Source of the DNA: an uncultured Eubacteriales bacterium
GTDB taxonomy: Bacteria > Bacillota > Clostridia > Oscillospirales > Oscillospiraceae
Direction of reading: 5' to 3'
Length of the DNA: 64,000 nt
Assembly: GCA_902465435.1 (NCBI GenBank)
Contig: CABQNH010000005.1
Location: forward strand, 10,889 to 74,888
Under the pieces are notes generated by a model. The model was not told the DNA's origin. It worked only from the letters and a program-made list of their open reading frames with translations, and ran no database searches. Position 1 is the stretch's first letter. Each line of letters opens with the position of its first letter. This document shows positions 1 through 64,000 of this stretch, one piece after another. The translations under genes were made by a program, and so were the position numbers.

Positions 1-1
1 G

Positions 2-337
2 ACCTGCTATGCGCCCGTCGGCGTGCGCGTGCCGGAATTCGACGCCTACCGTGAAATCGAAATGCTCTACGGCCGCAGCAGCTATTGTGACATTGTGCTG
101 CGCGGGATCGATAAGGTCAGCGCGATCCGAAAGATCCTATCCTGGGAGAACACGGAACGGTTTATCGCCTTCGGCGACTCGCTCAACGACCTCGGGATGA
201 TCCGCGCGGCGGACTTCGGCGTCGCCATGGGCAACGGCTGCGAGGAGATCCGCGCAGCGGCAAGCTATGTCACAGCCGGTGTCAGCGAGGACGGCCTTAT
301 GCAGGCTGCGGAAAAAATTCTGCAAATGGAGTGGTGA
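2..337 (+). CDS. Cof-type HAD-IIB hydrolase, C-terminal fragment (5' end outside window)
   Basis: Frame open from window edge to TGA 335-337. Translation contains FGDSLNDLGMIRAADFGVAMGNG, the GDxxND motif region of Cof/YidA-like HAD phosphatases. Confidence 0.7.
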   Translation, partial: TCYAPVGVRVPEFDAYREIEMLYGRSSYCDIVLRGIDKVSAIRKILSWENTERFIAFGDSLNDLGMIRAADFGVAMGNGCEEIRAAASYVTAGVSEDGLMQAAEKILQMEW

Positions 338-339
338 AT

Positions 340-1218
340 ATGCCGCAATGGGATATGCTGTGCCGCACGGCGGCGCTGGCAATTGCGCAGGGCAGACCGG
401 AAGCGCTTTTGCCCCTGCTTTCGGATTCAGTCACGGTTCAAACGAACGTCGCAGGTGACGGGCAGGGTCTCGATGCGGCGATGCGCCTTCTGCGCTGTCC
501 CGCGTCCTGCTGGCCGCTGCGAAAGCTGAACATAGAGAACCTGCTCGCCGAGCCGACGCGCGCAAGCTTCGATGTGCTGGCGCTGCATAGCGTCGGGCAG
601 ACGGACGAACGATTCCACTTTGTGCAGTATGGGCTTCGCTGCGTGCTGCAATGTGAGGCCGGACGCATCACCAAGCTTCTCTTTGACCTCCGCTGGTCGG
701 ACGGTAATACGGCGCTGCTCGGCGCATGGCAGCCGTCCGCCGGACATTTGACGCCGCAGGACGCGGTGGCAAATCCCTCGTGCCGCAGCGAAACGGAGCG
801 CGTGCAGGCGGCGGTATTCCGCTTTGCATGGGCGCTGGATTCCTACGATCCGGCGGCAGCGTCGTTTTTCCTGCCTGACGCGCAGATTCATGACGGCGTA
901 CACGGCGCATCCTACTCCGACCCGGATGCGTGGCTCCATGCCGTTTGGCAGGCGGAGGATCGGCAGGCGTTTTTGCAGCATACGCTGCGCATTCTGCAGG
1001 TGCAGACGGAGGACACCGGGATCACGGTGCTCGCCCGGCGGCTTGCACCGGATCGCATCGATTCCAAGGCGATCGGCCTGCATAATTATTTCATGGACTG
1101 GTTCACAATGGACTATACATTTTTCTGGAAGGAATGTGCCGGATGTCGGCGCATTGCCGCCCTGACCATCACCAAACACCGAGTGCAGGAGCCTGCGCTT
1201 GAAAATCTGATCGGCTAA
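340..1218 (+). CDS. hypothetical protein (292 aa), no confident family
   Basis: ATG 340 with GGAG 8 nt upstream. Long ORF co-directional with neighbours. No catalytic, signal or membrane motif recognised. Antisense ORF 427-1668 judged a GC shadow. Confidence 0.55.
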   Translation: MPQWDMLCRTAALAIAQGRPEALLPLLSDSVTVQTNVAGDGQGLDAAMRLLRCPASCWPLRKLNIENLLAEPTRASFDVLALHSVGQTDERFHFVQYGLRCVLQCEAGRITKLLFDLRWSDGNTALLGAWQPSAGHLTPQDAVANPSCRSETERVQAAVFRFAWALDSYDPAAASFFLPDAQIHDGVHGASYSDPDAWLHAVWQAEDRQAFLQHTLRILQVQTEDTGITVLARRLAPDRIDSKAIGLHNYFMDWFTMDYTFFWKECAGCRRIAALTITKHRVQEPALENLIG

Positions 1219-1230
1219 GGAGCACAGAGT

Positions 1231-1674
1231 ATGGAAATCAAGTATTCGCTGAAGGTATCCGCACCTGCGTTTTTTGCGGTGATCCGCGACTCCGTTCTGG
1301 AGGAGCTGCACACCTTCGGAAAGCTGCCGCCGGAGGAAACTGCGATCGAAGAAGGCATGGCCTACAGTAAAATCCTCAAGCGGGGCAAGCGCAGGAACCG
1401 GACGATCGTGAAGATCACGCAGTATGAAGAAGCGCGGCGCTATCAAACGCGAATCAAGAGCGACGACGGACGTATTTTTGAAATCACCTATCTGCTGGAG
1501 CCGAATGCCGCAGGCGGCTGCGAGTTGACCTACTCGGAAGAGCTTTACCAGCCGGACGGCACGCAGGACGTGCGGATGCGCACCTTCCTTTTCGGTAAAA
1601 TTTCGGCGCGAGGCATTAAGCATCGTTTCCGTAAAATTGAAAAAACCATTTTGCAAAAGGAGAACCAAGCATGA
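1231..1674 (+). CDS. DUF3284-like small protein
   Basis: 147 aa. N-terminus MEIKYSLKVSAPAFFAVIRDSVLEEL and overall pattern resemble Firmicutes DUF3284 proteins found beside PTS genes. ATGA overlap with the following HPr gene. Confidence 0.5.
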   Translation: MEIKYSLKVSAPAFFAVIRDSVLEELHTFGKLPPEETAIEEGMAYSKILKRGKRRNRTIVKITQYEEARRYQTRIKSDDGRIFEITYLLEPNAAGGCELTYSEELYQPDGTQDVRMRTFLFGKISARGIKHRFRKIEKTILQKENQA

Positions 1675-1940
1675 AAGAACAAGTCAAAACCGTCGTAAAC
1701 GCCTCCGGCATTCACGCAAGACCGGCAACCGTCTTTGTAAGCGCTGCGAAAAAATTTCAGTCGCACATTACGCTGACCAACCTGACAAGCGGACGCGAGG
1801 GAGACGCAAAATCCATTTTGAAGGTGCTGTCTCTGGGTCTGGTCAAGGGAACGCAGATCAAGCTCACCGCTGAGGGTGAGGATGAGGAAGCGGCAATTGC
1901 ATCGCTCTCCGAGCTGATCGACAGCGGCCTCGGCGAATAA
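1671..1940 (+). CDS. ptsH: phosphocarrier protein HPr
   Basis: 89 aa with active-site GIHARPA (His15) and regulatory KSILKVLSLG (Ser46) motifs. Confidence 0.9.
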   Translation: MKEQVKTVVNASGIHARPATVFVSAAKKFQSHITLTNLTSGREGDAKSILKVLSLGLVKGTQIKLTAEGEDEEAAIASLSELIDSGLGE

Positions 1941-1969
1941 AGCTCCAAGCCGAATCACAACCGTGAATT

Positions 1970-1996
1970 TTAGCACTCAGCATTTAAGAGTGCTAA
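1970..1996 (+). promoter_or_regulatory. CIRCE operator (HrcA binding site) upstream of hsp20, inside an extended 18-bp-arm palindrome 1961-2005
   Basis: Exact consensus TTAGCACTC-N9-GAGTGCTAA. The right half contains TGCTAAAAT (extended -10) and the left half TTAGCA at -35 distance (18-nt spacer). The hairpin is followed by TTTGTT, so it could also terminate ptsH. Confidence 0.85.
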
Positions 1997-2181
1997 AATT
2001 CACGGTTTGTTCATAGTCCGGACACAAAATATGCGATTTTGGCGCGCATACTCTAAATCGAAAGGAAGGGAAAGCGGTTCGAAGAAACCGAAAGAATCGC
2101 GTCCCCGAAGCTCCCACCGCACCGGCCGCGCGAGAGTCAAGAAAAGGCCGGAAGGAACACATTGATTTGGAGGTATGCATT

Positions 2182-2643
2182 ATGTTTGAACTTATGCGTA
2201 AAAATAATAACAATCATCAGGTCAGCAGCTATAACCCCTTCCGCGAGATGGAGGAATTTGAGCGCAGCTTTTTCGGCAGCCCGATCGGCAGCTTCTTTGG
2301 CAGCCGTGATCTTGCCGAATTCAAGACGGACGTGACCGACGAGGGAGACCACTTCCTGATGGAAGCGGATCTTCCGGGCTTTGACAAGAAGGATATCCAT
2401 CTGGACGTCAACGGCGATACGCTGACCGTGTCGGCAGAGCGGCACTCCAAGGTAGAGGATAAGGACAAGAAGAACAAGGTCGTCTGCGTGGAGCGCTCTT
2501 ATGGCGCTTACAGCCGTCAGTTCGATGTGTCCGGCATCGACACCAACGGGATCAAGGCAAAATATGAAAACGGCGTTCTGAAGCTGACGCTGCCGAAGAA
2601 GGAAACGGTGCTTCCGGAAGCAAAGCGGCTTGAAATTGAATAA
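2182..2643 (+). CDS. Hsp20/alpha-crystallin small heat-shock protein
   Basis: ATG 2182 preceded by GGAGG 2169-2173. 153 aa with alpha-crystallin core (FKTDVTDEGDHFLMEADLPGFDKKDIHLDVNGDTLTVSAER ... GVLKLTLPK). Confidence 0.9.
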   Translation: MFELMRKNNNNHQVSSYNPFREMEEFERSFFGSPIGSFFGSRDLAEFKTDVTDEGDHFLMEADLPGFDKKDIHLDVNGDTLTVSAERHSKVEDKDKKNKVVCVERSYGAYSRQFDVSGIDTNGIKAKYENGVLKLTLPKKETVLPEAKRLEIE

Positions 2644-2653
2644 GTGAAAAACC

Positions 2654-2696
2654 ATCGGGCGCGGAGCCGTAAAGGCATCCGCGCCCGATTTTTTGT
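2654..2696 (+). terminator. intrinsic terminator after hsp20
   Basis: 12-bp stem ATCGGGCGCGGA / TCCGCGCCCGAT followed by TTTTTTG. Confidence 0.7.
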
Positions 2697-2753
2697 GTCC
2701 GGCACACTGGTATGCTCCGCCAACCGCCCTTGCCGCCCTGCTGAGCGCTTTTC

Positions 2754-3491
2754 TCAGCGGTACAGCTCTGCGCGCAGAAAACGCCGTCCCTTGCGGGAGG
2801 TTCCGCCCAGCTCCGCAAGCTTTCCCTTTCCGTAGCCGCGCAGAGAGATCACATCGCCCTCGCGCAGCTCTGCATCCGGCTTGATGCAGGGAAGGTCGTT
2901 CACCTTTGCCGCACCGGCCAAAATGGCCTTGGCGGCCAGCGTGCGCGAAATGCCGAAGAGATTGCCCGCCACGGCATCCAGACGCAGGCTCTGCACCGTA
3001 AAGCACAGCTCTTTGCGCTGTCTTTCCGGAATTTTCACCTCGTCAAGCGAAATTGCGTCGGCTTTGACGGGATACCGCCCGATGCGGTCGAGCGCGGCCA
3101 GATGCGCCGCAACCGTCGGCAGGCAAAAGGCGTAGGCCTCCTCCCCGCTTATCAGAATATCTCCGAGCCACTCCCGGCGCACGCCGCTTGCCAGCATTGC
3201 GCCCAGATAATCGCGGTGCTCGGGGCCTTGTCGGTACGCGCGGAAGCGGACGGCACAAAGCTCCTCCCGGACCGCCGTCTGCTCCAGATACTCCGGCAGG
3301 AAGAACAGCACCCGCCGTTCCGCATCCGGATAGCCGCCGTAAAAAACATGGCAAAACGGCGCACGGCGCAAAAATTGCTCAGCCTCCGCCTGCTCCGCCC
3401 CCGTAAGAAACGCCGTCGCCGTCAGTATTCCCATGCGATTGCAGCGCTCCTGCAGATCCTGCAGCCGCCGGACTAACTCTTCTCGTTCCAT
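2754..3491 (-). CDS. ylmH: YlmH-like RNA-binding S4-domain protein
   Basis: 245 aa, colinear with B. subtilis YlmH as I recall it (FYGGYPDAERRVLFFLPEY block, C-terminal S4 region LRLDAVAGNLFGISRTLAAKAILAGAAKVN). AAGGAG RBS 6 nt before the ATG. Start overlaps the upstream gene by 19 nt. Confidence 0.75.
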   Translation of the reverse strand: MEREELVRRLQDLQERCNRMGILTATAFLTGAEQAEAEQFLRRAPFCHVFYGGYPDAERRVLFFLPEYLEQTAVREELCAVRFRAYRQGPEHRDYLGAMLASGVRREWLGDILISGEEAYAFCLPTVAAHLAALDRIGRYPVKADAISLDEVKIPERQRKELCFTVQSLRLDAVAGNLFGISRTLAAKAILAGAAKVNDLPCIKPDAELREGDVISLRGYGKGKLAELGGTSRKGRRFLRAELYR

Positions 3492-6079
3492 GCCTGCTCC
3501 TTCAAATTCTCGCCGATTTTTCCGATGCGCTGTCGTTGCAGCGTGCGCAGGCAGGCGGTGATCTCGTCATTGACCCGCGCAAGCTCCCGGCCGAACTCCC
3601 CGGCCGACATCCGAAGCACGCCCGCGCGAAGCGCCGAAAGCTGGATCAGCGCATCCGACGTCACCACGCGAACTCGCTCATTTTTCCCGATCCCCGCAAC
3701 AAAGCGCTCGATATATGCGTCTCCCGTTTCGTTTTCCCTGGTATAAACCACATGAATGTTGTGGAATTCAAACGCCTTCCCCAGATTGCCCGGCACGCGG
3801 TAGGCGTCGAACACCAGGACGACGGCGCAGCCCGTGTAAGCGCCATAGCCGCAGAGGCGGTTCATCAGCTCCTCGCGCGCCGCCTCAAGGTCCTGCTCCG
3901 CCAGCGCGTGCAGCTCGTCCCACGCGAAAAGCAGATTGTAGCCGTCGACGATCAAATGCTGCCTGCCGGCAGGCGTCGGCAGACTCGCCTGCGAAAACGG
4001 CTCCGCGCGTGGAGCGCGGTACGGCAGACGCGTCTTCGGTTCGCCGAAGGTGCGGCGCATAATGGCCTCCAGCTCGGCGTCATCCAAGCGAAAGCTTCTC
4101 CGGGCGGCTGGTAACTCCGGCCTCTTCAGGCAGCTTTCCAGATGCATTCTGGACGGAACCTCGCTCCACTTCACCGAAAAGCCCGCGCCGTGTGCGCAGA
4201 AAACGGAATCCGGCGTATTTTCCAGATCACGCTCCGGGTCATAGGCAAAGCGCGCAAGAACGTCCTGCGGATCATGGCAGTCAGCGTATCCGCAAGGCTC
4301 GCACAGGAGTCGTCCGCGTCCGCCGGAATAGGCAGCCAGCTCGGCGGCATAGCCGTACATCGTCGCCGCGGGCGCGCAGCCGCGCAGAAGCGTCAGATTT
4401 CCCAGCTCCTCCGGCGGATCAAAGCCGCCCGCGCGGGCGCGGATATCCGTAATGGCGCGGCCGATCTTTTCCGGCGGCACCGTCAGCCGAAAGGCGACGT
4501 ATGGCTCCAAAAGCCGCGACTTTGCCTGCATCAGCCCCTGCCGCACCGCGCGATAGGTCGCCTGCCGGAAGTCGCCGCCCTCAGTATGCTTGAGGTGCGC
4601 CCTGCCTGCGGCCAGCGTAATTTTCACATCCGTTAGGGGTGAGCCGGTCAGAACGCCCAGATGCTCCTTTTCCTGCAGATGCGTCAAAATGAGCCGCTGC
4701 CAGCTTCGGTCGAGCTGATCCTCGTCGCACGTCGCGGCAAACTGCATCCCGCTGCCGCGCGGCAGCGGCTCCAGCAGCAGATGCACCTCGGCATAGTGCC
4801 GCAGCGGCTCGTAATGGCCAACGCCCTCGACCGCATTGTCGATCGTCTCCTTATAGAGTACGCGTCCCTCGTCAAGCGCGGCGCGAACGCCGAATCGCTC
4901 GTCAAGCAGGCTCACCAGGATTTCTCCCTGCACCTCGCCCATCAGACCCACATGGATCTCGCGCAGATGCGAATCCCAGCGAACATGGAGCTGCGGATCC
5001 TCCTCCTCCAAAAGGCGAAGCTTCGGCAGGAAGCTCTGCGGATCGCAGTCCTTCGGCAGCACGATCCGATAATACATGGTCGGCTCGGTAAACGGTGCGC
5101 GCGATGCCGCCTCTATGCCAAGCCCCTGCCCGTTTTTTGTGCGGGTAAGCCCAACAACGGCGCAGACACCGCCGGCCTGTACCGCCTCTACCGCTTCAAA
5201 TTTTTCGCCGGAATAAACGCGGAGCTGGCTGACCTTCTCCTCCGTACCGTCCACGGTCACACTGTCGCGCACACGCAGACAGCCGCCTGTGACCTTGAGA
5301 TGTGTCAGCCGCACCCCCTGCGGATCATGGCTGATTTTGAACACCTTCGCGCCAAGCCTCTGCGGCCAGACGCGCGGCAGAACACAGGAGGGAAGCGCAT
5401 GCAAAAGCGCGTCCACTCCCTGCAGCTTCAAGCCGGAACCGAAAAAGCAGGGGAAAATCTCCCGCGCGGCGATCAGCTCCGCCGCAGCGGTATCAGGGAT
5501 CGCTCCCGTCTGCAAATACTGCTCGAGCAGCTCCTCGCGGCACATGGCCATCGTCTCCATGCGCGTCTCGACCGCATCCTCACTGAAATCCACGCAGCGT
5601 TCGTCCAACGTCTGCCGCAGCTCCTGCAGAAGCGCCTCGCGGCTTCTGCGCGCAAGATCCATCTTCGTCACAAAAAGGAAGGTGGGAATCTGATAGCGTC
5701 GGAGCAGCCGCCAGAGCGTGCGCGTATGCGCCTGCACGCCGTCTGTGCCGCTGATGACCAGAATCGCGTTGTCCAGAACCTGCAAAACGCGCTCCGTCTC
5801 CGCCGAAAAGTCCACATGTCCCGGCGTATCCAGGAGCGTCACACACAGCCCCTCGAGCGGCAGCACCGCCTGACTTGCAAAAATGGTGATGCCGCGCTCC
5901 CGCTCTAAAATATGCGTATCGAGCAGCGTATCCCGGTGGTCAACGCGCCCGAGCTTTTTCAATTTCCCCGCCTGATAGAGCATTGCCTCCGCGAGCGTCG
6001 TCTTGCCCGCGTCCACGTGCGCCAATATGCCGAATACACTCTGTCTCATACGTTTCTCTAAGGTTTCCCGCTCCGTCAT
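3473..6079 (-). CDS. translational GTPase (EF-G/Tet(M)-like, five-domain layout) fused to a C-terminal YacP/Rae1-type NYN nuclease domain, 868 aa
   Basis: G motifs AHVDAGKT, RGITI, DTPGH, TKMD. C-terminal blocks LIVDGYNLL, VVLVFDA, VVYTRENETGDAYIE, VVTSDALIQ match the YacP NYN signature. Start chosen at ATG 6079 (MTERETLEKR...) because the ORF-track extension to 6592 overlaps the ABM gene in another frame. Confidence 0.85.
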   Translation of the reverse strand: MTERETLEKRMRQSVFGILAHVDAGKTTLAEAMLYQAGKLKKLGRVDHRDTLLDTHILERERGITIFASQAVLPLEGLCVTLLDTPGHVDFSAETERVLQVLDNAILVISGTDGVQAHTRTLWRLLRRYQIPTFLFVTKMDLARRSREALLQELRQTLDERCVDFSEDAVETRMETMAMCREELLEQYLQTGAIPDTAAAELIAAREIFPCFFGSGLKLQGVDALLHALPSCVLPRVWPQRLGAKVFKISHDPQGVRLTHLKVTGGCLRVRDSVTVDGTEEKVSQLRVYSGEKFEAVEAVQAGGVCAVVGLTRTKNGQGLGIEAASRAPFTEPTMYYRIVLPKDCDPQSFLPKLRLLEEEDPQLHVRWDSHLREIHVGLMGEVQGEILVSLLDERFGVRAALDEGRVLYKETIDNAVEGVGHYEPLRHYAEVHLLLEPLPRGSGMQFAATCDEDQLDRSWQRLILTHLQEKEHLGVLTGSPLTDVKITLAAGRAHLKHTEGGDFRQATYRAVRQGLMQAKSRLLEPYVAFRLTVPPEKIGRAITDIRARAGGFDPPEELGNLTLLRGCAPAATMYGYAAELAAYSGGRGRLLCEPCGYADCHDPQDVLARFAYDPERDLENTPDSVFCAHGAGFSVKWSEVPSRMHLESCLKRPELPAARRSFRLDDAELEAIMRRTFGEPKTRLPYRAPRAEPFSQASLPTPAGRQHLIVDGYNLLFAWDELHALAEQDLEAAREELMNRLCGYGAYTGCAVVLVFDAYRVPGNLGKAFEFHNIHVVYTRENETGDAYIERFVAGIGKNERVRVVTSDALIQLSALRAGVLRMSAGEFGRELARVNDEITACLRTLQRQRIGKIGENLKEQAWNEKS

Positions 6080-6369
6080 TCCGGAATGGCACGCACGACC
6101 TGCGTGTCCGTCACATAGCGCTCCTTCAGCGTCCGCACGAGCGCCATATGCGGCTGTGACAAATGCCGCGCCTGCTGCTCGGCCGACTGCCAGCGCTCTA
6201 CCAGCAGAAGCTCGTCGTCGTGAAGCTGCGCGCGGTAATAGGCGTACTGCACAGCGCCGTCCTCCGCCCGAATCTTTGCAAGCACGCCGCTCTCCTCCAT
6301 TTCCCGCAGAAAAGCCTCCGTGCAGCCGGGCTTCATCGTATAGGTGACCAAAAACAAACGTTCTTCCAT
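6076..6369 (-). CDS. ABM (antibiotic biosynthesis monooxygenase-like) ferredoxin-fold protein
   Basis: 97 aa with typical ABM length and pattern (LVERWQSAEQQARHLSQPHM). AAGGAG RBS 7 nt upstream. Stop overlaps the GTPase start as ATGA. Confidence 0.6.
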   Translation of the reverse strand: MEERLFLVTYTMKPGCTEAFLREMEESGVLAKIRAEDGAVQYAYYRAQLHDDELLLVERWQSAEQQARHLSQPHMALVRTLKERYVTDTQVVRAIPE

Positions 6370-6463
6370 GTGCGTTCTCCTTTACCGAAGCAAGCGTTTT
6401 CGGGCGCGGCTTTCCGCCGCGCGGCCGTTGTTTTGGGCACGGCTCCACCCGTTTTCCTTTCTC

Positions 6464-6492
6464 ATTATAATTTGCAATTGCAAGGAAGTCAA
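6464..6492 (-). promoter_or_regulatory. sigma-70-type promoter for the ABM-GTPase::NYN-ylmH operon
   Basis: Minus strand reads TTGACT-17 nt-TATAAT, about 90 nt upstream of the ABM start. Confidence 0.6.
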
Positions 6493-6518
6493 TGCGCCTG
6501 TGCGGCTGCCCCGGCGAA

Positions 6519-6627
6519 CTGTCAGGAAAGTCCGGAAAATAAGGCCGCCTCTGAATCCACACCCGCAGATGTACACAAATACGGCAGGGCACGCATTCCG
6601 AAGTGCGTCAAGGCAACGAATCGCATC
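6519..6627. repeat. intergenic repeat modules (degenerate R1, X, Y) upstream of the CODH/ACS cluster
   Basis: 6519-6539 matches the 28-nt R1 repeat at 16 of its first 19 positions. 6562-6605 matches the reverse complement of 12063-12106 at 33/44 positions (hand-aligned). 6616-6627 ACGAATCGCATC is identical to 11984-11995. Confidence 0.45.
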
Positions 6628-6840
6628 CTATTTTGCACCGTATTGGTTCGAATTTCCCTGCGAAAAGAGAATGGCCGCGTTTCAGATAAAAAGGGTCAAA
6701 ATTATGTTCCCGTTTTGCCCGTTCCGGGCTTTATGGACCGTTCGCGATATCCCCCTACCGGGGATGTCGTTTTTTCTTTCTGCGGATTTCGTAATCGGGA
6801 AAAAATTATCGATTTTTGCGGTTTTCGCGCGGCAAAGCGG

Positions 6841-6869
6841 TTGACATCTCCCGCGTTCCTTGCTAAAAT
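6841..6869 (+). promoter_or_regulatory. sigma-70-type promoter for cooS-cooC-acsB
   Basis: TTGACA-17 nt-TAAAAT, about 120 nt upstream of the cooS TTG start. Confidence 0.6.
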
Positions 6870-6921
6870 ACGAATGGATTATAAGCGGTGGTATGTCTCT
6901 TTGCGTGCTGCCGCAGGGCTC

Positions 6922-6949
6922 TTGACCCGCGGAAAATTCCGCAGGTCAA
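6922..6949 (+). promoter_or_regulatory. 13-bp-arm palindrome in the cooS leader (operator or RNA hairpin)
   Basis: TTGACCCGCGGAA-AA-TTCCGCAGGTCAA with one mismatch, located between the predicted -10 and the RBS. Confidence 0.5.
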
Positions 6950-6989
6950 TCTTTGTTCGCCCGTAACACTATCTTAGGAGGAACACACT

Positions 6990-8891
6990 TTGAAGGAATG
7001 GGATCGTTTCATCACGGTGGAGCAGATGGAGGATGCAACCAATCAGCTGCTCGAAACCGGAAAAAAGGTCGGCGCTGACTCCTGGCAGCAGCGCGCCAAG
7101 AACCAGACCCCCCACTGCGGCTTCGGCGAAGGCGGCACCTGCTGCCGAATCTGCTCCATGGGACCCTGCCGCATCACCCCGAAGGCGCCGCGCGGCATTT
7201 GCGGCTGTGATGTGCACGGCATCGTCGCAAGAAACTATCTGCGCTTTACCGCAGGCGGCTCCGCAACGCACTCCGATCACGGCCGCGAGATCTGCCATAC
7301 GCTGTACCAGACCCGCGAGGGCGGCAACTACCAGATCAAGGATCCGGAAAAGCTGCTTCGCATCGCCAGGGAATGGGGCGTGGAGACCGACGGCAAGGAC
7401 ATCTACGATCTGGCGCACGAGATCGCCGAGATGGCGCTGCTTGAATACGGCAAGCCCTTCGGCGTGCAGCGCTTCCTCAAGCGCGCGCCGGAGCATACCC
7501 AGAAGCTCTGGAAGGATGCCGGGATTGAGCCGCGCGCCATTGACCGCGAGGTCAGCCAGTCCTTACATATGACGCACATGGGCTGCTCCTCCCTGCCGGA
7601 GGCTTTGATCCGCCAGTCCCTGCGCGCCGGTCTGTCCGACGGCTGGGGCGGCTCCATGGCAGGCACGGAGTTCTCCGATGTCATGTTCGGCACGCCGAAG
7701 CCCATTGACACGACCGCCAACATCGGCGTCATGGAAAAGGATAACGTCAACATCATTGTCCATGGCCACGACCCCTCTCTTTCCGAAATGGTCGTTTATT
7801 ATGCCAACGACCCCGAAATGATCGCCTACGCCAAGGAAATGGGCGCAAAGGGCATCACCGTCTCCGGCGTCTGCTGCACGGCGAACGAGGTCGCCATGCG
7901 TCACGGCATTCCGATGGCGGGCAACTTCCTCTCGCAGGAAAACGTCGTCCTGACCGGTGCCTGTGAAGCCATCGTCGTGGACGTGCAGTGCATTTTCCCC
8001 GCGCTCGGCCCGCTGTCGAAGTGCTTCCACACCAAGTTCATCACGACCTCCCCGATCGCACGCATTCCGGACTCCGAGTTCATTCAGTTCAGCGCGGAGG
8101 ATGCCGGTGAAAACGCAAAGGCAATCGTGAAGCTCGCCATTGAAAACTTCAAAAACCGCAAGCCCGAGCTTGTGAACATTCCGAACCTCAAGACCAAGGC
8201 GCGCGTCGGCTACTCCGTCGAAGCGATCAAAAAGTGCCTGGACGGCGTCTGCAACACCCATGTCGATTCCTTCGGCACCCTGAAACCGCTGGCCGACGTC
8301 GTAAAATCCGGCGTCCTGCGCGGCGCTGTCGCAATGGTCGGCTGCAACAACCCGAAGGTTCGTCCCGACACCGCGCACATTGAGCTGATGAAGAAGCTCC
8401 TGAAGAACGATATCATCGTCATCGTCAGCGGCTGCTCGGCGCAGGCCGCCGCTAAGGCAGGCCTTCTGGATCCCGATGCCAAGGACTTCTGCGGCGAGGG
8501 TCTTCGCCGTGTCTGCGAGCTGGTCGGCATCCCGCCGGTGCTGCATATGGGCTCCTGCGTGGATATCTCCCGTATGATGATCCTTGCCTCCGATCTTGCC
8601 AAGGATTGGGGCTGCAACATCTCCCAGCTTCCGCTTTGCGGCTGCGCGCCGGAGTGGATGTCTGAAAAGGCCGTCTCTATCGGCAACTATGTTATCGCTA
8701 CCGGCATCGACACCTTCCTCGGCGTCGATCCCTATACCAAAGGCTCCTCCGAGGTCACCGCACTGCTGCAGGGCGAGCACGGCGTCAAGGATTGGGTCGA
8801 AGCAAACTTCACGGTCGAGCTGGACATTGAAAAGCTCGGCGACCGCATGATGGAAACCATCGAAGCCAAGCGGCAGGCGCTGGGAATCTGA
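6990..8891 (+). CDS. cooS: anaerobic Ni-Fe carbon monoxide dehydrogenase catalytic subunit
   Basis: 633 aa. TTG start 8 nt after AGGAGG. N-terminal Cys cluster CGFGEGGTCCRICSMGPCRI typical of CooS/AcsA. Length and downstream cooC agree. Confidence 0.93.
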   Translation: MKEWDRFITVEQMEDATNQLLETGKKVGADSWQQRAKNQTPHCGFGEGGTCCRICSMGPCRITPKAPRGICGCDVHGIVARNYLRFTAGGSATHSDHGREICHTLYQTREGGNYQIKDPEKLLRIAREWGVETDGKDIYDLAHEIAEMALLEYGKPFGVQRFLKRAPEHTQKLWKDAGIEPRAIDREVSQSLHMTHMGCSSLPEALIRQSLRAGLSDGWGGSMAGTEFSDVMFGTPKPIDTTANIGVMEKDNVNIIVHGHDPSLSEMVVYYANDPEMIAYAKEMGAKGITVSGVCCTANEVAMRHGIPMAGNFLSQENVVLTGACEAIVVDVQCIFPALGPLSKCFHTKFITTSPIARIPDSEFIQFSAEDAGENAKAIVKLAIENFKNRKPELVNIPNLKTKARVGYSVEAIKKCLDGVCNTHVDSFGTLKPLADVVKSGVLRGAVAMVGCNNPKVRPDTAHIELMKKLLKNDIIVIVSGCSAQAAAKAGLLDPDAKDFCGEGLRRVCELVGIPPVLHMGSCVDISRMMILASDLAKDWGCNISQLPLCGCAPEWMSEKAVSIGNYVIATGIDTFLGVDPYTKGSSEVTALLQGEHGVKDWVEANFTVELDIEKLGDRMMETIEAKRQALGI

Positions 8892-8923
8892 TTGATTTTC
8901 CCCGATCACATGAGGCAATTACC

Positions 8924-9709
8924 ATGAAAGTAGCAATTACAGGAAAGGGCGGCGTGGGAAAAACCACCCTCTCGTCCACGCTGGCACGGCTCTACGCCGA
9001 CGAAGGACGAACCGTCCTTGCGGCCGACGTGGATCCCGACGCCAACCTTGGACTGGCGCTCGGCCTCTCCGAAGAAGAGGTCAACGCCATCGTCCCCATC
9101 TCCAAGATGCGCTCCTTGGTGGAGGAACGCACCGGCGCAAACGAATTCAACAAATTCTTCAAGCTCAATCCGCAGGTTTCGGATATCCCCGATAAATTTT
9201 CAAAGGATATCCACGGCGTGAAGCTGCTCGTCATGGGCACGGTGGAAACCGGCGGCTCCGGCTGCGTTTGCCCGGAGCATGTCATGCTCAAGGCGATTTT
9301 GTCCGCCCTCGTCTTTCGTAAGGACGACGTTGTCATCATGGACATGGAGGCAGGGCTGGAGCATCTCGGCCGCGGCACAGCCAGCGGCATGGATCAGTTC
9401 ATCGTCGTGATTGAGCCGGGCGCGCGCAGCATCCAGACCTACGAAAAGGTCAAACAGCTTGCGCGGGATCTCGGCATCACCAAGGTGCAGGTCGTCGCCA
9501 ACAAGATTCGCAGCGAGGAGGATCGGGACTTCATCCGCAGCCGGATCCCCGAGGAGGATCTTCTCGGCTTCCTGAGCTACAACCCCGAAGTGATCGACGC
9601 TGACCGCAGGGGGCTTTCCCCCTATGATTGCAGTCCGACGGCGGTTGCGGAAATCCGCGCCATTAAGGACAAAATTGATCAACAAATTAACGATTCGAAA
9701 GGAATGTAA
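8924..9709 (+). CDS. cooC: CODH nickel-insertion accessory ATPase CooC
   Basis: 261 aa with deviant Walker A GKGGVGKT and the metal-binding CxC motif GSGCVCPEH. Confidence 0.9.
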   Translation: MKVAITGKGGVGKTTLSSTLARLYADEGRTVLAADVDPDANLGLALGLSEEEVNAIVPISKMRSLVEERTGANEFNKFFKLNPQVSDIPDKFSKDIHGVKLLVMGTVETGGSGCVCPEHVMLKAILSALVFRKDDVVIMDMEAGLEHLGRGTASGMDQFIVVIEPGARSIQTYEKVKQLARDLGITKVQVVANKIRSEEDRDFIRSRIPEEDLLGFLSYNPEVIDADRRGLSPYDCSPTAVAEIRAIKDKIDQQINDSKGM

Positions 9710-9713
9710 CAGC

Positions 9714-11852
9714 ATGGGATTATTTGACAGAGTATTCCGTGGCTCCGATGAAATGTTTGCAAAGGCTGAATCCGAGCTGAATGCCGTCATCGCCGAGCTT
9801 GGCGAAGACGCCCCCCTTACCATGCCCTCTACCGCTTACTATCTCGCCTGCATCTACGCCTATCTCGGCAAGAAGGTCACGAACCTGCGCGAGCTGAAGG
9901 ACGCCCTGCAGGACGTCAAGGCAATGATGCTCCGCGAGTATCGCACCAATTCGATCTTCCAGTCCGGCATCGGCACAGCCATCGCCGCTGAGATCATCGA
10001 GGCCTGCAAGTATGCCCGCACCGACGCTCCCTATGAGGGCAGCAAATACCACGGCCACTTTGTGGACGCCGAGGTGCGTGAACTTGGCGTTCCGCTTGTT
10101 ACGGGCGACATCCCCGGCTTTGTCGTCATGATCGGTGCGGCTCCCTCCACCGAGGAAGCCGTCGAGACGGTCAAGGGGTATCAGTCCCGCGGCATCTTCG
10201 TCTTCCTCATCGGCGGCATCATTGACCAGATGTACGAAGCAAACGTCGCTATGGGCTTCCCCGTCCGCGTCGTTCCGGTCGGTCAGGATATCTGGGCCGT
10301 CGGTCACGTCATTTCTCTGGTTGTCCGCGCCGCAATGATTTTCGGCAACATTCAGCCCGGCGACGTGGAAGGCTTCCACGACTATACGATGAAGCGCATC
10401 AACGCGTTTGTCAACGCGTATAAGCCGGTCGCGGATATCGTCGTCGCCTGCGGCGCCGGCGCCATCAAGCTGGGCTTCCCCGTCATCACGAATGACGAGG
10501 ATGACATGTGGGCTGTTCCGAAGTCCCTGATCATCCAGACGAACACCAAGGATTGGATCGAAACGTCTCTGGAAGCCCGTGATATTAAGATCAAGATCAC
10601 AAATATTGAGATCCCCGTTTCCTATTCCTCCGCCTTTGAGGGCGAGATCATCCGTAAGGGTGATATGCAGGTCGAGGTGGACGGCTCGCGCAAGGACTGC
10701 TTCGAGCTGGTCGTGACCAAGGATGCAGCGGAAATCGAGGATCACAAGATTGAAGTCGTCGGTCCCGAGATGGACGAAATTCCGGTCGGCTCCAAGATTT
10801 CTCTGAGCTATACCGTCGAGGTTGCGGGCAAGAACATGCAGCCGGACTTTGAGCCGGTCTTTGAGCGCAAGATTCACCAGTTCTTAAACTGCGTCGAGGG
10901 TCTGATGCACACCGGTCAGAGAGACATGATCCGTGTTCGTGTCAGCAAGGCCGACTTTGAGGCAGGCTTCCGCTTCAAGCACATCGGCGAGGTGCTGTAC
11001 GCCAAGATCAAGAGCGAATTTGACACGGTCGTTGACAAGTGTCAGGTCAAGATCGTGGTCGGCGACGAAGAAAACGCCGCCCTGCGTCACCACGCCAATG
11101 AGATCTTCGATGCCCGTGACGAGCGTCTGAAGTCCATGACCGACGAGTCCGTCCCGGTCTTCTATTCCTGCATCATGTGCCAGGCTTTCTCCCCGAGCCA
11201 TGTCTGCATCGTGACGCCGGAGCGTCTGGGCCTTTGCGGCGCCGTCTCCTGGCTGGACGCCAAGGCAACCAACGAGCTGGATCCGCAGGGTCCCTGCCAG
11301 GTCGTCACCAAGGAGCGCTGCATCGACGAGCGCGTCGGCCGTTACGAGGACGTGGATGAAGCCGTCGCCCTTTACAGCCACGGTGCTCTGGAGCATGTCA
11401 CGCTGTACTCCCTGCTGGAGGATCCGATGACCTCCTGCGGCTGCTTCGAGTGCATCTGCGGCATTGAGCCTGTCTCTATGGGCGTTGTCATCACCACCCG
11501 TGAGCACACCGGCATGACCCCGCTCGGCATGACCTTCTCTGAAATGGCCTCCATGACCGGCGGCGGCGTGCAGACCCCGGGCTTTATGGGTCACGGCAAG
11601 CATTACATTGCTTCTCACAAGTTCCTCAAGGCAGAGGGCGGCGTCGGCCGTCTTGTCTGGCTGCCGAAGGAGCTGAAGGAGCAGATTCGCGACAAGCTGA
11701 ACGAAACAGCAAAGGATCTTTACGGCATTGAGAACTTTGCGGATATGATCGCGGACGAGACGATCTGCGGCGACGGCGATCCCGAAGCCCTGCTCGCCTA
11801 TCTCACCGAGGTCAACCACCCGGTTCTCTCCATGGAACCCTTTGATATGTAA
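9714..11852 (+). CDS. acsB: acetyl-CoA synthase (CO-methylating acetyl-CoA synthase, A-cluster subunit)
   Basis: 712 aa from ATG 9714 (MGLFDRVFRG...). A-cluster cysteine motifs CIMCQAFSPSHVCIVTPERLGLCGA and SCGCFEC. The ORF-track start at 9624 lies inside cooC. Confidence 0.92.
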   Translation: MGLFDRVFRGSDEMFAKAESELNAVIAELGEDAPLTMPSTAYYLACIYAYLGKKVTNLRELKDALQDVKAMMLREYRTNSIFQSGIGTAIAAEIIEACKYARTDAPYEGSKYHGHFVDAEVRELGVPLVTGDIPGFVVMIGAAPSTEEAVETVKGYQSRGIFVFLIGGIIDQMYEANVAMGFPVRVVPVGQDIWAVGHVISLVVRAAMIFGNIQPGDVEGFHDYTMKRINAFVNAYKPVADIVVACGAGAIKLGFPVITNDEDDMWAVPKSLIIQTNTKDWIETSLEARDIKIKITNIEIPVSYSSAFEGEIIRKGDMQVEVDGSRKDCFELVVTKDAAEIEDHKIEVVGPEMDEIPVGSKISLSYTVEVAGKNMQPDFEPVFERKIHQFLNCVEGLMHTGQRDMIRVRVSKADFEAGFRFKHIGEVLYAKIKSEFDTVVDKCQVKIVVGDEENAALRHHANEIFDARDERLKSMTDESVPVFYSCIMCQAFSPSHVCIVTPERLGLCGAVSWLDAKATNELDPQGPCQVVTKERCIDERVGRYEDVDEAVALYSHGALEHVTLYSLLEDPMTSCGCFECICGIEPVSMGVVITTREHTGMTPLGMTFSEMASMTGGGVQTPGFMGHGKHYIASHKFLKAEGGVGRLVWLPKELKEQIRDKLNETAKDLYGIENFADMIADETICGDGDPEALLAYLTEVNHPVLSMEPFDM

Positions 11853-11896
11853 CGACGAAACGCCTCGCAGCGTAAAAGCAACGCTGCAAATCCAAA

Positions 11897-11923
11897 GGAG
11901 CTGCCTTCCGCGAAGGCAGCTCC
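11897..11923. repeat. 27-nt perfect palindrome, copy 1 (12-bp stem, 3-nt loop), directly after acsB
   Basis: GGAGCTGCCTTC-CGC-GAAGGCAGCTCC, identical to 12198-12224. No U-tract follows, so a terminator role is uncertain. Confidence 0.8.
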
Positions 11924-11928
11924 CCAGG

Positions 11929-11956
11929 CTGTCAATAAAGTCCGTAACCGTCAAAA
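11929..11956 (+). repeat. 28-nt repeat R1, copy A
   Basis: CTGTCAATAAAGTCCGTAACCGTCAAAA is identical to 49856-49883. Similarity continues to 34 of 37 nt. Confidence 0.85.
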
Positions 11957-12070
11957 TGAGAAAACATTTTTGGCGTTTTCTATACGAATCGCATCTATCC
12001 TGTTTTTGGAGAATTTCAAACAAATACGGTTCAAGAAGTGAATAAAGTTTATTATTTTGACTTACTTCGG

Positions 12071-12113
12071 AACTCGCGCCCTACCGTACCTATGTACGCC
12101 TACGGGCGCGAGT
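12071..12113. repeat. imperfect palindromic hairpin (module X, downstream copy)
   Basis: AACTCGCGCCC ... GGGCGCGAGTT outer stem with an inner CGTAC/GTACG stem. Related to 6562-6605. Confidence 0.5.
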
Positions 12114-12197
12114 TTCTTGTATTCCGAACTTTCTTGATCGTCTGTCAGCGTGTCAAAAAGGTTTTTTGACACGCTGAGGAGCTGCCTTCCGCGAAGG

Positions 12198-12224
12198 CAG
12201 CTCCCTTTATTGTAATTATCGAAA
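12198..12224. repeat. 27-nt perfect palindrome, copy 2
   Basis: Identical to 11897-11923. Immediately preceded by another 14-bp-stem hairpin at 12166-12196 (CAGCGTGTCAAAAA / TTTTTGACACGCTG). Confidence 0.8.
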
Positions 12225-12637
12225 GGAAACCGCCAATATGGCGGCGTTCTGATTCCCGCTTGCGCGCACCGGAAGCGAATTTGCTTTTCCCTCCTTGAAT
12301 TCTCCTTTTCCCGCCGCGCCAAGTGCAGCGGCATCTCTTTTTCTTTCTTTTTCTCTTCGGTGCAAACCGTTTTCAGTTTTTCACGTCAATAAGGGTGAAA
12401 AGCCTTTTCCACATTTAAGGAAGCTCTGATCCCGGCAGCAAGCACGGACGGCGCAAGCTTTTTCATCCGGTCGGCATCAGCGCCACAGTGAAATGCCGCT
12501 TCAGGCCACACTGCAAGCGGGCCATCGGATGCCATGCCTGATGGACACCTGACTTTCAGTCCAAATCACCGGCTGCAAAATCCGTTTTCCGCCGCAGGCG
12601 ATCGATTCAGAGCTTCCTTAGAAAGGACGCAAACCGC

Positions 12638-13192
12638 ATGACTGATTCCGAGCTGCTTTCCCTTTATCTCTGCCGCGATGAGGCGGCGATTCCCGCATCA
12701 CAGCAGCAGTACGGCGCGCTGTGCTTCGCGCTGGCAAACCGCATATTGGAGAATCCCGAGGACGCCGAGGAGTGCGTTGCCGATACCTGGCTGCGCGCTT
12801 GGAATGCCATTCCGCCGGAGGAGCCGCAAAACCTCTGCGCCTATTTCTCCAAAATCGTGCGAAACCTCGCCTTCGACCGCTACCGTGCGCGGCACACCCA
12901 ATCGCGCGGCGGCATGGCGGCGCTGGCACTTGACGAACTTGCGGAGTGCCTGCCGGCCAACGGCACGACAGCCGACGCGCTGGAGCAAAAGCTATTGCGG
13001 GAGAGCCTGAATTGCTTTCTGCATACGCTGCCGGAACGGGAATGCACGCTGTTCCTTCTGCGGTACTTCTACGCAATGCCGCTCCGGGAAATTGCAAAGC
13101 GCCTTTCTATGCGGGAGGGCACCGCAAAGTCCAGTCTTTTTCGCACGCGCAAGCGCCTACGAAGCCATTTAGAATCGGAGGGATTTCTATGA
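12638..13192 (+). CDS. sigma-70 family RNA polymerase sigma factor (ECF-like, regions 2 and 4)
   Basis: 184 aa. Region 2 DAEECVADTWLRAW; region 4 HTH LPERECTLFLLRYFYAMPLREIAKRLSMREGTAKSSLFRTRKRLR. Confidence 0.8.
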   Translation: MTDSELLSLYLCRDEAAIPASQQQYGALCFALANRILENPEDAEECVADTWLRAWNAIPPEEPQNLCAYFSKIVRNLAFDRYRARHTQSRGGMAALALDELAECLPANGTTADALEQKLLRESLNCFLHTLPERECTLFLLRYFYAMPLREIAKRLSMREGTAKSSLFRTRKRLRSHLESEGFL

Positions 13193-14493
13193 AACAAGAC
13201 GATCTTTACCGCGCACTGGGTGATATTGACGACGATCTGCTGCAGCGCAGTATGCGCAGAAGGCGTCCGGGACGAATGCTGCGCTTTTGCGCTGCCGCCT
13301 TTGCCGCCTGCATTTGCTTTGCTGCCTGCGCCTTTCTCTGGCAAACGCTGCGGCATGACGCTCCGGACAGCACCGGCGCATCTGAGCAGCTCGCCGCTGT
13401 ACAATCCTCTGCTCCATCCGACTCCCAGCCTGCAGCGCAGCAAATCGCGCTGTCCGAGCTGCCCCAGCTTGTTTTCTCTGAGCGCGACAGCGCTGATGCG
13501 GCCTTGGATATCGGCTTCCCCGCCGGCTGGTTTATCCGCCCTCTGGACGCGCAGACGCTTGCCGGGATCTGGGGCGTAGAGAACGGCGCGCTGCAATGGG
13601 AGGGATTTGATGTCTCCGACTGCGCGCTGACCGGCGAGGTCATCTACGGCGGCGATGGGAAGGTCTGGGAGGTCGCGCTTTCCGGCTCCTACGGCGACGG
13701 CAGCTTTACGGTTCGGCTCGCGCCGGAGCAGCTTCCCGCCGAATGCCTCGGCACCATGCCGGAGGAAAGCTGCGAGATTTACGGCGTGTCCGTTGACGCC
13801 GTACGCCGCGAGAATTCCTGCCGCATCACGTTTCTCCGCGGAAGCGGTGAAGACGCTGTCGGCGTCCGTATCGAGGCGGATTGGCAGACAGACGAACAAG
13901 CGTTGCAGGAGCTTCTCACGCGGCTGGTGTCCCAGTCGCTGCGTCCGGACGGCACGCTGTCACTTCACCAGCTTGATACGACCGATGTCCCGGAATGGCG
14001 CAGCGAAGAGCTGACCGAGGCGCAGGCGCGTGCGGAGGAGGGCTTCGGCTCCTATCTGCCGCAGACGCTTCCTGCCGACTACGTCTTCCATTCCGCGCAC
14101 CGCGAGCTGGGCGAAAACCGCAACTCGCTCTCCATCGCCTATGAGACAAGCGGCTACCATTATCTCTGGATCACCGTAGATCGGTGTGCCGATCTCTCCA
14201 CGCTGGTGTCCGCCGAGGATACGGCGCGTTATGACAAGCGGCTTTATTACGACAAGTCAACAAACCCGGACGCCCCGGTGGCGCCGGAGGAGTTCTCCAT
14301 GACGCTCGATCACCCGATCTTCCGGGCCGAGGAGCTGAGCTGGGATCTGATCGATGCGCGCACCACCCCCGGCGACGATGGCGCATCCTACCTCGACTTC
14401 GGCGTTCTCTATCCGGACGGCACGGTGCTGCGCCTCACCGCACACGCGGACGCCGCCGACCTTCCGTCTTTGCTGCAATTTCTGCTGCCTTGA
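13189..14493 (+). CDS. putative anti-sigma factor / single-pass membrane protein
   Basis: ATG 13189 overlaps the sigma gene stop as ATGA. 434 aa with a short cytoplasmic N-terminus (LGDIDDDLLQRS), one TM helix (LRFCAAAFAACICFAACAFLW) and a large extracytoplasmic domain of unknown fold. Confidence 0.6.
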   Translation: MKQDDLYRALGDIDDDLLQRSMRRRRPGRMLRFCAAAFAACICFAACAFLWQTLRHDAPDSTGASEQLAAVQSSAPSDSQPAAQQIALSELPQLVFSERDSADAALDIGFPAGWFIRPLDAQTLAGIWGVENGALQWEGFDVSDCALTGEVIYGGDGKVWEVALSGSYGDGSFTVRLAPEQLPAECLGTMPEESCEIYGVSVDAVRRENSCRITFLRGSGEDAVGVRIEADWQTDEQALQELLTRLVSQSLRPDGTLSLHQLDTTDVPEWRSEELTEAQARAEEGFGSYLPQTLPADYVFHSAHRELGENRNSLSIAYETSGYHYLWITVDRCADLSTLVSAEDTARYDKRLYYDKSTNPDAPVAPEEFSMTLDHPIFRAEELSWDLIDARTTPGDDGASYLDFGVLYPDGTVLRLTAHADAADLPSLLQFLLP

Positions 14494-14529
14494 TTTCGGC
14501 ACACGGTTGAAATTCTTCAAGAGAGCAGA

Positions 14530-14569
14530 TGGGCTGTGCTGCGAAAATTCGCAGCACAGCCCACTTTTT
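14530..14569. terminator. bidirectional intrinsic terminator
   Basis: 16-bp stem TGGGCTGTGCTGCGAA / TTCGCAGCACAGCCCA followed by CTTTTTC. Sits between convergent genes. Confidence 0.75.
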
Positions 14570-14614
14570 CATTCTATAAGCGATAAGCCTGCATTGTGTG
14601 AGCGTGCGTCTTCC

Positions 14615-15166
14615 TCAGCGCGTCTGCTCCTTCGGAAGCCGCTCGCGCAGCGAAGCGCCGTAGCTGCACAGAAGTGAAAAGACGAGGAAGGCGATCCCGA
14701 TTCCAATGGAGCTGAGGTCATTCAATCTCATATGCCCCACACCGGAAACCGTCCGCTTCATGATCTCGTATGTAAGCTCCGCAGCGAGTCGGCAGGCAAC
14801 CGGCGTGACCACGCAGACAATGCCCAGCCGCCGAAGCTCCTTTGCTCCATCGGCATGGAACGGCGTACCGTCGGCCAGCTCCCGGTGGAAATACCGCTCG
14901 GCAAACTTAGCCTGCACCGCCACGCCAGCCAGCATGATGATACCGACCGCAATGGTGACATAAAGAGAGCCGACGCTCACATCCGCTTTTCTGCGCAAAA
15001 GACTCTCCAGCGTTTCGCCGCCCAACTCGATTGCCGCCGCACCGGCCGCAAGACCGAGAATACCGATCACGCAGCTCCCTATACCGACTAGGCAGCAAAT
15101 AAATACGATTTTACTGAGAATTCTTCCAATCTTGGAGAGCGTCTGAATGGTTTTCAGTGATTTCAT
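14615..15166 (-). CDS. hypothetical membrane protein (183 aa)
   Basis: ATG 15166 (MKSLKTIQTL...) preceded by GGGAGG. Several hydrophobic helices. No family recognised. Confidence 0.6.
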   Translation of the reverse strand: MKSLKTIQTLSKIGRILSKIVFICCLVGIGSCVIGILGLAAGAAAIELGGETLESLLRRKADVSVGSLYVTIAVGIIMLAGVAVQAKFAERYFHRELADGTPFHADGAKELRRLGIVCVVTPVACRLAAELTYEIMKRTVSGVGHMRLNDLSSIGIGIAFLVFSLLCSYGASLRERLPKEQTR

Positions 15167-15356
15167 TCCGTTTTCCTCCCATTTTTTCTTAGGAACCCTT
15201 GCATTCACACTCTGCGGCAGGCGGCATCCCGTTTCGCCCAATTTCTCACCGTTCCTCCTGCCGATTGCATTCGTGGTTCCCATATCCATTTTCACTGCAC
15301 AAACGGTGCAAGGGCGCAGAACGTCCATTCATACCACACGTTACGCAACACAAAAT

Positions 15357-15384
15357 ATTATACACAATTTTACCAATTTGTCAA
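15357..15384 (-). promoter_or_regulatory. sigma-70-type promoter for the 14615-15166 gene
   Basis: Minus strand TTGACA-16 nt-TATAAT. Confidence 0.5.
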
Positions 15385-15434
15385 TCTTCTATTTGCCGAA
15401 GCACCGTCGGCCGCCCGCCTGAACTGTTGCCTGA

Positions 15435-15470
15435 CAAAAGCCCGCCCTCGCAAAAATGTGCGAGGGCGGG
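15435..15470 (-). terminator. intrinsic terminator after the aminotransferase gene
   Basis: Stem CCCGCCCTCG / CGAGGGCGGG followed on the minus strand by CTTTTGTC. Confidence 0.65.
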
Positions 15471-15477
15471 TCTGAGT

Positions 15478-16764
15478 TTATACGCAGGCTGGTTGCCGCA
15501 GCAGCTTCTCCGTCGCGGCCAGACGAAGGCAAACGCAGAACACGTCGATCGCCTGCCGCAGCTCCTCAACCGACGGGAAGGACGGCGCTAACCGAATATT
15601 CGAGTCCTGCGGATCAACGCCGTTGGGATACGTCGCACCTGCAGGCGTAATCACCACGCCAAGCTCCCGGCACAGGGCAAGCGCCCGCTTTGCCGTACCG
15701 GGCATCGCATCCACCGAGATAAAGTAACCGCCCTTCGGTTCAGAAAACCGTGCAATTTTTCGCGGCGCAAGCTCATGCCGCAGCGTTTCGATCACCGTTT
15801 CAAACTTCGGCCGCAGCACCGCAGCATGTCTCTTCATCAGCGCCAGCGTGTTCTCGCGGTCGCGCAGGAAGCGCACATGGCGGAGCTGATTGACCTTGTC
15901 ATAGCTGATGATCTGCGCGCTGAGCAGCGGCGTTAAGTAACGAAGATTCTCCTCCGACGTAGCAAAGCAGGCAACGCCCGCGCCGGGCAGCGTGATCTTT
16001 GAGGTCGAAGCAAATTCGTAGAACATATCGGGATTCCCATTCTCGCGCGCGAGCGTAAGAATCTCCGGGAACGGAACAAAGTCGCCGGAAAATTCATGGA
16101 TGCAGTATGCATTATCCCACATCACGGTAAAGTCCTTTGCGGCGGGACGCAGCCGTGCAATACGCAGAATCGTATCCTGCGAATAGAGAATGCCGCTCGG
16201 ATTGGAATACTTTGGCACGCACCACATACCGCGCACCGCAGGATCCCGCACCAGCTCCTCCACAAGGGTCATATCCGGTCCGTTTTCGTCCATTGGAACC
16301 GGAATCATTTCCATGCCAAAGGTTTCGGATATTTTGAAGTGCCGGTCATAGCCCGGCACCGGGCACAGGAACTTGATCGTCTTCTCCCGGCTCCACGGCC
16401 GCTCAGAATGCGTCAGACCGTGCGTATAGGCTCTCGCGATCAGGTCATACATGAGATTCAGGCTGGCATTGCCGCCGACGAAAACCTCCTCCGGCGAAAC
16501 GCCGAGAATCTGCGCAAACAGCCGACGCGCGGAGGGCAGTCCGGCAAGGCAGCCGTAATTCCGCGCATCGACGCCGTCGTCGATGCAGTCATCCGCACGC
16601 AGGCAGGTCAGAATGTCGGAGACCATGGCAAGCTGTTCCTTGCCCGGCTTGCCGCGTGACATATCCAGATGGAGCTTTCGCTCCTTGAAAGCCGCAAACT
16701 CCGTCCGGAGCGCGCTTTGTTCCTGCTCCAGCTCCCGTCTTGTCATGCTTTCGTATGCTTTCAT
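15478..16764 (-). CDS. PLP-dependent aminotransferase (class I/II fold)
   Basis: 428 aa. N-terminal LDMSRGKPGKEQL block and overall layout are typical of the bacterial roughly 420-aa aspartate-aminotransferase-like family. Confidence 0.75.
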   Translation of the reverse strand: MKAYESMTRRELEQEQSALRTEFAAFKERKLHLDMSRGKPGKEQLAMVSDILTCLRADDCIDDGVDARNYGCLAGLPSARRLFAQILGVSPEEVFVGGNASLNLMYDLIARAYTHGLTHSERPWSREKTIKFLCPVPGYDRHFKISETFGMEMIPVPMDENGPDMTLVEELVRDPAVRGMWCVPKYSNPSGILYSQDTILRIARLRPAAKDFTVMWDNAYCIHEFSGDFVPFPEILTLARENGNPDMFYEFASTSKITLPGAGVACFATSEENLRYLTPLLSAQIISYDKVNQLRHVRFLRDRENTLALMKRHAAVLRPKFETVIETLRHELAPRKIARFSEPKGGYFISVDAMPGTAKRALALCRELGVVITPAGATYPNGVDPQDSNIRLAPSFPSVEELRQAIDVFCVCLRLAATEKLLRQPACV

Positions 16765-16807
16765 GTAAGCACCTCCAAAATGATACAGCGTTCCGGCTCA
16801 GCCCTTC

Positions 16808-18631
16808 TCAGAATTCGCCGAACTCATTATAGTCTACGTCATACTCCGGCCTGCGGTGCGGCCGAACATGCGGCTTTTGCGCGGCAGCAGCTGCAGGAAC
16901 CGGCTCCCGCACCGGCGGCATCCGCCTTGGCGCGCTGCTCTGGCGACGGCCGGAGCGACCGGAAAGCACCTTTGCCTCCTTGCCGCGCATGGCGCGCAGA
17001 ACCTCGGTATAGAGGCCGTAAAAGCCGCGCGCAGAACGAGAGACCCCCTCCGCCGCGTCCAGCCACGGGCAAGCCTCCAGTGTATAATCGTTAAATTTCG
17101 CCGTAAAGGACTTGGCAAGTCCCATCGCGTCGGCCAACGGCAGCGTGGAATAGTAAAATTGTCTGTCTCTATGTACCGTGTGGAGCATCTGCGAACGGCT
17201 CGCACCCCGCAGATAGAGGCGGAAGCCCAAAAGCTGCTGCAGCATATCCATTCCTGACGGGCTTCTCTGCCCGCCAAACAGCGTCGCAGCCGCCGCAAAG
17301 CACTCCAAAAGCACGGCAAGCAGCATCATAAGCGCGGTATTCGCACGCGCTCCCAGGAAGAGCAGCACCAGCATCGCACCCACGCCCATAAGAACCGGAA
17401 GCGTGCGCTCGCGCTGCAGAAGCGCCGCCAGTCCGCGCCGCAGCAGCACAAGCAGGATGCTCGATACCGCCGTCAAAAGCAAAATAAAGATCCAGCGCAC
17501 CGCCGTCTCCGGCAGCCAGGCATCATAGGTCATTGCAAGCACAAACGCCCCGGCGAACGCCGCCATCATACGCAGGACATAGGGATTGCCCGAGCGCTTG
17601 CGGAACAATCGCTTCCCCCAATAGGCGGAAAGCGTCCGCTTTGCCGTCAGGCTAAGGCGGCGGAAGCGCATGCTCTGTACGTCGCAAACCCCGTCGCCCG
17701 CAAACAGCGCTGCGAAAAGCCGCTGCTCCGCGCGCTTGCGTTCGTTGCCCATCTCCATTTTCTTACGCAGGATCACGCGGCCGTTTCGGTTTCGATAAAT
17801 GCTGAGGTAGCCCATCGTTGCCCACTGCACCGTAAGCAGCGGAAGATCCGGGCTGTCGCAGGTGATCTGGTAGCCGATCTCGCCCGCATTGGCAAACAGC
17901 GGCGGCAGACGGCGCGCAGCGGGGAAAAAGAACGGATTGCGCAGCCGCGCAAACCAGTACAGCAGGCAGAGAACCAGCAGCAGGACAAAGCCGGTTTTGC
18001 AGAAGCCCGCCGCACGCCCTGCCTGATAACGCAGGTCAAAATAATCCGCCGGCAGCTCCAGCTGAAGCCGCAGCTCCTCATGATCGTGCAGCTTTTCGGA
18101 CATTTTCGCGGTAATCACGCCATTGTCTACGGAAATGTCCATATAGTTATCCACATTCTCGCCATAATAGCCGGAAATAAACTGCGGCGTCGCCGTAAAC
18201 GGCTGCGGCAGTGTGATCTTTGCCGAAAATTTATCGATCGCATACGCCCACGCGGGCGCAAGCAGCTTCAGGCGGTAAGTCTGCCCGCTGCCGCTTTGAC
18301 TGACGCCGGAGGGAAGCGTGTAGGTAACGGTGAAGCTGCGGTCGCCGGAAAGCCCGGCGGTGCTCTGTACCAGCAGGCACACCACGCCGTCCACCGTCTT
18401 CTTGGTGAATTCCTCGCCGCCCAGCGAGCAGGCGCTTGCGTCCTTGCCCAGCGGGATCAGCAGCTCGTCCAGAGTACCGGTAATGTGCAGCGTCATGGTC
18501 GCCTTGACGTCGGCAGAGCCGTCCGTCTGCACCGTGACCTCCGTGTCGTAAGCCGTAACCGTTGCCTCGGCGGCAAGCGCCGTCCCGGTCAGCAGCAGCA
18601 CGCACAGAAGTGCAATGAGGATTCTCCTCAT
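16808..18631 (-). CDS. DUF2207-like membrane protein
   Basis: ATG 18631 (MRRILIALLCVLLL...) 8 nt after AGGAGG. Signal peptide, N-terminal extracytoplasmic domain, multiple TM helices, and a basic/Pro-rich C-terminal tail. Confidence 0.55.
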   Translation of the reverse strand: MRRILIALLCVLLLTGTALAAEATVTAYDTEVTVQTDGSADVKATMTLHITGTLDELLIPLGKDASACSLGGEEFTKKTVDGVVCLLVQSTAGLSGDRSFTVTYTLPSGVSQSGSGQTYRLKLLAPAWAYAIDKFSAKITLPQPFTATPQFISGYYGENVDNYMDISVDNGVITAKMSEKLHDHEELRLQLELPADYFDLRYQAGRAAGFCKTGFVLLLVLCLLYWFARLRNPFFFPAARRLPPLFANAGEIGYQITCDSPDLPLLTVQWATMGYLSIYRNRNGRVILRKKMEMGNERKRAEQRLFAALFAGDGVCDVQSMRFRRLSLTAKRTLSAYWGKRLFRKRSGNPYVLRMMAAFAGAFVLAMTYDAWLPETAVRWIFILLLTAVSSILLVLLRRGLAALLQRERTLPVLMGVGAMLVLLFLGARANTALMMLLAVLLECFAAAATLFGGQRSPSGMDMLQQLLGFRLYLRGASRSQMLHTVHRDRQFYYSTLPLADAMGLAKSFTAKFNDYTLEACPWLDAAEGVSRSARGFYGLYTEVLRAMRGKEAKVLSGRSGRRQSSAPRRMPPVREPVPAAAAAQKPHVRPHRRPEYDVDYNEFGEF

Positions 18632-18706
18632 TTCCAAGTCCCTCCTTATCGCGGCGCGCATCGCGCCGTCGGTTCTCTCAAAATTCGCATTTAGACGATC
18701 TGCGGC

Positions 18707-19720
18707 CTATTCGCCCTGCAGCCCGATCAGAGCAGCATTCCAGGCGAGAAAGCCGCCGTCTGACTCCACCTCTCCGTCCTGCACACGCAGATAGCCGACC
18801 GTGCCATCCGCCGCAACCTGCACAAAGGACAGGTTGTCACAGCCCGTCAGGGTGATCCTTGTTCCGGCGGGAAGGCTGCTTGTCGGCGCGGTCGATGCCG
18901 CCTCGGCATAAAGCCGGAGCGAAGCACCGGCCGTCATCTGCGGCATTCCCGCGCGCGGCGTTTCCATCACAGGATAAACCGCCTGTGCGATTCGCGTCAG
19001 GCCGCCGTCCTGCAGCCGCCAGACAACGCTTCCACGATAACCGGATGCAATGGAAAACGGCTCCGCGCTGGCAATCGTTCCATCGCCGTAAACGGCTACG
19101 TCAAAGCTGCGCGTGCGCTGCAGCACGGACTCCTGTCCATAGTAGCCACCGACCGTTCCCAAGGCATAAAGCTGTCCGCCGTCATAGCGCAGGAAGGTCG
19201 TCGTTGGGTCGTCCTCGCCGCCATCGAGCAGCGCAAGCTCCAGAAAGCCGTCCGATTCATCCAGATCAACAATAAAATACCCGTCGGTTCGCAGGTTTTT
19301 CAGCTCCGTCGGATAGACGTTCGGGAGCTGATTGACCGCATTGATATTCACAGCCTCCAAACAAAATGCATCCTTCTGCCGCGTGTTTTCCGCCATATTG
19401 ACCGTCAGCGTTTCCTCCACGCCGTCACCGTTCAAATCCAGACGCTGTACCGCCCCGAAGGCGCAGCGGTAAACCGGCGGCTGCCCCGGTTCCTCCGGCG
19501 TGTGCGCGAGTGCCTGTTCCGGCTCCTCTGGCGCTTGCCATGGGTCGCGAACCGTCGGCTCCGGCTCCGTTTCCAGCGGCGCGATTCCCATGCTCTGCGC
19601 GGAGGACGCAGGCTGTCCATGCTGTCTTTGCAGCCTGCGATCCTCGATTTTGTCCATCGGCTGACAGGCAGTCAGCAAAAGGAGCGCCGCCAGCAGAAGC
19701 AAACCATATCGAACTCGCAT
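18707..19720 (-). CDS. hypothetical lipoprotein
   Basis: MRVRYGLLLLAALLLLTAC lipobox signal. An alternative upstream ATG at 19735 would overlap the regulator stop as ATGA. No family recognised. Confidence 0.6.
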   Translation of the reverse strand: MRVRYGLLLLAALLLLTACQPMDKIEDRRLQRQHGQPASSAQSMGIAPLETEPEPTVRDPWQAPEEPEQALAHTPEEPGQPPVYRCAFGAVQRLDLNGDGVEETLTVNMAENTRQKDAFCLEAVNINAVNQLPNVYPTELKNLRTDGYFIVDLDESDGFLELALLDGGEDDPTTTFLRYDGGQLYALGTVGGYYGQESVLQRTRSFDVAVYGDGTIASAEPFSIASGYRGSVVWRLQDGGLTRIAQAVYPVMETPRAGMPQMTAGASLRLYAEAASTAPTSSLPAGTRITLTGCDNLSFVQVAADGTVGYLRVQDGEVESDGGFLAWNAALIGLQGE

Positions 19721-19731
19721 TCCGCTCCCCC

Positions 19732-20103
19732 TCATTTCATGAATTTCTCAATGGCAAGGCACAGATCCTCAATGGCTGCGTCGTCGCCCTCCTCAACCGC
19801 ATCTACAATGCAGTGCCGCAGATGATCCTGCAGAATGACCTTTCCGGTATTATTCAGTGCCGAGCAAACCGCCGAGAGCTGAATCAGCACCTCGGAGCAG
19901 TCCTCCCCCTCCTCGACCATGCGGCGCACCTTTTCCAAATGCCCGATGGCACGCGAAAGGCGATTCACGACCGCTTTCTGATTCTGGTGGACATGTGGAT
20001 GCTTCCCGCCGTGGGAATGCGCAAGCCCCAAGCGGTGCAGCTCCTCGTGGGAAAGCGCCCTGTTTTCGTTCTGTTCCATTTCGTTCTCCCCCGCAGCCGT
20101 CAT
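19732..20103 (-). CDS. CsoR/RcnR-family metal-sensing transcriptional repressor with His-rich N-terminal extension
   Basis: 123 aa. Family core NRLSRAIGHLEKVRRMVEEGEDC...LQDHLRHC with Cys69, His94 and Cys98 at the CsoR-type spacing (C-25-H-3-C). N-terminal HSHGGKHPHVH. ATGA overlap with the tatD stop. Confidence 0.75.
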   Translation of the reverse strand: MTAAGENEMEQNENRALSHEELHRLGLAHSHGGKHPHVHQNQKAVVNRLSRAIGHLEKVRRMVEEGEDCSEVLIQLSAVCSALNNTGKVILQDHLRHCIVDAVEEGDDAAIEDLCLAIEKFMK

Positions 20104-20897
20104 TCCGTCTTCTCCCGCATCCGGTTCTCTTCCAAATCCGGGATTTGGAACAGACGTCTGGCATTTTCCGTAGTGATCTGCGCAGCCTCCTGCGCCGAAA
20201 TGTCGCGCAGCTCGGCAAGCTTTTGCCCGACCAAGGCGACCATACGGCTGTCGCAGCGCTTGCCGCGATAGGGCGTCGGCGCCATATACGGGCAGTCCGT
20301 TTCGATCAGGATATGGGAAAGCGGCACCGTCTTTGCGACTTCAACCGCCTTTCTTGCATTTTGAAAGGTCAAAACGCCGGTGAAGCCGACACACCAGCCA
20401 AGCCCGACCAGCTCTCTTGCCATTTCGGCCGAACCGGAAAAGCAGTGAAACACGCCGCGCACCTTGGGATGGCGGCGCACGATCTCCAAGCCGTCCTGAT
20501 GCGCCTCGCGCTCGTGGACGATCACGGGAAGCCCTAACTCCTCCGCAAGCAGAAGCTGCCGCTCGAAAACGATTTTCTGAATCTCGCGCGGCACATCCTC
20601 ATAATGATAATCCAGGCCGATCTCCCCGATGGCTCTGACCTTTTCCTCCCGGCAGAGCGCCCGATAGCACGCAAGCGTCTCATCAGTCAGCCTGTCCGCC
20701 GCTTCCGGGTGGCTGCCCACCGCTGCAAACACAAAGGGATACTGCTTTGCCAGCGCGACCGAACGCTGAGAGGACGGCAGATCGCAGCCGACGTTCATAA
20801 TGTAGTCGATCCCGGCCTCCGGCATTGCCGCAAGCAGTGCCTCGCGGTCCTGATCAAAACGGGGATCATCCAGATGGGCATGGGAGTCAAAATACAT
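20100..20897 (-). CDS. TatD-family metal-dependent hydrolase
   Basis: 265 aa. MYFDSHAHLDD N-terminal HxH motif and TIM-barrel TatD pattern. Confidence 0.85.
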   Translation of the reverse strand: MYFDSHAHLDDPRFDQDREALLAAMPEAGIDYIMNVGCDLPSSQRSVALAKQYPFVFAAVGSHPEAADRLTDETLACYRALCREEKVRAIGEIGLDYHYEDVPREIQKIVFERQLLLAEELGLPVIVHEREAHQDGLEIVRRHPKVRGVFHCFSGSAEMARELVGLGWCVGFTGVLTFQNARKAVEVAKTVPLSHILIETDCPYMAPTPYRGKRCDSRMVALVGQKLAELRDISAQEAAQITTENARRLFQIPDLEENRMREKTE

Positions 20898-20933
20898 GTC
20901 GCTTCCTCCTAACGATTTACGATTCCGTTCTCT

Positions 20934-22805
20934 TCAGGCGTTGTGCTGCTCCAGCCAAATCAGCAGCACCGCAATATCTGCCGGAGACACGCCGGAAATC
21001 CGGCTGGCCTGCCCGATGGAGAGGGGACGGATTTCCGCAAGCTTCTGCCGCGCCTCTAAACGCAGTCCCTCTATGCTTGCGTAGGGAATCTCGCGGGGCA
21101 AAAGGCGCGACTCGGCCTTGCGGAACTCCTCCACCTGCCGCTCCTGCCGCGTAATATAGCCCGCGTATTTCAGTTGAATTTCCACCTGCTCCGTCACGGC
21201 GGCAGGCAGCTCCGGCCGCGTCGGATCAAACGGCGCAAGCATGGCATAGGTCAGCTTGGGGCGCTTTACCAGGTCGGCCATTCTGGCCGAATGCTGAAGC
21301 GGCGCAGAGCCGACGCCTGTCAGCATGGCGTCGAGCGCCTCCGAGGCAGCAACACCGCAGGACTCCAGTCTTGCAATTTCCTTCTTGACGGCCGCATATT
21401 TTTCGCAAACCGCCGCATAGCGCGCATCGGAAATCAGGCCGATGCGGTGCCCGATGTGCGACAGACGCAGATCGGCGTTGTCCTGCCGGTGCAGCAGCCG
21501 ATACTCCGAACGGGAGGTCATAATGCGATACGGCTCCTGTGTGCCCTTGGTCACGAGGTCGTCGATCAGCGTTCCGATATAGCACTCCGCGCGTGACAGG
21601 ATCATCGGCGGCTCGCCCTTGAGCTTCAAGGCGGCATTCACACCGGCGACAAAGCCCTGCACGGCAGCCTCCTCATAGCCGGAGGAGCCGTTGAACTGCC
21701 CTGCGCCGTAAAGCCCCGGCACCCTCTTGCACTCCAGCGTCGGCAGAAGCGCCGTGGGGTCAATGCAGTCATATTCAATGGCATACGCAGGACGCATCAC
21801 CTCCGCATGCGCAAAGCCCTGCACGGAGCGCAGCATCTGAAGCTGCACATCCTCCGGCATGGAGGAGGAAAAGCCCTGCAGATACATTTCGTCCGTATTC
21901 AGGCCGCACGGCTCCACAAAGAGCTGGTGGCGCGGCTTCTCCGCAAAGCGGACGACCTTTGTCTCGATGCTGGGGCAGTAGCGCGGGCCGACGCCCTCGA
22001 CCGTGCCGTCGTAGATTGGGCTGCGGTCCAGATTCTTCCGAATGATCTCGTGTGTTTTTTCGTTGGTATACGTCAAATAGCAAACCGCGCGGTTTTCCGG
22101 TGCATGTGCCGTTGTAAAGGAAAACGGCGTAGGCTCTTCATCTCCGGGCTGCAGCTCCATTTGCGAAAAATCGATGGAGCGCCGGTTGATACGCGGCGGG
22201 GTCCCGGTCTTGAAGCGGCGCAGCGGCAGACCCAGCGCGCGCAGGCAATCGGAAAGCCCCTCCGCCGCATGCATGCCGTCCGGACCTGAGGCGATCACAT
22301 GCGAGCCGATTACAATATCGCTGTCCAGATAGGTTCCGGTAGCGATCACAACCGCCTTGGCGCGGTAGACAGCGTCAAGCTGCGTCACAACGCCGCTGAC
22401 CCTTCCGTCCTCCAGCAGGACCTCTACGATCATGGCCTGCTTCAGCTCCAGATTCTCCTGCTGCTCCAGCCGATGCTTCATATAGCTCTGGTATGCGCGG
22501 CGATCGGCCTGCGCACGCAGAGAATGCACCGCCGGCCCCTTGCCGCGGTTGAGCATCCGATACTGGATGCAGCAGTGATCGGCCGCAATGGCCATCTCGC
22601 CGCCGAGCGCATCCAGCTCCCGTACCAAATGTCCCTTGCCCGTTCCGCCGATGGCGGGATTGCAGGGCATATTACCCACTGCATCCAGATTAATGGTGAA
22701 TACAACGGTTTTCAGTCCCATTCTTGCGCAGGCCAGCGCAGCCTCAATGCCCGCATGTCCCGCGCCGACGACGGCAACCTCATAGCTGCCAGCCTCAAAT
22801 CTCAT
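20934..22805 (-). CDS. mnmG: tRNA uridine 5-carboxymethylaminomethyl modification enzyme MnmG
   Basis: 623 aa from ATG 22805. FAD motif [12 protein letters not shown]. Full-length similarity to GidA/MnmG. Confidence 0.93.
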
Positions 22806-22919
22806 GCCGTTTCCGTCCTTTGTGCAAACTGATTGCAAAAATACTCGTATTTTAGATATTATAACAAATCCCACACACTATGACAAGATAAATTTCGCAT
22901 TTTCGGCATTCTGCTGCAT

Positions 22920-22966
22920 AAAAGCCCCCTGTGCGGATCCGGCATTTCTGCCGCCCGCACAGGGGG
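22920..22966 (-). terminator. intrinsic terminator after ftsH
   Basis: 12-bp stem CCCCCTGTGCGG / CCGCACAGGGGG followed on the minus strand by CTTTTAT. Confidence 0.6.
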
Positions 22967-23081
22967 ACTTCTTCAAATTCTCCGGTTTCATCAGCAGGAA
23001 CGGACAGCAGAATTTTCTCCCCATCCGCCGCAGGGACTAAAATGCGAAAGCCTTCCGATTCACGCCGGGCACTCCGCGCCG

Positions 23082-24962
23082 TCAGCTCTCCGACTTCTCT
23101 GCAAAGCCGTCAAACAAGCCGTCGTTTGCTTCGGTCCGGATCGTCTCGTCCCTCATACAGGCCTCGAACTGCGCGCGGCTCATTCGCTGGTTCTGCAAAA
23201 GGAATGCAACGATTTTTTCTATCTTGTCGTGATTCTCCTTCAGAAGCTGCGTGCACTTTGCATAGGCCGTGTCAATCACATGGCGTACCTCTTCATCGAT
23301 ATCGCCCGCAATTCGTTCGGAATAGGACTTGACCTTTTCGTAATCGCGGCCGATGAACACCTCGCCGTCCGAATCGTAAACCACGCTTCCCAGCTTCTCG
23401 CTCATACCGAAGCGCGCAACCATTGCCCGGGCGATCGACGTGACCTGCTGCAGATCCTGCGACGCGCCGGTAGAGATATCGTCCAAAAACAGCTGCTCAG
23501 CCACGCGGCCACCCAGCCCTACTATAATGTTTTCATACATCTCATTGCGCGAGACAAATTCCTTTTCCTGCTCCGGCAGGAACACCGTCAGGCCTCCCGC
23601 CTTGCCGCGCGGCGTGATGGTGATCTGCTGCACGGGATCGTGCGTCGGCAGATAGTAAGCGGCAACGGCATGCCCCGCCTCATGCACGGCGGTAAGTCGC
23701 CGTGCATGCTCCGATACCACGGCGCTCTTCTTTTCCGGCCCGGCCAAAACCTTGAGGATCGCGTCCTCCAGATTGGCCAGCGCTATGGCCGGCTGATTGG
23801 CGCGCGCAGCAAGCAGAGCGCCTTCGTTCAGAAGGTTCTCTAAATCCGCACCCGTGAAGCCGCCGGTCGCCCGCGCGATAATCTTGAGATCCACGTCCTC
23901 CGCCAGCGGCTTATTCCTCGCGTGCACCTTCAGAATTGCCTCGCGTCCCTGCTGATCCGGCGCGCCGACATAGACCTGCCGGTCAAAGCGTCCCGGCCGC
24001 AGCAGCGCGGGATCCAGAATATCCGCGCGGTTGGTCGCCGCCATGACGATCACGCCCTCGTTGCCCATAAAGCCATCCATCTCCACCAGGAGCTGGTTTA
24101 AGGTCTGCTCGCGCTCGTCGTGGCCGCCGCCCATTCCCGCACCGCGCCGTCTGCCGACGGCGTCGATCTCGTCAATAAAAACGATTGAAGGCGCGCACTT
24201 TTTGGCCTGCTCAAACAGGTCGCGTACGCGGCTTGCACCAACGCCGACATACAGCTCGACAAAATCCGAGCCGGATATGGAGAAGAACTGCACTTGGGAC
24301 TCGCCCGCAACGGCTCTGGCGATCAGCGTCTTGCCGGTGCCCGGAGGGCCTACCAGCAGCACGCCCTTCGGAATTTTCGCGCCCATGCGCGTATACTTTT
24401 GGGGGTCGCGCAGAAAATCTACAATTTCGCGCAGCTCCTCCTTCTCCTCCTCCGCACCCGCAACATCGGCAAAGGTCACACGGCGTCCCTCGCTGCCGGA
24501 GCGCGCATTGGCGCGGCTGAACTTGGCGATAACCGAGCCGCCGCTCGATCGGCGCAGAAGAACATACATCATTACAAGCAGAATGCCGCCCATCAGCAGA
24601 TACGGGATCATGCGCAGATACCACGGCGTCACGCTGTCCGGCTTATAGTCGTAATACTCCAGCGTGCCGTTCTCCTGCTGTTCTGCGATCAAGGCGTCGA
24701 TTCGCGCATTATATGCATCGTTCGACGGCATTTTGTAGACAATTTCCTTCGTGTCCCGGTAAGGCTCCCTGAGGCAAAGCGTCATTTTCTGATCCTTGAC
24801 CGTCACGGATTTTACATTCTGATCCTCAAAAAGCGCCACGACCTCCGATGAGGTCAGCGTGATGCCGTCGCGCTCCTCCACAAGGGCACGGATGGCAAAC
24901 ATCAGCGCAAAAATCACCAGACAGTAGAATATTGCGCTTCCAATTCTTGGTTTTTTATTCAA
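23082..24962 (-). CDS. ftsH: ATP-dependent zinc metalloprotease FtsH
   Basis: 626 aa. Walker [12 protein letters not shown] region, and Zn motif HEAGHA. Confidence 0.95.
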
Positions 24963-25095
24963 AGGCTACTCCTTCTCGGTGCAAAAAAGAAACCGTCCCG
25001 GTTCCCTCAGGCCGTCAAAAAAACTTTTGGGCACGCCGGGGAAACCGTCCCGGTTCCTTTTCCGTTATTCTCCGATTGTTTTCAATCCCGTTCTG

Positions 25096-25635
25096 TTATC
25101 TGCTGTAAACCTCCGGCTTTAAAATGCCGATATAGGGAAGATTGCGATAGAATTCGTCATAATCCAGGCCGTAGCCGACGACAAACTCATTGGGGATCGT
25201 GAAGCCGACATAATCCGCAGTGATATCCACCTTGCGGCGCTCCGGCTTATCGAGCAGCGTGCAGATTTTCAGCGAGGCGGGCTTCATCTCCAGCAAATGC
25301 TGCTTTACGAATTTCAGGGTCAGGCCGGAATCGATAATGTCCTCTAAAATCACGACATGGCGCCCCTCAATGCTCTGAGAAACATCCTTCGTCATGCGCA
25401 CCGTGCCGCTTGTGGACGTGCCGCCGCCATACGACGAGCAGCAGAGGAAATCATACTGGCAGGGGATCTGCGTTGCGCGCACCATATCCGTAAAAAACAT
25501 AACCACGCCCTTCAAGACACCGATAAAAATCGGCTTCTTTCCTGCATAATCCTGCTCCAGCGTCTTGCCCAACTCCTGAATTCTTGCGTGAAGCCGCTCC
25601 GCAGAGATCAGCACACGCTCGATGTCACGGTCCAT
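25096..25635 (-). CDS. hpt: hypoxanthine phosphoribosyltransferase
   Basis: 179 aa from ATG 25635. PRPP-binding VVILEDIIDSGLTL. Confidence 0.9.
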   Translation of the reverse strand: MDRDIERVLISAERLHARIQELGKTLEQDYAGKKPIFIGVLKGVVMFFTDMVRATQIPCQYDFLCCSSYGGGTSTSGTVRMTKDVSQSIEGRHVVILEDIIDSGLTLKFVKQHLLEMKPASLKICTLLDKPERRKVDITADYVGFTIPNEFVVGYGLDYDEFYRNLPYIGILKPEVYSR

Positions 25636-26959
25636 ATCCAATCGCCTCTTTCTTTTGTTTTTCAATGGTTATTTTCAAAGCACATTCCGACTGCTCCGCT
25701 CTGCGAAGCGCATTGACGCCGATGCCGTAAACAGCCAGCACGCCGTCGTCATCCGCCAGAACCGGCACCTGCTCCCGCTCCCATCGGGGAATCTTGCGGT
25801 CGATAAACAGGCGTTTCAGGCTCCTTTGTCCACAGCCGACGGACATCTGGTCGCCAGTGCGGCGTGGGCGAAGTCGAATTATACTTTGGCCTATCATATC
25901 ATACTTTACAGTAAAAGTGGTAGTACTATTTTCAAAAAAATCGTTTTTTTTCACGAATTCGCAGCGAACCAGCAGCCCGGCCGATGCAACGTACGTTTCT
26001 CCCGGGATATTCAGCGGAATTTCCAGCAGCGGCGGCTGCTTTTCCTCTGCAAACAGCACGTCATACGCGCGGCACACCGTCACGCCGGGAAGCTGCGCCT
26101 GCCCGGAGGCCGCCTGCGCGGAAAGAAGATGCTCGATCACCGCGCGGTGCGCCGCAGTCGGTTCGCTTACCCCCCACTGCCGCAGCAGGCTCTCGATTGC
26201 GCGGCCGCGCACAGGCAGCGGCGCAGAAAGCAGGCAGGTGCAGGAAACACGCCCCTCATCCAGCGCAGCCTTCTCCAGAAGCTCCCGCGCGAGTCCGGAC
26301 AAAAACGCCTCGTCCTGCCGCAGATACTCCGCCGTCTGCGCTGCCTTTTCAAGCAGTCTCGGGTTTTCCTGCAGAAGCAGCGGCACAACACGCTGCCGCA
26401 GCCGGTTGCGCAGACAGCCCGGCTCGAGGTTCGTGCTGTCCTCGCAATAGGGAATCTGCTGCGCCGCGAGATACGCCAGAATCTGCTCTCTGGAAACCGT
26501 CAGCAGCGGCCGCACGATTTTCCCGCGTACCGGCGGGATCCCGCGCAGGCCGCGCAGCCCGGTTCCCCGCAGCAGATGCAGGAGCATCGTCTCAAGATGG
26601 TCGTTGGCATTGTGCGCCACGGCAATTTTGTCCGCCGGCAGGCCGAACAGGAACGCATAGCGCAGCTCCCGCGCCGCCTGCTCGATGCTCTCACCGTATG
26701 CGCGGCTGCGTGCAAGCACGTCGCCGCTTCCCAGATGCAGCGAGATTGCGTGCGCCGCGCAGAAATCGCGAACGAAGCGCTCGTCGCGGTTTGCTTCCTC
26801 GCCGCGCAGGCGGTGATTAAAATGCGCCGCCTCAACCGTGATGCCAAGCGCCTGTGCCCTCGTGTGCAGCAGCCATAGCAGCGCCATGGAGTCCGCGCCG
26901 CCGGATACCGCGCAGATGACGCGGTCGCCCGGCGCAATCGCGGAAAAATCAGCCGTCAT
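25625..26959 (-). CDS. tilS: tRNA(Ile)-lysidine synthetase
   Basis: 444 aa. PP-loop SGGADS near the N-terminus. Conserved tilS-hpt-ftsH order. Confidence 0.9.
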   Translation of the reverse strand: MTADFSAIAPGDRVICAVSGGADSMALLWLLHTRAQALGITVEAAHFNHRLRGEEANRDERFVRDFCAAHAISLHLGSGDVLARSRAYGESIEQAARELRYAFLFGLPADKIAVAHNANDHLETMLLHLLRGTGLRGLRGIPPVRGKIVRPLLTVSREQILAYLAAQQIPYCEDSTNLEPGCLRNRLRQRVVPLLLQENPRLLEKAAQTAEYLRQDEAFLSGLARELLEKAALDEGRVSCTCLLSAPLPVRGRAIESLLRQWGVSEPTAAHRAVIEHLLSAQAASGQAQLPGVTVCRAYDVLFAEEKQPPLLEIPLNIPGETYVASAGLLVRCEFVKKNDFFENSTTTFTVKYDMIGQSIIRLRPRRTGDQMSVGCGQRSLKRLFIDRKIPRWEREQVPVLADDDGVLAVYGIGVNALRRAEQSECALKITIEKQKKEAIGYGP

Positions 26960-28298
26960 TGTGCTTCCACTCCCGGTCGGCGAAGGTCGTAAACTGCGGC
27001 AGCCACTGCAGCTCTACGGTTCCCGTCTCGCCATGACGGTTCTTGGCCACAATGCACTCGGCAACATTCGGCTTCTCCGTGTCTTTATTATAATAGTCGT
27101 CGCGGTAGAGAAAAAGAACCTCGTCCGCATCCTGCTCGATCGCACCGGATTCGCGCAGGTCGGAAAGCATCGGGCGCTTATCCGTACGCGATTCGTTGGC
27201 ACGCGAAAGCTGGGATAGGCAGACCACCGGCACATTCAGCTCCTTAGCCATGATCTTCATGCTTCGGGAAATATCCGAAACGATCTGCTGTCGGTTCTCT
27301 CCATAGCTGCTCCGACCCCCGGCCGAGGTCATAAGCTGCAGATAGTCCACCAGAACCAGCCCAAGATTGTCCAGTCGGCGGCATTTTGCATTCATTTCCG
27401 CAACGGTGATCGACGGATTATCATCCACGCGAATATCCGTTTTGGCCAGTGCCGCTGCGGCAAGACTGATTTTGTTCCATTCCTCCACCGAAAGCTGGCC
27501 GGTCATCAGCTTCTTGTTGTCCACAAAGCTCTCGTTGGAGATCAGTCGCGAGGCAAGCTGCTCACGGGACATTTCCAGCGAGAAAAACGCCACCGTCTTC
27601 TGATAGGATTTGGCAACATTGAGTGCAATATTCAGCGCCATAGAGGTTTTGCCCATGCCGGGTCGCGCAGCGATCAGCATCAGGTCGGATTTATTCAGGC
27701 CCGCAATCACCCTGTCCAGATCCTTCAGCCCGGTAGACAGGCCGGGAATCGTGCTGTCAGACTGGCTCAGCTCCGCCAGCCGGTCAAAGACCTTGACCAA
27801 AACCGTTCCGATGTGCTCTAGGGAATCATCCGAATTTCCCTTGCGCAGGGCGTAGATCTTTTTTTCCGCCGCGCCGAGAATTTCCTGCGCGGTGCCAACG
27901 CCCTCATAGACCGATTCGTTGATATCGCTCGCCGCCTGCCCGAGATTGCGCAGGAGCGCCTTATCCCGCACAATGACCGCGTACTGCTTGACGTTCGCCG
28001 CCGTCGGCGTGATTTCCATCAGCTGCATCAGGTACTGCGTCGTCGTTTTCTCGTCGTAGACGCCGCGTTCCTTCATTTTGTCCAGCACCGTCACGGGATC
28101 GATGACCTGAGAAAAGCTGAACATGGAGTAGATCGTTTCAAAAATGTCCCGGTTCTGCCGCAGATAAAAATCCTCCGGCTTCACAAGCTCCAGCACATCA
28201 CCAACGCAGCGGCTGTCGATCAGCATCGCACCCAGGACGGACTGCTCCGCCTCCAGCGACTGCGGCGCCTGCCGCGATAGAATATCCTCCATGCTCAC
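26949..28298 (-). CDS. dnaB: replicative DNA helicase
   Basis: 449 aa. N-terminal PQSLEAEQSVLGAML and Walker A ARPGMGKTS. Confidence 0.95.
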   Translation of the reverse strand: MSMEDILSRQAPQSLEAEQSVLGAMLIDSRCVGDVLELVKPEDFYLRQNRDIFETIYSMFSFSQVIDPVTVLDKMKERGVYDEKTTTQYLMQLMEITPTAANVKQYAVIVRDKALLRNLGQAASDINESVYEGVGTAQEILGAAEKKIYALRKGNSDDSLEHIGTVLVKVFDRLAELSQSDSTIPGLSTGLKDLDRVIAGLNKSDLMLIAARPGMGKTSMALNIALNVAKSYQKTVAFFSLEMSREQLASRLISNESFVDNKKLMTGQLSVEEWNKISLAAAALAKTDIRVDDNPSITVAEMNAKCRRLDNLGLVLVDYLQLMTSAGGRSSYGENRQQIVSDISRSMKIMAKELNVPVVCLSQLSRANESRTDKRPMLSDLRESGAIEQDADEVLFLYRDDYYNKDTEKPNVAECIVAKNRHGETGTVELQWLPQFTTFADREWKHNDG

Positions 28299-28338
28299 AC
28301 TCCCCCTCTTTGTACAGCGCCGCGCCTAAGCTGCAAAA

Positions 28339-28785
28339 TCACAGCTCGCGGACTTCGATTTTCAGCTCGGCATTGACCTCATAGCCCAGCTTGCAGTGCA
28401 CCGTGAACAGACCGACCGTCTTAATCGGCTCGTCCAGAACCAGTTTGCGGCGATCCAGCTCGATGCCCTCCTGCTGCTTCAGCGCATCCGCGATCTCCTG
28501 CGAGGTCACGGAGCCGAACAGACGGCCTGCGCCGCCGCCCTTTGCGCGTACGATCAGCGTGATTTCACGAAGCCGCTTTTCCGTCGCGACGGCGGCTCCC
28601 CGCTCGCGCTGACGGCGCTCCTGCGTCGCCTTGTCATTCATTCGCATGGTATTGATACTGTCCGCGTTTGCCTCGATCGCAACCTTGCGCGGCAGCAGAT
28701 AATTTCTTGCATAGCCGTCCGAGACCTCGATCATCTGTCCCTTCTTGCCCTTGCCCTTCACATCCTGTTGGAGAATTACCTTCAT
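28339..28785 (-). CDS. rplI: 50S ribosomal protein L9
   Basis: 148 aa from ATG 28785 (MKVILQQDVKGKGKKGQMIEVSDGYARNYL). Confidence 0.93.
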   Translation of the reverse strand: MKVILQQDVKGKGKKGQMIEVSDGYARNYLLPRKVAIEANADSINTMRMNDKATQERRQRERGAAVATEKRLREITLIVRAKGGGAGRLFGSVTSQEIADALKQQEGIELDRRKLVLDEPIKTVGLFTVHCKLGYEVNAELKIEVREL

Positions 28786-28817
28786 AGCTTTCGCTCCCTT
28801 CTGTTCTTTCGTGCGGA

Positions 28818-30797
28818 TCATTCCGCAAAATACTGGTCAATCGCTGCAATCAGGTCGTCCAAAACCGTCTTGATCGGCTTTCCCTTGACCTGCGCACCGG
28901 CCGTTGCGGCATTGCCGCCGCCGCCAAGCGCCTCCAAAATCACCTGCACGTTTGTATCGCAAATAGAGCGTGCGGAGATAATGACCTGATTGTTGTCCGG
29001 ATACAGGACAAACGACGTCTCGATGCCGGAGATGTTCAGCAGCTCGTCAGCCGCCTGCGCTGCAATGGTGCGCGAAACCGTGCTCTCGATCGCTGCGATC
29101 GCGATGTTATCGCGATAGAGCCGCGACGCCTGAATGATGCGGTAGCGCGCAACCGTAGACTGAAAATCGTTTTGGAACAGGCGCTTGACATCCACCGTGT
29201 CCGCACCGAGCCGCCGCAGGAACGCCGCCGCCTCAAAGGTACGGCTGGAGGTGCGCACGCCGAAATTCTTGGTGTCAAGCACAATACCGGCCAGCAGCGC
29301 CTCCGATTCCTGCGGAAGGATGTCCGCAGGCTCCACGGCATACTGCAGCAGCTCCGTCACCAACTCGGAGGCGGAGGACGCAAACGGCTCATGCAGATTC
29401 ATCACGACCTGCTCGATATAATCCGCCGCGCGGCGATGGTGGTCGATCACCGCGACACGGGGCAGCGACTCTAACAGCGGCAGGCATTCGACCTGATCGG
29501 GTCGGTTCGTATCTACCACGACGAGCAGACTCTTTGCGTCGGCAAGCAGCAGCGCATCCTCACCGGAAAGGAAGCAGTCCTTGTACTCCGGCAGCTTTTT
29601 GAGCTTGGCAAGCAGCGCCTTCGCCGCGTTTTTCTCCCAATCGATCACAATATGCGCGTGCTTTCCGCGCTTGCGGCACAGACACATCACACCGGCCGCC
29701 GCGCCAACGGCGTCCAGATCGGCGTTTTTGTGCCCCATAATGAAAATGTGGGACGACTGCGCCACCAGCTCGGACAGGCTCGAGGCCATCACGCGGCTTT
29801 TGACCTTTGTACGGCGATCCGTTTCCTTTGCGCGGCCGCCGTAGAAGGAAAAGTTATAGCGATCCTTAATGACCGCCTGATCCCCACCGCGGGAAAGTGC
29901 CATTTCAATGGACAGCGAGGCGAAGCTGTAGTCCTCCTCAAAGCTCACACCGTCCTTGCCGAGGCCGATGGAAACCGTCGCGGCAATTCCCGCAGGGTTC
30001 GTGACCTCCCGGATGGAATCCAGCAAGGAGAACTTTCCTTCCTCCAGCTTGGCAAGATCCTTCGCCTCCAGCAGGAACAGATAGCGATTGCGCTCCAGAC
30101 GGCGCAGCAGCGCACCCGCGCCCTGCGTCCACTCGTTGATTTTCGTGTTCAGCGCAGCGTTGAGCGTTGAAATACCGGAGTCCTGTAGATTATTCGTCAG
30201 TTCCTCGTAATTATCGATCAAAATGATACCGACGACCGGACGGGAGCGGATATACTCGTCCTTCACATGTAGCAGCTCTGTCATATCCACAAGATACAGC
30301 GTCCCGAGCAGCATTCCGCTGCGCGAATCCATATCCCGGACAATATGTCCGAATACCCGATAGCGCCGCCCCTGGATCGCAATATCCTTCGGCGCTTCGG
30401 ATTTTCCGGAAATCATCCAATCGACGTTAAACTTCGGGATCACATCCTGAATGTTGTTGGCCAGCAGCGTACTGTGGCTGCCGGACAGCTCTGCAAAGCG
30501 GTCGTTGTTCCAAACGATCTCCCCATCGCCCAGCTTCACGAGAGCCATGGGAAACGGCATATCTCCCTCGGATGCCGTTTTGAGCGTATCCGTTGCCGTT
30601 TGGATGTAATTTGAAATTGCGTTTCTGCGGCGCACGCTGCTGACCGTATAATAGAAAAACAGCAGCGCCGTAATTGCCGTCGCGATGACTGCAAAGGTCA
30701 GCTCGCTCCAGACAAACGCACAAACGCACAGCAGAACCATCACGCCGAAGTACAGCGCCATGCTCGGCTGGATCAGTCGGCTGAGTTTCTTGTTCAT
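28818..30797 (-). CDS. gdpP: GdpP/YybT-like DHH-DHHA1 phosphodiesterase (probable c-di-AMP phosphodiesterase)
   Basis: 659 aa. Two N-terminal TM helices, central sensory/GGDEF-like region, DHH motif (VIDHHRR). Conserved position upstream of rplI-dnaB. Confidence 0.8.
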   Translation of the reverse strand: MNKKLSRLIQPSMALYFGVMVLLCVCAFVWSELTFAVIATAITALLFFYYTVSSVRRRNAISNYIQTATDTLKTASEGDMPFPMALVKLGDGEIVWNNDRFAELSGSHSTLLANNIQDVIPKFNVDWMISGKSEAPKDIAIQGRRYRVFGHIVRDMDSRSGMLLGTLYLVDMTELLHVKDEYIRSRPVVGIILIDNYEELTNNLQDSGISTLNAALNTKINEWTQGAGALLRRLERNRYLFLLEAKDLAKLEEGKFSLLDSIREVTNPAGIAATVSIGLGKDGVSFEEDYSFASLSIEMALSRGGDQAVIKDRYNFSFYGGRAKETDRRTKVKSRVMASSLSELVAQSSHIFIMGHKNADLDAVGAAAGVMCLCRKRGKHAHIVIDWEKNAAKALLAKLKKLPEYKDCFLSGEDALLLADAKSLLVVVDTNRPDQVECLPLLESLPRVAVIDHHRRAADYIEQVVMNLHEPFASSASELVTELLQYAVEPADILPQESEALLAGIVLDTKNFGVRTSSRTFEAAAFLRRLGADTVDVKRLFQNDFQSTVARYRIIQASRLYRDNIAIAAIESTVSRTIAAQAADELLNISGIETSFVLYPDNNQVIISARSICDTNVQVILEALGGGGNAATAGAQVKGKPIKTVLDDLIAAIDQYFAE

Positions 30798-31177
30798 CGT
30801 CCGTTTCCTTCCTTCTTTCCTCGCAAGCGGGGCTATTCTGCTTATATTTTATACATTATAACAAATTCCCCCGCGCTTTTCCACCACAACTTCTGGTGGT
30901 ACGCAAAAAATTTGCCTTGAAATCCGCGCCCTCCAAAAATATGTATACTTTTTCTCCGTTTTGTGGTATACTCTTTAGTAATGAATAAAATTGGTGTATT
31001 TTATTCGCGCAGACGCGCACGAAACAGAACACGCAGCAGATGCAGGCGGTGGTCTCTTGAGGCAGCGAGACAGGGCAGTCTTTCGGGATCGGCGGCTGCC
31101 CGGCCTTTGTGCGCACTTTTGCTTTGCATGACACCATAGCCTTTACATACACGTTTTCACATCAGAAAGGAGTCTTT

Positions 31178-32836
31178 ATGGCTGATAAATTAAAAATTAT
31201 TTCGCTTGGTGGTCTGAATGAGATCGGCAAGAATATGACCGTGCTGGAATACGGCAAGGATATGATCGTCGTGGACTGCGGCATCGGGTTTCCCGAGGAC
31301 GATATGTACGGCGTGGATCTTGTGATTCCAGACGTCAGCTATCTGGTCAAGAATAAGAACAAGCTCCGCGGCTTCTTCATCACGCACGGACACGAGGACC
31401 ATATCGGCTCGCTGCCTTATGTTTTGGAGCAGGTCAACGCGCCTGTGCACAGCACGCCGCTTACAAACGGCCTGATCAAACTAAAGCTTGAGGAGCACAA
31501 CCTGCTCGACGTCGCCAAGCTCCATACGCATACGGCAGGCGACCGTGTTAAGGCCGGCTGCTTTGAGGTGGAGTTCATTCATGTCAACCACTCGATTGCG
31601 GATGCCGTAGCCTTTGCCATCCGCACGCCGGTCGGCACGGTTGTCATGACGGGCGACTTCAAGATCGATCCCACTGCCGAAGACGGCATGATGGATCTCG
31701 GTCGGCTCGGCCAACTCGGCAAGGACGGTGTTCTTGCGCTGCTCGCCGATTCCACAAATGTGGAGCGGCAGGGCTATACCCCCAGCGAATCCACCGTAGC
31801 AGACAATCTGGATCGGCAGTTCAAGGGCTGCAATCAGCGCATTATTGTGACGACCTTCGCCTCCAATATGCACCGCATTCAGGCCATTCTGCAGACCGCC
31901 AGCCGCCATGGCCGCAAGGTCGCCGTGACCGGCCGCAGCATGGAGAACATCTTAAAGGTCGCAACGGAGCTGGGTTATCTGAAAGCGCCCGAGAATTCCA
32001 TCGTCGATATCGCGCAGATCAAAAAGCTGCCGAAGGAGAAGATCGTTATCGTCTCCACCGGCTCTCAGGGCGAAAACATGTCCGCGTTATACCGCATGGC
32101 CTTTGCCAGCCACAAGCAGGTGGAGATTCAGCCGGGCGACCGCGTCATCATCTCCGCCTCCGCCATCCCCGGCAACGAAAAAGCAATTTCCCGCATCATT
32201 AACGAGCTGTACCGGAAGGGCGCGGACGTGATTTATGACAAGTTAGAGGGACTGCATGTCTCCGGCCACGCCTGTCAGGAGGAGCTGAAAATCGTGCATG
32301 CGCTGTGCAAGCCGAAGTTTTTCATTCCGGTGCACGGCGAGCAGCGCCATCTGCATAAGCACGCACAGCTCGCACAGGCAATGGGCATGCCCGCGAAAAA
32401 CATCTTCATTTCCGACCTTGGCAGAATTCTGGAGCTGACTGCGAAGACCTGCAAATTCACCGGAAACGTTCCGGCCGGGAGAATTCTGGTGGACGGCGAG
32501 GGCAATGTCGGCAATGTCGGCCCCGTGGTGCTGCGCGACCGCAAGCATTTGGCCGAGGACGGCATGATCGTCGTCTGTGTGAATCTCTCCTCCGAGGACG
32601 GTTCCATTCTGACCGGTCCGGATATCATCACGCGCGGCTTCGTTTACGTCAAGGAGTCGGAGGATCTGATGGATGCGCTGAAAATCATTGCAACCGCCTC
32701 GATCGAGTATTGCCGCGAGCGTAAGATCTCCGACTGGGCAACGATCAAGGCAACCATGAAAAACGATCTTTCGACCTTCCTTTACAAAAACACCCGGCGA
32801 AATCCCATGATCCTGCCGGTTATCATGGAAATCTGA
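31178..32836 (+). CDS. rnj: ribonuclease J
   Basis: 552 aa from ATG 31178. Metallo-beta-lactamase motif THGHEDHIG plus beta-CASP layout. Confidence 0.92.
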   Translation: MADKLKIISLGGLNEIGKNMTVLEYGKDMIVVDCGIGFPEDDMYGVDLVIPDVSYLVKNKNKLRGFFITHGHEDHIGSLPYVLEQVNAPVHSTPLTNGLIKLKLEEHNLLDVAKLHTHTAGDRVKAGCFEVEFIHVNHSIADAVAFAIRTPVGTVVMTGDFKIDPTAEDGMMDLGRLGQLGKDGVLALLADSTNVERQGYTPSESTVADNLDRQFKGCNQRIIVTTFASNMHRIQAILQTASRHGRKVAVTGRSMENILKVATELGYLKAPENSIVDIAQIKKLPKEKIVIVSTGSQGENMSALYRMAFASHKQVEIQPGDRVIISASAIPGNEKAISRIINELYRKGADVIYDKLEGLHVSGHACQEELKIVHALCKPKFFIPVHGEQRHLHKHAQLAQAMGMPAKNIFISDLGRILELTAKTCKFTGNVPAGRILVDGEGNVGNVGPVVLRDRKHLAEDGMIVVCVNLSSEDGSILTGPDIITRGFVYVKESEDLMDALKIIATASIEYCRERKISDWATIKATMKNDLSTFLYKNTRRNPMILPVIMEI

Positions 32837-32948
32837 TTCAGAAGCTGTGCCGACAAACGGCGCCCGGCCGCGCGCCGGAAGTTTTTCTGGCGCACGGCTG
32901 GGCAACTCTAAAAAGCCTGAACGTTGGTTCCTGCGGCAATAGAAAACA

Positions 32949-32991
32949 GGGCTGCCTCAAAAAGATTCGAAAGGATCCTTTGAGGCAGCCC
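32949..32991. terminator. bidirectional terminator between rnj and the PPC/udk genes
   Basis: 13-bp stem GGGCTGCCTCAAA / TTTGAGGCAGCCC with flanking A- and T-rich runs. Confidence 0.65.
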
Positions 32992-33072
32992 GTTTCTATT
33001 CTGTTCCTTTTAATGGGCAGGCGCCCCTCCGGTACGCGCCTTGCGCGCAAAAGGCGGCTCCTGCCGATTTTC

Positions 33073-33483
33073 TCAGCAGCTTCCCATCAAGCTTTTTTCA
33101 AAGACGATCTCGTCATAGCCGGTCGCTGCGTCCTGCTCCACACCGAAGCGCCAGCCGTCCAGAACGCCGAGCACCAGCTCACAGGTGGTGTTGACCACGC
33201 AGCCCGGCACAAGATGGCCGCCGACGGTAGACAAGTCCTCCTTGGACAGCGCAATATGCAGATGGCAGCGCGCCGCGCTGACCGTTCCGTTCAGAGAAAC
33301 GATCTCACACGGCTCCGAAATAGTACGAAGCGTCACACCGCTTACGTCGCGCACCCGGGCGCAGGACACGCAGCCGACGGCCGACAGCACAACCCCTGCC
33401 GCGATTTGCTCGCGCTCGGCCAGCGCGCGGATCGCGAGCAGCAGACCCTCTCCGCGATGAAGCCGCAGGCAAACCGTCCTCAT
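33073..33483 (-). CDS. PPC (DUF296) domain protein
   Basis: 136 aa. The pattern GVVLSAVGCVS...EIVSLNGTV...HLHIAL is typical of PPC/DUF296 proteins. ATGA overlap with the udk stop. Confidence 0.55.
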   Translation of the reverse strand: MRTVCLRLHRGEGLLLAIRALAEREQIAAGVVLSAVGCVSCARVRDVSGVTLRTISEPCEIVSLNGTVSAARCHLHIALSKEDLSTVGGHLVPGCVVNTTCELVLGVLDGWRFGVEQDAATGYDEIVFEKSLMGSC

Positions 33484-34130
33484 GCCAGCTCTTCCGGGAC
33501 GGCGAGCAGACTGTCGCCGCGCAGGTGGTGCTGAATGCGATTATTGAGCATATCGAGCGCCACAAGATTCTTGCCGCCGCCGACTACAATCATATCCGCA
33601 TTCTTCTTGCTCGGCTCAACGAACATTTCATGCATCGGCTTGACCGTAGCGAGGTACTGCTCCAGCACCGACTCCAGACTGCGGCCGCGCTTGGCAACGT
33701 CGCGCTTAATACGCCGGATGAGGCGCACATCCGCATCCGTATCGACGAAGATCTTGATGTCCATTTCGTCGCACAGCTCTTTATTCTGGAAAATCAGGAT
33801 TCCCTCCACGATGATCACCGGGCGCGGCTCTACAACAGTGAAATCCGTACCACGATTGTGAATGCTATAATCGTAAACCGGGCACTTGATGGACTGTCCC
33901 GCCTTCAGCATCCGCAGATGGTCGATCATCATATCGGTTTCAAAGGCATCGGGGTGGTCATAGTTGAGCTTACTGCGCTGCTCGTAGGGCAGCTCGTCGT
34001 GCGCACGATAGTAATTATCGTGGCTGAGAACAGAAATGTCGTTCTGGAAACGCTGCATAAGGTTTTTCATCAGGGTGGTCTTTCCGCTGCCGCTTCCGCC
34101 GGCAATTCCGATTACAATGATATCCTGCAT
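33480..34130 (-). CDS. udk: uridine kinase
   Basis: P-loop IGIAGGSGSGKTT and DNYY / YDHPDAFE motifs. Start set at ATG 34130 (GGGGAG RBS 9 nt upstream). The ORF-track start at 34181 has no RBS. Confidence 0.88.
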   Translation of the reverse strand: MQDIIVIGIAGGSGSGKTTLMKNLMQRFQNDISVLSHDNYYRAHDELPYEQRSKLNYDHPDAFETDMMIDHLRMLKAGQSIKCPVYDYSIHNRGTDFTVVEPRPVIIVEGILIFQNKELCDEMDIKIFVDTDADVRLIRRIKRDVAKRGRSLESVLEQYLATVKPMHEMFVEPSKKNADMIVVGGGKNLVALDMLNNRIQHHLRGDSLLAVPEELA

Positions 34131-34588
34131 CAATTCGTACTCCCCAAGCCTAAGCTTTTCTCCCGAAATGCCCTGATTCATCCGACCACGCAGGAGGCAG
34201 AAGCCTTTGCCGAAGGATCGGCAAAGCGTCAGCGTAAATCCGCACGCCTACGGGCTTTTGACCCGGTGGACCGACACAAAAACTGCCGCGCCGCGATCCG
34301 CGCATTCAGAGCATTTCCTTGTTCACTTTTCTCCAAGAAACCGCCAAAGAACCCCCAACGGCAGTCGGCGGATCCTTTCCGCCAAGGCCGCAGCCGGAAA
34401 CACATAAAGCATTCGGTCTTTCCGTATTCTCCAAGTCCTGCTTTCACGAAAAACGCCCGGCAACCACCCCGGTTGATTCCATCGGTCGCTCTCAAACCCC
34501 ATAGAAACGGGCAAACACCGCCGCAAAGCAAACTCCGACCGTACCGTTTCGCCGGAATGCCGCCGAAACGGCGGCCTCAACGTGTCTA
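34131..34588 (-). other. long GC-rich non-coding leader or candidate structured RNA upstream of udk
   Basis: About 450 nt without a credible ORF. It has its own promoter and several stable hairpins, for example GCCGCCG-UUU-CGGCGGC with a competing CGAAACGG segment, and two GC stems followed by UUUUU. Confidence 0.3.
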
Positions 34589-34617
34589 ATTATAGCAAAA
34601 AAAGTGCCCGTAGGCAA
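34589..34617 (-). promoter_or_regulatory. promoter with extended -10, embedded in the preceding terminator
   Basis: Minus strand TTGCCT-17 nt-TATAAT with the last three spacer bases forming TGC (TGCTATAAT). Confidence 0.5.
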
Positions 34618-34630
34618 GGCCTACGGACAC
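34597..34630 (-). terminator. intrinsic terminator of the BMP ABC transporter operon
   Basis: 11-bp stem GTGTCCGTAGG / CCTACGGGCAC (one mismatch) followed on the minus strand by TTTTTTT. Confidence 0.7.
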
Positions 34631-34653
34631 TTTTTTCAGTTTGGTCAATGCCG

Positions 34654-35595
34654 TCAACGCTGACCCTTATCGTAAGGAATACCCTCTGCTTTCGGAGCGC
34701 GGGACTTCTTGGAGGTGAAGGCCAGCACGATCAGGGAGATAATGTAGGGCAGCATATTGTAAACGCTGCTCGGCAGACCCAGATCATAGAGGAAATCAAT
34801 GCCGATATAGGTATTGGACAGTGCGCGGAAGAAGCCGAAGAGCAGCGCCGCCAGCGCAATGTTGATCGGTTTCCAGGAGCCGAAGATCATAACGGCCAGA
34901 GCCAAGAAGCCAAAGCCTGCCACGCCGACTTCAAACTTCCACAGCGAAACGCCTGCCAGAATGTAGCAGATACCGCCGAGACCGCCGAGTGCGCCGGAGA
35001 TCATAACACCGGCATAGCGCATCTTGCGAACGTTGATACCGACAGAGTCCGCCGCCTGCGGATGCTCGCCGCAAGCCATCAGGCGAAGGCCGAAGCGCGT
35101 CTTATACAGCAGGACGAAGGCAAAGACCAGAGCCAGTACGGCCACGACCATGAACCAGTTAAACTCAAACTTGCCGAAGTAATGGATGAACGCTTTTCTC
35201 TGCGTCTCGTAGTGAATCTCAGACGAAACGTCGTTGGGGTTTGCCGCAGTGTTGATTGCCTTGACGATAACCGTAGAGGTAGCCGTTGCAAAGAGGTTCA
35301 TTGCCGTACCGACAATTGTCTGGTCGGCATTGAAATTGATTGCGGCAACTGCAAGCATCAAGGAATAGATCACGCCCGCAACAATTGCGCAGAGCATAGT
35401 GAGGATCACCATGACGCCGCCCGGAAGAGACGGCCCAAGATAGCGCATGCAAAGCGCGCCGCCGAGCGCACCAAGAACCATGATGCCTTCCAGACCGAGG
35501 TTGATGACGCCGCTATGTTCGGAAATACAGCCGCCCAGTGCAACCAGAAGCAGAATGGAGGCGAAGATTAATGTATACTGAATTAATAATGTCAT
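34654..35595 (-). CDS. ABC transporter permease (BMP/nucleoside family, NupQ/YufQ-like)
   Basis: 313 aa from ATG 35595, which overlaps the upstream stop as ATGA. Multi-TM with EHSGVINLGLEGIM motif. Confidence 0.85.
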   Translation of the reverse strand: MTLLIQYTLIFASILLLVALGGCISEHSGVINLGLEGIMVLGALGGALCMRYLGPSLPGGVMVILTMLCAIVAGVIYSLMLAVAAINFNADQTIVGTAMNLFATATSTVIVKAINTAANPNDVSSEIHYETQRKAFIHYFGKFEFNWFMVVAVLALVFAFVLLYKTRFGLRLMACGEHPQAADSVGINVRKMRYAGVMISGALGGLGGICYILAGVSLWKFEVGVAGFGFLALAVMIFGSWKPINIALAALLFGFFRALSNTYIGIDFLYDLGLPSSVYNMLPYIISLIVLAFTSKKSRAPKAEGIPYDKGQR

Positions 35596-36746
35596 TGTAC
35601 CTTTCCTCCCTCGTGATTGGATTCTGCGGCTGCTTTCATCGCATGAAGCTTCTTTTCCTCTCTGGCGTCCAGACGGGCATTCAGGAACTGCTTCAGGAAC
35701 AGCACGAATGCGCACAGATAGATGATCAGGGAGGAGATAAAGTCAGAAATCTGAGAGCAATACAGGGACTTGTTGACGAACGCGCCGCCGTTCGTGATGT
35801 GCTGAATGAAATAGGAAGAGAAGATGCAGCCGATCGGGTTCAGGCCGCCGAGGAAAGCTGCCGCGATGCCGTTGAAGCCCATGCTGGGGACAGCCGCTTC
35901 CGTGCACTTCCACTGCTCGAAGCCGGTCAGGTAGTACAGGCCGGCAGCCATACCGGCGATGCCGCCTGCAATCACCATCGTGACGATGATGTTCTGCTTT
36001 TCCTTCATGCCGCAATACTTGGCCGCATTGCGGTTCGAGCCGGTCGCCTTCAGCTCGTAGCCAAACTTCGTCTTATTCAGGACAACCCAGACGAGCACGG
36101 CCATCAGAATCGCGATCGGAATTGCAACGGTAACGAAGTCGTTGTTGCCGAAGTGCTTTCCCAAGCCCATGCTCGGAAGCATCGCCTTGCGGTTGTTGTT
36201 CACGAGGCTGAAGGTATAGGGGCTGGTGCCCTCCTTCACGGTCGTCAGCAGCATGTTGACCGCATACAGGCCGATCCAGTTGAGCATGATGCCGGAAATA
36301 ACAACATTCACGTTGCAGAATGCCTGCAGGATGCCGGTCAGGGAGCCCCAAACCGCGCCTGCAACGATTGCCATGATCAGGCAGACATACCACGGGGAAT
36401 GGAAATGCAGAGCGAAATACAGCGCCGCGCCGCAGCCGACGGTGTACTGGCCGGCCGCGCCGATATTGAACAGGCCGACCTTGTAAGCAAAGAGGATGGA
36501 CAGCGAGCAAAGAACCAGCGGAGCGGTCTTAACCAGCGTATTGCCCAGGTTCTTCATGCGGAGCTTCTCGATCTTAAAGGTCAGGAAGTTCTTCGCGACA
36601 GCGGTGATTGCCTCTCCCGCGCCCTTGGAGTTGATAAGGAGAAGCACAACGTAGCCGACGAGCATACCAATGATAATGCACAAAAGAGAGGCAAGAATCG
36701 ATTGCAGTCCGGGGTTACGCAAAGGGGATTTTTTATTGTTCAGCAT
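35592..36746 (-). CDS. ABC transporter permease (BMP/nucleoside family, NupP/YufP-like)
   Basis: 384 aa, multi-TM. Overlaps the ATPase gene end by 7 nt. Confidence 0.85.
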   Translation of the reverse strand: MLNNKKSPLRNPGLQSILASLLCIIIGMLVGYVVLLLINSKGAGEAITAVAKNFLTFKIEKLRMKNLGNTLVKTAPLVLCSLSILFAYKVGLFNIGAAGQYTVGCGAALYFALHFHSPWYVCLIMAIVAGAVWGSLTGILQAFCNVNVVISGIMLNWIGLYAVNMLLTTVKEGTSPYTFSLVNNNRKAMLPSMGLGKHFGNNDFVTVAIPIAILMAVLVWVVLNKTKFGYELKATGSNRNAAKYCGMKEKQNIIVTMVIAGGIAGMAAGLYYLTGFEQWKCTEAAVPSMGFNGIAAAFLGGLNPIGCIFSSYFIQHITNGGAFVNKSLYCSQISDFISSLIIYLCAFVLFLKQFLNARLDAREEKKLHAMKAAAESNHEGGKVQ

Positions 36747-38278
36747 ACTTTACCCTCCCTTTTTGCGCCGGCCATGTAGAGGCCAAGCTCTTCAACGGTA
36801 ACCTTCTTCGGGTCAAACTCGCCGACGATCTCGCCCTCGTACATTACGAGGATGCGGTCGGAGAGATCCATGACCTCGTCCAGCTCCAGCGAGACAAGCA
36901 GAACCGCCTTGCCCTCATCACGCTGCGCCACGATCTGCTTATGAATGTACTCGATTGCGCCGACGTCCAGACCACGCGTGGGCTGCACTGCAATCAGCAG
37001 CTCCGGATCCTTGTCGATCTCGCGGGCAACGATCGCCTTCTGCTGGTTGCCGCCAGACATAGCGCGCGCGACGGTCACAGGACCCTGACCGGAACGAACG
37101 TCATACTGCTCGATCAGGCGATTTGCATAGTTGCGGATATTCTTGCGGCGGAGGAAGCCGAAGGAATCGGTGAATTCCGGCTCAAAATATCTCTGCAGGA
37201 TCAGATTGTCTTCCAGCGTATAATCCAGAACCAGGCCGTGCTTGTGACGATCCTCCGGAATGTGGCTCATGCCCATCACGCTGCGTGTACGGATAGGCGC
37301 CTTCGTAATGTCCTTGCCAAGCAGATGGATCGATCCGGACTTGAGCGGCTCCAGACCGGACAGGCCGTAAACAAACTCCGTCTGACCGTTGCCGTCGATG
37401 CCCGCGATGCAGACGATCTCGCCTGCGCGAACCTGCAGGGAAACATCCTTGACCGCATTCTTCTTATGCACCTTCGATGCAACCGTCATATTCTCCACAT
37501 CGAGGATCACATCACCGGGATGGCTTTCGCCCTTTTCAACATGGAAGTTGACGTCGCGGCCGACCATCATGGATGACAGCTCCTCCATCGTAGTGTCCGC
37601 CGTATTGACCGTGCCGATGTACTTGCCCTTACGCAGGACAGTGCAGCGGTCGGCAACCTCCATGATCTCATTGAGCTTGTGCGAAATGAAGAGGATGGAC
37701 TTACCCTCGGCGGCAAGGTTCTTCATGATCTGCATCAGCTCTTCGATCTCCTGCGGCGTCAGAACGGCCGTCGGCTCGTCGAAGATCAGGATCTCATTAT
37801 CCCGGTAGAGCATCTTCAGAATTTCGGTACGCTGCTGCATACCGACCGTGATATCCTCAATGACCGCGTCGGGGTCGACCTGAAGGCCATACTTATCCGA
37901 CAGGGCAATGACCTTTGCGCGTGCCTCTTCCTTCTTCAGGAAACCGTACTTGTTCGGCTCAACACCCAAGATGATATTGTCCAGAACCGTGAAGCATTCG
38001 ACCAGCTTAAAATGCTGGTGCACCATGCCGATGCCGAGGTCGTTGGCATCGTTCGGGTCATTGATCTGAACAACCTCGCCATCCTTCTTAATGACGCCCT
38101 CTTCCGGATGATACAGACCGAAGAGAACCGACATCAAGGTGGACTTACCAGCACCGTTTTCGCCCAGCAGCGCGTGAATCTCGCCATGCTTTAATTGCAG
38201 CGTAATATTATCGTTTGCAATAATGCCGGGAAATCTCTTGGTGATGTTAAGCATCTCAATGGCATATTGATTTTCCAA
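36740..38278 (-). CDS. ABC transporter ATP-binding protein with two fused ABC domains
   Basis: 512 aa. TTG start 9 nt after GGGAGG. Walker [10 protein letters not shown] in the first half. The second half carries an ABC signature-like SGGNQQK; no canonical GxxGxGK(S/T) Walker A recognised by eye there. Confidence 0.9.
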
Positions 38279-38331
38279 TCTTAACTACCTCCCATGTTGT
38301 ATAAATTGGCCACCCGCCAGTATTATACCTT

Positions 38332-38360
38332 ATTATACTATAGAACTCCATAAAATACAA
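38332..38360 (-). promoter_or_regulatory. internal promoter in front of the ABC ATPase/permease genes
   Basis: Minus strand TTGTAT-17 nt-TATAAT, with a second TATAAT 10 nt downstream. Confidence 0.45.
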
Positions 38361-38613
38361 AGAGTTTTTTTTAGTTTTTTTATGATTTTTATCAAATGTT
38401 GCGAGAATTTTCCTGCGTGTCCGACCGCCGTGCAGTAATCGGACGCGCAGCCTCTTCCAATTCGCCGCTGCGCCGCGGCGCACTTCCGCACGATTCTCCT
38501 CTCCCTGCCCTGCCATCTGCCGGACCGATGTGCTTTCCCGCGCGGCAGTAAGCGCATTGTGTCGGGATCGGTCGGTGCGTGTCAGCCGCTCGGAACCATT
38601 TGAAGGCTTTTTT

Positions 38614-38643
38614 ACAAAAAAGGACGGGCAAAAAGCCCGTCCT
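38614..38643 (-). terminator. intrinsic terminator/attenuator directly after the binding-protein gene
   Basis: Stem AGGACGGGC / GCCCGTCCT with 5-nt loop, followed by TTTTTTG on the minus strand. Confidence 0.75.
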
Positions 38644-38678
38644 TTCGTTGTCGCGTAAAGAACTTCGATGAGAAGAAA

Positions 38679-39935
38679 TTACTTGATGTTGCCCAGATCG
38701 TTGACCGTGATGGTCGTCGTCGGCATAGCGGTGGTGTCGTTGGAGACAGTCACTTCGCCCTTGAACATCTTAGCGACCAGCTCGAGGTAGTTGTCATGCG
38801 TGAAGCTGTCGTCGAACTGCGTGGTCTCAGGAATCGCAACGTAGTTCTCAGCAGGATCTTCGGAGACGAGGCCAAGGGTCTCAACCTTGTGTGCGTACTT
38901 ATCCCATGCGCCCTCGATGGTGAGGTCGGTCAGAGCGGTCTTAACGGTAGCTGCCAGACCCTTCATTGCGGAGGTGACAGTCATGCCTTCGCCGTACTTG
39001 CCATCAATGTTGAAGCTCTGGTCGACGTCAACGCCGATCACCTTAGCGCCATCAACCTTCTGAGCAGCCTCGCAGACGGAGGTGAAGATGCCGCCGCCGC
39101 AAGCGAAGGTGACTTCCACGTTCTTCTGCTGATAGATGGTGTCCATGTAAGCGGTGATGTCCGCATCGCCGAAGAACTGGTTGCCATAGAAGTACTCGAT
39201 GGTGACCTGATCAGCAATGTTCAGCTCGACTGCAGCAGCGTCAGCACCCTGAACGAAGCCGTAGCCATAGCGGATAACAGCAGGAACTGCCATGCCGCCG
39301 CAGAAAGCGAGGTGCTTGTAGCCCAGCTTCACTGCTGCGTAGCCAGCCATGTAGCCAGCCAGCTCTTCCTGGTAAACAGCGCACCAAACGTTGTCGCTGA
39401 CGTGCGGCTCGTTGCTTGCGTCGATGAGCTCGGTACGGTTGCCGTTCTCGTCGTGGTTGTAGAAGGAATCCTCAAGGTCATACTCAGAGACGTCCAGGCC
39501 GATGAACTTGACATCGGGATATTCGTCCTGAACAGCGGTGATGGTGCCAGCGAAAGCGTAGCCAGGCATAACCATGACGTTGTAGCCTTCGTTGACAGCA
39601 GCCTCGACCATTGCAACACGCTCAGGCGTGGAGTCGCCGGTCGGCTTGTAGTAGGTGAAGTCCAGACCATTCTCTTCGCAGAAAGCCTTGCAAGCTTCGT
39701 AAGTAGTCTGGTTGAAGGACTGGTCGGTGATATCGCCGTAGTCGGTGATCATCGCGATTCTGTAGGATTTGTCAGCGGTCTTTGCAGGATCGGTCACAAC
39801 AGGCTCTTCGCCGGTTGCAACGGGCTCGTTGGTAGCCGGTGTCGTATCATCGGCCTTCTTGTCATCCTTTTTGCAGCCTACGAACAGGCAGGCAACCATT
39901 GCGAGGACAAGAATGAGAGCTAAGAGTTTCTTCAT
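38679..39935 (-). CDS. BMP-family (PnrA/Med-like) ABC substrate-binding lipoprotein
   Basis: 418 aa. Lipobox LFVGC, low-complexity linker, then a BMP-type fold (RIAMITDYGDITDQSFNQ). Confidence 0.85.
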   Translation of the reverse strand: MKKLLALILVLAMVACLFVGCKKDDKKADDTTPATNEPVATGEEPVVTDPAKTADKSYRIAMITDYGDITDQSFNQTTYEACKAFCEENGLDFTYYKPTGDSTPERVAMVEAAVNEGYNVMVMPGYAFAGTITAVQDEYPDVKFIGLDVSEYDLEDSFYNHDENGNRTELIDASNEPHVSDNVWCAVYQEELAGYMAGYAAVKLGYKHLAFCGGMAVPAVIRYGYGFVQGADAAAVELNIADQVTIEYFYGNQFFGDADITAYMDTIYQQKNVEVTFACGGGIFTSVCEAAQKVDGAKVIGVDVDQSFNIDGKYGEGMTVTSAMKGLAATVKTALTDLTIEGAWDKYAHKVETLGLVSEDPAENYVAIPETTQFDDSFTHDNYLELVAKMFKGEVTVSNDTTAMPTTTITVNDLGNIK

Positions 39936-40050
39936 TTTGTATTTACCTCCAAATGATTTTGTTGATCGGCCTCATGCCGTCAGATACATTCTCGCACAAA
40001 TCTTGCGAAAAATCAACCATATATTAAAATTTTGTTAAATATAGCTAAAA

Positions 40051-40464
40051 TCAGCCCCCTAAATCCTCCGGAGAAAAGCTTGCAGGTAGTACTTCTGACA
40101 AAGTCATGACCAAATACTCGTCGTTTGCCTTTCCGAAGATTACCTTGAAATCCTTCTTGCAGAATTCCTGCATGACCTGACGGCAGATGCCGCAGGGCGA
40201 GGCATAGTTTTCCGGCTCCGTTCCGGTCGGCCCGCCGACGACCGCGATCGCGGTAAAGTCGCGCTTGCCGTCGTAGACCGCCTTGAAAAATGCGGTGCGC
40301 TCGGCGCAGTTCGTCGCGCCGAAGGATGCGTTTTCAATGTTGCAGCCCTGATAGACGCTGCCGTCCGCGCAGAGAAGCGCCGCGCCAACGGAAAAATTGG
40401 AATACGGGCTGTAGGAGTGAAGTCTCGCCTGCCGTGCCATTTCAATCAGCTGCAGTTCCGTCAT
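40051..40464 (-). CDS. cdd: cytidine deaminase
   Basis: 137 aa. Zinc motifs CAERTA and PCGICRQ. Confidence 0.92.
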   Translation of the reverse strand: MTELQLIEMARQARLHSYSPYSNFSVGAALLCADGSVYQGCNIENASFGATNCAERTAFFKAVYDGKRDFTAIAVVGGPTGTEPENYASPCGICRQVMQEFCKKDFKVIFGKANDEYLVMTLSEVLPASFSPEDLGG

Positions 40465-40486
40465 AGGGATACCCTCCTTACCTTAA

Positions 40487-41653
40487 TTACAAAATTTCCT
40501 TGACAAGGCTCTTGCCTTCCGTCGAAAGCTTAACATCCAGCAGCTCGCAGATTGTCGCGGCAATCGTGCCGAAGCAATCGCGCGTACCAAGATTGCCCGG
40601 CTTGACCTGCTGGCCGAGGATCACGAGCGGCACATACTCTCTCGTGTGGTCGGTCGTTCTGAGGTAAGCAGGGTCGCAGCCGTGGTCGGCGGTAATCATA
40701 ACAAGATCGTCTTTTCCCATCTTCTCCATGAATTTGGGAAGCCAGGTGTCGAACTCCGTCAGCGCATTGGCGTAGCCGTCGATATTGCGGCGGTGGCCAT
40801 AGAGCATGTCAAAGTCCACAAGGTTGATGAAGCACAGGCCGTGGAAATCGCGGTCGGCATAGCCCATCGTCTTGTTGAGGCCGTCGGCATTGCCCTTGGT
40901 GTAGATGAATTCCGTGTCGCCGTGACCAGCAAAAATATCGTGGATCTTGCCGACGGCGATGGAGTCCAGTCCCTTCTTGGAGATGGCGTCGAGCATAGTT
41001 TCCTTCGGCGGCTCAAGCGAGAAGTCATGCCGGTTTGCCGTGCGGGTAAAGCCGTCCTTCTCATTGCCGATGAACGGGCGGGCGATTACGCGGCCGACGC
41101 CGTGCTTGCCGGTGAGGATCTTTCTTGCAATGCGGCAGTATTCATACAGCTTTTCGGGCGGGACGATATCCTCGTGCGCCGCGATCTGGAATACGGAGTC
41201 GGCGGAGGTATAAACGATCAGGTCGCCCGTGCGCATATGTTCTGCGCCGTACTTGGCAATGACCTCCGTGCCGGACCAGGGCGCATTGGCCAGAACGCCG
41301 CGGCCGGTCTGCTCGCGGAAGGGCTTCAAGACCTCCTCCGGGAAGCCGTTGGGATAGGTCGGCAGCGGATTCGGCGATACGACGCCCGCGATCTCCCAGT
41401 GGCCGATCGTGGTGTCCTTTCCGGCGGACAGCTCCTTCAGGCGGCAGACTGCGCCGTTGGGGTTTGCCTCCTTCGGCAGGTAGTCCACGCCGTCCATATT
41501 GCCGAGACCGGCCTTGAGCAGATGCGGGACGGAGAACTTCTTTGAGGTGGAGCAGCTTTTCAGCGTGTTGACGCCGAAATCGCCGAAGGACGCCGCATCC
41601 GGCATTTCGCCGACGCCGCAGGAATCAAGGACAAACAAGAAAATGCGTTTCAT
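40487..41653 (-). CDS. deoB: phosphopentomutase
   Basis: 388 aa from ATG 41653 (AAGGAG RBS). MKRIFLFVLDSCGVGEMPDA N-terminus and DHGCDP motif. Confidence 0.92.
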   Translation of the reverse strand: MKRIFLFVLDSCGVGEMPDAASFGDFGVNTLKSCSTSKKFSVPHLLKAGLGNMDGVDYLPKEANPNGAVCRLKELSAGKDTTIGHWEIAGVVSPNPLPTYPNGFPEEVLKPFREQTGRGVLANAPWSGTEVIAKYGAEHMRTGDLIVYTSADSVFQIAAHEDIVPPEKLYEYCRIARKILTGKHGVGRVIARPFIGNEKDGFTRTANRHDFSLEPPKETMLDAISKKGLDSIAVGKIHDIFAGHGDTEFIYTKGNADGLNKTMGYADRDFHGLCFINLVDFDMLYGHRRNIDGYANALTEFDTWLPKFMEKMGKDDLVMITADHGCDPAYLRTTDHTREYVPLVILGQQVKPGNLGTRDCFGTIAATICELLDVKLSTEGKSLVKEIL

Positions 41654-41757
41654 GATATAGGGATCTCCTTTCGATGGTGATAACCCCATCGCGCCATACG
41701 GCCGTATTGGGGCAATTGCCGCAATCCTTTCGATTGCGGCAAATTGACAGGCAAACA

Positions 41758-42498
41758 TTACTTTTCAAGCTTGAGGGCGGTCTCCAGAGCAATGCCCATC
41801 ATCTCGGTGAACGAGGTCTGACGCTCGGAAGCGGGCAGAGACTCGCCGGTCAGCATATGGTCGGACACGGTGCAGAGACACAGTGCGTTCTTCCCGGCGC
41901 GCGCCGCGTTCATGTAAAGGCCGGCGGCCTCCATCTCGCAGGCCATAACGCCCATGCGGATCCACGCGGGAACCGTCTGCAGAACCTCCGGCACGCCGTC
42001 GTCGTCATTATAGAAGTTGTCGGTGGACAGAACGTTGCCGACATGGAAGGTCGCGCCCGCCTCGCGGCAGGACTTCACGGCGGCGTCGAGCATCTCAAAG
42101 GAAGCGATCGGCGCGAAGGTGCCGTTCAGGTGGAACTGGTGTGCAAAGTTCGAGTCGGTGCAGGCGCCCTCGGCAACCAGAATGTCGCGGACATGGATAT
42201 TGGGGTTGATGGAGCCGGCGGAGCCGATGCGCATGATATTGCGGACGCCGTAGGCATTGTACAGCTCATAGGAATAGATGCCGATTGAGGGAATGCCCAT
42301 GCCGGAGGCCATGACGGAAATCTTCATGCCCTTGTAGTAGCCGGTATAGCCCTGCACGCCGCGCACGTTATTGACAAGGCGGATGTTTTCCAAAAAGTTC
42401 TCTGCAATAAACTTGGAGCGCAGCGGATCGCCCGGCATCAGCACGGTCTGGCCGAAATCATCGGGTGTCGCGTTGATATGAGGAGTCGGATAGTTCAT
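41758..42498 (-). CDS. deoD: purine nucleoside phosphorylase, DeoD type
   Basis: 246 aa. TPHINA...VLMPGDPLR...SVMASGMGIPS motifs. Confidence 0.92.
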   Translation of the reverse strand: MNYPTPHINATPDDFGQTVLMPGDPLRSKFIAENFLENIRLVNNVRGVQGYTGYYKGMKISVMASGMGIPSIGIYSYELYNAYGVRNIMRIGSAGSINPNIHVRDILVAEGACTDSNFAHQFHLNGTFAPIASFEMLDAAVKSCREAGATFHVGNVLSTDNFYNDDDGVPEVLQTVPAWIRMGVMACEMEAAGLYMNAARAGKNALCLCTVSDHMLTGESLPASERQTSFTEMMGIALETALKLEK

Positions 42499-42531
42499 AA
42501 TGGTTCCCCTTTCAAATATTGAAATACAAAA

Positions 42532-43116
42532 TTATTTTACCTTCCGGTGCTCACGGATATTGCGGATCCAGCACCTGTGGCACATTGCGGTATAGCAGTC
42601 GTTTCCGCCGAGCAGAAGCTGCGCGCCGTCCGTCACGACGTAGCCATCTGTGTCGATGCGGGCGTTGACGGTCGCCTTTCGGCCGCAGTCGCACATGGTT
42701 TTGATCTCCGTGATCGTATCGGCGATCTCAAACAGGCGGCGGCTGCCGTCAAACAGGTGCGCCGTAAAGTCCGTCCGAAGGCCGAAGCAAAGGATCGGGA
42801 TATCATGCTCGTCCACAATACGGCGCAGCTGATCGATCTGCTCCGCCGTCATGAACTGGCATTCATCGACAATGATGACGTCCACCTTGTCCCGATTTTC
42901 ATAGAGCGAGACAAGATCCGCCTGCGGAGAAACGACCTCGGCGGGTGCCTCCAAGCCGATGCGGCTGCGCAGAATGATCGCGCCGTCGCGCTGATCTGCG
43001 GAAGGCTTGATCAGCCAGACGCGCAGGTTGTTTTCTTCATAATTATATTTTGTGATGAGCGCCTGCGCCGTCTTGGACGAACCCATCGCGCCATATTTGA
43101 AGTACAGCTTTGCCAT
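42532..43116 (-). CDS. tdk: thymidine kinase
   Basis: 194 aa. P-loop GAMGSSKT and C-terminal zinc-ribbon cysteines. GGAGG RBS. Confidence 0.92.
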   Translation of the reverse strand: MAKLYFKYGAMGSSKTAQALITKYNYEENNLRVWLIKPSADQRDGAIILRSRIGLEAPAEVVSPQADLVSLYENRDKVDVIIVDECQFMTAEQIDQLRRIVDEHDIPILCFGLRTDFTAHLFDGSRRLFEIADTITEIKTMCDCGRKATVNARIDTDGYVVTDGAQLLLGGNDCYTAMCHRCWIRNIREHRKVK

Positions 43117-43208
43117 TGCGATACCTCCGCATTCTGACTTGGGATTTTATTATATAAGATTTTTTTGTTTTCTGCAACCAAAACTATTTTTGGAACGGGA
43201 AAAAGCAA

Positions 43209-43232
43209 AAATTTGTTGCTTTGCAACAGATT
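43209..43232. promoter_or_regulatory. 11-bp-arm palindrome in the divergent tdk / His-rich gene spacer (candidate operator)
   Basis: AAATTTGTTGC-TT-GCAACAGATTT with one mismatch, about 50 nt upstream of the -35 of the plus-strand promoter. Confidence 0.4.
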
Positions 43233-43279
43233 TCGCGGCAAATTTTTTGCAAAAACGACCACGCAGACGCGGATTTTCT

Positions 43280-43308
43280 TTGACAATCCGTCCAGAACGG
43301 CGTATACT
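43280..43308 (+). promoter_or_regulatory. sigma-70-type promoter for the His-rich protein gene
   Basis: TTGACA-17 nt-TATACT. Confidence 0.6.
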
Positions 43309-43355
43309 AAGAAAAAATATGTCTCGGCCCCAGCCGATCTGAGAGGAGCTTCCTT

Positions 43356-43694
43356 ATGCATTTTGAGCACGAGCACGACCACGAGCATACCCACGAGCAC
43401 ACGCATGACGGCGTGACGCATACGCATGCGCACACCCACGAGCATCCCCATGACCATGCGCATTGCCAATCCGATTGCTCCGCCTGCGGCGGCTGCAGCC
43501 CGATGGATGAGCTGAAGGCTATGATGAAATACATGGTCGGCCACAATGCCGCCCACGCACGCGAGCTGGCGGAGCTGGCAAAGCAGCTGGATGATGCCGG
43601 AAACAAGACCGCCTATGAGCAGGTCATGCTGGCCGTCTCCGATTTTGAGAAGGGCAATCTGCGGCTCTCGACCGTTTTGGCCTCGATGGAATAA
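43356..43694 (+). CDS. histidine-rich, Cys-motif metal-binding protein (uncharacterised)
   Basis: 112 aa with a GAGAGGAG RBS. 16 His in the first 36 residues in an alternating HxHx pattern, then C37-x3-C-x2-C-x2-C47, then a roughly 60-aa helical C-terminal domain. No signal peptide. Confidence 0.7.
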   Translation: MHFEHEHDHEHTHEHTHDGVTHTHAHTHEHPHDHAHCQSDCSACGGCSPMDELKAMMKYMVGHNAAHARELAELAKQLDDAGNKTAYEQVMLAVSDFEKGNLRLSTVLASME

Positions 43695-44139
43695 CGCCGC
43701 ATCCCGCTTTTCCTGTTTAGGGGGGCCCAAAGCAGAAGGTCTCTGCAGGAGCCGTTTTGCTTTTCAAAAATCGCCTTTGCAGTTTCCCGGCGGCGCGCAC
43801 TGTCCGATTGCTCGAACGGCACGGGGCTCTGCCGCAAAATAATAAAATACGCTTTCTAAAAGGGAAATATAGCGGCAGGAGTCACAACGTCATTGTGATT
43901 CCTGCCGCTAAAACACTATTTTGAACAGATTGCTTTGCAGCACTGCGCTTTTTCATGTGTCCATTTCTCTTTTGGAATTTCAAGCAGTCGGCACTTGCAC
44001 TTACCGTTTTTTTACTTCCTTTTAGGGCGCTCTCGGCTGTTCGCTGACGCCGCGCCAAGGCGCATTTTGTCCCATTTCGCGGAAAAACATCCCCCCGGGG
44101 GGCTTGCGCGCACAAAGTGCGGTATGCTTTAATAAACGC

Positions 44140-44161
44140 AGCCGGAGCGCCCGGCTTTTTT
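44140..44161 (+). terminator. intrinsic terminator inside the 610-bp spacer
   Basis: Stem AGCCGG / CCGGCT with 5-nt loop, followed by TTTTTT. Confidence 0.55.
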
Positions 44162-44304
44162 CGCGAAAAATGCACATTGACAGTCTGTGTCCCCGGTCTG
44201 TCTGGCCACAGGCCGGGGACGGCGCCCAATCAAACCGCAAAAGAAGGACAGGCGCTTTTGTATTATACGCCTGCCTGTCCGAAAAGGAAAGGAAAAATAG
44301 GATC

Positions 44305-45849
44305 ATGATGAAAAAAACTGCACTTCTGCTGCTGGCGCTGACGCTTCTGCTGTCGCTTGCCGCCTGCGGCAAAAACGACACGGCCGGAGACTCCGGTACG
44401 ACGCTGGTCTACGGCTCGGCCGACTACACCCGAATCAATCCCGCCATGGACGAGCATTGCGAGATCAATCTGCTGCTCTTCAACGGACTGACCGCACACG
44501 ATGAAAACAACCAGATCGTCCCCGGCCTTGCCGAGCGCTGGGACTATGACGAGGAAGGCTGCACCTACACCTTCTATCTGCGCGACGGTATCAAGTGGCA
44601 CGACGGCGAGCCGTTCACGGCCGCAGACGTCAAGTTCACCATTGAGGCGATCATGGACCCCGAAAACGGCTCGGAGAATGCGCCGAACTACGAGGATGTG
44701 CAATCCATCACCGCACTGGACGAGCACACCATCCGCTTCCAGCTTGCCGCGCCGAACGTCGCCTTTCTGGAATACATGACCATGGCGATCCTGCCGCAGC
44801 ACCTGCTTGAAGGCGAGAACATGCAGGAATCCGCCTTCTTCCGTGCGCCCGTCGGCACGGGGCCTTACCGGCTCGAGAGCTGGGATGTCGGCCAGTCCAT
44901 CGTACTGGTCAAAAACGAGGATTACTATCTCGGCGCGCCCAAAATCGACCGGGTGATTTTTAAAATCGTAACGGACGATAACGCGCAGGCCGTTCAGCTT
45001 GCGAACGGCGAGCTGGATCTTGTGCTGCTCGACCCGAAAAACGCAAAAGGCTTTTCCGGCAAGAGCGGCTACACCTGCTACGATATGACCACCGCCGACT
45101 ACCGCGGCATTCTGTTCAATTTCTGGAACGACTATTGGACAGAGAATCGCGATCTGATCCCCGCGGTCTGCTATGCCATTGACCGGCAGGCAATCATCGA
45201 CGCCGTCCTGTTAGGGCAGGGTATGCCGGCCTACAGCCCGCTCCAGCGAAACGAATACTGCTGCGAGGCGATCGAGCACTACGACTACAGCCCGGAAAAG
45301 GCAAGAGCCGTTCTGGAAAATGCCGGCTGCACCATGGGCGAAAACGGCTATTATACGCGAAACGGCGAGGAAATCGGCTTTGTGATCAGCGTCATGTCCG
45401 GCGAGCAGGATCGTATTGATATCGCGCAGGCTGCTGCACAGCAGCTTTGCGAGGTCGGCATTCACTGCACGGTAGAGATTCCGGCGCAGATGGACTGGGG
45501 CGGCCAGATGGCCTGCCTGATCGGCTGGGGCAGCCCCTTCGACGCAGATGACCATACCTATAAGGTATTCGGCACGGACAAGGGGGCAAACTATTCGGGC
45601 TATTCCAACGAGAAGGTTGACGAGGCCTTAACGCTTGCCCGCCAGACCTCCGACTCCGAGGCGCGGCGCGATGCCTATGCACGCTTCCAGCAGGCGCTTG
45701 CGGAGGATCCCGCCTATGCCTTCATCTGCTATATTGACGCAAACTATGTGGCAAAATCTACGATCCACGGCATTTCCGCCGATACGGTGCTTGGGCATCA
45801 CGGCGTCGGCATCTTCTGGAACATTCAGGACTGGACGATAGAGGACTGA
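44305..45849 (+). CDS. ABC substrate-binding lipoprotein, family 5 (peptide/nickel type)
   Basis: 514 aa from ATG 44305. Lipobox LSLAAC. The Dpp/Opp/NikA-type fold pattern is colinear throughout. Confidence 0.85.
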   Translation: MMKKTALLLLALTLLLSLAACGKNDTAGDSGTTLVYGSADYTRINPAMDEHCEINLLLFNGLTAHDENNQIVPGLAERWDYDEEGCTYTFYLRDGIKWHDGEPFTAADVKFTIEAIMDPENGSENAPNYEDVQSITALDEHTIRFQLAAPNVAFLEYMTMAILPQHLLEGENMQESAFFRAPVGTGPYRLESWDVGQSIVLVKNEDYYLGAPKIDRVIFKIVTDDNAQAVQLANGELDLVLLDPKNAKGFSGKSGYTCYDMTTADYRGILFNFWNDYWTENRDLIPAVCYAIDRQAIIDAVLLGQGMPAYSPLQRNEYCCEAIEHYDYSPEKARAVLENAGCTMGENGYYTRNGEEIGFVISVMSGEQDRIDIAQAAAQQLCEVGIHCTVEIPAQMDWGGQMACLIGWGSPFDADDHTYKVFGTDKGANYSGYSNEKVDEALTLARQTSDSEARRDAYARFQQALAEDPAYAFICYIDANYVAKSTIHGISADTVLGHHGVGIFWNIQDWTIED

Positions 45850-46003
45850 CATATTCCTGACGAAATCGGCAGATGTGAATTGCGATTGGAACGCAGAATC
45901 CGCAAAAAACGACTTCCCATCTTGACAGATATAAAGTCGATCGACCGGTCGGCTTGACTGTCCTGCGAATGCCGCAGCAAAAAAGCAGGAAAGGAGCGCA
46001 CGC

Positions 46004-47017
46004 ATGGCCGCACTGTTAGAGGTTAAAAACTTATCCGTCAGCTTTTTTACGCCCATGGGCGAGGTGCAGGCGGTGCGCGACGTCAGCATTTCTCTGGAGG
46101 CGGGAGAAATTCTCGCCGTTGTCGGCGAATCCGGCTGCGGAAAAAGCGCGCTCTGCAAAAGCATCCTGCGGCTGCTGCCGCCCTCGGCGCGCCGAAAGAG
46201 CGGCCGCATTTTCGTTGAAGGCCGCGACATCACAGACTGCCCTGAGCGGCAGATGCGGCAGCTTCGCGGCAGCCTGTTCTCCTTTGTGCCGCAGGACCCC
46301 ATGACCGCGCTTGACCCGGCCATGCCCGTCGGCGCGCAGATTGCCGAGGCGATCACCGCGCACGAGCGCGGCCTCTCCTGCCGCGCCGTGCGGGCACGCA
46401 TCTGCGAGCTTTTGACGCTCGTCGGCATCGACCGTCCGGAGGAACGCAGCAGGCAGTACCCCCACCAGCTTTCCGGCGGGATGCGCCAGCGCTGCGTTAT
46501 GGCTGTCGCTCTGGCCGGTCGGCCGCGCATTCTCTTTGCCGACGAGCCGACCACAGCGCTTGATGTGACGATTCAGGCGCAGATTCTGGAGCTTCTGCGC
46601 CAGATCCGGCAGGAGCTGGGCACGGCAAGCGTACTCGTCACGCACGACCTCGGCGCAGTCGCGCGGGTGGCCGACCGTGTTGCAGTCATGTACGCCGGGA
46701 AAATCGTGGAAATCGGCACGGCGGAGGAAATCTTCTACGATCCGCGGCACCCCTACACATGGGCGCTGCTGCGCTCGCTTCCGGCACGCGCGCATGGCCA
46801 AAAAACGCTTCCGACCATTCCCGGTATGCCGCCGACGCTGCTCTCTCCGCCAAAAGGAGACGCCTTTGCCTGCCGCAACGAATACGCGCTTGCGATCGAC
46901 TATCAAACGCCGCCGCCGATGTTCCGCGTCAGCGACACGCACTATGCCGCGACGTGGCTGCTCGATCCGCGCGCGCCGAAAATCACGCCGCCCGGAGGGA
47001 CTTTTCATGGAATCTGA
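46004..47017 (+). CDS. ABC ATP-binding protein (OppD/NikD-like)
   Basis: 337 aa. Walker A GESGCGKS, signature LSGGMRQR, and the oligopeptide-type C-terminal extension. Confidence 0.88.
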   Translation: MAALLEVKNLSVSFFTPMGEVQAVRDVSISLEAGEILAVVGESGCGKSALCKSILRLLPPSARRKSGRIFVEGRDITDCPERQMRQLRGSLFSFVPQDPMTALDPAMPVGAQIAEAITAHERGLSCRAVRARICELLTLVGIDRPEERSRQYPHQLSGGMRQRCVMAVALAGRPRILFADEPTTALDVTIQAQILELLRQIRQELGTASVLVTHDLGAVARVADRVAVMYAGKIVEIGTAEEIFYDPRHPYTWALLRSLPARAHGQKTLPTIPGMPPTLLSPPKGDAFACRNEYALAIDYQTPPPMFRVSDTHYAATWLLDPRAPKITPPGGTFHGI

Positions 47018-47912
47018 CGAACTTCTCAGTCTGCGCCATGTGACGCACCGCTTTCCTGTGGGCAGAAGGCAGACCATCCTTGCACTGGATGACGTCTCCT
47101 TTTCGCTGCGGCAGGGCGAAATTTTCGGTCTGGTTGGCGAATCCGGCTCCGGAAAATCCACCGTGGCCCGCTGCGTCATGGGACTTTACCGTCCGGACAG
47201 CGGAAAAATTCTGTTTGACGGGATCGACCTGAGCGACCGTTCGGCCTGCCGCGCCAACCGCAAGCTGCTTACGACCGCCCGGCAGATGATCTTTCAGGAT
47301 TCCGACTCCAGCCTGAACCCGCGGATGCGCGTCGTCGACCTCATCACGGAGCCGCTCAAGATCCACCGTATCACACCGCCGCGCGGAAGCTTCCGCGCCG
47401 AAGCGGAATTTCAGATGTATTACGTTGGGCTGGACGCGCAGTATCTTGACAAATACCCGCATGAGCTGTCCGGCGGTCAGCGCCAGCGCGTCGCGATCGC
47501 GCGCGCACTGACGATGGAGCCGAAGCTCCTTGTGGCGGACGAGCCGATTGCCTCCCTCGACGTCTCCATTCAGGCGCAGATCGTCAATCTTTTCCGGCAT
47601 CTGCAGCAGGAGCACGGCTTTTCCTTTCTGTTTATTGCGCACGACCTGTCCATGGTGGAATTCCTCTGCGACCGCGTCGGCGTAATGTATCGCGGCAGGC
47701 TGGTCGAGGTTGCGCCGACAAAGGCGCTGTTTGCAGACCCGCAGCACGCCTACACGCAAGCCCTTCTCTCTGCAATGCCCGTTGCCGACCCGCGCCGGGC
47801 GCGTGCACGCGTTCTGACGCCGCCCGCTCCGGTGCCGGAGCGGCTCGGCGGTCAGCTTACGGAGGTCGCGCCGCAGCACTTTGTACTTCAGGATGGGGGG
47901 ACGGATTCATGA
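47007..47912 (+). CDS. ABC ATP-binding protein (OppF/NikE-like)
   Basis: 301 aa from ATG 47007, which overlaps the previous gene by 11 nt. Walker A GESGSGKST and signature LSGGQRQR. Confidence 0.88.
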   Translation: MESDELLSLRHVTHRFPVGRRQTILALDDVSFSLRQGEIFGLVGESGSGKSTVARCVMGLYRPDSGKILFDGIDLSDRSACRANRKLLTTARQMIFQDSDSSLNPRMRVVDLITEPLKIHRITPPRGSFRAEAEFQMYYVGLDAQYLDKYPHELSGGQRQRVAIARALTMEPKLLVADEPIASLDVSIQAQIVNLFRHLQQEHGFSFLFIAHDLSMVEFLCDRVGVMYRGRLVEVAPTKALFADPQHAYTQALLSAMPVADPRRARARVLTPPAPVPERLGGQLTEVAPQHFVLQDGGTDS

Positions 47913-48907
47913 AACGTGCACGCCGTTTCGGGAAGCAGCTTCTTGCTTTCTTCCTGAGCATTCTCCTTTTGTCCGTGCTCGTCTTTACCGTCTCCCGGCT
48001 TGCGCCGGGGGATCCGCTCGTCTCTTATTACGGCGACCGCGTGGAGAAGATGTCGCCCGAGGAACGCGCATGGGCGCAGGAGCGGCTGGGGCTGAACGAT
48101 TCGATCCCCACGCAGTATATCCGCTGGCTGCGCTGCGCGCTGCACGGCGACTTCGGCATCTCCTATAAATATAAGATGGACGCGGGCGCCGTCATTGTCA
48201 GCCGACTCGGCAATACCCTGCTTCTCGGCGGGCTTGGCTTCCTGCTTCTTTTCTTTCTTTCCATTGGGCTGGGACTTCTCTGCGCACGGCGGGAGGACGG
48301 TTTGCTTGACCGCACGCTCTGCAAGCTTGGCGCGATCACCAGCTGCATTCCCGAGTTCTGGCTTTCGCTCCTGTTGATTCTGGTTTTCTCCGTTTCGCTG
48401 CGCTGGCTGCCCAGCTCCGGTGCTTACGCCGTCGGGAAGCAGCACGATCTGCTCGACCGCGCCGTGCATCTCATCCTGCCGCTGACCGTCGTTGTGCTCA
48501 GCCATCTCTGGTACTATGCCTATCTGATCCGCAGCCGCATTCTGGAGGAGCTGAGCACCGACTATGTACTGCTGGCCAAAGCGAAGGGGCTATGCGGCCG
48601 GCGGATCCTGCTGCGCCACTGCCTGCGCAATGCTCTGCCCGCTTATCTGAGCATAATGGCAATTTCCGTGCCGCACATTCTCGGCGGGACCTATGTCGTG
48701 GAAGCGGTTTTCTCCTATCCCGGCATCGGCACGCTCGCCTATGAGAGTGCGCGCTATCAGGATTATAATCTTTTGATGCTTCTGAGCCTTCTGTCCGGCG
48801 CACTCGTGATCCTGTGCAATCTGCTCGCGCAGAGCCTCAGTAAGCGGCTCGACCCACGAATGCGCGGAGGGGAACGCGTACCGCGCTGGGAGGTGACGAA
48901 GCCATGA
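47909..48907 (+). CDS. ABC permease (OppB/NikB-like)
   Basis: 332 aa, multi-TM, with ATGA overlaps on both sides. Confidence 0.85.
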   Translation: MKRARRFGKQLLAFFLSILLLSVLVFTVSRLAPGDPLVSYYGDRVEKMSPEERAWAQERLGLNDSIPTQYIRWLRCALHGDFGISYKYKMDAGAVIVSRLGNTLLLGGLGFLLLFFLSIGLGLLCARREDGLLDRTLCKLGAITSCIPEFWLSLLLILVFSVSLRWLPSSGAYAVGKQHDLLDRAVHLILPLTVVVLSHLWYYAYLIRSRILEELSTDYVLLAKAKGLCGRRILLRHCLRNALPAYLSIMAISVPHILGGTYVVEAVFSYPGIGTLAYESARYQDYNLLMLLSLLSGALVILCNLLAQSLSKRLDPRMRGGERVPRWEVTKP

Positions 48908-49788
48908 CAGACCCCTTTACCCTTGTCGGCATCCGCGCGCCCGCGCCCGCTGCACCCGCTGCGAAGCGCCGCACGCTGCGCGGCGGCGACATCGCGTCCG
49001 CCGTTGTGCTGGCGCTGATTCTTCTCGGCTGCACGCTGATCCCCTTCTTTCTTTCTCAGGACCCCGCCCATATGGAGCTTCGCAGCACTTCGGCCGCACC
49101 CTCGCGCGCCTTTCCGTTCGGCACGGACACAATGGGTCGGGACATTTTCGCCATGATCTGGAGCGGCGGGCGCGTCTCGCTGTTCATCGGCCTATGCTCC
49201 GCCGCACTCTCCACCGCGATCGCCGTGCTTTACGGCGCGCTCAGCGGCTGCGCGCCGGATTGGCTGGATGCACTGCTCATGCGGGCAGTCGAGTTGATTT
49301 TGTGCGTACCAAGTCTGCTTCTCGTCGTATTCCTGCAGGCGCTGCTTGGAAAGCCCAGCGTGCTGAGTCTCTCTCTGGTGCTCGGCCTGACCGGCTGGAT
49401 GAGCATCGCCAAGGTCGTGCGGTCGGAGGTGCGTCGGCTGCGGAGCTGCGATTATGTCCTCGCCGCAAAATGCATGGGCGGCGGGTTCTTCCATGTGCTT
49501 TGGACGCATCTGCTGCCGAACTTCCTGCCGTCGATCCTGTTTATGATCGTCATGAACATCCGCAGCGCCATCGTGACGGAGTCCACGCTCAGCTTTATGG
49601 GCATCGGGCTTCCGCTTGAAGTCATCTCGTGGGGCAGTATGCTCTCGCTGGCAGAAAAGGCGCTGCTGACCCGTGCATGGTGGATCCTCATCCTTCCGGG
49701 CGTTTTTCTGATCACAACGCTGCTTTGCATCACAAATCTTGCAAACGCACTGCGGCGGCGCAGCGCCGCCCGCCAAAGCAGCCTGTAG
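48904..49788 (+). CDS. ABC permease (OppC/NikC-like)
   Basis: 294 aa, multi-TM, with the binding-protein-dependent transport EAA-type loop region. Confidence 0.85.
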   Translation: MTDPFTLVGIRAPAPAAPAAKRRTLRGGDIASAVVLALILLGCTLIPFFLSQDPAHMELRSTSAAPSRAFPFGTDTMGRDIFAMIWSGGRVSLFIGLCSAALSTAIAVLYGALSGCAPDWLDALLMRAVELILCVPSLLLVVFLQALLGKPSVLSLSLVLGLTGWMSIAKVVRSEVRRLRSCDYVLAAKCMGGGFFHVLWTHLLPNFLPSILFMIVMNIRSAIVTESTLSFMGIGLPLEVISWGSMLSLAEKALLTRAWWILILPGVFLITTLLCITNLANALRRRSAARQSSL

Positions 49789-49813
49789 CGAAGCCCGATT
49801 TCGCGCCAAAAGC

Positions 49814-49853
49814 GGAGGCCGGGAGAAATCATTTTCGATTTCTCCCGGCCTCC
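49814..49853 (+). terminator. 17-bp-stem hairpin ending the ABC operon (no clear U-tract)
   Basis: GGAGGCCGGGAGAAATC / GATTTCTCCCGGCCTCC with 6-nt loop. Confidence 0.5.
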
Positions 49854-49855
49854 GA

Positions 49856-49883
49856 CTGTCAATAAAGTCCGTAACCGTCAAAA
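49856..49883 (+). repeat. 28-nt repeat R1, copy B
   Basis: Identical to 11929-11956. Like copy A, it lies a few nt (2 here, 5 for copy A) after an operon-terminal hairpin. Confidence 0.85.
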
Positions 49884-49933
49884 CGGGAAAGCGCCTTCCG
49901 CTGCTTCTCCTTTTCAGGGTGTTTGCCTGCATA

Positions 49934-49980
49934 GAAAAAAGCACGACCATCTCGATACTCGCGTATCTGAATGATCGTGC
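49934..49980 (-). terminator. intrinsic terminator after the tRNA pair
   Basis: 10-bp stem GCACGAUCAU / AUGGUCGUGC (one G-U pair) followed on the minus strand by TTTTTTC. Confidence 0.65.
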
Positions 49981-49983
49981 TTC

Positions 49984-50058
49984 CTGGTGACCCGTACGGG
50001 ACTCGAACCCATGTTACCGCCGTGAAAGGGCGGTGTCTTAACCACTTGACCAACGGGC
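49984..50058 (-). tRNA. tRNA-Glu (anticodon UUC)
   Basis: Manual cloverleaf: GGCCCGT acceptor, anticodon arm CCGCC-CTTTCAC-GGCGG, T-arm GGGTTCGAGTCCC, encoded CCA. Closely matches the B. subtilis tRNA-Glu sequence as I recall it. Confidence 0.9.
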
Positions 50059-50061
50059 CGT

Positions 50062-50138
50062 ATGGTAGCGGCAATCTGATTCGAACAGATGACAACACGG
50101 GTATGAACCGGGTGCTCTACCAACTGAGCTATGCCGCC
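50062..50138 (-). tRNA. tRNA-Met (anticodon CAU, elongator-like)
   Basis: Manual cloverleaf: GGCGGCA acceptor, D-arm GCTCAGTTGGTAGAGC, anticodon loop TTCATAC, T-arm ATCTGTTCGAATCAGAT, encoded CCA. One C-U mismatch in the anticodon stem. A lysidine tRNA-Ile2 identity cannot be excluded from sequence alone. Confidence 0.8.
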
Positions 50139-50189
50139 ATATACCATACACAATGCCGATACGCGGCGCGCCGCATATACAGCTTTTAT

Positions 50190-50218
50190 ATTATATCGAC
50201 GCCGCGAAGATTTGTCAA
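50190..50218 (-). promoter_or_regulatory. consensus sigma-70 promoter for the tRNA-Met/tRNA-Glu operon
   Basis: Minus strand TTGACA-17 nt-TATAAT, about 50 nt upstream of the tRNA-Met 5' end. Confidence 0.7.
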
Positions 50219-50301
50219 GCCTATTTTTCCTGTTTTTCCGCGCAAAATACAAAAATGTTTGAAGCCGTGCACTTTGGCGCAGACTATTCTTGGGTGATTT
50301 T

Positions 50302-50706
50302 ATGCGTTTTCAAAGAAATCTCATCATTTTTCTAATCGGCGGCGTGCTTTACGTCGGCATTGAGCTTCTCTGGCGCGGCTATTCCCATATCAGCATGTTT
50401 TTTGTCGGCGGACTTTGCTTTCTTCTCATCGGAAGGCAGGATCCGAACCGGAGCTTTCTGCTGCAAATGCTGGTCGGGACCGCAGTCATTACCGCTCTGG
50501 AGCTGCTCTCAGGGCTGCTCGTGAACCGGGCGCTCGGCCTGAACGTCTGGGACTATTCCCATCTCCCGCTAAACGTCTGGGGGCAGATTTGCCTGCCCTT
50601 CTGCCTTCTGTGGTTCCCGCTGTCCGGCCTTGCCGTGCTGGCAGAGGATTTTTCCCGCCATCTGCTGTTCGGCACGCCGATGCCGCGCTATCGCTGGGTC
50701 ATATAG
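50302..50706 (+). CDS. small multi-pass membrane protein (putative ABC-transporter type IV / CmpB-like family)
   Basis: 134 aa from ATG 50302. Four hydrophobic helices and the family-typical WDYS motif (LNVWDYSHLPLNVWGQICL). Confidence 0.5.
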   Translation: MRFQRNLIIFLIGGVLYVGIELLWRGYSHISMFFVGGLCFLLIGRQDPNRSFLLQMLVGTAVITALELLSGLLVNRALGLNVWDYSHLPLNVWGQICLPFCLLWFPLSGLAVLAEDFSRHLLFGTPMPRYRWVI

Positions 50707-51304
50707 TGCATTCGGGATAGCCGAGGCTCAGGCGCTCGTCATAGGCCGCACGCTCGCCGCCGATATACTTCGGCCGGACGCGCGCCGCCAGAACGATCGC
50801 TTCACCGATTCGGTTCTGCTCCAGCCGCACCGGCACGGCGACCTGCTTTAAATGCATACCGATCAGCGTCCCGCCGATATCCAGACCGGCGTCCGCACGC
50901 AGCGACTCCAGCGCGACCGGCTGGCGAAACGCGCGGTAGGCCGCCGTTGCAAACGAGCCGCCCGCCTTCGGCTGCGGCACGACGTTGACGATCTCTGCGT
51001 TCGGAACGGCGGCACGCTCCACGATCAGCGCGCGGTTCAAATGCTCGCAGCACTGCGCCGCCAGATAGATGCCCAGCGGCGCAAAAACGTCCTGCAGACC
51101 GTCAAAAATCGCCTGCCCGACCTCCGGTGTCGACCAGCTTCCCACGCGCTTTCCGACCACCTCGCTCGTGCTGCAGCCGATCACAACGATCTGCCCCGCG
51201 TATAGCCGCGCGGCCTGTGCAAGCTGCGCGGCGGCGCGCGCCGCCTGCTGCCGAATTTCCTCCAAATGTGTCCCGTTTTCCACGGGATGAACAATTCCAG
51301 CCAT
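50699..51304 (-). CDS. TIGR01440/YwlG-like (UPF0340) protein
   Basis: Conserved IVVIGCSTSEV block. Start uncertain: ATG 51304 is preferred, and the GTG at 51349 abuts its putative RBS. Confidence 0.7.
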   Translation of the reverse strand: MAGIVHPVENGTHLEEIRQQAARAAAQLAQAARLYAGQIVVIGCSTSEVVGKRVGSWSTPEVGQAIFDGLQDVFAPLGIYLAAQCCEHLNRALIVERAAVPNAEIVNVVPQPKAGGSFATAAYRAFRQPVALESLRADAGLDIGGTLIGMHLKQVAVPVRLEQNRIGEAIVLAARVRPKYIGGERAAYDERLSLGYPECTI

Positions 51305-51428
51305 AGCTTTTTCCCGTCCGAAGCGCCGCAGCCGCGGCAGCTCGGACACTCCTTTTTTTCATCCGGAACCTCTGCGTCCATCCTTGAGGATGGACGCAGA
51401 GGCTCCATTTTATTTCCGTACTGCGGCC

Positions 51429-51935
51429 TCAGCCCAGCTTGCGCTCCAGCTTCACGCGCTTGGCTGCCTGCAGCAGCAGCAAGCCCGCGACCAGACCGAC
51501 CGCACCCTGCAGGAGATTGCCCGGGATGCTCGCTGCGGCGGGAAGTCCCTTTCCGAGGAACAGCGCCGCAAAGCCAAAGTAGCCCGCGACCATAACGGCC
51601 TCGCCGACCAGTCCGCCGACCAACGCGCCGGAAAAGCGCCGCCCCATCGCGCGGTACAACAGCGCCGCCGTCAGCGCGACCAATCCCTTAATGACCAGCG
51701 TGCCGGGCGCCCAGTAGCCATAGCCGGCAAAGACATCGGCAAGCATTGAGCCGATTCCTCCTGCCGCCGCGCCATACCACGGGCCAAGCAGGAAGCCTGC
51801 CAGCAGGACAAAGCAGTCACCTAAATTGAGATAGCCGTCCATCGGCGAGGGAATCTGCACGACCATCGTCGCGACACAGGCAAGCGCCGCGAGCATCGCG
51901 GCCGTGACCATTTTACGAATTGCTTGATCTTTCAT
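51429..51935 (-). CDS. ECF transporter S component (substrate-capture subunit), possibly vitamin B6-related
   Basis: 168 aa from ATG 51935 (AAGGAG RBS). Six hydrophobic helices with a GDCFVLLAGFLLGP pattern typical of ECF S subunits. Divergent from a MocR regulator. Confidence 0.7.
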   Translation of the reverse strand: MKDQAIRKMVTAAMLAALACVATMVVQIPSPMDGYLNLGDCFVLLAGFLLGPWYGAAAGGIGSMLADVFAGYGYWAPGTLVIKGLVALTAALLYRAMGRRFSGALVGGLVGEAVMVAGYFGFAALFLGKGLPAAASIPGNLLQGAVGLVAGLLLLQAAKRVKLERKLG

Positions 51936-51982
51936 AATTATAATGCTCCTTGCTTTTTTCGTCAAGGCGTATTATAATTTTC

Positions 51983-52032
51983 ATCTGGTATTATTAAAAG
52001 AACCATTTTAATTTTATTTGTTAATACCAGAT
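51983..52032. promoter_or_regulatory. 11-bp inverted repeat in the S-component / MocR divergent spacer (candidate MocR operator)
   Basis: ATCTGGTATTA-N28-TAATACCAGAT, perfect arms in an AT-rich spacer. Confidence 0.45.
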
Positions 52033-52043
52033 TGGAGGAATTC

Positions 52044-53435
52044 ATGCTGACCTATTCCCTGACGCGGCGCGGTGCAGACAGTCTTTATGAGCAGCTCTAC
52101 CGCGCAATTCGCGCCGACATTCTCTCCGGCCGGTTATGTTCCGGGGAAAAGCTGCCCTCCAAACGCACCCTGGCAGAGCATCTGCGGCTCAGCACCGTCA
52201 CGGTAAAAACGGCCTATGAGCAGCTCATGGCCGAGGGCTACGTCCGCAGCGTAGAGAAGCGCGGTTATTTTGTCGATTGCGTGCAGACGCCGGCCGTTCC
52301 GACGCCTGCCGCTGCGCAGCCGGAGCCGCCGGCAGAGCGGAGCTGGTTTCTGGATCTGGTGACCAACTCGATCGCCGCAGAGGATTTTCCGCTCACCGTC
52401 TGGGCAAGACGCATGCGGCAAACGATTCTGGAGCAGGGGACCGGACTTCTGCGCGCAACGCCGCCGCAGGGCGACCCGGCGCTTCGCGCGGCAACCGCCG
52501 CCTATCTGCGGCAGTTTCGTGGAATGCAGGTGGAGCCGGAGCAAATCGTGATCGGCGCGGGCACGGAGGTGCTCTACACCCTTCTTGTGCAGCTTTTGGG
52601 GCAGGAGCGGCGCTATGCCGTCGAGGATCCCGGCTATGCCAAGATCGCAAGGATCTATCAAAGCAATCACGCCGCGGTCGAGTTCGTGCCGCTGGACGAG
52701 GCGGGGCTATCCGTCGAAGCGCTCCGCCGCTCGCGAGCTGACGTCGTACATATTTCCCCCAATCATCACTATCCCACCGGCATCGTCATGCCGATCGCGC
52801 GCAGACAGGCGCTCCTTTCCTGGGCGCAGGAGGCACCTGCGCGGTATATTCTGGAGGATGACTATGACAGCGAATTTCGCTTCACCGGCCGGCCGATCCC
52901 GACCCTTTTCTCCATTGACCGCAGCGAGCGCGTGATCTATCTCAACACGTTTTCCAAGACCATTGCCCCGTCGATCCGAATCGGCTATATGGTGCTGCCG
53001 AAGCACCTTTTGGCGCGATTTCACGAAAGACTTGGCTTTTATTCCTGCACCGTTTCCGGCTTTGAGCAGCATACGCTTGCATGCTTCCTTGCCGACGGCT
53101 CCTTTGAGAAGCATCTGAACCGGATGCGCAAGCGCTATCACCAGAAGCGGGATGCGCTCATTGCCGCCATTCACGCAAGCGCGCTGCAGGGACGGGTGCA
53201 GATCACCGAGCAGGACGCGGGCCTTCATTTTCTGCTGAAGCTGAAAACCACGCGATCCGATGAAGCGCTACGAAGCGCGGCGGCCGCGCAGGGGCTTCGC
53301 ATCGCCACGCTGTCGGAATACTACCGCACGCCGACCGATGCGCCGCCGCACGTTCTCGTTGTGAACTACTCCGGCGTGGAAACCGAACGGCTGCCGCAGG
53401 CCATGGCGCGGCTGGCCGCCGCGCTGGACGGCTGA
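52044..53435 (+). CDS. MocR/PdxR-type regulator (GntR winged-helix fused to aminotransferase-like PLP domain)
   Basis: 463 aa from ATG 52044 (GGAGG RBS). N-terminal GntR HTH (LYEQLYRAIRADILSGRL...LPSKRTLAEHLRLSTVTV), then a fold-type-I aminotransferase domain. Confidence 0.88.
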   Translation: MLTYSLTRRGADSLYEQLYRAIRADILSGRLCSGEKLPSKRTLAEHLRLSTVTVKTAYEQLMAEGYVRSVEKRGYFVDCVQTPAVPTPAAAQPEPPAERSWFLDLVTNSIAAEDFPLTVWARRMRQTILEQGTGLLRATPPQGDPALRAATAAYLRQFRGMQVEPEQIVIGAGTEVLYTLLVQLLGQERRYAVEDPGYAKIARIYQSNHAAVEFVPLDEAGLSVEALRRSRADVVHISPNHHYPTGIVMPIARRQALLSWAQEAPARYILEDDYDSEFRFTGRPIPTLFSIDRSERVIYLNTFSKTIAPSIRIGYMVLPKHLLARFHERLGFYSCTVSGFEQHTLACFLADGSFEKHLNRMRKRYHQKRDALIAAIHASALQGRVQITEQDAGLHFLLKLKTTRSDEALRSAAAAQGLRIATLSEYYRTPTDAPPHVLVVNYSGVETERLPQAMARLAAALDG

Positions 53436-53679
53436 CCGGAAGCGCATACCCGGACACCGCCCCGTCCCGCACCGGATCGCGCATCGTGCGTTTCTTCAAG
53501 GCGCCTTCTGCCTCCATGGTGCCGTCCCGTTGGAATCCCTTCCGCTATTTCCCGAGCCATTCGGCTGCCGTCCTACCGTCCGTCCCTGCTTCTTCCTATA
53601 TATTCCAAGTCGGCAGCGCTGCCGATCGGAACCCGCCGCTCCTGCACAGCGGCGTGCCGCCGTCAGAAAAACCGCAAAG

Positions 53680-53718
53680 AATTCCGTATTGCAGAATTTG
53701 ATTCTGTAATACGGAATT
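53680..53718. promoter_or_regulatory. 18-bp-arm inverted repeat abutting the SLH-protein promoter
   Basis: AATTCCGTATTGCAGAAT-TTG-ATTCTGTAATACGGAATT with one mismatch, 5 nt upstream of the -35. Confidence 0.45.
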
Positions 53719-53723
53719 TCTCA

Positions 53724-53753
53724 TTAGACTGCACCCTTTTTCTATAGTATAAT
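53724..53753 (+). promoter_or_regulatory. sigma-70-type promoter for the 53800 SLH protein gene
   Basis: TTAGAC-18 nt-TATAAT. Confidence 0.5.
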
Positions 53754-53799
53754 GCGTACAGTTATCCTCTTAAAAAAATAACGAAAAGGAGCAATGACA

Positions 53800-55146
53800 A
53801 TGAAGCTACTGAAACAGTCTGCCCGGCGGCTGCCGGTGCTGCTGCTGTGCGTGTCGATGCTGACCGGAATTCTGCTTCCGGCGCACGCCGCCGGCGCGAC
53901 ACCCGCCTTCCGCTTTGGAACGGAAAAGCCGACTGAGCCGGTCGTTCTGACCGTCTACGAGCAGTACGAGGGCGAAACCGCCGCCTCGGTCAAGACCTAC
54001 ACCGCAAGCGAATTGGAGGCTATCTCGACCTCGAACGTCGCCGGTTATCAGTATTGGAAGGGCGATGACGAAATGATCCTTGCCGCGACGGAATACGTCA
54101 CGATTGCAAATCTGCTGGCGGACGCCGGTGTGGAATTTGCCACGGGCGACACGCTGCGCGCCGCCGATCCCACTGACTTTGCCTCTACCCTCACCTTTGA
54201 GGAAAACGAAACCTACCGCTATTTCGGCACGGAATCCGGCATGGTCGAGGTTCCCGCCGCGCTGGCGCTGAGCTGGAACTCCGGCTCCGGCACGCTGGAG
54301 GAGGTCGCCGCGACGGCTTACAACTCCGGCAGCATCCGCTTCTGCTTCGGCATCAGTGAGCAGCAGTACGCAGAGAAGTCCGCGAAGGGCAAGCGCCTTG
54401 TTTCCGGCGTGACCACCCTCACCGTCATTCACCCGACCGATTGCGCGCACGAGACAACGGAGCTGGTAAACGCCAAGCCCGCCACCTGCACGCAGGACGG
54501 CTACACCGGCGATCTTGTCTGCACGGTCTGCCACACCGTTTTGAAGCAGGGCGAGGTCATTCCGGCCAACTGCCCCAGCGCAAAATTTGAGGATGCACCG
54601 GCCTTGGACAACTGGGCGCACGCAGGCATCGACTTCGTTGTGAAAAACGGTTTGTTTACCGGCGTATCGGAGACAGAGTTTGCTCCTGAGGTCAGCATGA
54701 CCCGCGCCATGCTTGTCACGGTGCTCTATGCCCACGCAGGCAAGCCCGCCGCCACGTCGGAGAACCCCTTCACGGATGTGGAGGAAGGCCGCTGGTACAC
54801 CGCCGCCGTGCTTTGGGCGGCGGAGAACGGCATTGTTGCCGGTATCGGCGAGAATCGCTTTGCCCCGGCAAAGGCGGTGACCCGCGAACAGATCGCCGTC
54901 ATGCTGTGCAGCTATGCGAAGCACTGTGGGCAGGATGTTTCGGCAAGCGCAGCGCTGACACAGTTTGCAGACGCAGAGCAGGTCAGCACTTGGGCAAAGG
55001 ACGCGCTTTCCTGGGCGGTTGCCGAGGAGCTGCTTTCCGGCAAGGCCGCGAACGGTACGCTTCTGCTCGCGCCGCAGGAGGATGCCAGCCGCGCACAGGT
55101 CGCAACGATCCTGATGCGTTTTGTGCAGAACGCCGAGAAGAAGTAA
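53800..55146 (+). CDS. secreted SLH-domain surface protein
   Basis: 448 aa from ATG 53800, 8 nt after AGGAG. Signal peptide, unknown N-terminal domain, Cys-rich CAHE...ATCTQDGYTGDLVCTVCH motif, and three C-terminal SLH repeats. Confidence 0.85.
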   Translation: MKLLKQSARRLPVLLLCVSMLTGILLPAHAAGATPAFRFGTEKPTEPVVLTVYEQYEGETAASVKTYTASELEAISTSNVAGYQYWKGDDEMILAATEYVTIANLLADAGVEFATGDTLRAADPTDFASTLTFEENETYRYFGTESGMVEVPAALALSWNSGSGTLEEVAATAYNSGSIRFCFGISEQQYAEKSAKGKRLVSGVTTLTVIHPTDCAHETTELVNAKPATCTQDGYTGDLVCTVCHTVLKQGEVIPANCPSAKFEDAPALDNWAHAGIDFVVKNGLFTGVSETEFAPEVSMTRAMLVTVLYAHAGKPAATSENPFTDVEEGRWYTAAVLWAAENGIVAGIGENRFAPAKAVTREQIAVMLCSYAKHCGQDVSASAALTQFADAEQVSTWAKDALSWAVAEELLSGKAANGTLLLAPQEDASRAQVATILMRFVQNAEKK

Positions 55147-55326
55147 GCAAGTTCTCAGGTTCACACGACATAAGGGAACCTCTGATCCATTCCATATGAT
55201 TCAGAGGTTCCTCCCAAACCGTTATAAAGTCCGCCCGCGTGTCAAAGGGTTCTTTGGCACGCGGGCAGGTTATTTAGGCAGTCTTAAAATGCAAATCCGG
55301 AGAGAACCGCCCGCATTAAAGTGAAA

Positions 55327-55367
55327 AGCCGTGAAAATCCGATAAACTGGATTTTCACGGCTTTTTG
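55327..55367. terminator. bidirectional terminator between the convergent SLH genes
   Basis: 14-bp stem AGCCGTGAAAATCC / GGATTTTCACGGCT flanked by AAA and TTTTTG. Confidence 0.7.
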
Positions 55368-55583
55368 TTTGAGTGATTCTGCTGAGACAGTCCTCAAATT
55401 TTTTCTCTTACGTCTTATACATCATACATCGTTTCGCCCTGCGCGTTGGATGTATGCTTCCGGCGGACGGATTCCCGGCACGCTTTGGGTGCGTGGTGGC
55501 ATGCGTGCCGTCATGCTTTCACGCGGGGAAAACGCTGCCGGAAAATTACAGGCAGAATTCCCTTATCCTTTCCTGTTTCGTGT

Positions 55584-58500
55584 TCAATCTTTTGCGACCT
55601 TGGTCACAAACTGCATGAGGATCGTTGCGACCTGTGCGCGCGTGGCGTTGTTCTTCGGGTTTAGGTACGTTGCGCCGCCTGAGGCCGCACCGGAGATCAG
55701 GCCCTCGGCGACCGCCCAGGAAAGCGCGTCCTTTGCCCAGCCGCTGGTGCTGCCTGCATCCGGATAGGGGGAAAGCTCGACGCTCGAGGAGGTGTCGAAG
55801 GCCTTATACCGCGCGTAGCTGCGCAGCATGACTGCGATCTGCTCGCGCGTCACGTTCCCGAAGGGATTGAATTTTCCGTTGCCCGCGCCGGAAACAATGC
55901 CGTTGGCAGCCGCCCAGATCACCGGCTTGGAGAACCAGCGGTCATTTTCCACGTCCGTGAAGGGGTTCTCCGCCGTCACCTCGGGCTTGCCCTCTAAGCT
56001 GTAGAGCACCGTGACGAGCATGGCGCGGTTCATGGTCACGTTGGGCGAGACCGTCGTGTCGGACGTGCCGGAGAGCAGCCCGCGCGCAATGCAGAAGTCC
56101 AGACCCTTATGCGCCCAATTGGATACGCCGGGCATATCCGCAAAGTCATGCCCCGGGCAGACAGTACCGCACCACGTTTCTGTGGGATACGCGTCCTCCC
56201 CAAAGGTCGGCGACGTCCAGCCGCTGCAGCCGGACACATAATGGATCTTGAAGCCAAGCTCAGCAAGCGAAGCCCCGCTAGCGCTTCTCCCATCCGGCGT
56301 CGCCATTTTACTGTAGAAGAATACCTCCGCACCAAATTCAGGCGCATCTCCGCAGAAATAAGCGCCGCTTAACGCGGTACAGCCGCTGAACGCACCGCCT
56401 CGAATGATCGTCACACTCGACGGAATGATGACGCTCGTCAGGCCGGTGCAGCCGGAAAACGCGCAGGCGCCAATGCTCGTCACACGCAAAGGGATGACAT
56501 ATGCGCCGGAAAAGCCGCCGGGATAGCAAAGCAAATCGGTTTTCTCTTTGTTAAAAAGCACACCGCTTTCGTCGTTGGAATAGACAGGATTCTTCGCATC
56601 GACCCAGATTCCGGTCAGGCCGGTGCAGCCGGAAAACGCGCCGGGTTCAATGCTTGTTACGCTGGACGGAATGGTGACACTTGCTAAACCGGTGCAGCCG
56701 TAGAACGCATCGGCTCCAATGCTTGTCAGCCCCTCTGAAAAGGAAACGCTTGTCAAACCGCTGCAGCCGCAGAACGCTCCCCATTCAATGCTTGTTACGC
56801 TCGACGGGATGCTGACGCTTGTCAGACCGCTGCAGCCATAGAACACACTGTTTCCAATACTCGTCACACCCTCCGAAATGGTGACACTCGTCAAGCCGGT
56901 GCAGTCAACGAACGCATAGTCTTCCATGCTCGTCACGCTTGAAGGAATGGTGACACTCTTCAAGCCGGTGCAGCCGGAGAACGCATTGTATCCAATGCTC
57001 GTAACGCCCTCCGAAATGGCGACATCTGTCAGACCGGTGCAGTTAGAGAACGCACGGCTCCCAATGCTCGTGACGCTCCCGGAAATGGCAACACTTGTCA
57101 AGCCGGTACAGCCGGAGAACGTATCGCTTTCCATGCTCGTCACGCTCGACGGAATGGTAATACTCGTCAGGCCGGTGCAGCGGAAGAACGCTGCTTCCCC
57201 AATGCGCGTCACGCTCGTTGGGATGGTAACACTCGTCAGGCCGGTACAGCCAGAGAACGCTGCTTCCCCAATGCGCGTCACACGCAAAGGGATGACATAT
57301 GCGCTGGAAAGGCCGCCGGGATAGCAAAGCAAATCGGTTTTCTCTTTGTTAAGAAGCACGCCGCTTTCATTGTTGGAATAGACAGGATTATTCGCATCGA
57401 CCCAGATTCCGGTCAGGCTGGTACAGCCGGAGAATGCACTGCCGCCAATGCTCGTCACGCTTGACGGGATGCTGACGCTTGTCAGACCGCTGCAGCCATA
57501 GAATACACGGTTTCCAATGCTTGCCACACTCGATGGAATGCTAACACTTGTCAAGCCGGTGCAGCCGTAGAACGTATCGCTTTCCATGCTCGTCACGCCC
57601 TCCGGAATGGTGATGCTCGTCAAACCGGTGCAGCCGGAGAAGGCACTGTATCCAATGCTCGTTACGCTTGACGGGATGCTGACGCTTGTCAGACCGGTGC
57701 AGCCATGGAACACCTCGCTTTCCATGCTCGTCAGGCCCTCCGGGAGGGCAACACTTGTCAGTCCGGTACAGTCATAGAACGCACGGCTTCCAATGCTCGT
57801 CTCGCTCGAAGGGATGGTGACACTCTTCAAGCCGGTGCAGCCGTAGAATGCAAAGTACCCAATGCTCGCAACACTCGTTGGGATGACATATGCGCCGGAA
57901 AAGCCGCCGGGGCAGCAGATCAATCTGGTTTTCTCTTTGTTAAAAAGCACACCGTTTTCATCGCTGGAATAGGCAGGATTCTTCGCATCGACCCAGATTC
58001 CGGTCAGGCCAGTGCAGCCGTGGAACGCATCGCTTTCCATGCTCGTGACGCTTCCCGGAATGGTGACGCTCGTCAGGCCGGTGCAGCGGAAGAACGCTGC
58101 TTCCCCAATGCTCGTCACACTCGTTGGGATGGTAACACTCGTCAGGCCGGTGCAGCCGTAGAACGTATAGTTTTCAATGCTCGTGACGCTCGACGGGATG
58201 ATGATGCTCGTCAGGCCGGTACAGTCGGAGAATGCTCCCCTTCCAATGCACGTTACGCTCGACGGGATGATGATGCTCGTCAGGCCGGTACAGCCATGGA
58301 ACACCTCGCTTTCCATGCTCGTCAGGCCCTCCGGGAGGGCAACACTTGTCAGTCCGGTACAGTCATAGAACGCACGGCTTCCAATGCACGTTACGCTCGA
58401 CGGAATGGTAATGCTTGTCAGAGCGGTGCAGTCAGAGAACGCATCTCTTCCAATGCCCGTCAGCCCATCCGTGAGACTGGCTGACGTAATCAGATCGCGG

Positions 58501-58718
58501 TATCTATACCACGGAGAAGCGTGCGCAAAGTCATAGTCTTTCATTGCCCCCGTGCCGGAGACGGTAAGAACGCCGTCAGAGTCCAGCGTCCAGGTTAAAT
58601 TTTCTCCACAGATACCGCTGGCGATGGATGTCGCAGCGCGCGCAGTGGGAATACACGGGGAGAAGAGTGCGCCGCACAGCACGAGGCAGAGGAAAAAGGC
58701 CAATGCGCGTCTTTTCAT
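55584..58718 (-). CDS. BspA-type leucine-rich-repeat surface protein with C-terminal SLH anchor
   Basis: 1044 aa from ATG 58718 (GGAGGG RBS). Signal peptide, about 30 tandem roughly 23-aa units (xAFxGCTGLTSVTIPSSVTSIG), then three SLH repeats very similar to those of the convergent neighbour. Confidence 0.88.
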   Translation of the reverse strand: MKRRALAFFLCLVLCGALFSPCIPTARAATSIASGICGENLTWTLDSDGVLTVSGTGAMKDYDFAHASPWYRYRDLITSASLTDGLTGIGRDAFSDCTALTSITIPSSVTCIGSRAFYDCTGLTSVALPEGLTSMESEVFHGCTGLTSIIIPSSVTCIGRGAFSDCTGLTSIIIPSSVTSIENYTFYGCTGLTSVTIPTSVTSIGEAAFFRCTGLTSVTIPGSVTSMESDAFHGCTGLTGIWVDAKNPAYSSDENGVLFNKEKTRLICCPGGFSGAYVIPTSVASIGYFAFYGCTGLKSVTIPSSETSIGSRAFYDCTGLTSVALPEGLTSMESEVFHGCTGLTSVSIPSSVTSIGYSAFSGCTGLTSITIPEGVTSMESDTFYGCTGLTSVSIPSSVASIGNRVFYGCSGLTSVSIPSSVTSIGGSAFSGCTSLTGIWVDANNPVYSNNESGVLLNKEKTDLLCYPGGLSSAYVIPLRVTRIGEAAFSGCTGLTSVTIPTSVTRIGEAAFFRCTGLTSITIPSSVTSMESDTFSGCTGLTSVAISGSVTSIGSRAFSNCTGLTDVAISEGVTSIGYNAFSGCTGLKSVTIPSSVTSMEDYAFVDCTGLTSVTISEGVTSIGNSVFYGCSGLTSVSIPSSVTSIEWGAFCGCSGLTSVSFSEGLTSIGADAFYGCTGLASVTIPSSVTSIEPGAFSGCTGLTGIWVDAKNPVYSNDESGVLFNKEKTDLLCYPGGFSGAYVIPLRVTSIGACAFSGCTGLTSVIIPSSVTIIRGGAFSGCTALSGAYFCGDAPEFGAEVFFYSKMATPDGRSASGASLAELGFKIHYVSGCSGWTSPTFGEDAYPTETWCGTVCPGHDFADMPGVSNWAHKGLDFCIARGLLSGTSDTTVSPNVTMNRAMLVTVLYSLEGKPEVTAENPFTDVENDRWFSKPVIWAAANGIVSGAGNGKFNPFGNVTREQIAVMLRSYARYKAFDTSSSVELSPYPDAGSTSGWAKDALSWAVAEGLISGAASGGATYLNPKNNATRAQVATILMQFVTKVAKD
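56350..58480 (-). repeat. tandem roughly 69-bp coding repeats (LRR units) inside the surface-protein gene
   Basis: Periodicity is visible in the protein and in the repetitive antisense ORFs (MLVTLDGMVTLV.PVQPENA...). Confidence 0.8.
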
Positions 58719-59074
58719 CAGTAAGTCCCTCCTCAATAAATAAAATATGCTTGAGAGATAATTGCGGGAGTGATTGCAAGGGAATCGCTTTACAGCTCGC
58801 GCCGACGGCTTCTGCAATCGAGCACAGACACACCAATCTCACCGAATGCGCGCACCCGGCGAATCGCAGAGAGCATAGCGCGGCAAGCACGGCTTATTGA
58901 TTTTAAGTATACAATGAACAGATTGGATAATCAAGCAGGAAGGTACAGATTCGCGGCTATCCCATTTGCGTCCGTGCCGGAAGCGCCCTTTTCCTCCGTG
59001 ATATAAAGGGTGACGACAGCCTGAGCTTCTGCAGCAGAGTATACTTCGCCGCAAAGCAGGCAAGTATATCCAAT

Positions 59075-59281
59075 TCAAGTTTCCGCAAACGCAAGATTGC
59101 AAATGGACTTATCCAGCTCGTCTTTCGTCAAGGGGATCGCCGCACTTGGCATTTCATCCTTTTGCCCCTTTACCTCTTCGGGTGTGGTTGCTTCGGCAGA
59201 TATTTCAGGAGCATCCTTCCCGCCACCGCAAGCACACAGGGACAGCACAAGTGCCAAGCGCAGGGCGATTGACTTTTTCAT
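59075..59281 (-). CDS. small hypothetical lipoprotein (68 aa)
   Basis: MKKSIALRLALVLSLCAC lipobox signal. No family recognised. Confidence 0.5.
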   Translation of the reverse strand: MKKSIALRLALVLSLCACGGGKDAPEISAEATTPEEVKGQKDEMPSAAIPLTKDELDKSICNLAFAET

Positions 59282-59377
59282 TTGCGTTTCTTCCTTAAGC
59301 GTAATAACCGATATAGGTTAATATTATTATACACCGTATTCGGTTATCATGTCTAGTAAGAACGGGGGCTGCGTCCC

Positions 59378-59581
59378 GTGATTTCTTACGATAATCTATG
59401 GAATGTAATGAAAGAGAAGGGTATCACACAATATACGCTGATCAAGCAGTATCCTATCAGCCCCGGACAGATTACGCGATTAAAACGAAACGAAAGCGTT
59501 CGTACCCATACGATTGAGATGTTTTGCAGAATCCTGTCCTGCGAAGTTGGGGACATAATGAAGTATATTCCGGATGATTAG
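59378..59581 (+). CDS. small XRE/Cro-like helix-turn-helix protein (67 aa)
   Basis: GTG start. The pattern YDNLWNVMKEKGITQYTLIKQ...ISPGQITRLKRNESV...IEMFCRILSCEVGDIM matches the short HTH family common in Firmicutes. Confidence 0.65.
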   Translation: MISYDNLWNVMKEKGITQYTLIKQYPISPGQITRLKRNESVRTHTIEMFCRILSCEVGDIMKYIPDD

Positions 59582-59659
59582 AGCGGAGAAATCTGCTCTT
59601 TTTCTTTTGGGAAGCACATCCTCATTTTCTTCCTCACAACCACCTCGAAAACAGCAAAA

Positions 59660-59707
59660 CAGGGAAGCACCTCATACCGAAGAAGTTCGGTATGAGGTGC
59701 TTCCCTG
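59660..59707. terminator. bidirectional terminator with perfect 22-bp stem
   Basis: CAGGGAAGCACCTCATACCGAA-GAAG-TTCGGTATGAGGTGCTTCCCTG flanked by A-rich and T-rich runs. Confidence 0.75.
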
Positions 59708-59766
59708 TTTCCATTTTTCAAAAAGTGGGGTTTGAACTTTTTCGGTTCAAAAGAAGGGGATTCCCC

Positions 59767-60768
59767 TTACTTCTTCAGGCTTTCCGCAACGGCGACAGCC
59801 ACAGCGACGGTAGCGCCGACCATGGGGTTGTTGCCCATGCCCAGGAAGCCCATCATTTCCACATGCGCCGGAACGGAGGACGAGCCTGCGAACTGCGCGT
59901 CGGAATGCATACGGCCCATCGTATCGGTCATGCCGTAGGAAGCGGGGCCCGCCGCCATGTTATCCGGATGGAGCGTACGACCCGTGCCGCCGCCGGAAGC
60001 GACGGAGAAATACTTCTTGCCCTGCTCGATGCACTCTTTCTTATAGGTGCCGGCAACGGGATGCTGGAAGCGGGTCGGGTTGGTGGAGTTGCCGGTAATG
60101 GAAACGTCCACGCCCTCGTGGTGCATGATCGCAACGCCCTCGCGAACGTCGTCCGCGCCGTAGCAGCGAACGTTTGCGCGCTCGCCCTCGGAGTAGCGGA
60201 TCTCGCGAACGATCTTCAATTCGCCGGTATAGTAATCAAACTGCGTCTGCACATAGGTGAAGCCGTTGATACGGGAAATGATCTGCGCAGCGTCCTTGCC
60301 AAGGCCGTTGAGGATCACGCGCAGCGGCGTCTTGCGCGCCTTGTTCGCATTGCGGACAATGCCGATCGCGCCTTCCGCAGCTGCAAAGGATTCGTGGCCT
60401 GCCAGGAAAGCAAAGCACTTGGAGTCCTCGCTCAGGAGCATTGCGCCGAGATTGCCGTGGCCGAGGCCGACCTTGCGGTCATCTGCGACGGAGCCGTCGA
60501 TGCAGAAGGCCTGCAGGCCCTCGCCGATCTTCTTTGCTGCTTCCGCAGCGCTGGTCACACCGGCCTTCAGCGCGATGGCCGCGCCGACCGTATAGGCCCA
60601 GCAGGCGTTCTCAAAGCAGATGGGCTGGATGTTCTTCGTGATCTCATAGGGATCAAAGCCCTTTGCCTTGCAGATCTCGCGGCACTCTTCCACCGAACCG
60701 ATGCCGTACTGCGCGAGGACGCCGTTGATCTTGTCGATTCTTCTTTCGTAACTTTCAAATAAAGCCAT
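59767..60768 (-). CDS. GGGtGRT-family protein (function unknown)
   Basis: 333 aa. Contains the family-naming motif SGGGTGRTLHPD. Confidence 0.8.
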   Translation of the reverse strand: MALFESYERRIDKINGVLAQYGIGSVEECREICKAKGFDPYEITKNIQPICFENACWAYTVGAAIALKAGVTSAAEAAKKIGEGLQAFCIDGSVADDRKVGLGHGNLGAMLLSEDSKCFAFLAGHESFAAAEGAIGIVRNANKARKTPLRVILNGLGKDAAQIISRINGFTYVQTQFDYYTGELKIVREIRYSEGERANVRCYGADDVREGVAIMHHEGVDVSITGNSTNPTRFQHPVAGTYKKECIEQGKKYFSVASGGGTGRTLHPDNMAAGPASYGMTDTMGRMHSDAQFAGSSSVPAHVEMMGFLGMGNNPMVGATVAVAVAVAESLKK

Positions 60769-60786
60769 GATTTCGTCCTCCCTTTC

Positions 60787-61479
60787 TTATTCCTGGCGCG
60801 GGTCGATGTACTTGGCGGCGTTGTCAAACTGGCCGTAGTGTCCCTTTGCCTTGTCCATTGCGGTCTGGGCATCGTCGCCCTTCTTGATGAAGTCCATCAT
60901 CTTGCCGAGATTGATAAATTCGTAACCGACGATCTCGTCGTTCTGATTCAGCGCAAGGCGCGTGCAGTAGCCCTCTGCCATTTCGAGGTAGCGCGGGCCC
61001 TTCTCGCGGGTTGCGAACATCGTGCCGACCTGGCTGCGCAGACCCTTGCCGAGATCCTCCATAGAAGCGCCGACGGACAGGCCGCCCTCGGAGAACGCGG
61101 ACTGCGTGCGGCCATAGACGATCTGCAGGAACAGCTCGCGCATGGCGGTGTTGATCGCGTCGCAGACGAGGTCGGTGTTGAGTGCTTCAAGGATGGTCTT
61201 GCCGATCAGGATCTCCGAAGCCATAGCGGCGGAGTGGGTCATGCCGGAGCAGCCGATCGTCTCCACCAGCGCCTCTTCAATGACGCCGTTTTTGACGTTG
61301 AGCGTCAGCTTGCAGGCGCCCTGCTGCGGCGCGCACCAGCCGACACCATGGGTAAAGCCGGAAATATCGGAAATTTCTTTGGCCTGCACCCATTTGCCCT
61401 CTTCGGGAATGGGAGCCGGACCGTGGTATGCACCCTTCGCAACCGGGCACATATGCTGAACTTCGGTCGTGTAAATCAT
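60787..61479 (-). CDS. NifU/IscU N-terminal-like iron-sulfur scaffold-type protein
   Basis: 230 aa from ATG 61479. Cys-containing blocks GWCAPQQGACKL and ETIGCSGMTHSAAMASE resemble the IscU/NifU-N fold. 18-nt gap to the GGGtGRT gene. Confidence 0.6.
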   Translation of the reverse strand: MIYTTEVQHMCPVAKGAYHGPAPIPEEGKWVQAKEISDISGFTHGVGWCAPQQGACKLTLNVKNGVIEEALVETIGCSGMTHSAAMASEILIGKTILEALNTDLVCDAINTAMRELFLQIVYGRTQSAFSEGGLSVGASMEDLGKGLRSQVGTMFATREKGPRYLEMAEGYCTRLALNQNDEIVGYEFINLGKMMDFIKKGDDAQTAMDKAKGHYGQFDNAAKYIDPRQE

Positions 61480-61620
61480 TGTCTTGTTCCTTTCGACATT
61501 TATTGGAAGCCAATGACCCCTGCTTGCCGGGGAAGCCGGGCGACGCCGCAGCGCGGCGTACACGGCACGGCCAAAGGCTTTCGTGGATAGAATCCGGGAA
61601 ATCGCTCGATTTCAAGCTAT

Positions 61621-61649
61621 ATTATACAGAAATCCCGCACGCTTGTCAA
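61621..61649 (-). promoter_or_regulatory. consensus sigma-70 promoter for the NifU-like/GGGtGRT operon
   Basis: Minus strand TTGACA-17 nt-TATAAT, leaving a leader of about 135 nt. Confidence 0.65.
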
Positions 61650-61919
61650 TCCACCGCGCGTGACAAAACATGGTTTTGCGTCAGGAAACCGCACATTTCG
61701 CCGAAAATCGTGCGCGGGCGACGCCGCGGCGGATGCGTCCGGTGTTTTTACCCGAATGCGCCGATGCTCCGGCACGCCGGATGCCATAATGCCCGCTGCG
61801 GCGGCAGATAAATCCCGCGTGGCTGCGCATACTATCGTCGTTGGCCGACTGAAAGAAATCCGCTCGTTTTTCTTTCTGGAAAACATAATATTTTTACAAA
61901 AAATTTTTATACAAACCTA

Positions 61920-61948
61920 TTGACAAGCAATAAAAGGCGGTGTATAGT
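61920..61948 (+). promoter_or_regulatory. sigma-70-type promoter of the hrcA-grpE-dnaK operon
   Basis: TTGACA-17 nt-TATAGT. Confidence 0.75.
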
Positions 61949-61952
61949 AGCG

Positions 61953-61979
61953 TTAGCACTCAGGAGTAACGAGTGCTAA
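61953..61979 (+). promoter_or_regulatory. CIRCE operator of the dnaK operon
   Basis: Exact TTAGCACTC-N9-GAGTGCTAA, 4 nt after the -10. Confidence 0.9.
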
Positions 61980-62000
61980 TCTCTCAGGGAGGTCAGCGAA

Positions 62001-63056
62001 ATGGAGCTTTCGGGCAGAAAGAAAAAGGTTCTGCGCAGCATCGTAGAGCTTTACATCAAAACCGCAGAGCCGGTCGGATCGAAGGCAATCGCGTCGCTTC
62101 CCGATATGAGCTTTTCCTCCGCAACGATCCGCAACGAAATGGCGGAGCTGACGAGCATGGGACTTTTGGAGCAGCCGCACACCTCGGCCGGGCGTATCCC
62201 CTCGGCGGCGGGCTACCGCTTCTATATTGACGAGCTAATGCAGGATTACCGCCTCACCGCCTCGGAGACGCAGAGTCTCAATCAGGCAATGGAGCTTCGG
62301 CTGCAGGAGTTTGACAAGGCAATGACGCAGGTCGGCAAAATGGTATCTCAGCTTACGAACCTGCCCGCCTATGCCGTCGCCTCCCACTCCAAGGCCGCAA
62401 CGGTCAAGCGCTTCGATTTGATCCTTGCGGAATCGAACAGCTTTATTCTGGTCGTTATGACCAATACCGACGTGGTAAAAAACAAGCTGATCCGGCTGCC
62501 TCTTGCCGTGAGCGAGCAGGATCTGCGGCTGTTGTCCGCCGTCCTCAACGCCAGTCTCACCGACCTCACGGTCGAGGAGATCACGCAGGAGCTTTTAAAC
62601 CGCGTCACGCGTTCGGCAGGCGCCGCCGCGAGCCTGATCCCCATCATTGTGGACTACACGGTTCACGTTCTGCGGGAACTTGGGCAGAACGAGGTCTACC
62701 TGACCGGCCAGACCAAGCTGCTCGGTCAGCCGGAATATCGCGATATCGAAAAGGCGGAAGAGCTTTTAACCAATTTGAATGAAGAAACCATTTCCAACCT
62801 CCCGGCGGAGGTACAGGCGCAGAACGGATTGCAGATCTTAGTTGGGCCTGAAAACGTCGCCAAAGAGCTGAAGGACACCTCGGTCGTCATGACGCGCTTT
62901 GACATCGGCGATGGCATGCAGGGCATGATCGGCGTGGTCGGTCCCACACGAATGGACTACGCGCAGGTCGCCGCCCGCCTGAGCTATTTTGCAGAGGGCT
63001 TGGGGCGGATGTTCGGCAAGCAGGAGCTGCCGCCGGCAAAAAAGGATGAGTCATAA
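62001..63056 (+). CDS. hrcA: heat-inducible transcription repressor HrcA
   Basis: 351 aa. N-terminal RKKKVLRSIVELYIKTAEPVGSKAI winged-helix region. Conserved operon position. Confidence 0.93.
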   Translation: MELSGRKKKVLRSIVELYIKTAEPVGSKAIASLPDMSFSSATIRNEMAELTSMGLLEQPHTSAGRIPSAAGYRFYIDELMQDYRLTASETQSLNQAMELRLQEFDKAMTQVGKMVSQLTNLPAYAVASHSKAATVKRFDLILAESNSFILVVMTNTDVVKNKLIRLPLAVSEQDLRLLSAVLNASLTDLTVEEITQELLNRVTRSAGAAASLIPIIVDYTVHVLRELGQNEVYLTGQTKLLGQPEYRDIEKAEELLTNLNEETISNLPAEVQAQNGLQILVGPENVAKELKDTSVVMTRFDIGDGMQGMIGVVGPTRMDYAQVAARLSYFAEGLGRMFGKQELPPAKKDES

Positions 63057-63070
63057 CGGAGGTGACACCA

Positions 63071-63595
63071 TTGGCGAAGAAGGAAAAGAAGCCGGAAGAG
63101 GCCAAAGAAGCACCGGAAACACCGGAAACGCAGGCGTCCGCAGAGACGGCAAAGCCGACCGAAGCGGATGCGCTGAAGGATGAGCTGGCGCAGCAGAAGG
63201 AAAGCTTCCTGCGGCTGGCTGCGGAATATGATAACTTCCGCAAGCGCACACAGAAGGAGAAGGACGGTGCCTATACGGACGGCAAGGCCGACGCATGGAA
63301 GCAGCTTCTCCCCGTCTACGATAATCTGGCGCGCGCCATCGCGCAGGAAACTGCCGACAGTGCCTACAAAAAGGGCGTAGAGATGACGATGGCCGAGCTT
63401 CAGAAGATCATGGAAGCACAGAACGTAAAGGAATTCGGCGAAGTCGGCGAAGCGTTCGACCCCAACCGACACAACGCGGTGATGCATACCGAGGACGAAA
63501 ACTTCGGCGAGAATACCATCTGCCAGGTTTTCGCAAAGGGCTTCACCGTCGGCGACCGCGTCATCCGCTTTGCGATGGTGCAGGTAGCAAATTAA
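63071..63595 (+). CDS. grpE: nucleotide exchange factor GrpE
   Basis: RLAAEYDNFRKRTQKE signature. Start set at TTG 63071, 9 nt after GGAGG. The GTG at 63062 abuts the RBS. Confidence 0.88.
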   Translation: MAKKEKKPEEAKEAPETPETQASAETAKPTEADALKDELAQQKESFLRLAAEYDNFRKRTQKEKDGAYTDGKADAWKQLLPVYDNLARAIAQETADSAYKKGVEMTMAELQKIMEAQNVKEFGEVGEAFDPNRHNAVMHTEDENFGENTICQVFAKGFTVGDRVIRFAMVQVAN

Positions 63596-63664
63596 GCATT
63601 TCCCAAAGACGTGCGGCAGCACGCCGTGACAAAATAAAAACGTATACTTTTTCAATGAATATAG

Positions 63665-64000
<336 letters not shown>

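Follow-up and report, generated by a model that had tools for sequence, protein, structure and literature searches.

A translational GTPase fused to a Rae1/YacP-type NYN endonuclease in gut Clostridia, a candidate mRNA-cleaving factor for stalled ribosomes

The NYN endonuclease Rae1 (YacP) of Bacillus subtilis cleaves in a translation-dependent manner at the tail of the stalled ribosome, the cut lying 12 nt upstream of the codon in the A site (PMC12407103), and collision-induced tmRNA tagging depends on it (PMC13622287). Its description as an A-site nuclease, on which the initial annotation of the present locus relied, is outdated and has been withdrawn by its discoverers (PMC12407103). "Tet-NYN_YacP" fusions were noted in Clostridia by Atkinson 2015 and Matelska 2017, with no function given, the name "TetM-NYN_YacP fusion" dating from 2017 (PMC5499597). 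The architecture is thus not new, contrary to what that annotation implied; its remark that the module was uncharacterised agrees with our search, as no published function for the fusion was found in the searchable literature library. Here we analysed such a fusion in a 64,000-nucleotide stretch of DNA from an uncultured Eubacteriales bacterium (hereafter the window), adding the placement of the GTPase as a sister subfamily, its NYN-less members in Paenibacillaceae and a clade-limited linkage to ylmH.

Architecture and conservation of the fusion protein

The window encodes a single polypeptide in which a five-domain translational GTPase is followed by an extension, a flexible linker and an NYN nuclease (Table 1). 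The reading frame and all the motifs previously named were recovered in place: AHVDAGKT (residues 20-27), RGITI (62-66), DTPGH (84-88) and TKMD (138-141) in the GTPase, and LIVDGYNLL (709-717), VVLVFDA (753-759), VVYTRENETGDAYIE (777-791) and VVTSDALIQ (805-813) in the NYN domain. As had been expected, Pfam detected both sets of domains on one chain, including EF-G_D2, EFG_III, EFG_IV (405-520, E 8e-19) and EFG_C (522-603, E 2e-13), the NYN_YacP match reaching 146.6 bits where the cut-off is 24.6. The annotated start is an ATG at 6079 that overlaps the stop codon of the upstream ABM gene; because the homologues start where Met11 lies, the true start may instead be the ATG at 6049. A good Shine-Dalgarno sequence is absent at both candidate starts, while the ABM and ylmH genes each have a strong one (AAGGAG-7-ATG and AGGAG-5-ATG, respectively).

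Table 1. Features of the fusion locus, in window coordinates (residues refer to the fusion protein)
Feature	Position	Strand	Evidence or remark
Promoter-like TTGACT-17-TATAAT	6464..6492	minus	11/12 matches, ~95 nt upstream of ABM start
97-aa ABM-fold protein	6076..6369	minus	PF03992 E 1.4e-9; first gene of transcription unit
GTPase-NYN fusion ORF, 868 aa	3473..6079	minus	translated, stop-free
G domain, residues 15-232, G1-G4 and catalytic His88	5384..6037	minus	PF00009 GTP_EFTU E 9e-47
Domains II, III, IV, V, residues 244-603	4271..5350	minus	Pfam, Foldseek of AF2 model
Conserved C-terminal extension, residues 604-650, ...YDPExDxxNxxDSVFCxHGxGxxVxWxxVxxxMHLE	4130..4270	minus	near-invariant residues
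Variable charged linker, residues 651-708	3956..4129	minus	one conserved short helix motif ELEAIMxRxFGP, 667-680
Rae1/YacP-type NYN endonuclease domain, residues 709-862	3494..3955	minus	PF05991 NYN_YacP E 9e-43
245-aa YlmH homologue	2754..3491	minus	YlmH_RBD PF17774 E 6e-8

Judged by their conserved active-site residues, both the GTPase and the NYN parts appear catalytically intact. Among 74 diverse fusions, K26, T65, D84, K139 and D141 of the GTPase were present in all and H88 in 73, and D712, N715, D758, D787 and D809 of the NYN domain, including all four catalytic Asp, were kept without exception. The tip loops of domain IV, EGVGHYEPLRHYAEV (417-431) and RAHLKHTEGGDFR (493-505), are specific to the family, with most positions conserved in 67-74 of the 74 sequences. 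Residues Y613, D618, S625, F627, C628, G631, W638 and H646 of the extension are invariant or near-invariant, and this segment has no match in Pfam or the PDB. The linker ranges from 57 to 189 aa across the same fusions (median 78; K+R 20%, D+E 18%). Foldseek searches with the AF2 model retrieved ribosome-bound EF-G as best structural matches (E 8e-51), and the NYN domain matched B. subtilis Rae1 both by sequence (5MQ8, phmmer E 1e-22) and by fold (5MQ8/5MQ9, Foldseek E 3e-11, TM 0.71-0.77). The model gives no defined geometry between GTPase and NYN (pTM 0.48), with low pLDDT in the extension and linker (below 50 at residues 684-704).

A sequencing or assembly frameshift that artificially joined a GTPase gene to a yacP gene has a negligible probability and is refuted by recurrence. 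Independent contigs, 77.9 and 121 kb long, encode the identical 868-aa product, both parts are encoded at all 80 species loci surveyed, in one ORF at 79 and frame-split at one, and the conserved extension and linker motif span the two halves. Of the clusters built at 90% identity, the best 120 all contain PF05991; at 50% identity, E<=1e-30 is reached by 334 clusters, and the protein is full length in at least 73 clusters at that level (73 among the best 150). The fusion is genuine, as initially assumed; widespread in gut Clostridia, it is under long-term selection. The two halves lie in separate frames on one related contig, L073, which looks like an error of that contig.

The GTPase subfamily and its NYN-less members

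By sequence comparison, the GTPase belongs to a chromosomal Bacillota subfamily that is the sister group of the tetracycline ribosomal-protection proteins and not part of them. Tet(M) is its best PDB sequence match (E 1e-73), aligning without interruption across residues 16-598, and tet_protect its best NCBIfam model, but the latter score, 412 bits, falls far under the curated cut-off of 775. The subfamily lies outside the protection-protein clade in 100/100 bootstraps, with ~30% identity to Tet(M)/(O)/B(P), and Tet(M) loop III (LYYSPVS), together with loops I and II, is replaced by other family-invariant sequences. By clade and score the GTPase is no tetracycline ribosomal-protection protein, and the label "Tet(M)-like" given initially thus holds for a sister family and not for membership. 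Several family members are annotated as TetM/W/O/S family, and tetracycline resistance is a frequent misannotation of the gene.

Members of the subfamily that lack the NYN domain (~651 aa; 44% identity over residues 11-648) occur in Paenibacillaceae and terminate exactly after the conserved extension. In Paenibacillus cellulosilyticus, one of them coexists with a stand-alone Rae1 encoded in the canonical cysS-mrnC-rlmB-yacP-sigH row, a Rosetta-stone pair that we count as support for a nuclease delivered by the GTPase.

Gene neighbourhood

The couplings first reported, an ATGA overlap with the ABM gene and a ylmH start lying 19 nt inside the fusion ORF, were both read directly from the sequence. 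The promoter-like site is likewise present as described, at a frequency that does not exceed chance, since shuffling the region yields 1.0 +/- 0.9 such sites and its position alone speaks for it. By contrast, the proposed triad of ABM, fusion and ylmH did not hold as a conserved module. ABM precedes the fusion in the window and a 95%-identical relative only and at 0/80 species loci, where the upstream genes are unrelated to one another; it is a lineage-specific passenger outside any conserved module. The YlmH homologue, with a partial N-terminal domain, an RRM-like central domain and an S4 domain, aligns with B. subtilis YlmH (PDB 8S1P chain V, E 7e-22, residues 25-236) and keeps the SLRLDAV motif. 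Its linkage is real but restricted: ylmH lies directly downstream of the fusion at 18 of the 80 species loci, essentially one clade, as well as in P0019, and is absent from this position in most carriers, including one very common human-gut species. Within the clade with ylmH, where identity between fusions drops to 50%, the two genes typically overlap by 8-32 nt and their neighbours vary. No translation-related neighbour was seen at 62/80 loci; one relative carries an L31-HflX-IMPACT-fusion operon, the single occurrence of the HflX/IMPACT linkage. The surroundings in the window are those of a housekeeping chromosome, with no mobile-element genes.

Proposed function and comparison with known systems

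From homology, the probable activity of the fusion is mRNA cleavage on stalled ribosomes, and we give roughly even chances to its being an endonuclease delivered to them by its own GTPase. The GTP form would dock in the factor-binding site, as Tet(M) and EF-G do, of a stalled ribosome, either one with a vacant A site or the one that trails in a collision. The domain IV loops, which are highly conserved, would probe the decoding centre, and the tethered nuclease would then cut the message close to the entry channel or in between ribosomes, in the region where stand-alone Rae1 cuts relative to the stalled A site. GTP hydrolysis on the sarcin-ricin loop would release the factor, and the truncated mRNA would lead to tmRNA rescue of upstream ribosomes. 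YlmH, presumably co-translated with the fusion in this lineage and in one clade of relatives, would serve peptidyl-tRNA-loaded 50S subunits in the parallel RQC branch. Supporting this mechanism are the intact architecture and active sites, the recurrence of the fusion under long-term selection, the fold matches to ribosome-bound EF-G and Rae1, the cleavage by Rae1 at the stalled-ribosome tail and its feeding of tmRNA tagging (PMC12407103, PMC13622287), the adjacency of ylmH or, once, of HflX/IMPACT, and the housekeeping rather than mobile surroundings. Counting against it are the majority of loci devoid of translation-related neighbours, the NYN-less members, which show a GTPase job needing no fused nuclease, the antibiotic-protection proteins as closest characterised relatives of the GTPase, and the GTPase-NYN geometry left undefined by AF2.

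A role in ribosome biogenesis or quality control, where the EF-G-like body would test-drive near-mature ribosomes, the NYN domain would trim an rRNA end and YlmH would act on late 50S particles, appears unlikely. In such a scheme, one polypeptide would unite what eIF5B/Fun12 and the PIN nuclease Nob1 do together in eukaryotes. NYN_YacP was first proposed for rRNA/tRNA processing, yacP sitting with mrnC and rlmB (PMC5499597), a row also seen here in Paenibacillus, and most YlmH pull-down particles are 50S without P-site tRNA, suggesting an assembly-related second role (PMC11317155). At one locus, a SpoU-family methyltransferase gene is located two genes downstream of the fusion, with rimP-nusA-infB 0.4 kb further; however, rRNA-processing genes did not recur in the vicinity of the fusion across the 80 loci, and the experimental evidence on Rae1 is entirely about the cleavage of mRNA as it is translated (PMC12407103, PMC13622287).

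Still less probable is the protection of ribosomes from antibiotics, tetracycline or some other drug acting at the A site, the RNase being accessory, as suggested by Atkinson 2015. Many genome annotations imply such a function, which would also fit the top-ranking tet_protect and Tet(M) matches, the sister position to genuine protection proteins and a functional-looking C-terminal extension, as in Tet(M) (PMC4750697 for Tet(M)). It is opposed by the sub-threshold score, the bootstrapped separation and the substituted loops, by an ancient, vertical, chromosomal gene in a housekeeping context free of mobile-element genes, by the failure to find a conserved leader-peptide attenuator upstream, and by an invariant nuclease active site with no role in drug displacement. 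Most improbable among these functions is a toxin-like or anti-phage effector that would arrest translation by cleaving mRNA or rRNA at the ribosome: toxin and defence systems often contain NYN/PIN nucleases, and a BrnT/CopG toxin-antitoxin pair adjoins the fusion at one locus (A. rectalis), but PADLOC returned no match for the ABM, fusion or YlmH proteins, no recurrent immunity or antitoxin partner was seen, each locus has a single copy among variable housekeeping neighbours, and so broad, deep and apparently vertical a distribution is what core functions typically show.

Compared with known factors, the fusion shares with Tet(M)/Tet(O) a five-domain EF-G-like GTPase, a short G' region and a C-terminal extension, but is divergent in sequence, clade and HMM score, does not conserve their tetracycline-displacing domain IV loops, is chromosomal and vertical rather than mobile, and carries a nuclease. 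It resembles EF-G in overall fold and domain order, while differing by its score (275 bits on TIGR00484 against a cut-off of 659), its location outside the str operon, the lack of the long G' insertion and its domain IV loops. The NYN-less "translation factor GTPase family protein" of Paenibacillus, Brevibacillus and Cohnella (654 aa in P. polymyxa) belongs to the same subfamily, with shared domain IV signature loops and extension and a single clade in 100/100 bootstraps, but stops right after ...MHLE, without linker or NYN, and has a separate Rae1 on the same replicon. As in MutS2/RqcU (B. subtilis) and SmrB (E. coli), which both feed tmRNA or RQC (PMC10897456, PMC13622287), a nuclease-fold domain would be brought to stalled or collided ribosomes, fused in MutS2 to an NTPase motor; the folds are unrelated (SMR, ABC-like ATPase and KOW versus NYN and translational GTPase), and MutS2 binds the disome interface instead of the factor site, its SMR domain not being an active nuclease. 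Finally, Rae1/YacP (PDB 5MQ8) shares with the fusion NYN the D-GYN motif, the four catalytic Asp and the C-terminal helices (31-34% identity in structural alignment). Rae1, however, is a stand-alone protein of ~170-180 aa encoded in the cysS-mrnC-rlmB-yacP-sigH row, whereas the fusion NYN forms the C-terminal third of an 868-aa GTPase that is encoded in unrelated neighbourhoods and would supply the factor-site binder in cis.

Architecture and distribution of the fusion gene

The fusion gene runs through 868 uninterrupted codons and encodes six Pfam domains on one polypeptide (GTP_EFTU, EF-G_D2, EFG_III, EFG_IV, EFG_C and NYN_YacP), with domains II to V in order, the G1 to G4 motifs AHVDAGKT, RGITI, DTPGH and TKMD, and the catalytic His that follows DxxG. 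The reading of a GTPase and a NYN_YacP domain on a single chain, proposed in the initial annotation, was thus borne out by Pfam, with each motif it quoted lying where it had been placed and the nuclease match reaching six times its gathering score. Both predicted overlaps, the ATGA shared with the upstream ABM gene and the 19 nt shared with the downstream ylmH homologue, were likewise read directly from the sequence. The proposed TTGACT-17-TATAAT promoter is present, but such a match is no better than chance for this region and its position is its sole support. Which codon starts the fusion is ambiguous: Met1 (6079) overlaps the ABM stop as ATGA, but homologues begin at Met11 (6049), so that 6049, and not 6079, may be the true start. 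Judged by eye, Shine-Dalgarno sequences are strong for ABM (AAGGAG-7-ATG) and ylmH (AGGAG-5-ATG), and no good one precedes either fusion start, which fits expression through coupling to the upstream stop.

Features of the fusion locus, with window coordinates or residues of the 868-aa protein
Feature	Position	Strand	Description
HPr and Hsp20 genes	1671..2643	+	89 and 158 aa
YlmH homologue	2754..3491	-	245-aa ORF, 3' of the fusion; Pfam and 8S1P alignment
Fusion ORF	3473..6079	-	868 codons
GTP_EFTU	residues 15-232		Pfam, E 9e-47
EFG_IV	residues 405-520		Pfam
EFG_C	residues 522-603		Pfam
NYN_YacP	residues 709-862		PF05991, E 9e-43, 146.6 bits (cut-off 24.6)
Possible metal site	4130..4276 (residues 601-650)	-	C601, C628, H630, H646
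ABM domain protein	6076..6369	-	97-aa ORF, 5' of the fusion
TTGACT-17-TATAAT site	6492..6464	-	
Hairpin and T-run	6744..6770	+	strong
TG-extended promoter-like site	6841..6869	+	
CODH/ACS-type cluster	6990..11852	+	divergent from the fusion operon
Housekeeping block	20934..32836		mnmG, ftsH, tilS, dnaB, gdpP, RNase J
Tandem tRNA pair	49988..50138	-	

The fusion architecture is real with near certainty. An artificial join of two genes by a sequencing or assembly frameshift, a risk raised at the outset, is ruled out by an identical protein on independent 78- and 121-kb contigs, by the relatives and by the single-ORF organisation of 79 out of 80 species loci, so that the probability left to an artefact is negligible. 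The NYN domain is present in each of the top 120 clusters at 90% identity (62-100% identical). A search of the 50%-identity representatives with residues 600-868 returned 334 clusters at E<=1e-30, the best 150 of which comprised 73 full-length fusions of 820-1156 aa, the others being contig-end fragments. Scanning one genome for each GTDB species gave at least 581 confirmed stretches; in the best 80 of these, which form the set of loci analysed here, both halves were always encoded, as one ORF in 79 and split between frames in one. That exception (locus L073, 3..2426(+), on a 3-kb MAG contig) has its GTPase and NYN halves in ORFs 3-1727 and 1746-2426 and is probably a sequencing frameshift.

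Carriers belong to Oscillospiraceae, Ruminococcaceae, Lachnospiraceae, Acutalibacteraceae and Monoglobaceae, and include the cultured Agathobacter rectalis, Monoglobus pectinilyticus, Intestinimonas butyriciproducens and Brotocaccenecus. A 6.7-kb contig binned as Alloprevotella sp. (a Bacteroidota MAG) also bears a fusion gene of the usual Clostridial type, which most likely reflects misbinning and not horizontal transfer. This census is far larger than the "ten species" counted in 2015 and is new here. The fusion has been recorded twice in the literature, each time without a function; Matelska et al. 2017 listed "TetM-NYN_YacP fusion proteins" of unclear role (PMC5499597). The architecture presented as uncharacterised had hence already been recorded in 2015 and 2017, but no experimental work on it was found in the searched literature.

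Gene neighbourhood of the fusion

The S4 protein encoded 3' of the fusion is indeed YlmH-like, as the initial annotation had suggested. Its PF17774 YlmH_RBD match scores 33.3 bits against a cut-off of 23, and residues 25-236 align with B. subtilis YlmH (8S1P chain V, E 7e-22) over the RRM-like and C-terminal S4 domains, with SLRLDAV, and so the conserved Arg of the SLRLD motif, identical; its TIGR03069 score stays below the cut-off (101 vs 201). Conservation of the whole ABM-GTPase/NYN-YlmH triad was by contrast not sustained, the full set being restricted to the window and its 95%-identical relative. Within the best 80 species loci, drawn from at least 581 confirmed stretches, ABM is upstream of the fusion in none, so that a conserved ABM linkage was rejected, and ylmH lies directly downstream in 18. 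The expected ylmH linkage holds in essentially one clade and is absent from the remainder, including the nearest species-level relatives of the window and one very abundant human-gut species. In the ylmH-linked clade the fusions have diverged to 50% identity and the flanking genes vary, with the ylmH start typically 8-32 nt inside the fusion ORF; a database relative, P0019, is an additional fusion with ylmH. All-against-all clustering of the flanking ORFs disclosed no recurrent neighbour besides YlmH.

Upstream, the fusion is operon-like with the preceding gene in 15-16 of 71 loci, six of them with a 4-nt overlap, and these genes are mutually unrelated (SDR, DUF362, EamA, methyltransferase, PPK, SatD, LOG, NrtR and others). 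One metagenome contig (L086, 1754..6580(+)), carrying a 66%-identical relative (P0011), displays an apparent L31 - HflX - IMPACT/YigZ - fusion operon in which the fusion comes last with a 4-nt overlap, a context with an apparent ribosome-rescue flavour. As a conserved linkage HflX/IMPACT was rejected, this single case being repeated in none of the best 80 species loci, drawn from at least 581 confirmed stretches. No conserved tet(M)-like leader-peptide/terminator attenuator was found upstream, hairpin-T runs occurring in 17 of the 71 loci and being mostly terminators of the preceding gene.

Around the window operon, the HPr and Hsp20 genes are convergent with ylmH at its 3' end, likewise in the 95%-identical relative. 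On the other side, the CODH/ACS-type cluster (a 633-aa Prismane/CooS-like protein, a CooC-like ATPase and an ACS/CdhC protein) shares with the fusion operon an intergenic region that contains the TG-extended promoter-like site and the hairpin with T-run. The window also carries hrcA. Its housekeeping block and tRNA pair indicate core chromosome and not a mobile element, and no mobile-element or defence signature was present in the 64 kb. Rfam returned only two tRNAs, far from the fusion. Within the same 64 kb we found no second NYN or EF-G-like gene, and no rqcH, smpB or mutS2.

Conserved sites, predicted structure and relation to Rae1

In an alignment of 74 diverse fusions, ~35-55% identical in their C-terminal part, the GTPase catalytic set (K26, T65, D84, K139, D141) is invariant and His88 is kept in 73. 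The nuclease residues D712, N715, D758, D787 and D809 are each present in 74/74. NYN_YacP proteins are recognised by a first catalytic Asp followed by 'GYN' and by at least four conserved Asp (PMC5499597), and the fusion has both, D712 opening D-G-Y-N with D758, D787 and D809 as further Asp. The retention of both catalytic sets across the 74 sequences suggests that the two enzymes are maintained active together. The domain IV tip loops, EGVGHYEPLRHYAEV and (R/K)xHxKHTEGGDFR, are near-invariant and specific to the family, as are a C-terminal extension past domain V (YDPExDxxNxxDSVFCxHGxGxxVxWxxVxxxMHLE) and a short helix motif of the linker (ELxxIxxRxxGP). Apart from this motif the linker is charged and varies in length, from 57 to 189 residues.

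Full-length AlphaFold prediction (pLDDT 73.5, pTM 0.48) modelled both the EF-G-like body and the NYN domain with confidence but gave them no fixed mutual arrangement, residues 684-704 being disordered. Foldseek matched the body to ribosome-bound EF-G (E 8e-51) and the C-terminal domain to Rae1 5MQ8/5MQ9 (E 3e-11, TM 0.71-0.77), and the AF2 model includes the Rae1-like C-terminal helices (826-851, 855-867). For the extension and linker (604-708), searches of Pfam and the PDB gave no relative even at E<=10, and when AF2 was run on the C-terminal 279 residues alone their pLDDT was <50, with no fold assignable. C601, C628, H630 and H646 are kept in 67, 70, 61 and 70 of the 74 fusions, respectively; NYN-less homologues keep C601 and C628 and have K at the H630 position. 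From this pattern, the four residues may form a metal site tying the extension to domain V.

These NYN-less homologues came to light through a search of plasmid and chromid records, which yielded a 655-aa relative in Paenibacillus cellulosilyticus (NZ_CP054613.1, locus L089, 6016..7983(+)) in which the domain IV loops and C-terminal extension are retained and whose last residues are ...MHLL. A database search from it returned more than 120 similar proteins of ~651 aa, chromosomally encoded in Paenibacillus, Brevibacillus and Cohnella. In the P. polymyxa member, which matches window residues 11-648 at 44% identity, the domain IV signature and the extension are both retained and the sequence terminates directly after ...MHLE. 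It was in Clostridia that the linker and the NYN domain were added.

At the domain level the nuclease belongs to the NYN_YacP/Rae1 family by its PF05991 score, its Asp set and its Rae1 fold. Orthology with the Rae1 gene was rejected, the domain being fused to a ~650-aa GTPase among ABM, ylmH, hsp20 and CODH neighbours and not in the row cysS-mrnC-rlmB-yacP-sigH. That canonical row was found in Paenibacillus only, where a stand-alone 175-aa Rae1 (locus L101, 3483..4010(+)) lies within it on the 2.7-Mb P. cellulosilyticus replicon that also bears the NYN-less GTPase. The two parts of the Clostridial protein thus exist as separate genes in one genome, a split/fused pairing that hints, as a classic Rosetta-stone sign, at a common pathway.

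Candidate role and comparison with known factors

We propose, with about even confidence, that the fusion is a GTPase-delivered mRNA endonuclease for stalled ribosomes. The GTP-bound, EF-G/Tet-shaped body would dock at the factor site of a ribosome that has stalled, where the invariant domain IV loops would read the state of the decoding centre. From near the end of domain V, the nuclease would swing on its 57-189-residue tether, and the NYN domain would cut the mRNA near the entry channel or between the stalled ribosome and the one behind. GTP hydrolysis would then free the factor and tmRNA would clear the upstream ribosomes, while in one clade the co-translated YlmH would supply a 50S-side RQC factor; YlmH binds 50S-peptidyl-tRNA as RqcP does and can support RQC (PMC11317155). 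The view of Rae1 as an A-site nuclease, from which the initial annotation started, is outdated: its discoverers have just dropped that model, placing the cut at the stalled ribosome's tail, 12 nt upstream of the A-site codon, and collided ribosomes may be needed (PMC12407103). For a fusion bound to the collided trailing ribosome, the cut region would coincide with that of stand-alone Rae1 as counted from the leader. It is also described that tmRNA tagging after collisions depends on Rae1 (September 2026 preprint, PMC13622287), and no Rae1-ribosome complex was published in the searched literature. The earlier idea of a ribosome-targeted nuclease module was partly right in spirit, but wrong in its conserved triad, its A-site premise and its unreported architecture.

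A wider and more doubtful possibility is that the fusion is the Rosetta stone of an unrecognised pathway, in which a dedicated Tet-like translational GTPase would sense, from the factor-binding site, ribosomes that have stalled or collided and would deliver or license Rae1, the two being joined in one chain in Clostridia and working as distinct proteins in Paenibacillaceae, with the ylmH-coupled clade forming a self-contained module for mRNA cleavage/tmRNA rescue and 50S RQC. Such a factor would, if this holds true, be the first GTPase-gated mRNA endonuclease in bacteria. Being tied to a factor-site GTPase limits where a Rae1-type nuclease can act; the natural fusion is also a large and stable construct suited to cryo-EM of disomes, and provides a concrete handle on how such nucleases engage ribosomes. 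The NYN-less homologue and stand-alone Rae1 of Paenibacillus predict a partner GTPase that nobody has sought, and the ylmH coupling, if functional, would join the two branches by which bacteria rescue collided ribosomes, one of cleavage plus tmRNA and the other of splitting plus RQC. New here are the finding that the GTPase falls outside the protection proteins, the pairing of NYN-less homologue and Rae1, and the clade-restricted, tightly coupled ylmH.

Other roles for the protein appear less probable than stalled-ribosome cleavage. A part in rRNA maturation or ribosome proofreading is rather unlikely. A toxin or defence role is very unlikely, PADLOC giving no match and the anti-phage reading being rejected. 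True drug protection has in its favour that the top curated model is NF012153 tet_protect (NCBIfam) and that some fusions are publicly annotated 'TetM/TetW/TetO/TetS family tetracycline resistance ribosomal protection protein' (A. rectalis WP_306784676.1, locus L102, 3625..6426(+), and the relatives P0005, P0031 and P0035), even though their scores fall well short of the curated threshold. We nevertheless judge it improbable, more so than an rRNA-related role, and rejected membership of the tetracycline ribosomal protection proteins Tet(M)/(O)/(W)/(Q) and Otr(A): the tet_protect score is 411.9 bits against a curated cut-off of 775, the specific Tet models are all far under theirs, and loop III is replaced. 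The EF-G (fusA) assignment fails similarly (TIGR00484, 274.6 vs 659.4 bits; rpsL-rpsG-fusA-tuf context absent).

With EF-G and with each of the Tet proteins, the window protein shares ~30% identity. A neighbour-joining tree of GTPase bodies groups fusions and NYN-less proteins in one clade (100/100 bootstraps), with Tet(M)/(O)/(S)/B(P) and an Otr(A)-like protein as its sister clade (100/100). This position places the GTPase in an uncharacterised chromosomal subfamily adjoining the protection proteins and not inside them. In carriers abundant in the human gut (such as Agathobacter rectalis, Faecalibacterium, Oscillibacter and Intestinimonas) the protein is frequently labelled TetM/W/O/S, a probable mis-annotation likely to produce false positives in resistome surveys. 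In Tet(M), loop III of domain IV (L505-Y-Y-S508-P509-V510) displaces the drug (PMC4750697). Its LYYSPVS aligns to R-A-H-L-K-H-T-E of the fusion, with H498 and T499 family-invariant, Tet(M) itself tolerating some loop III substitutions; where the Tet(M) loops act on the tetracycline site, the fusion has unrelated residues at the aligned positions.
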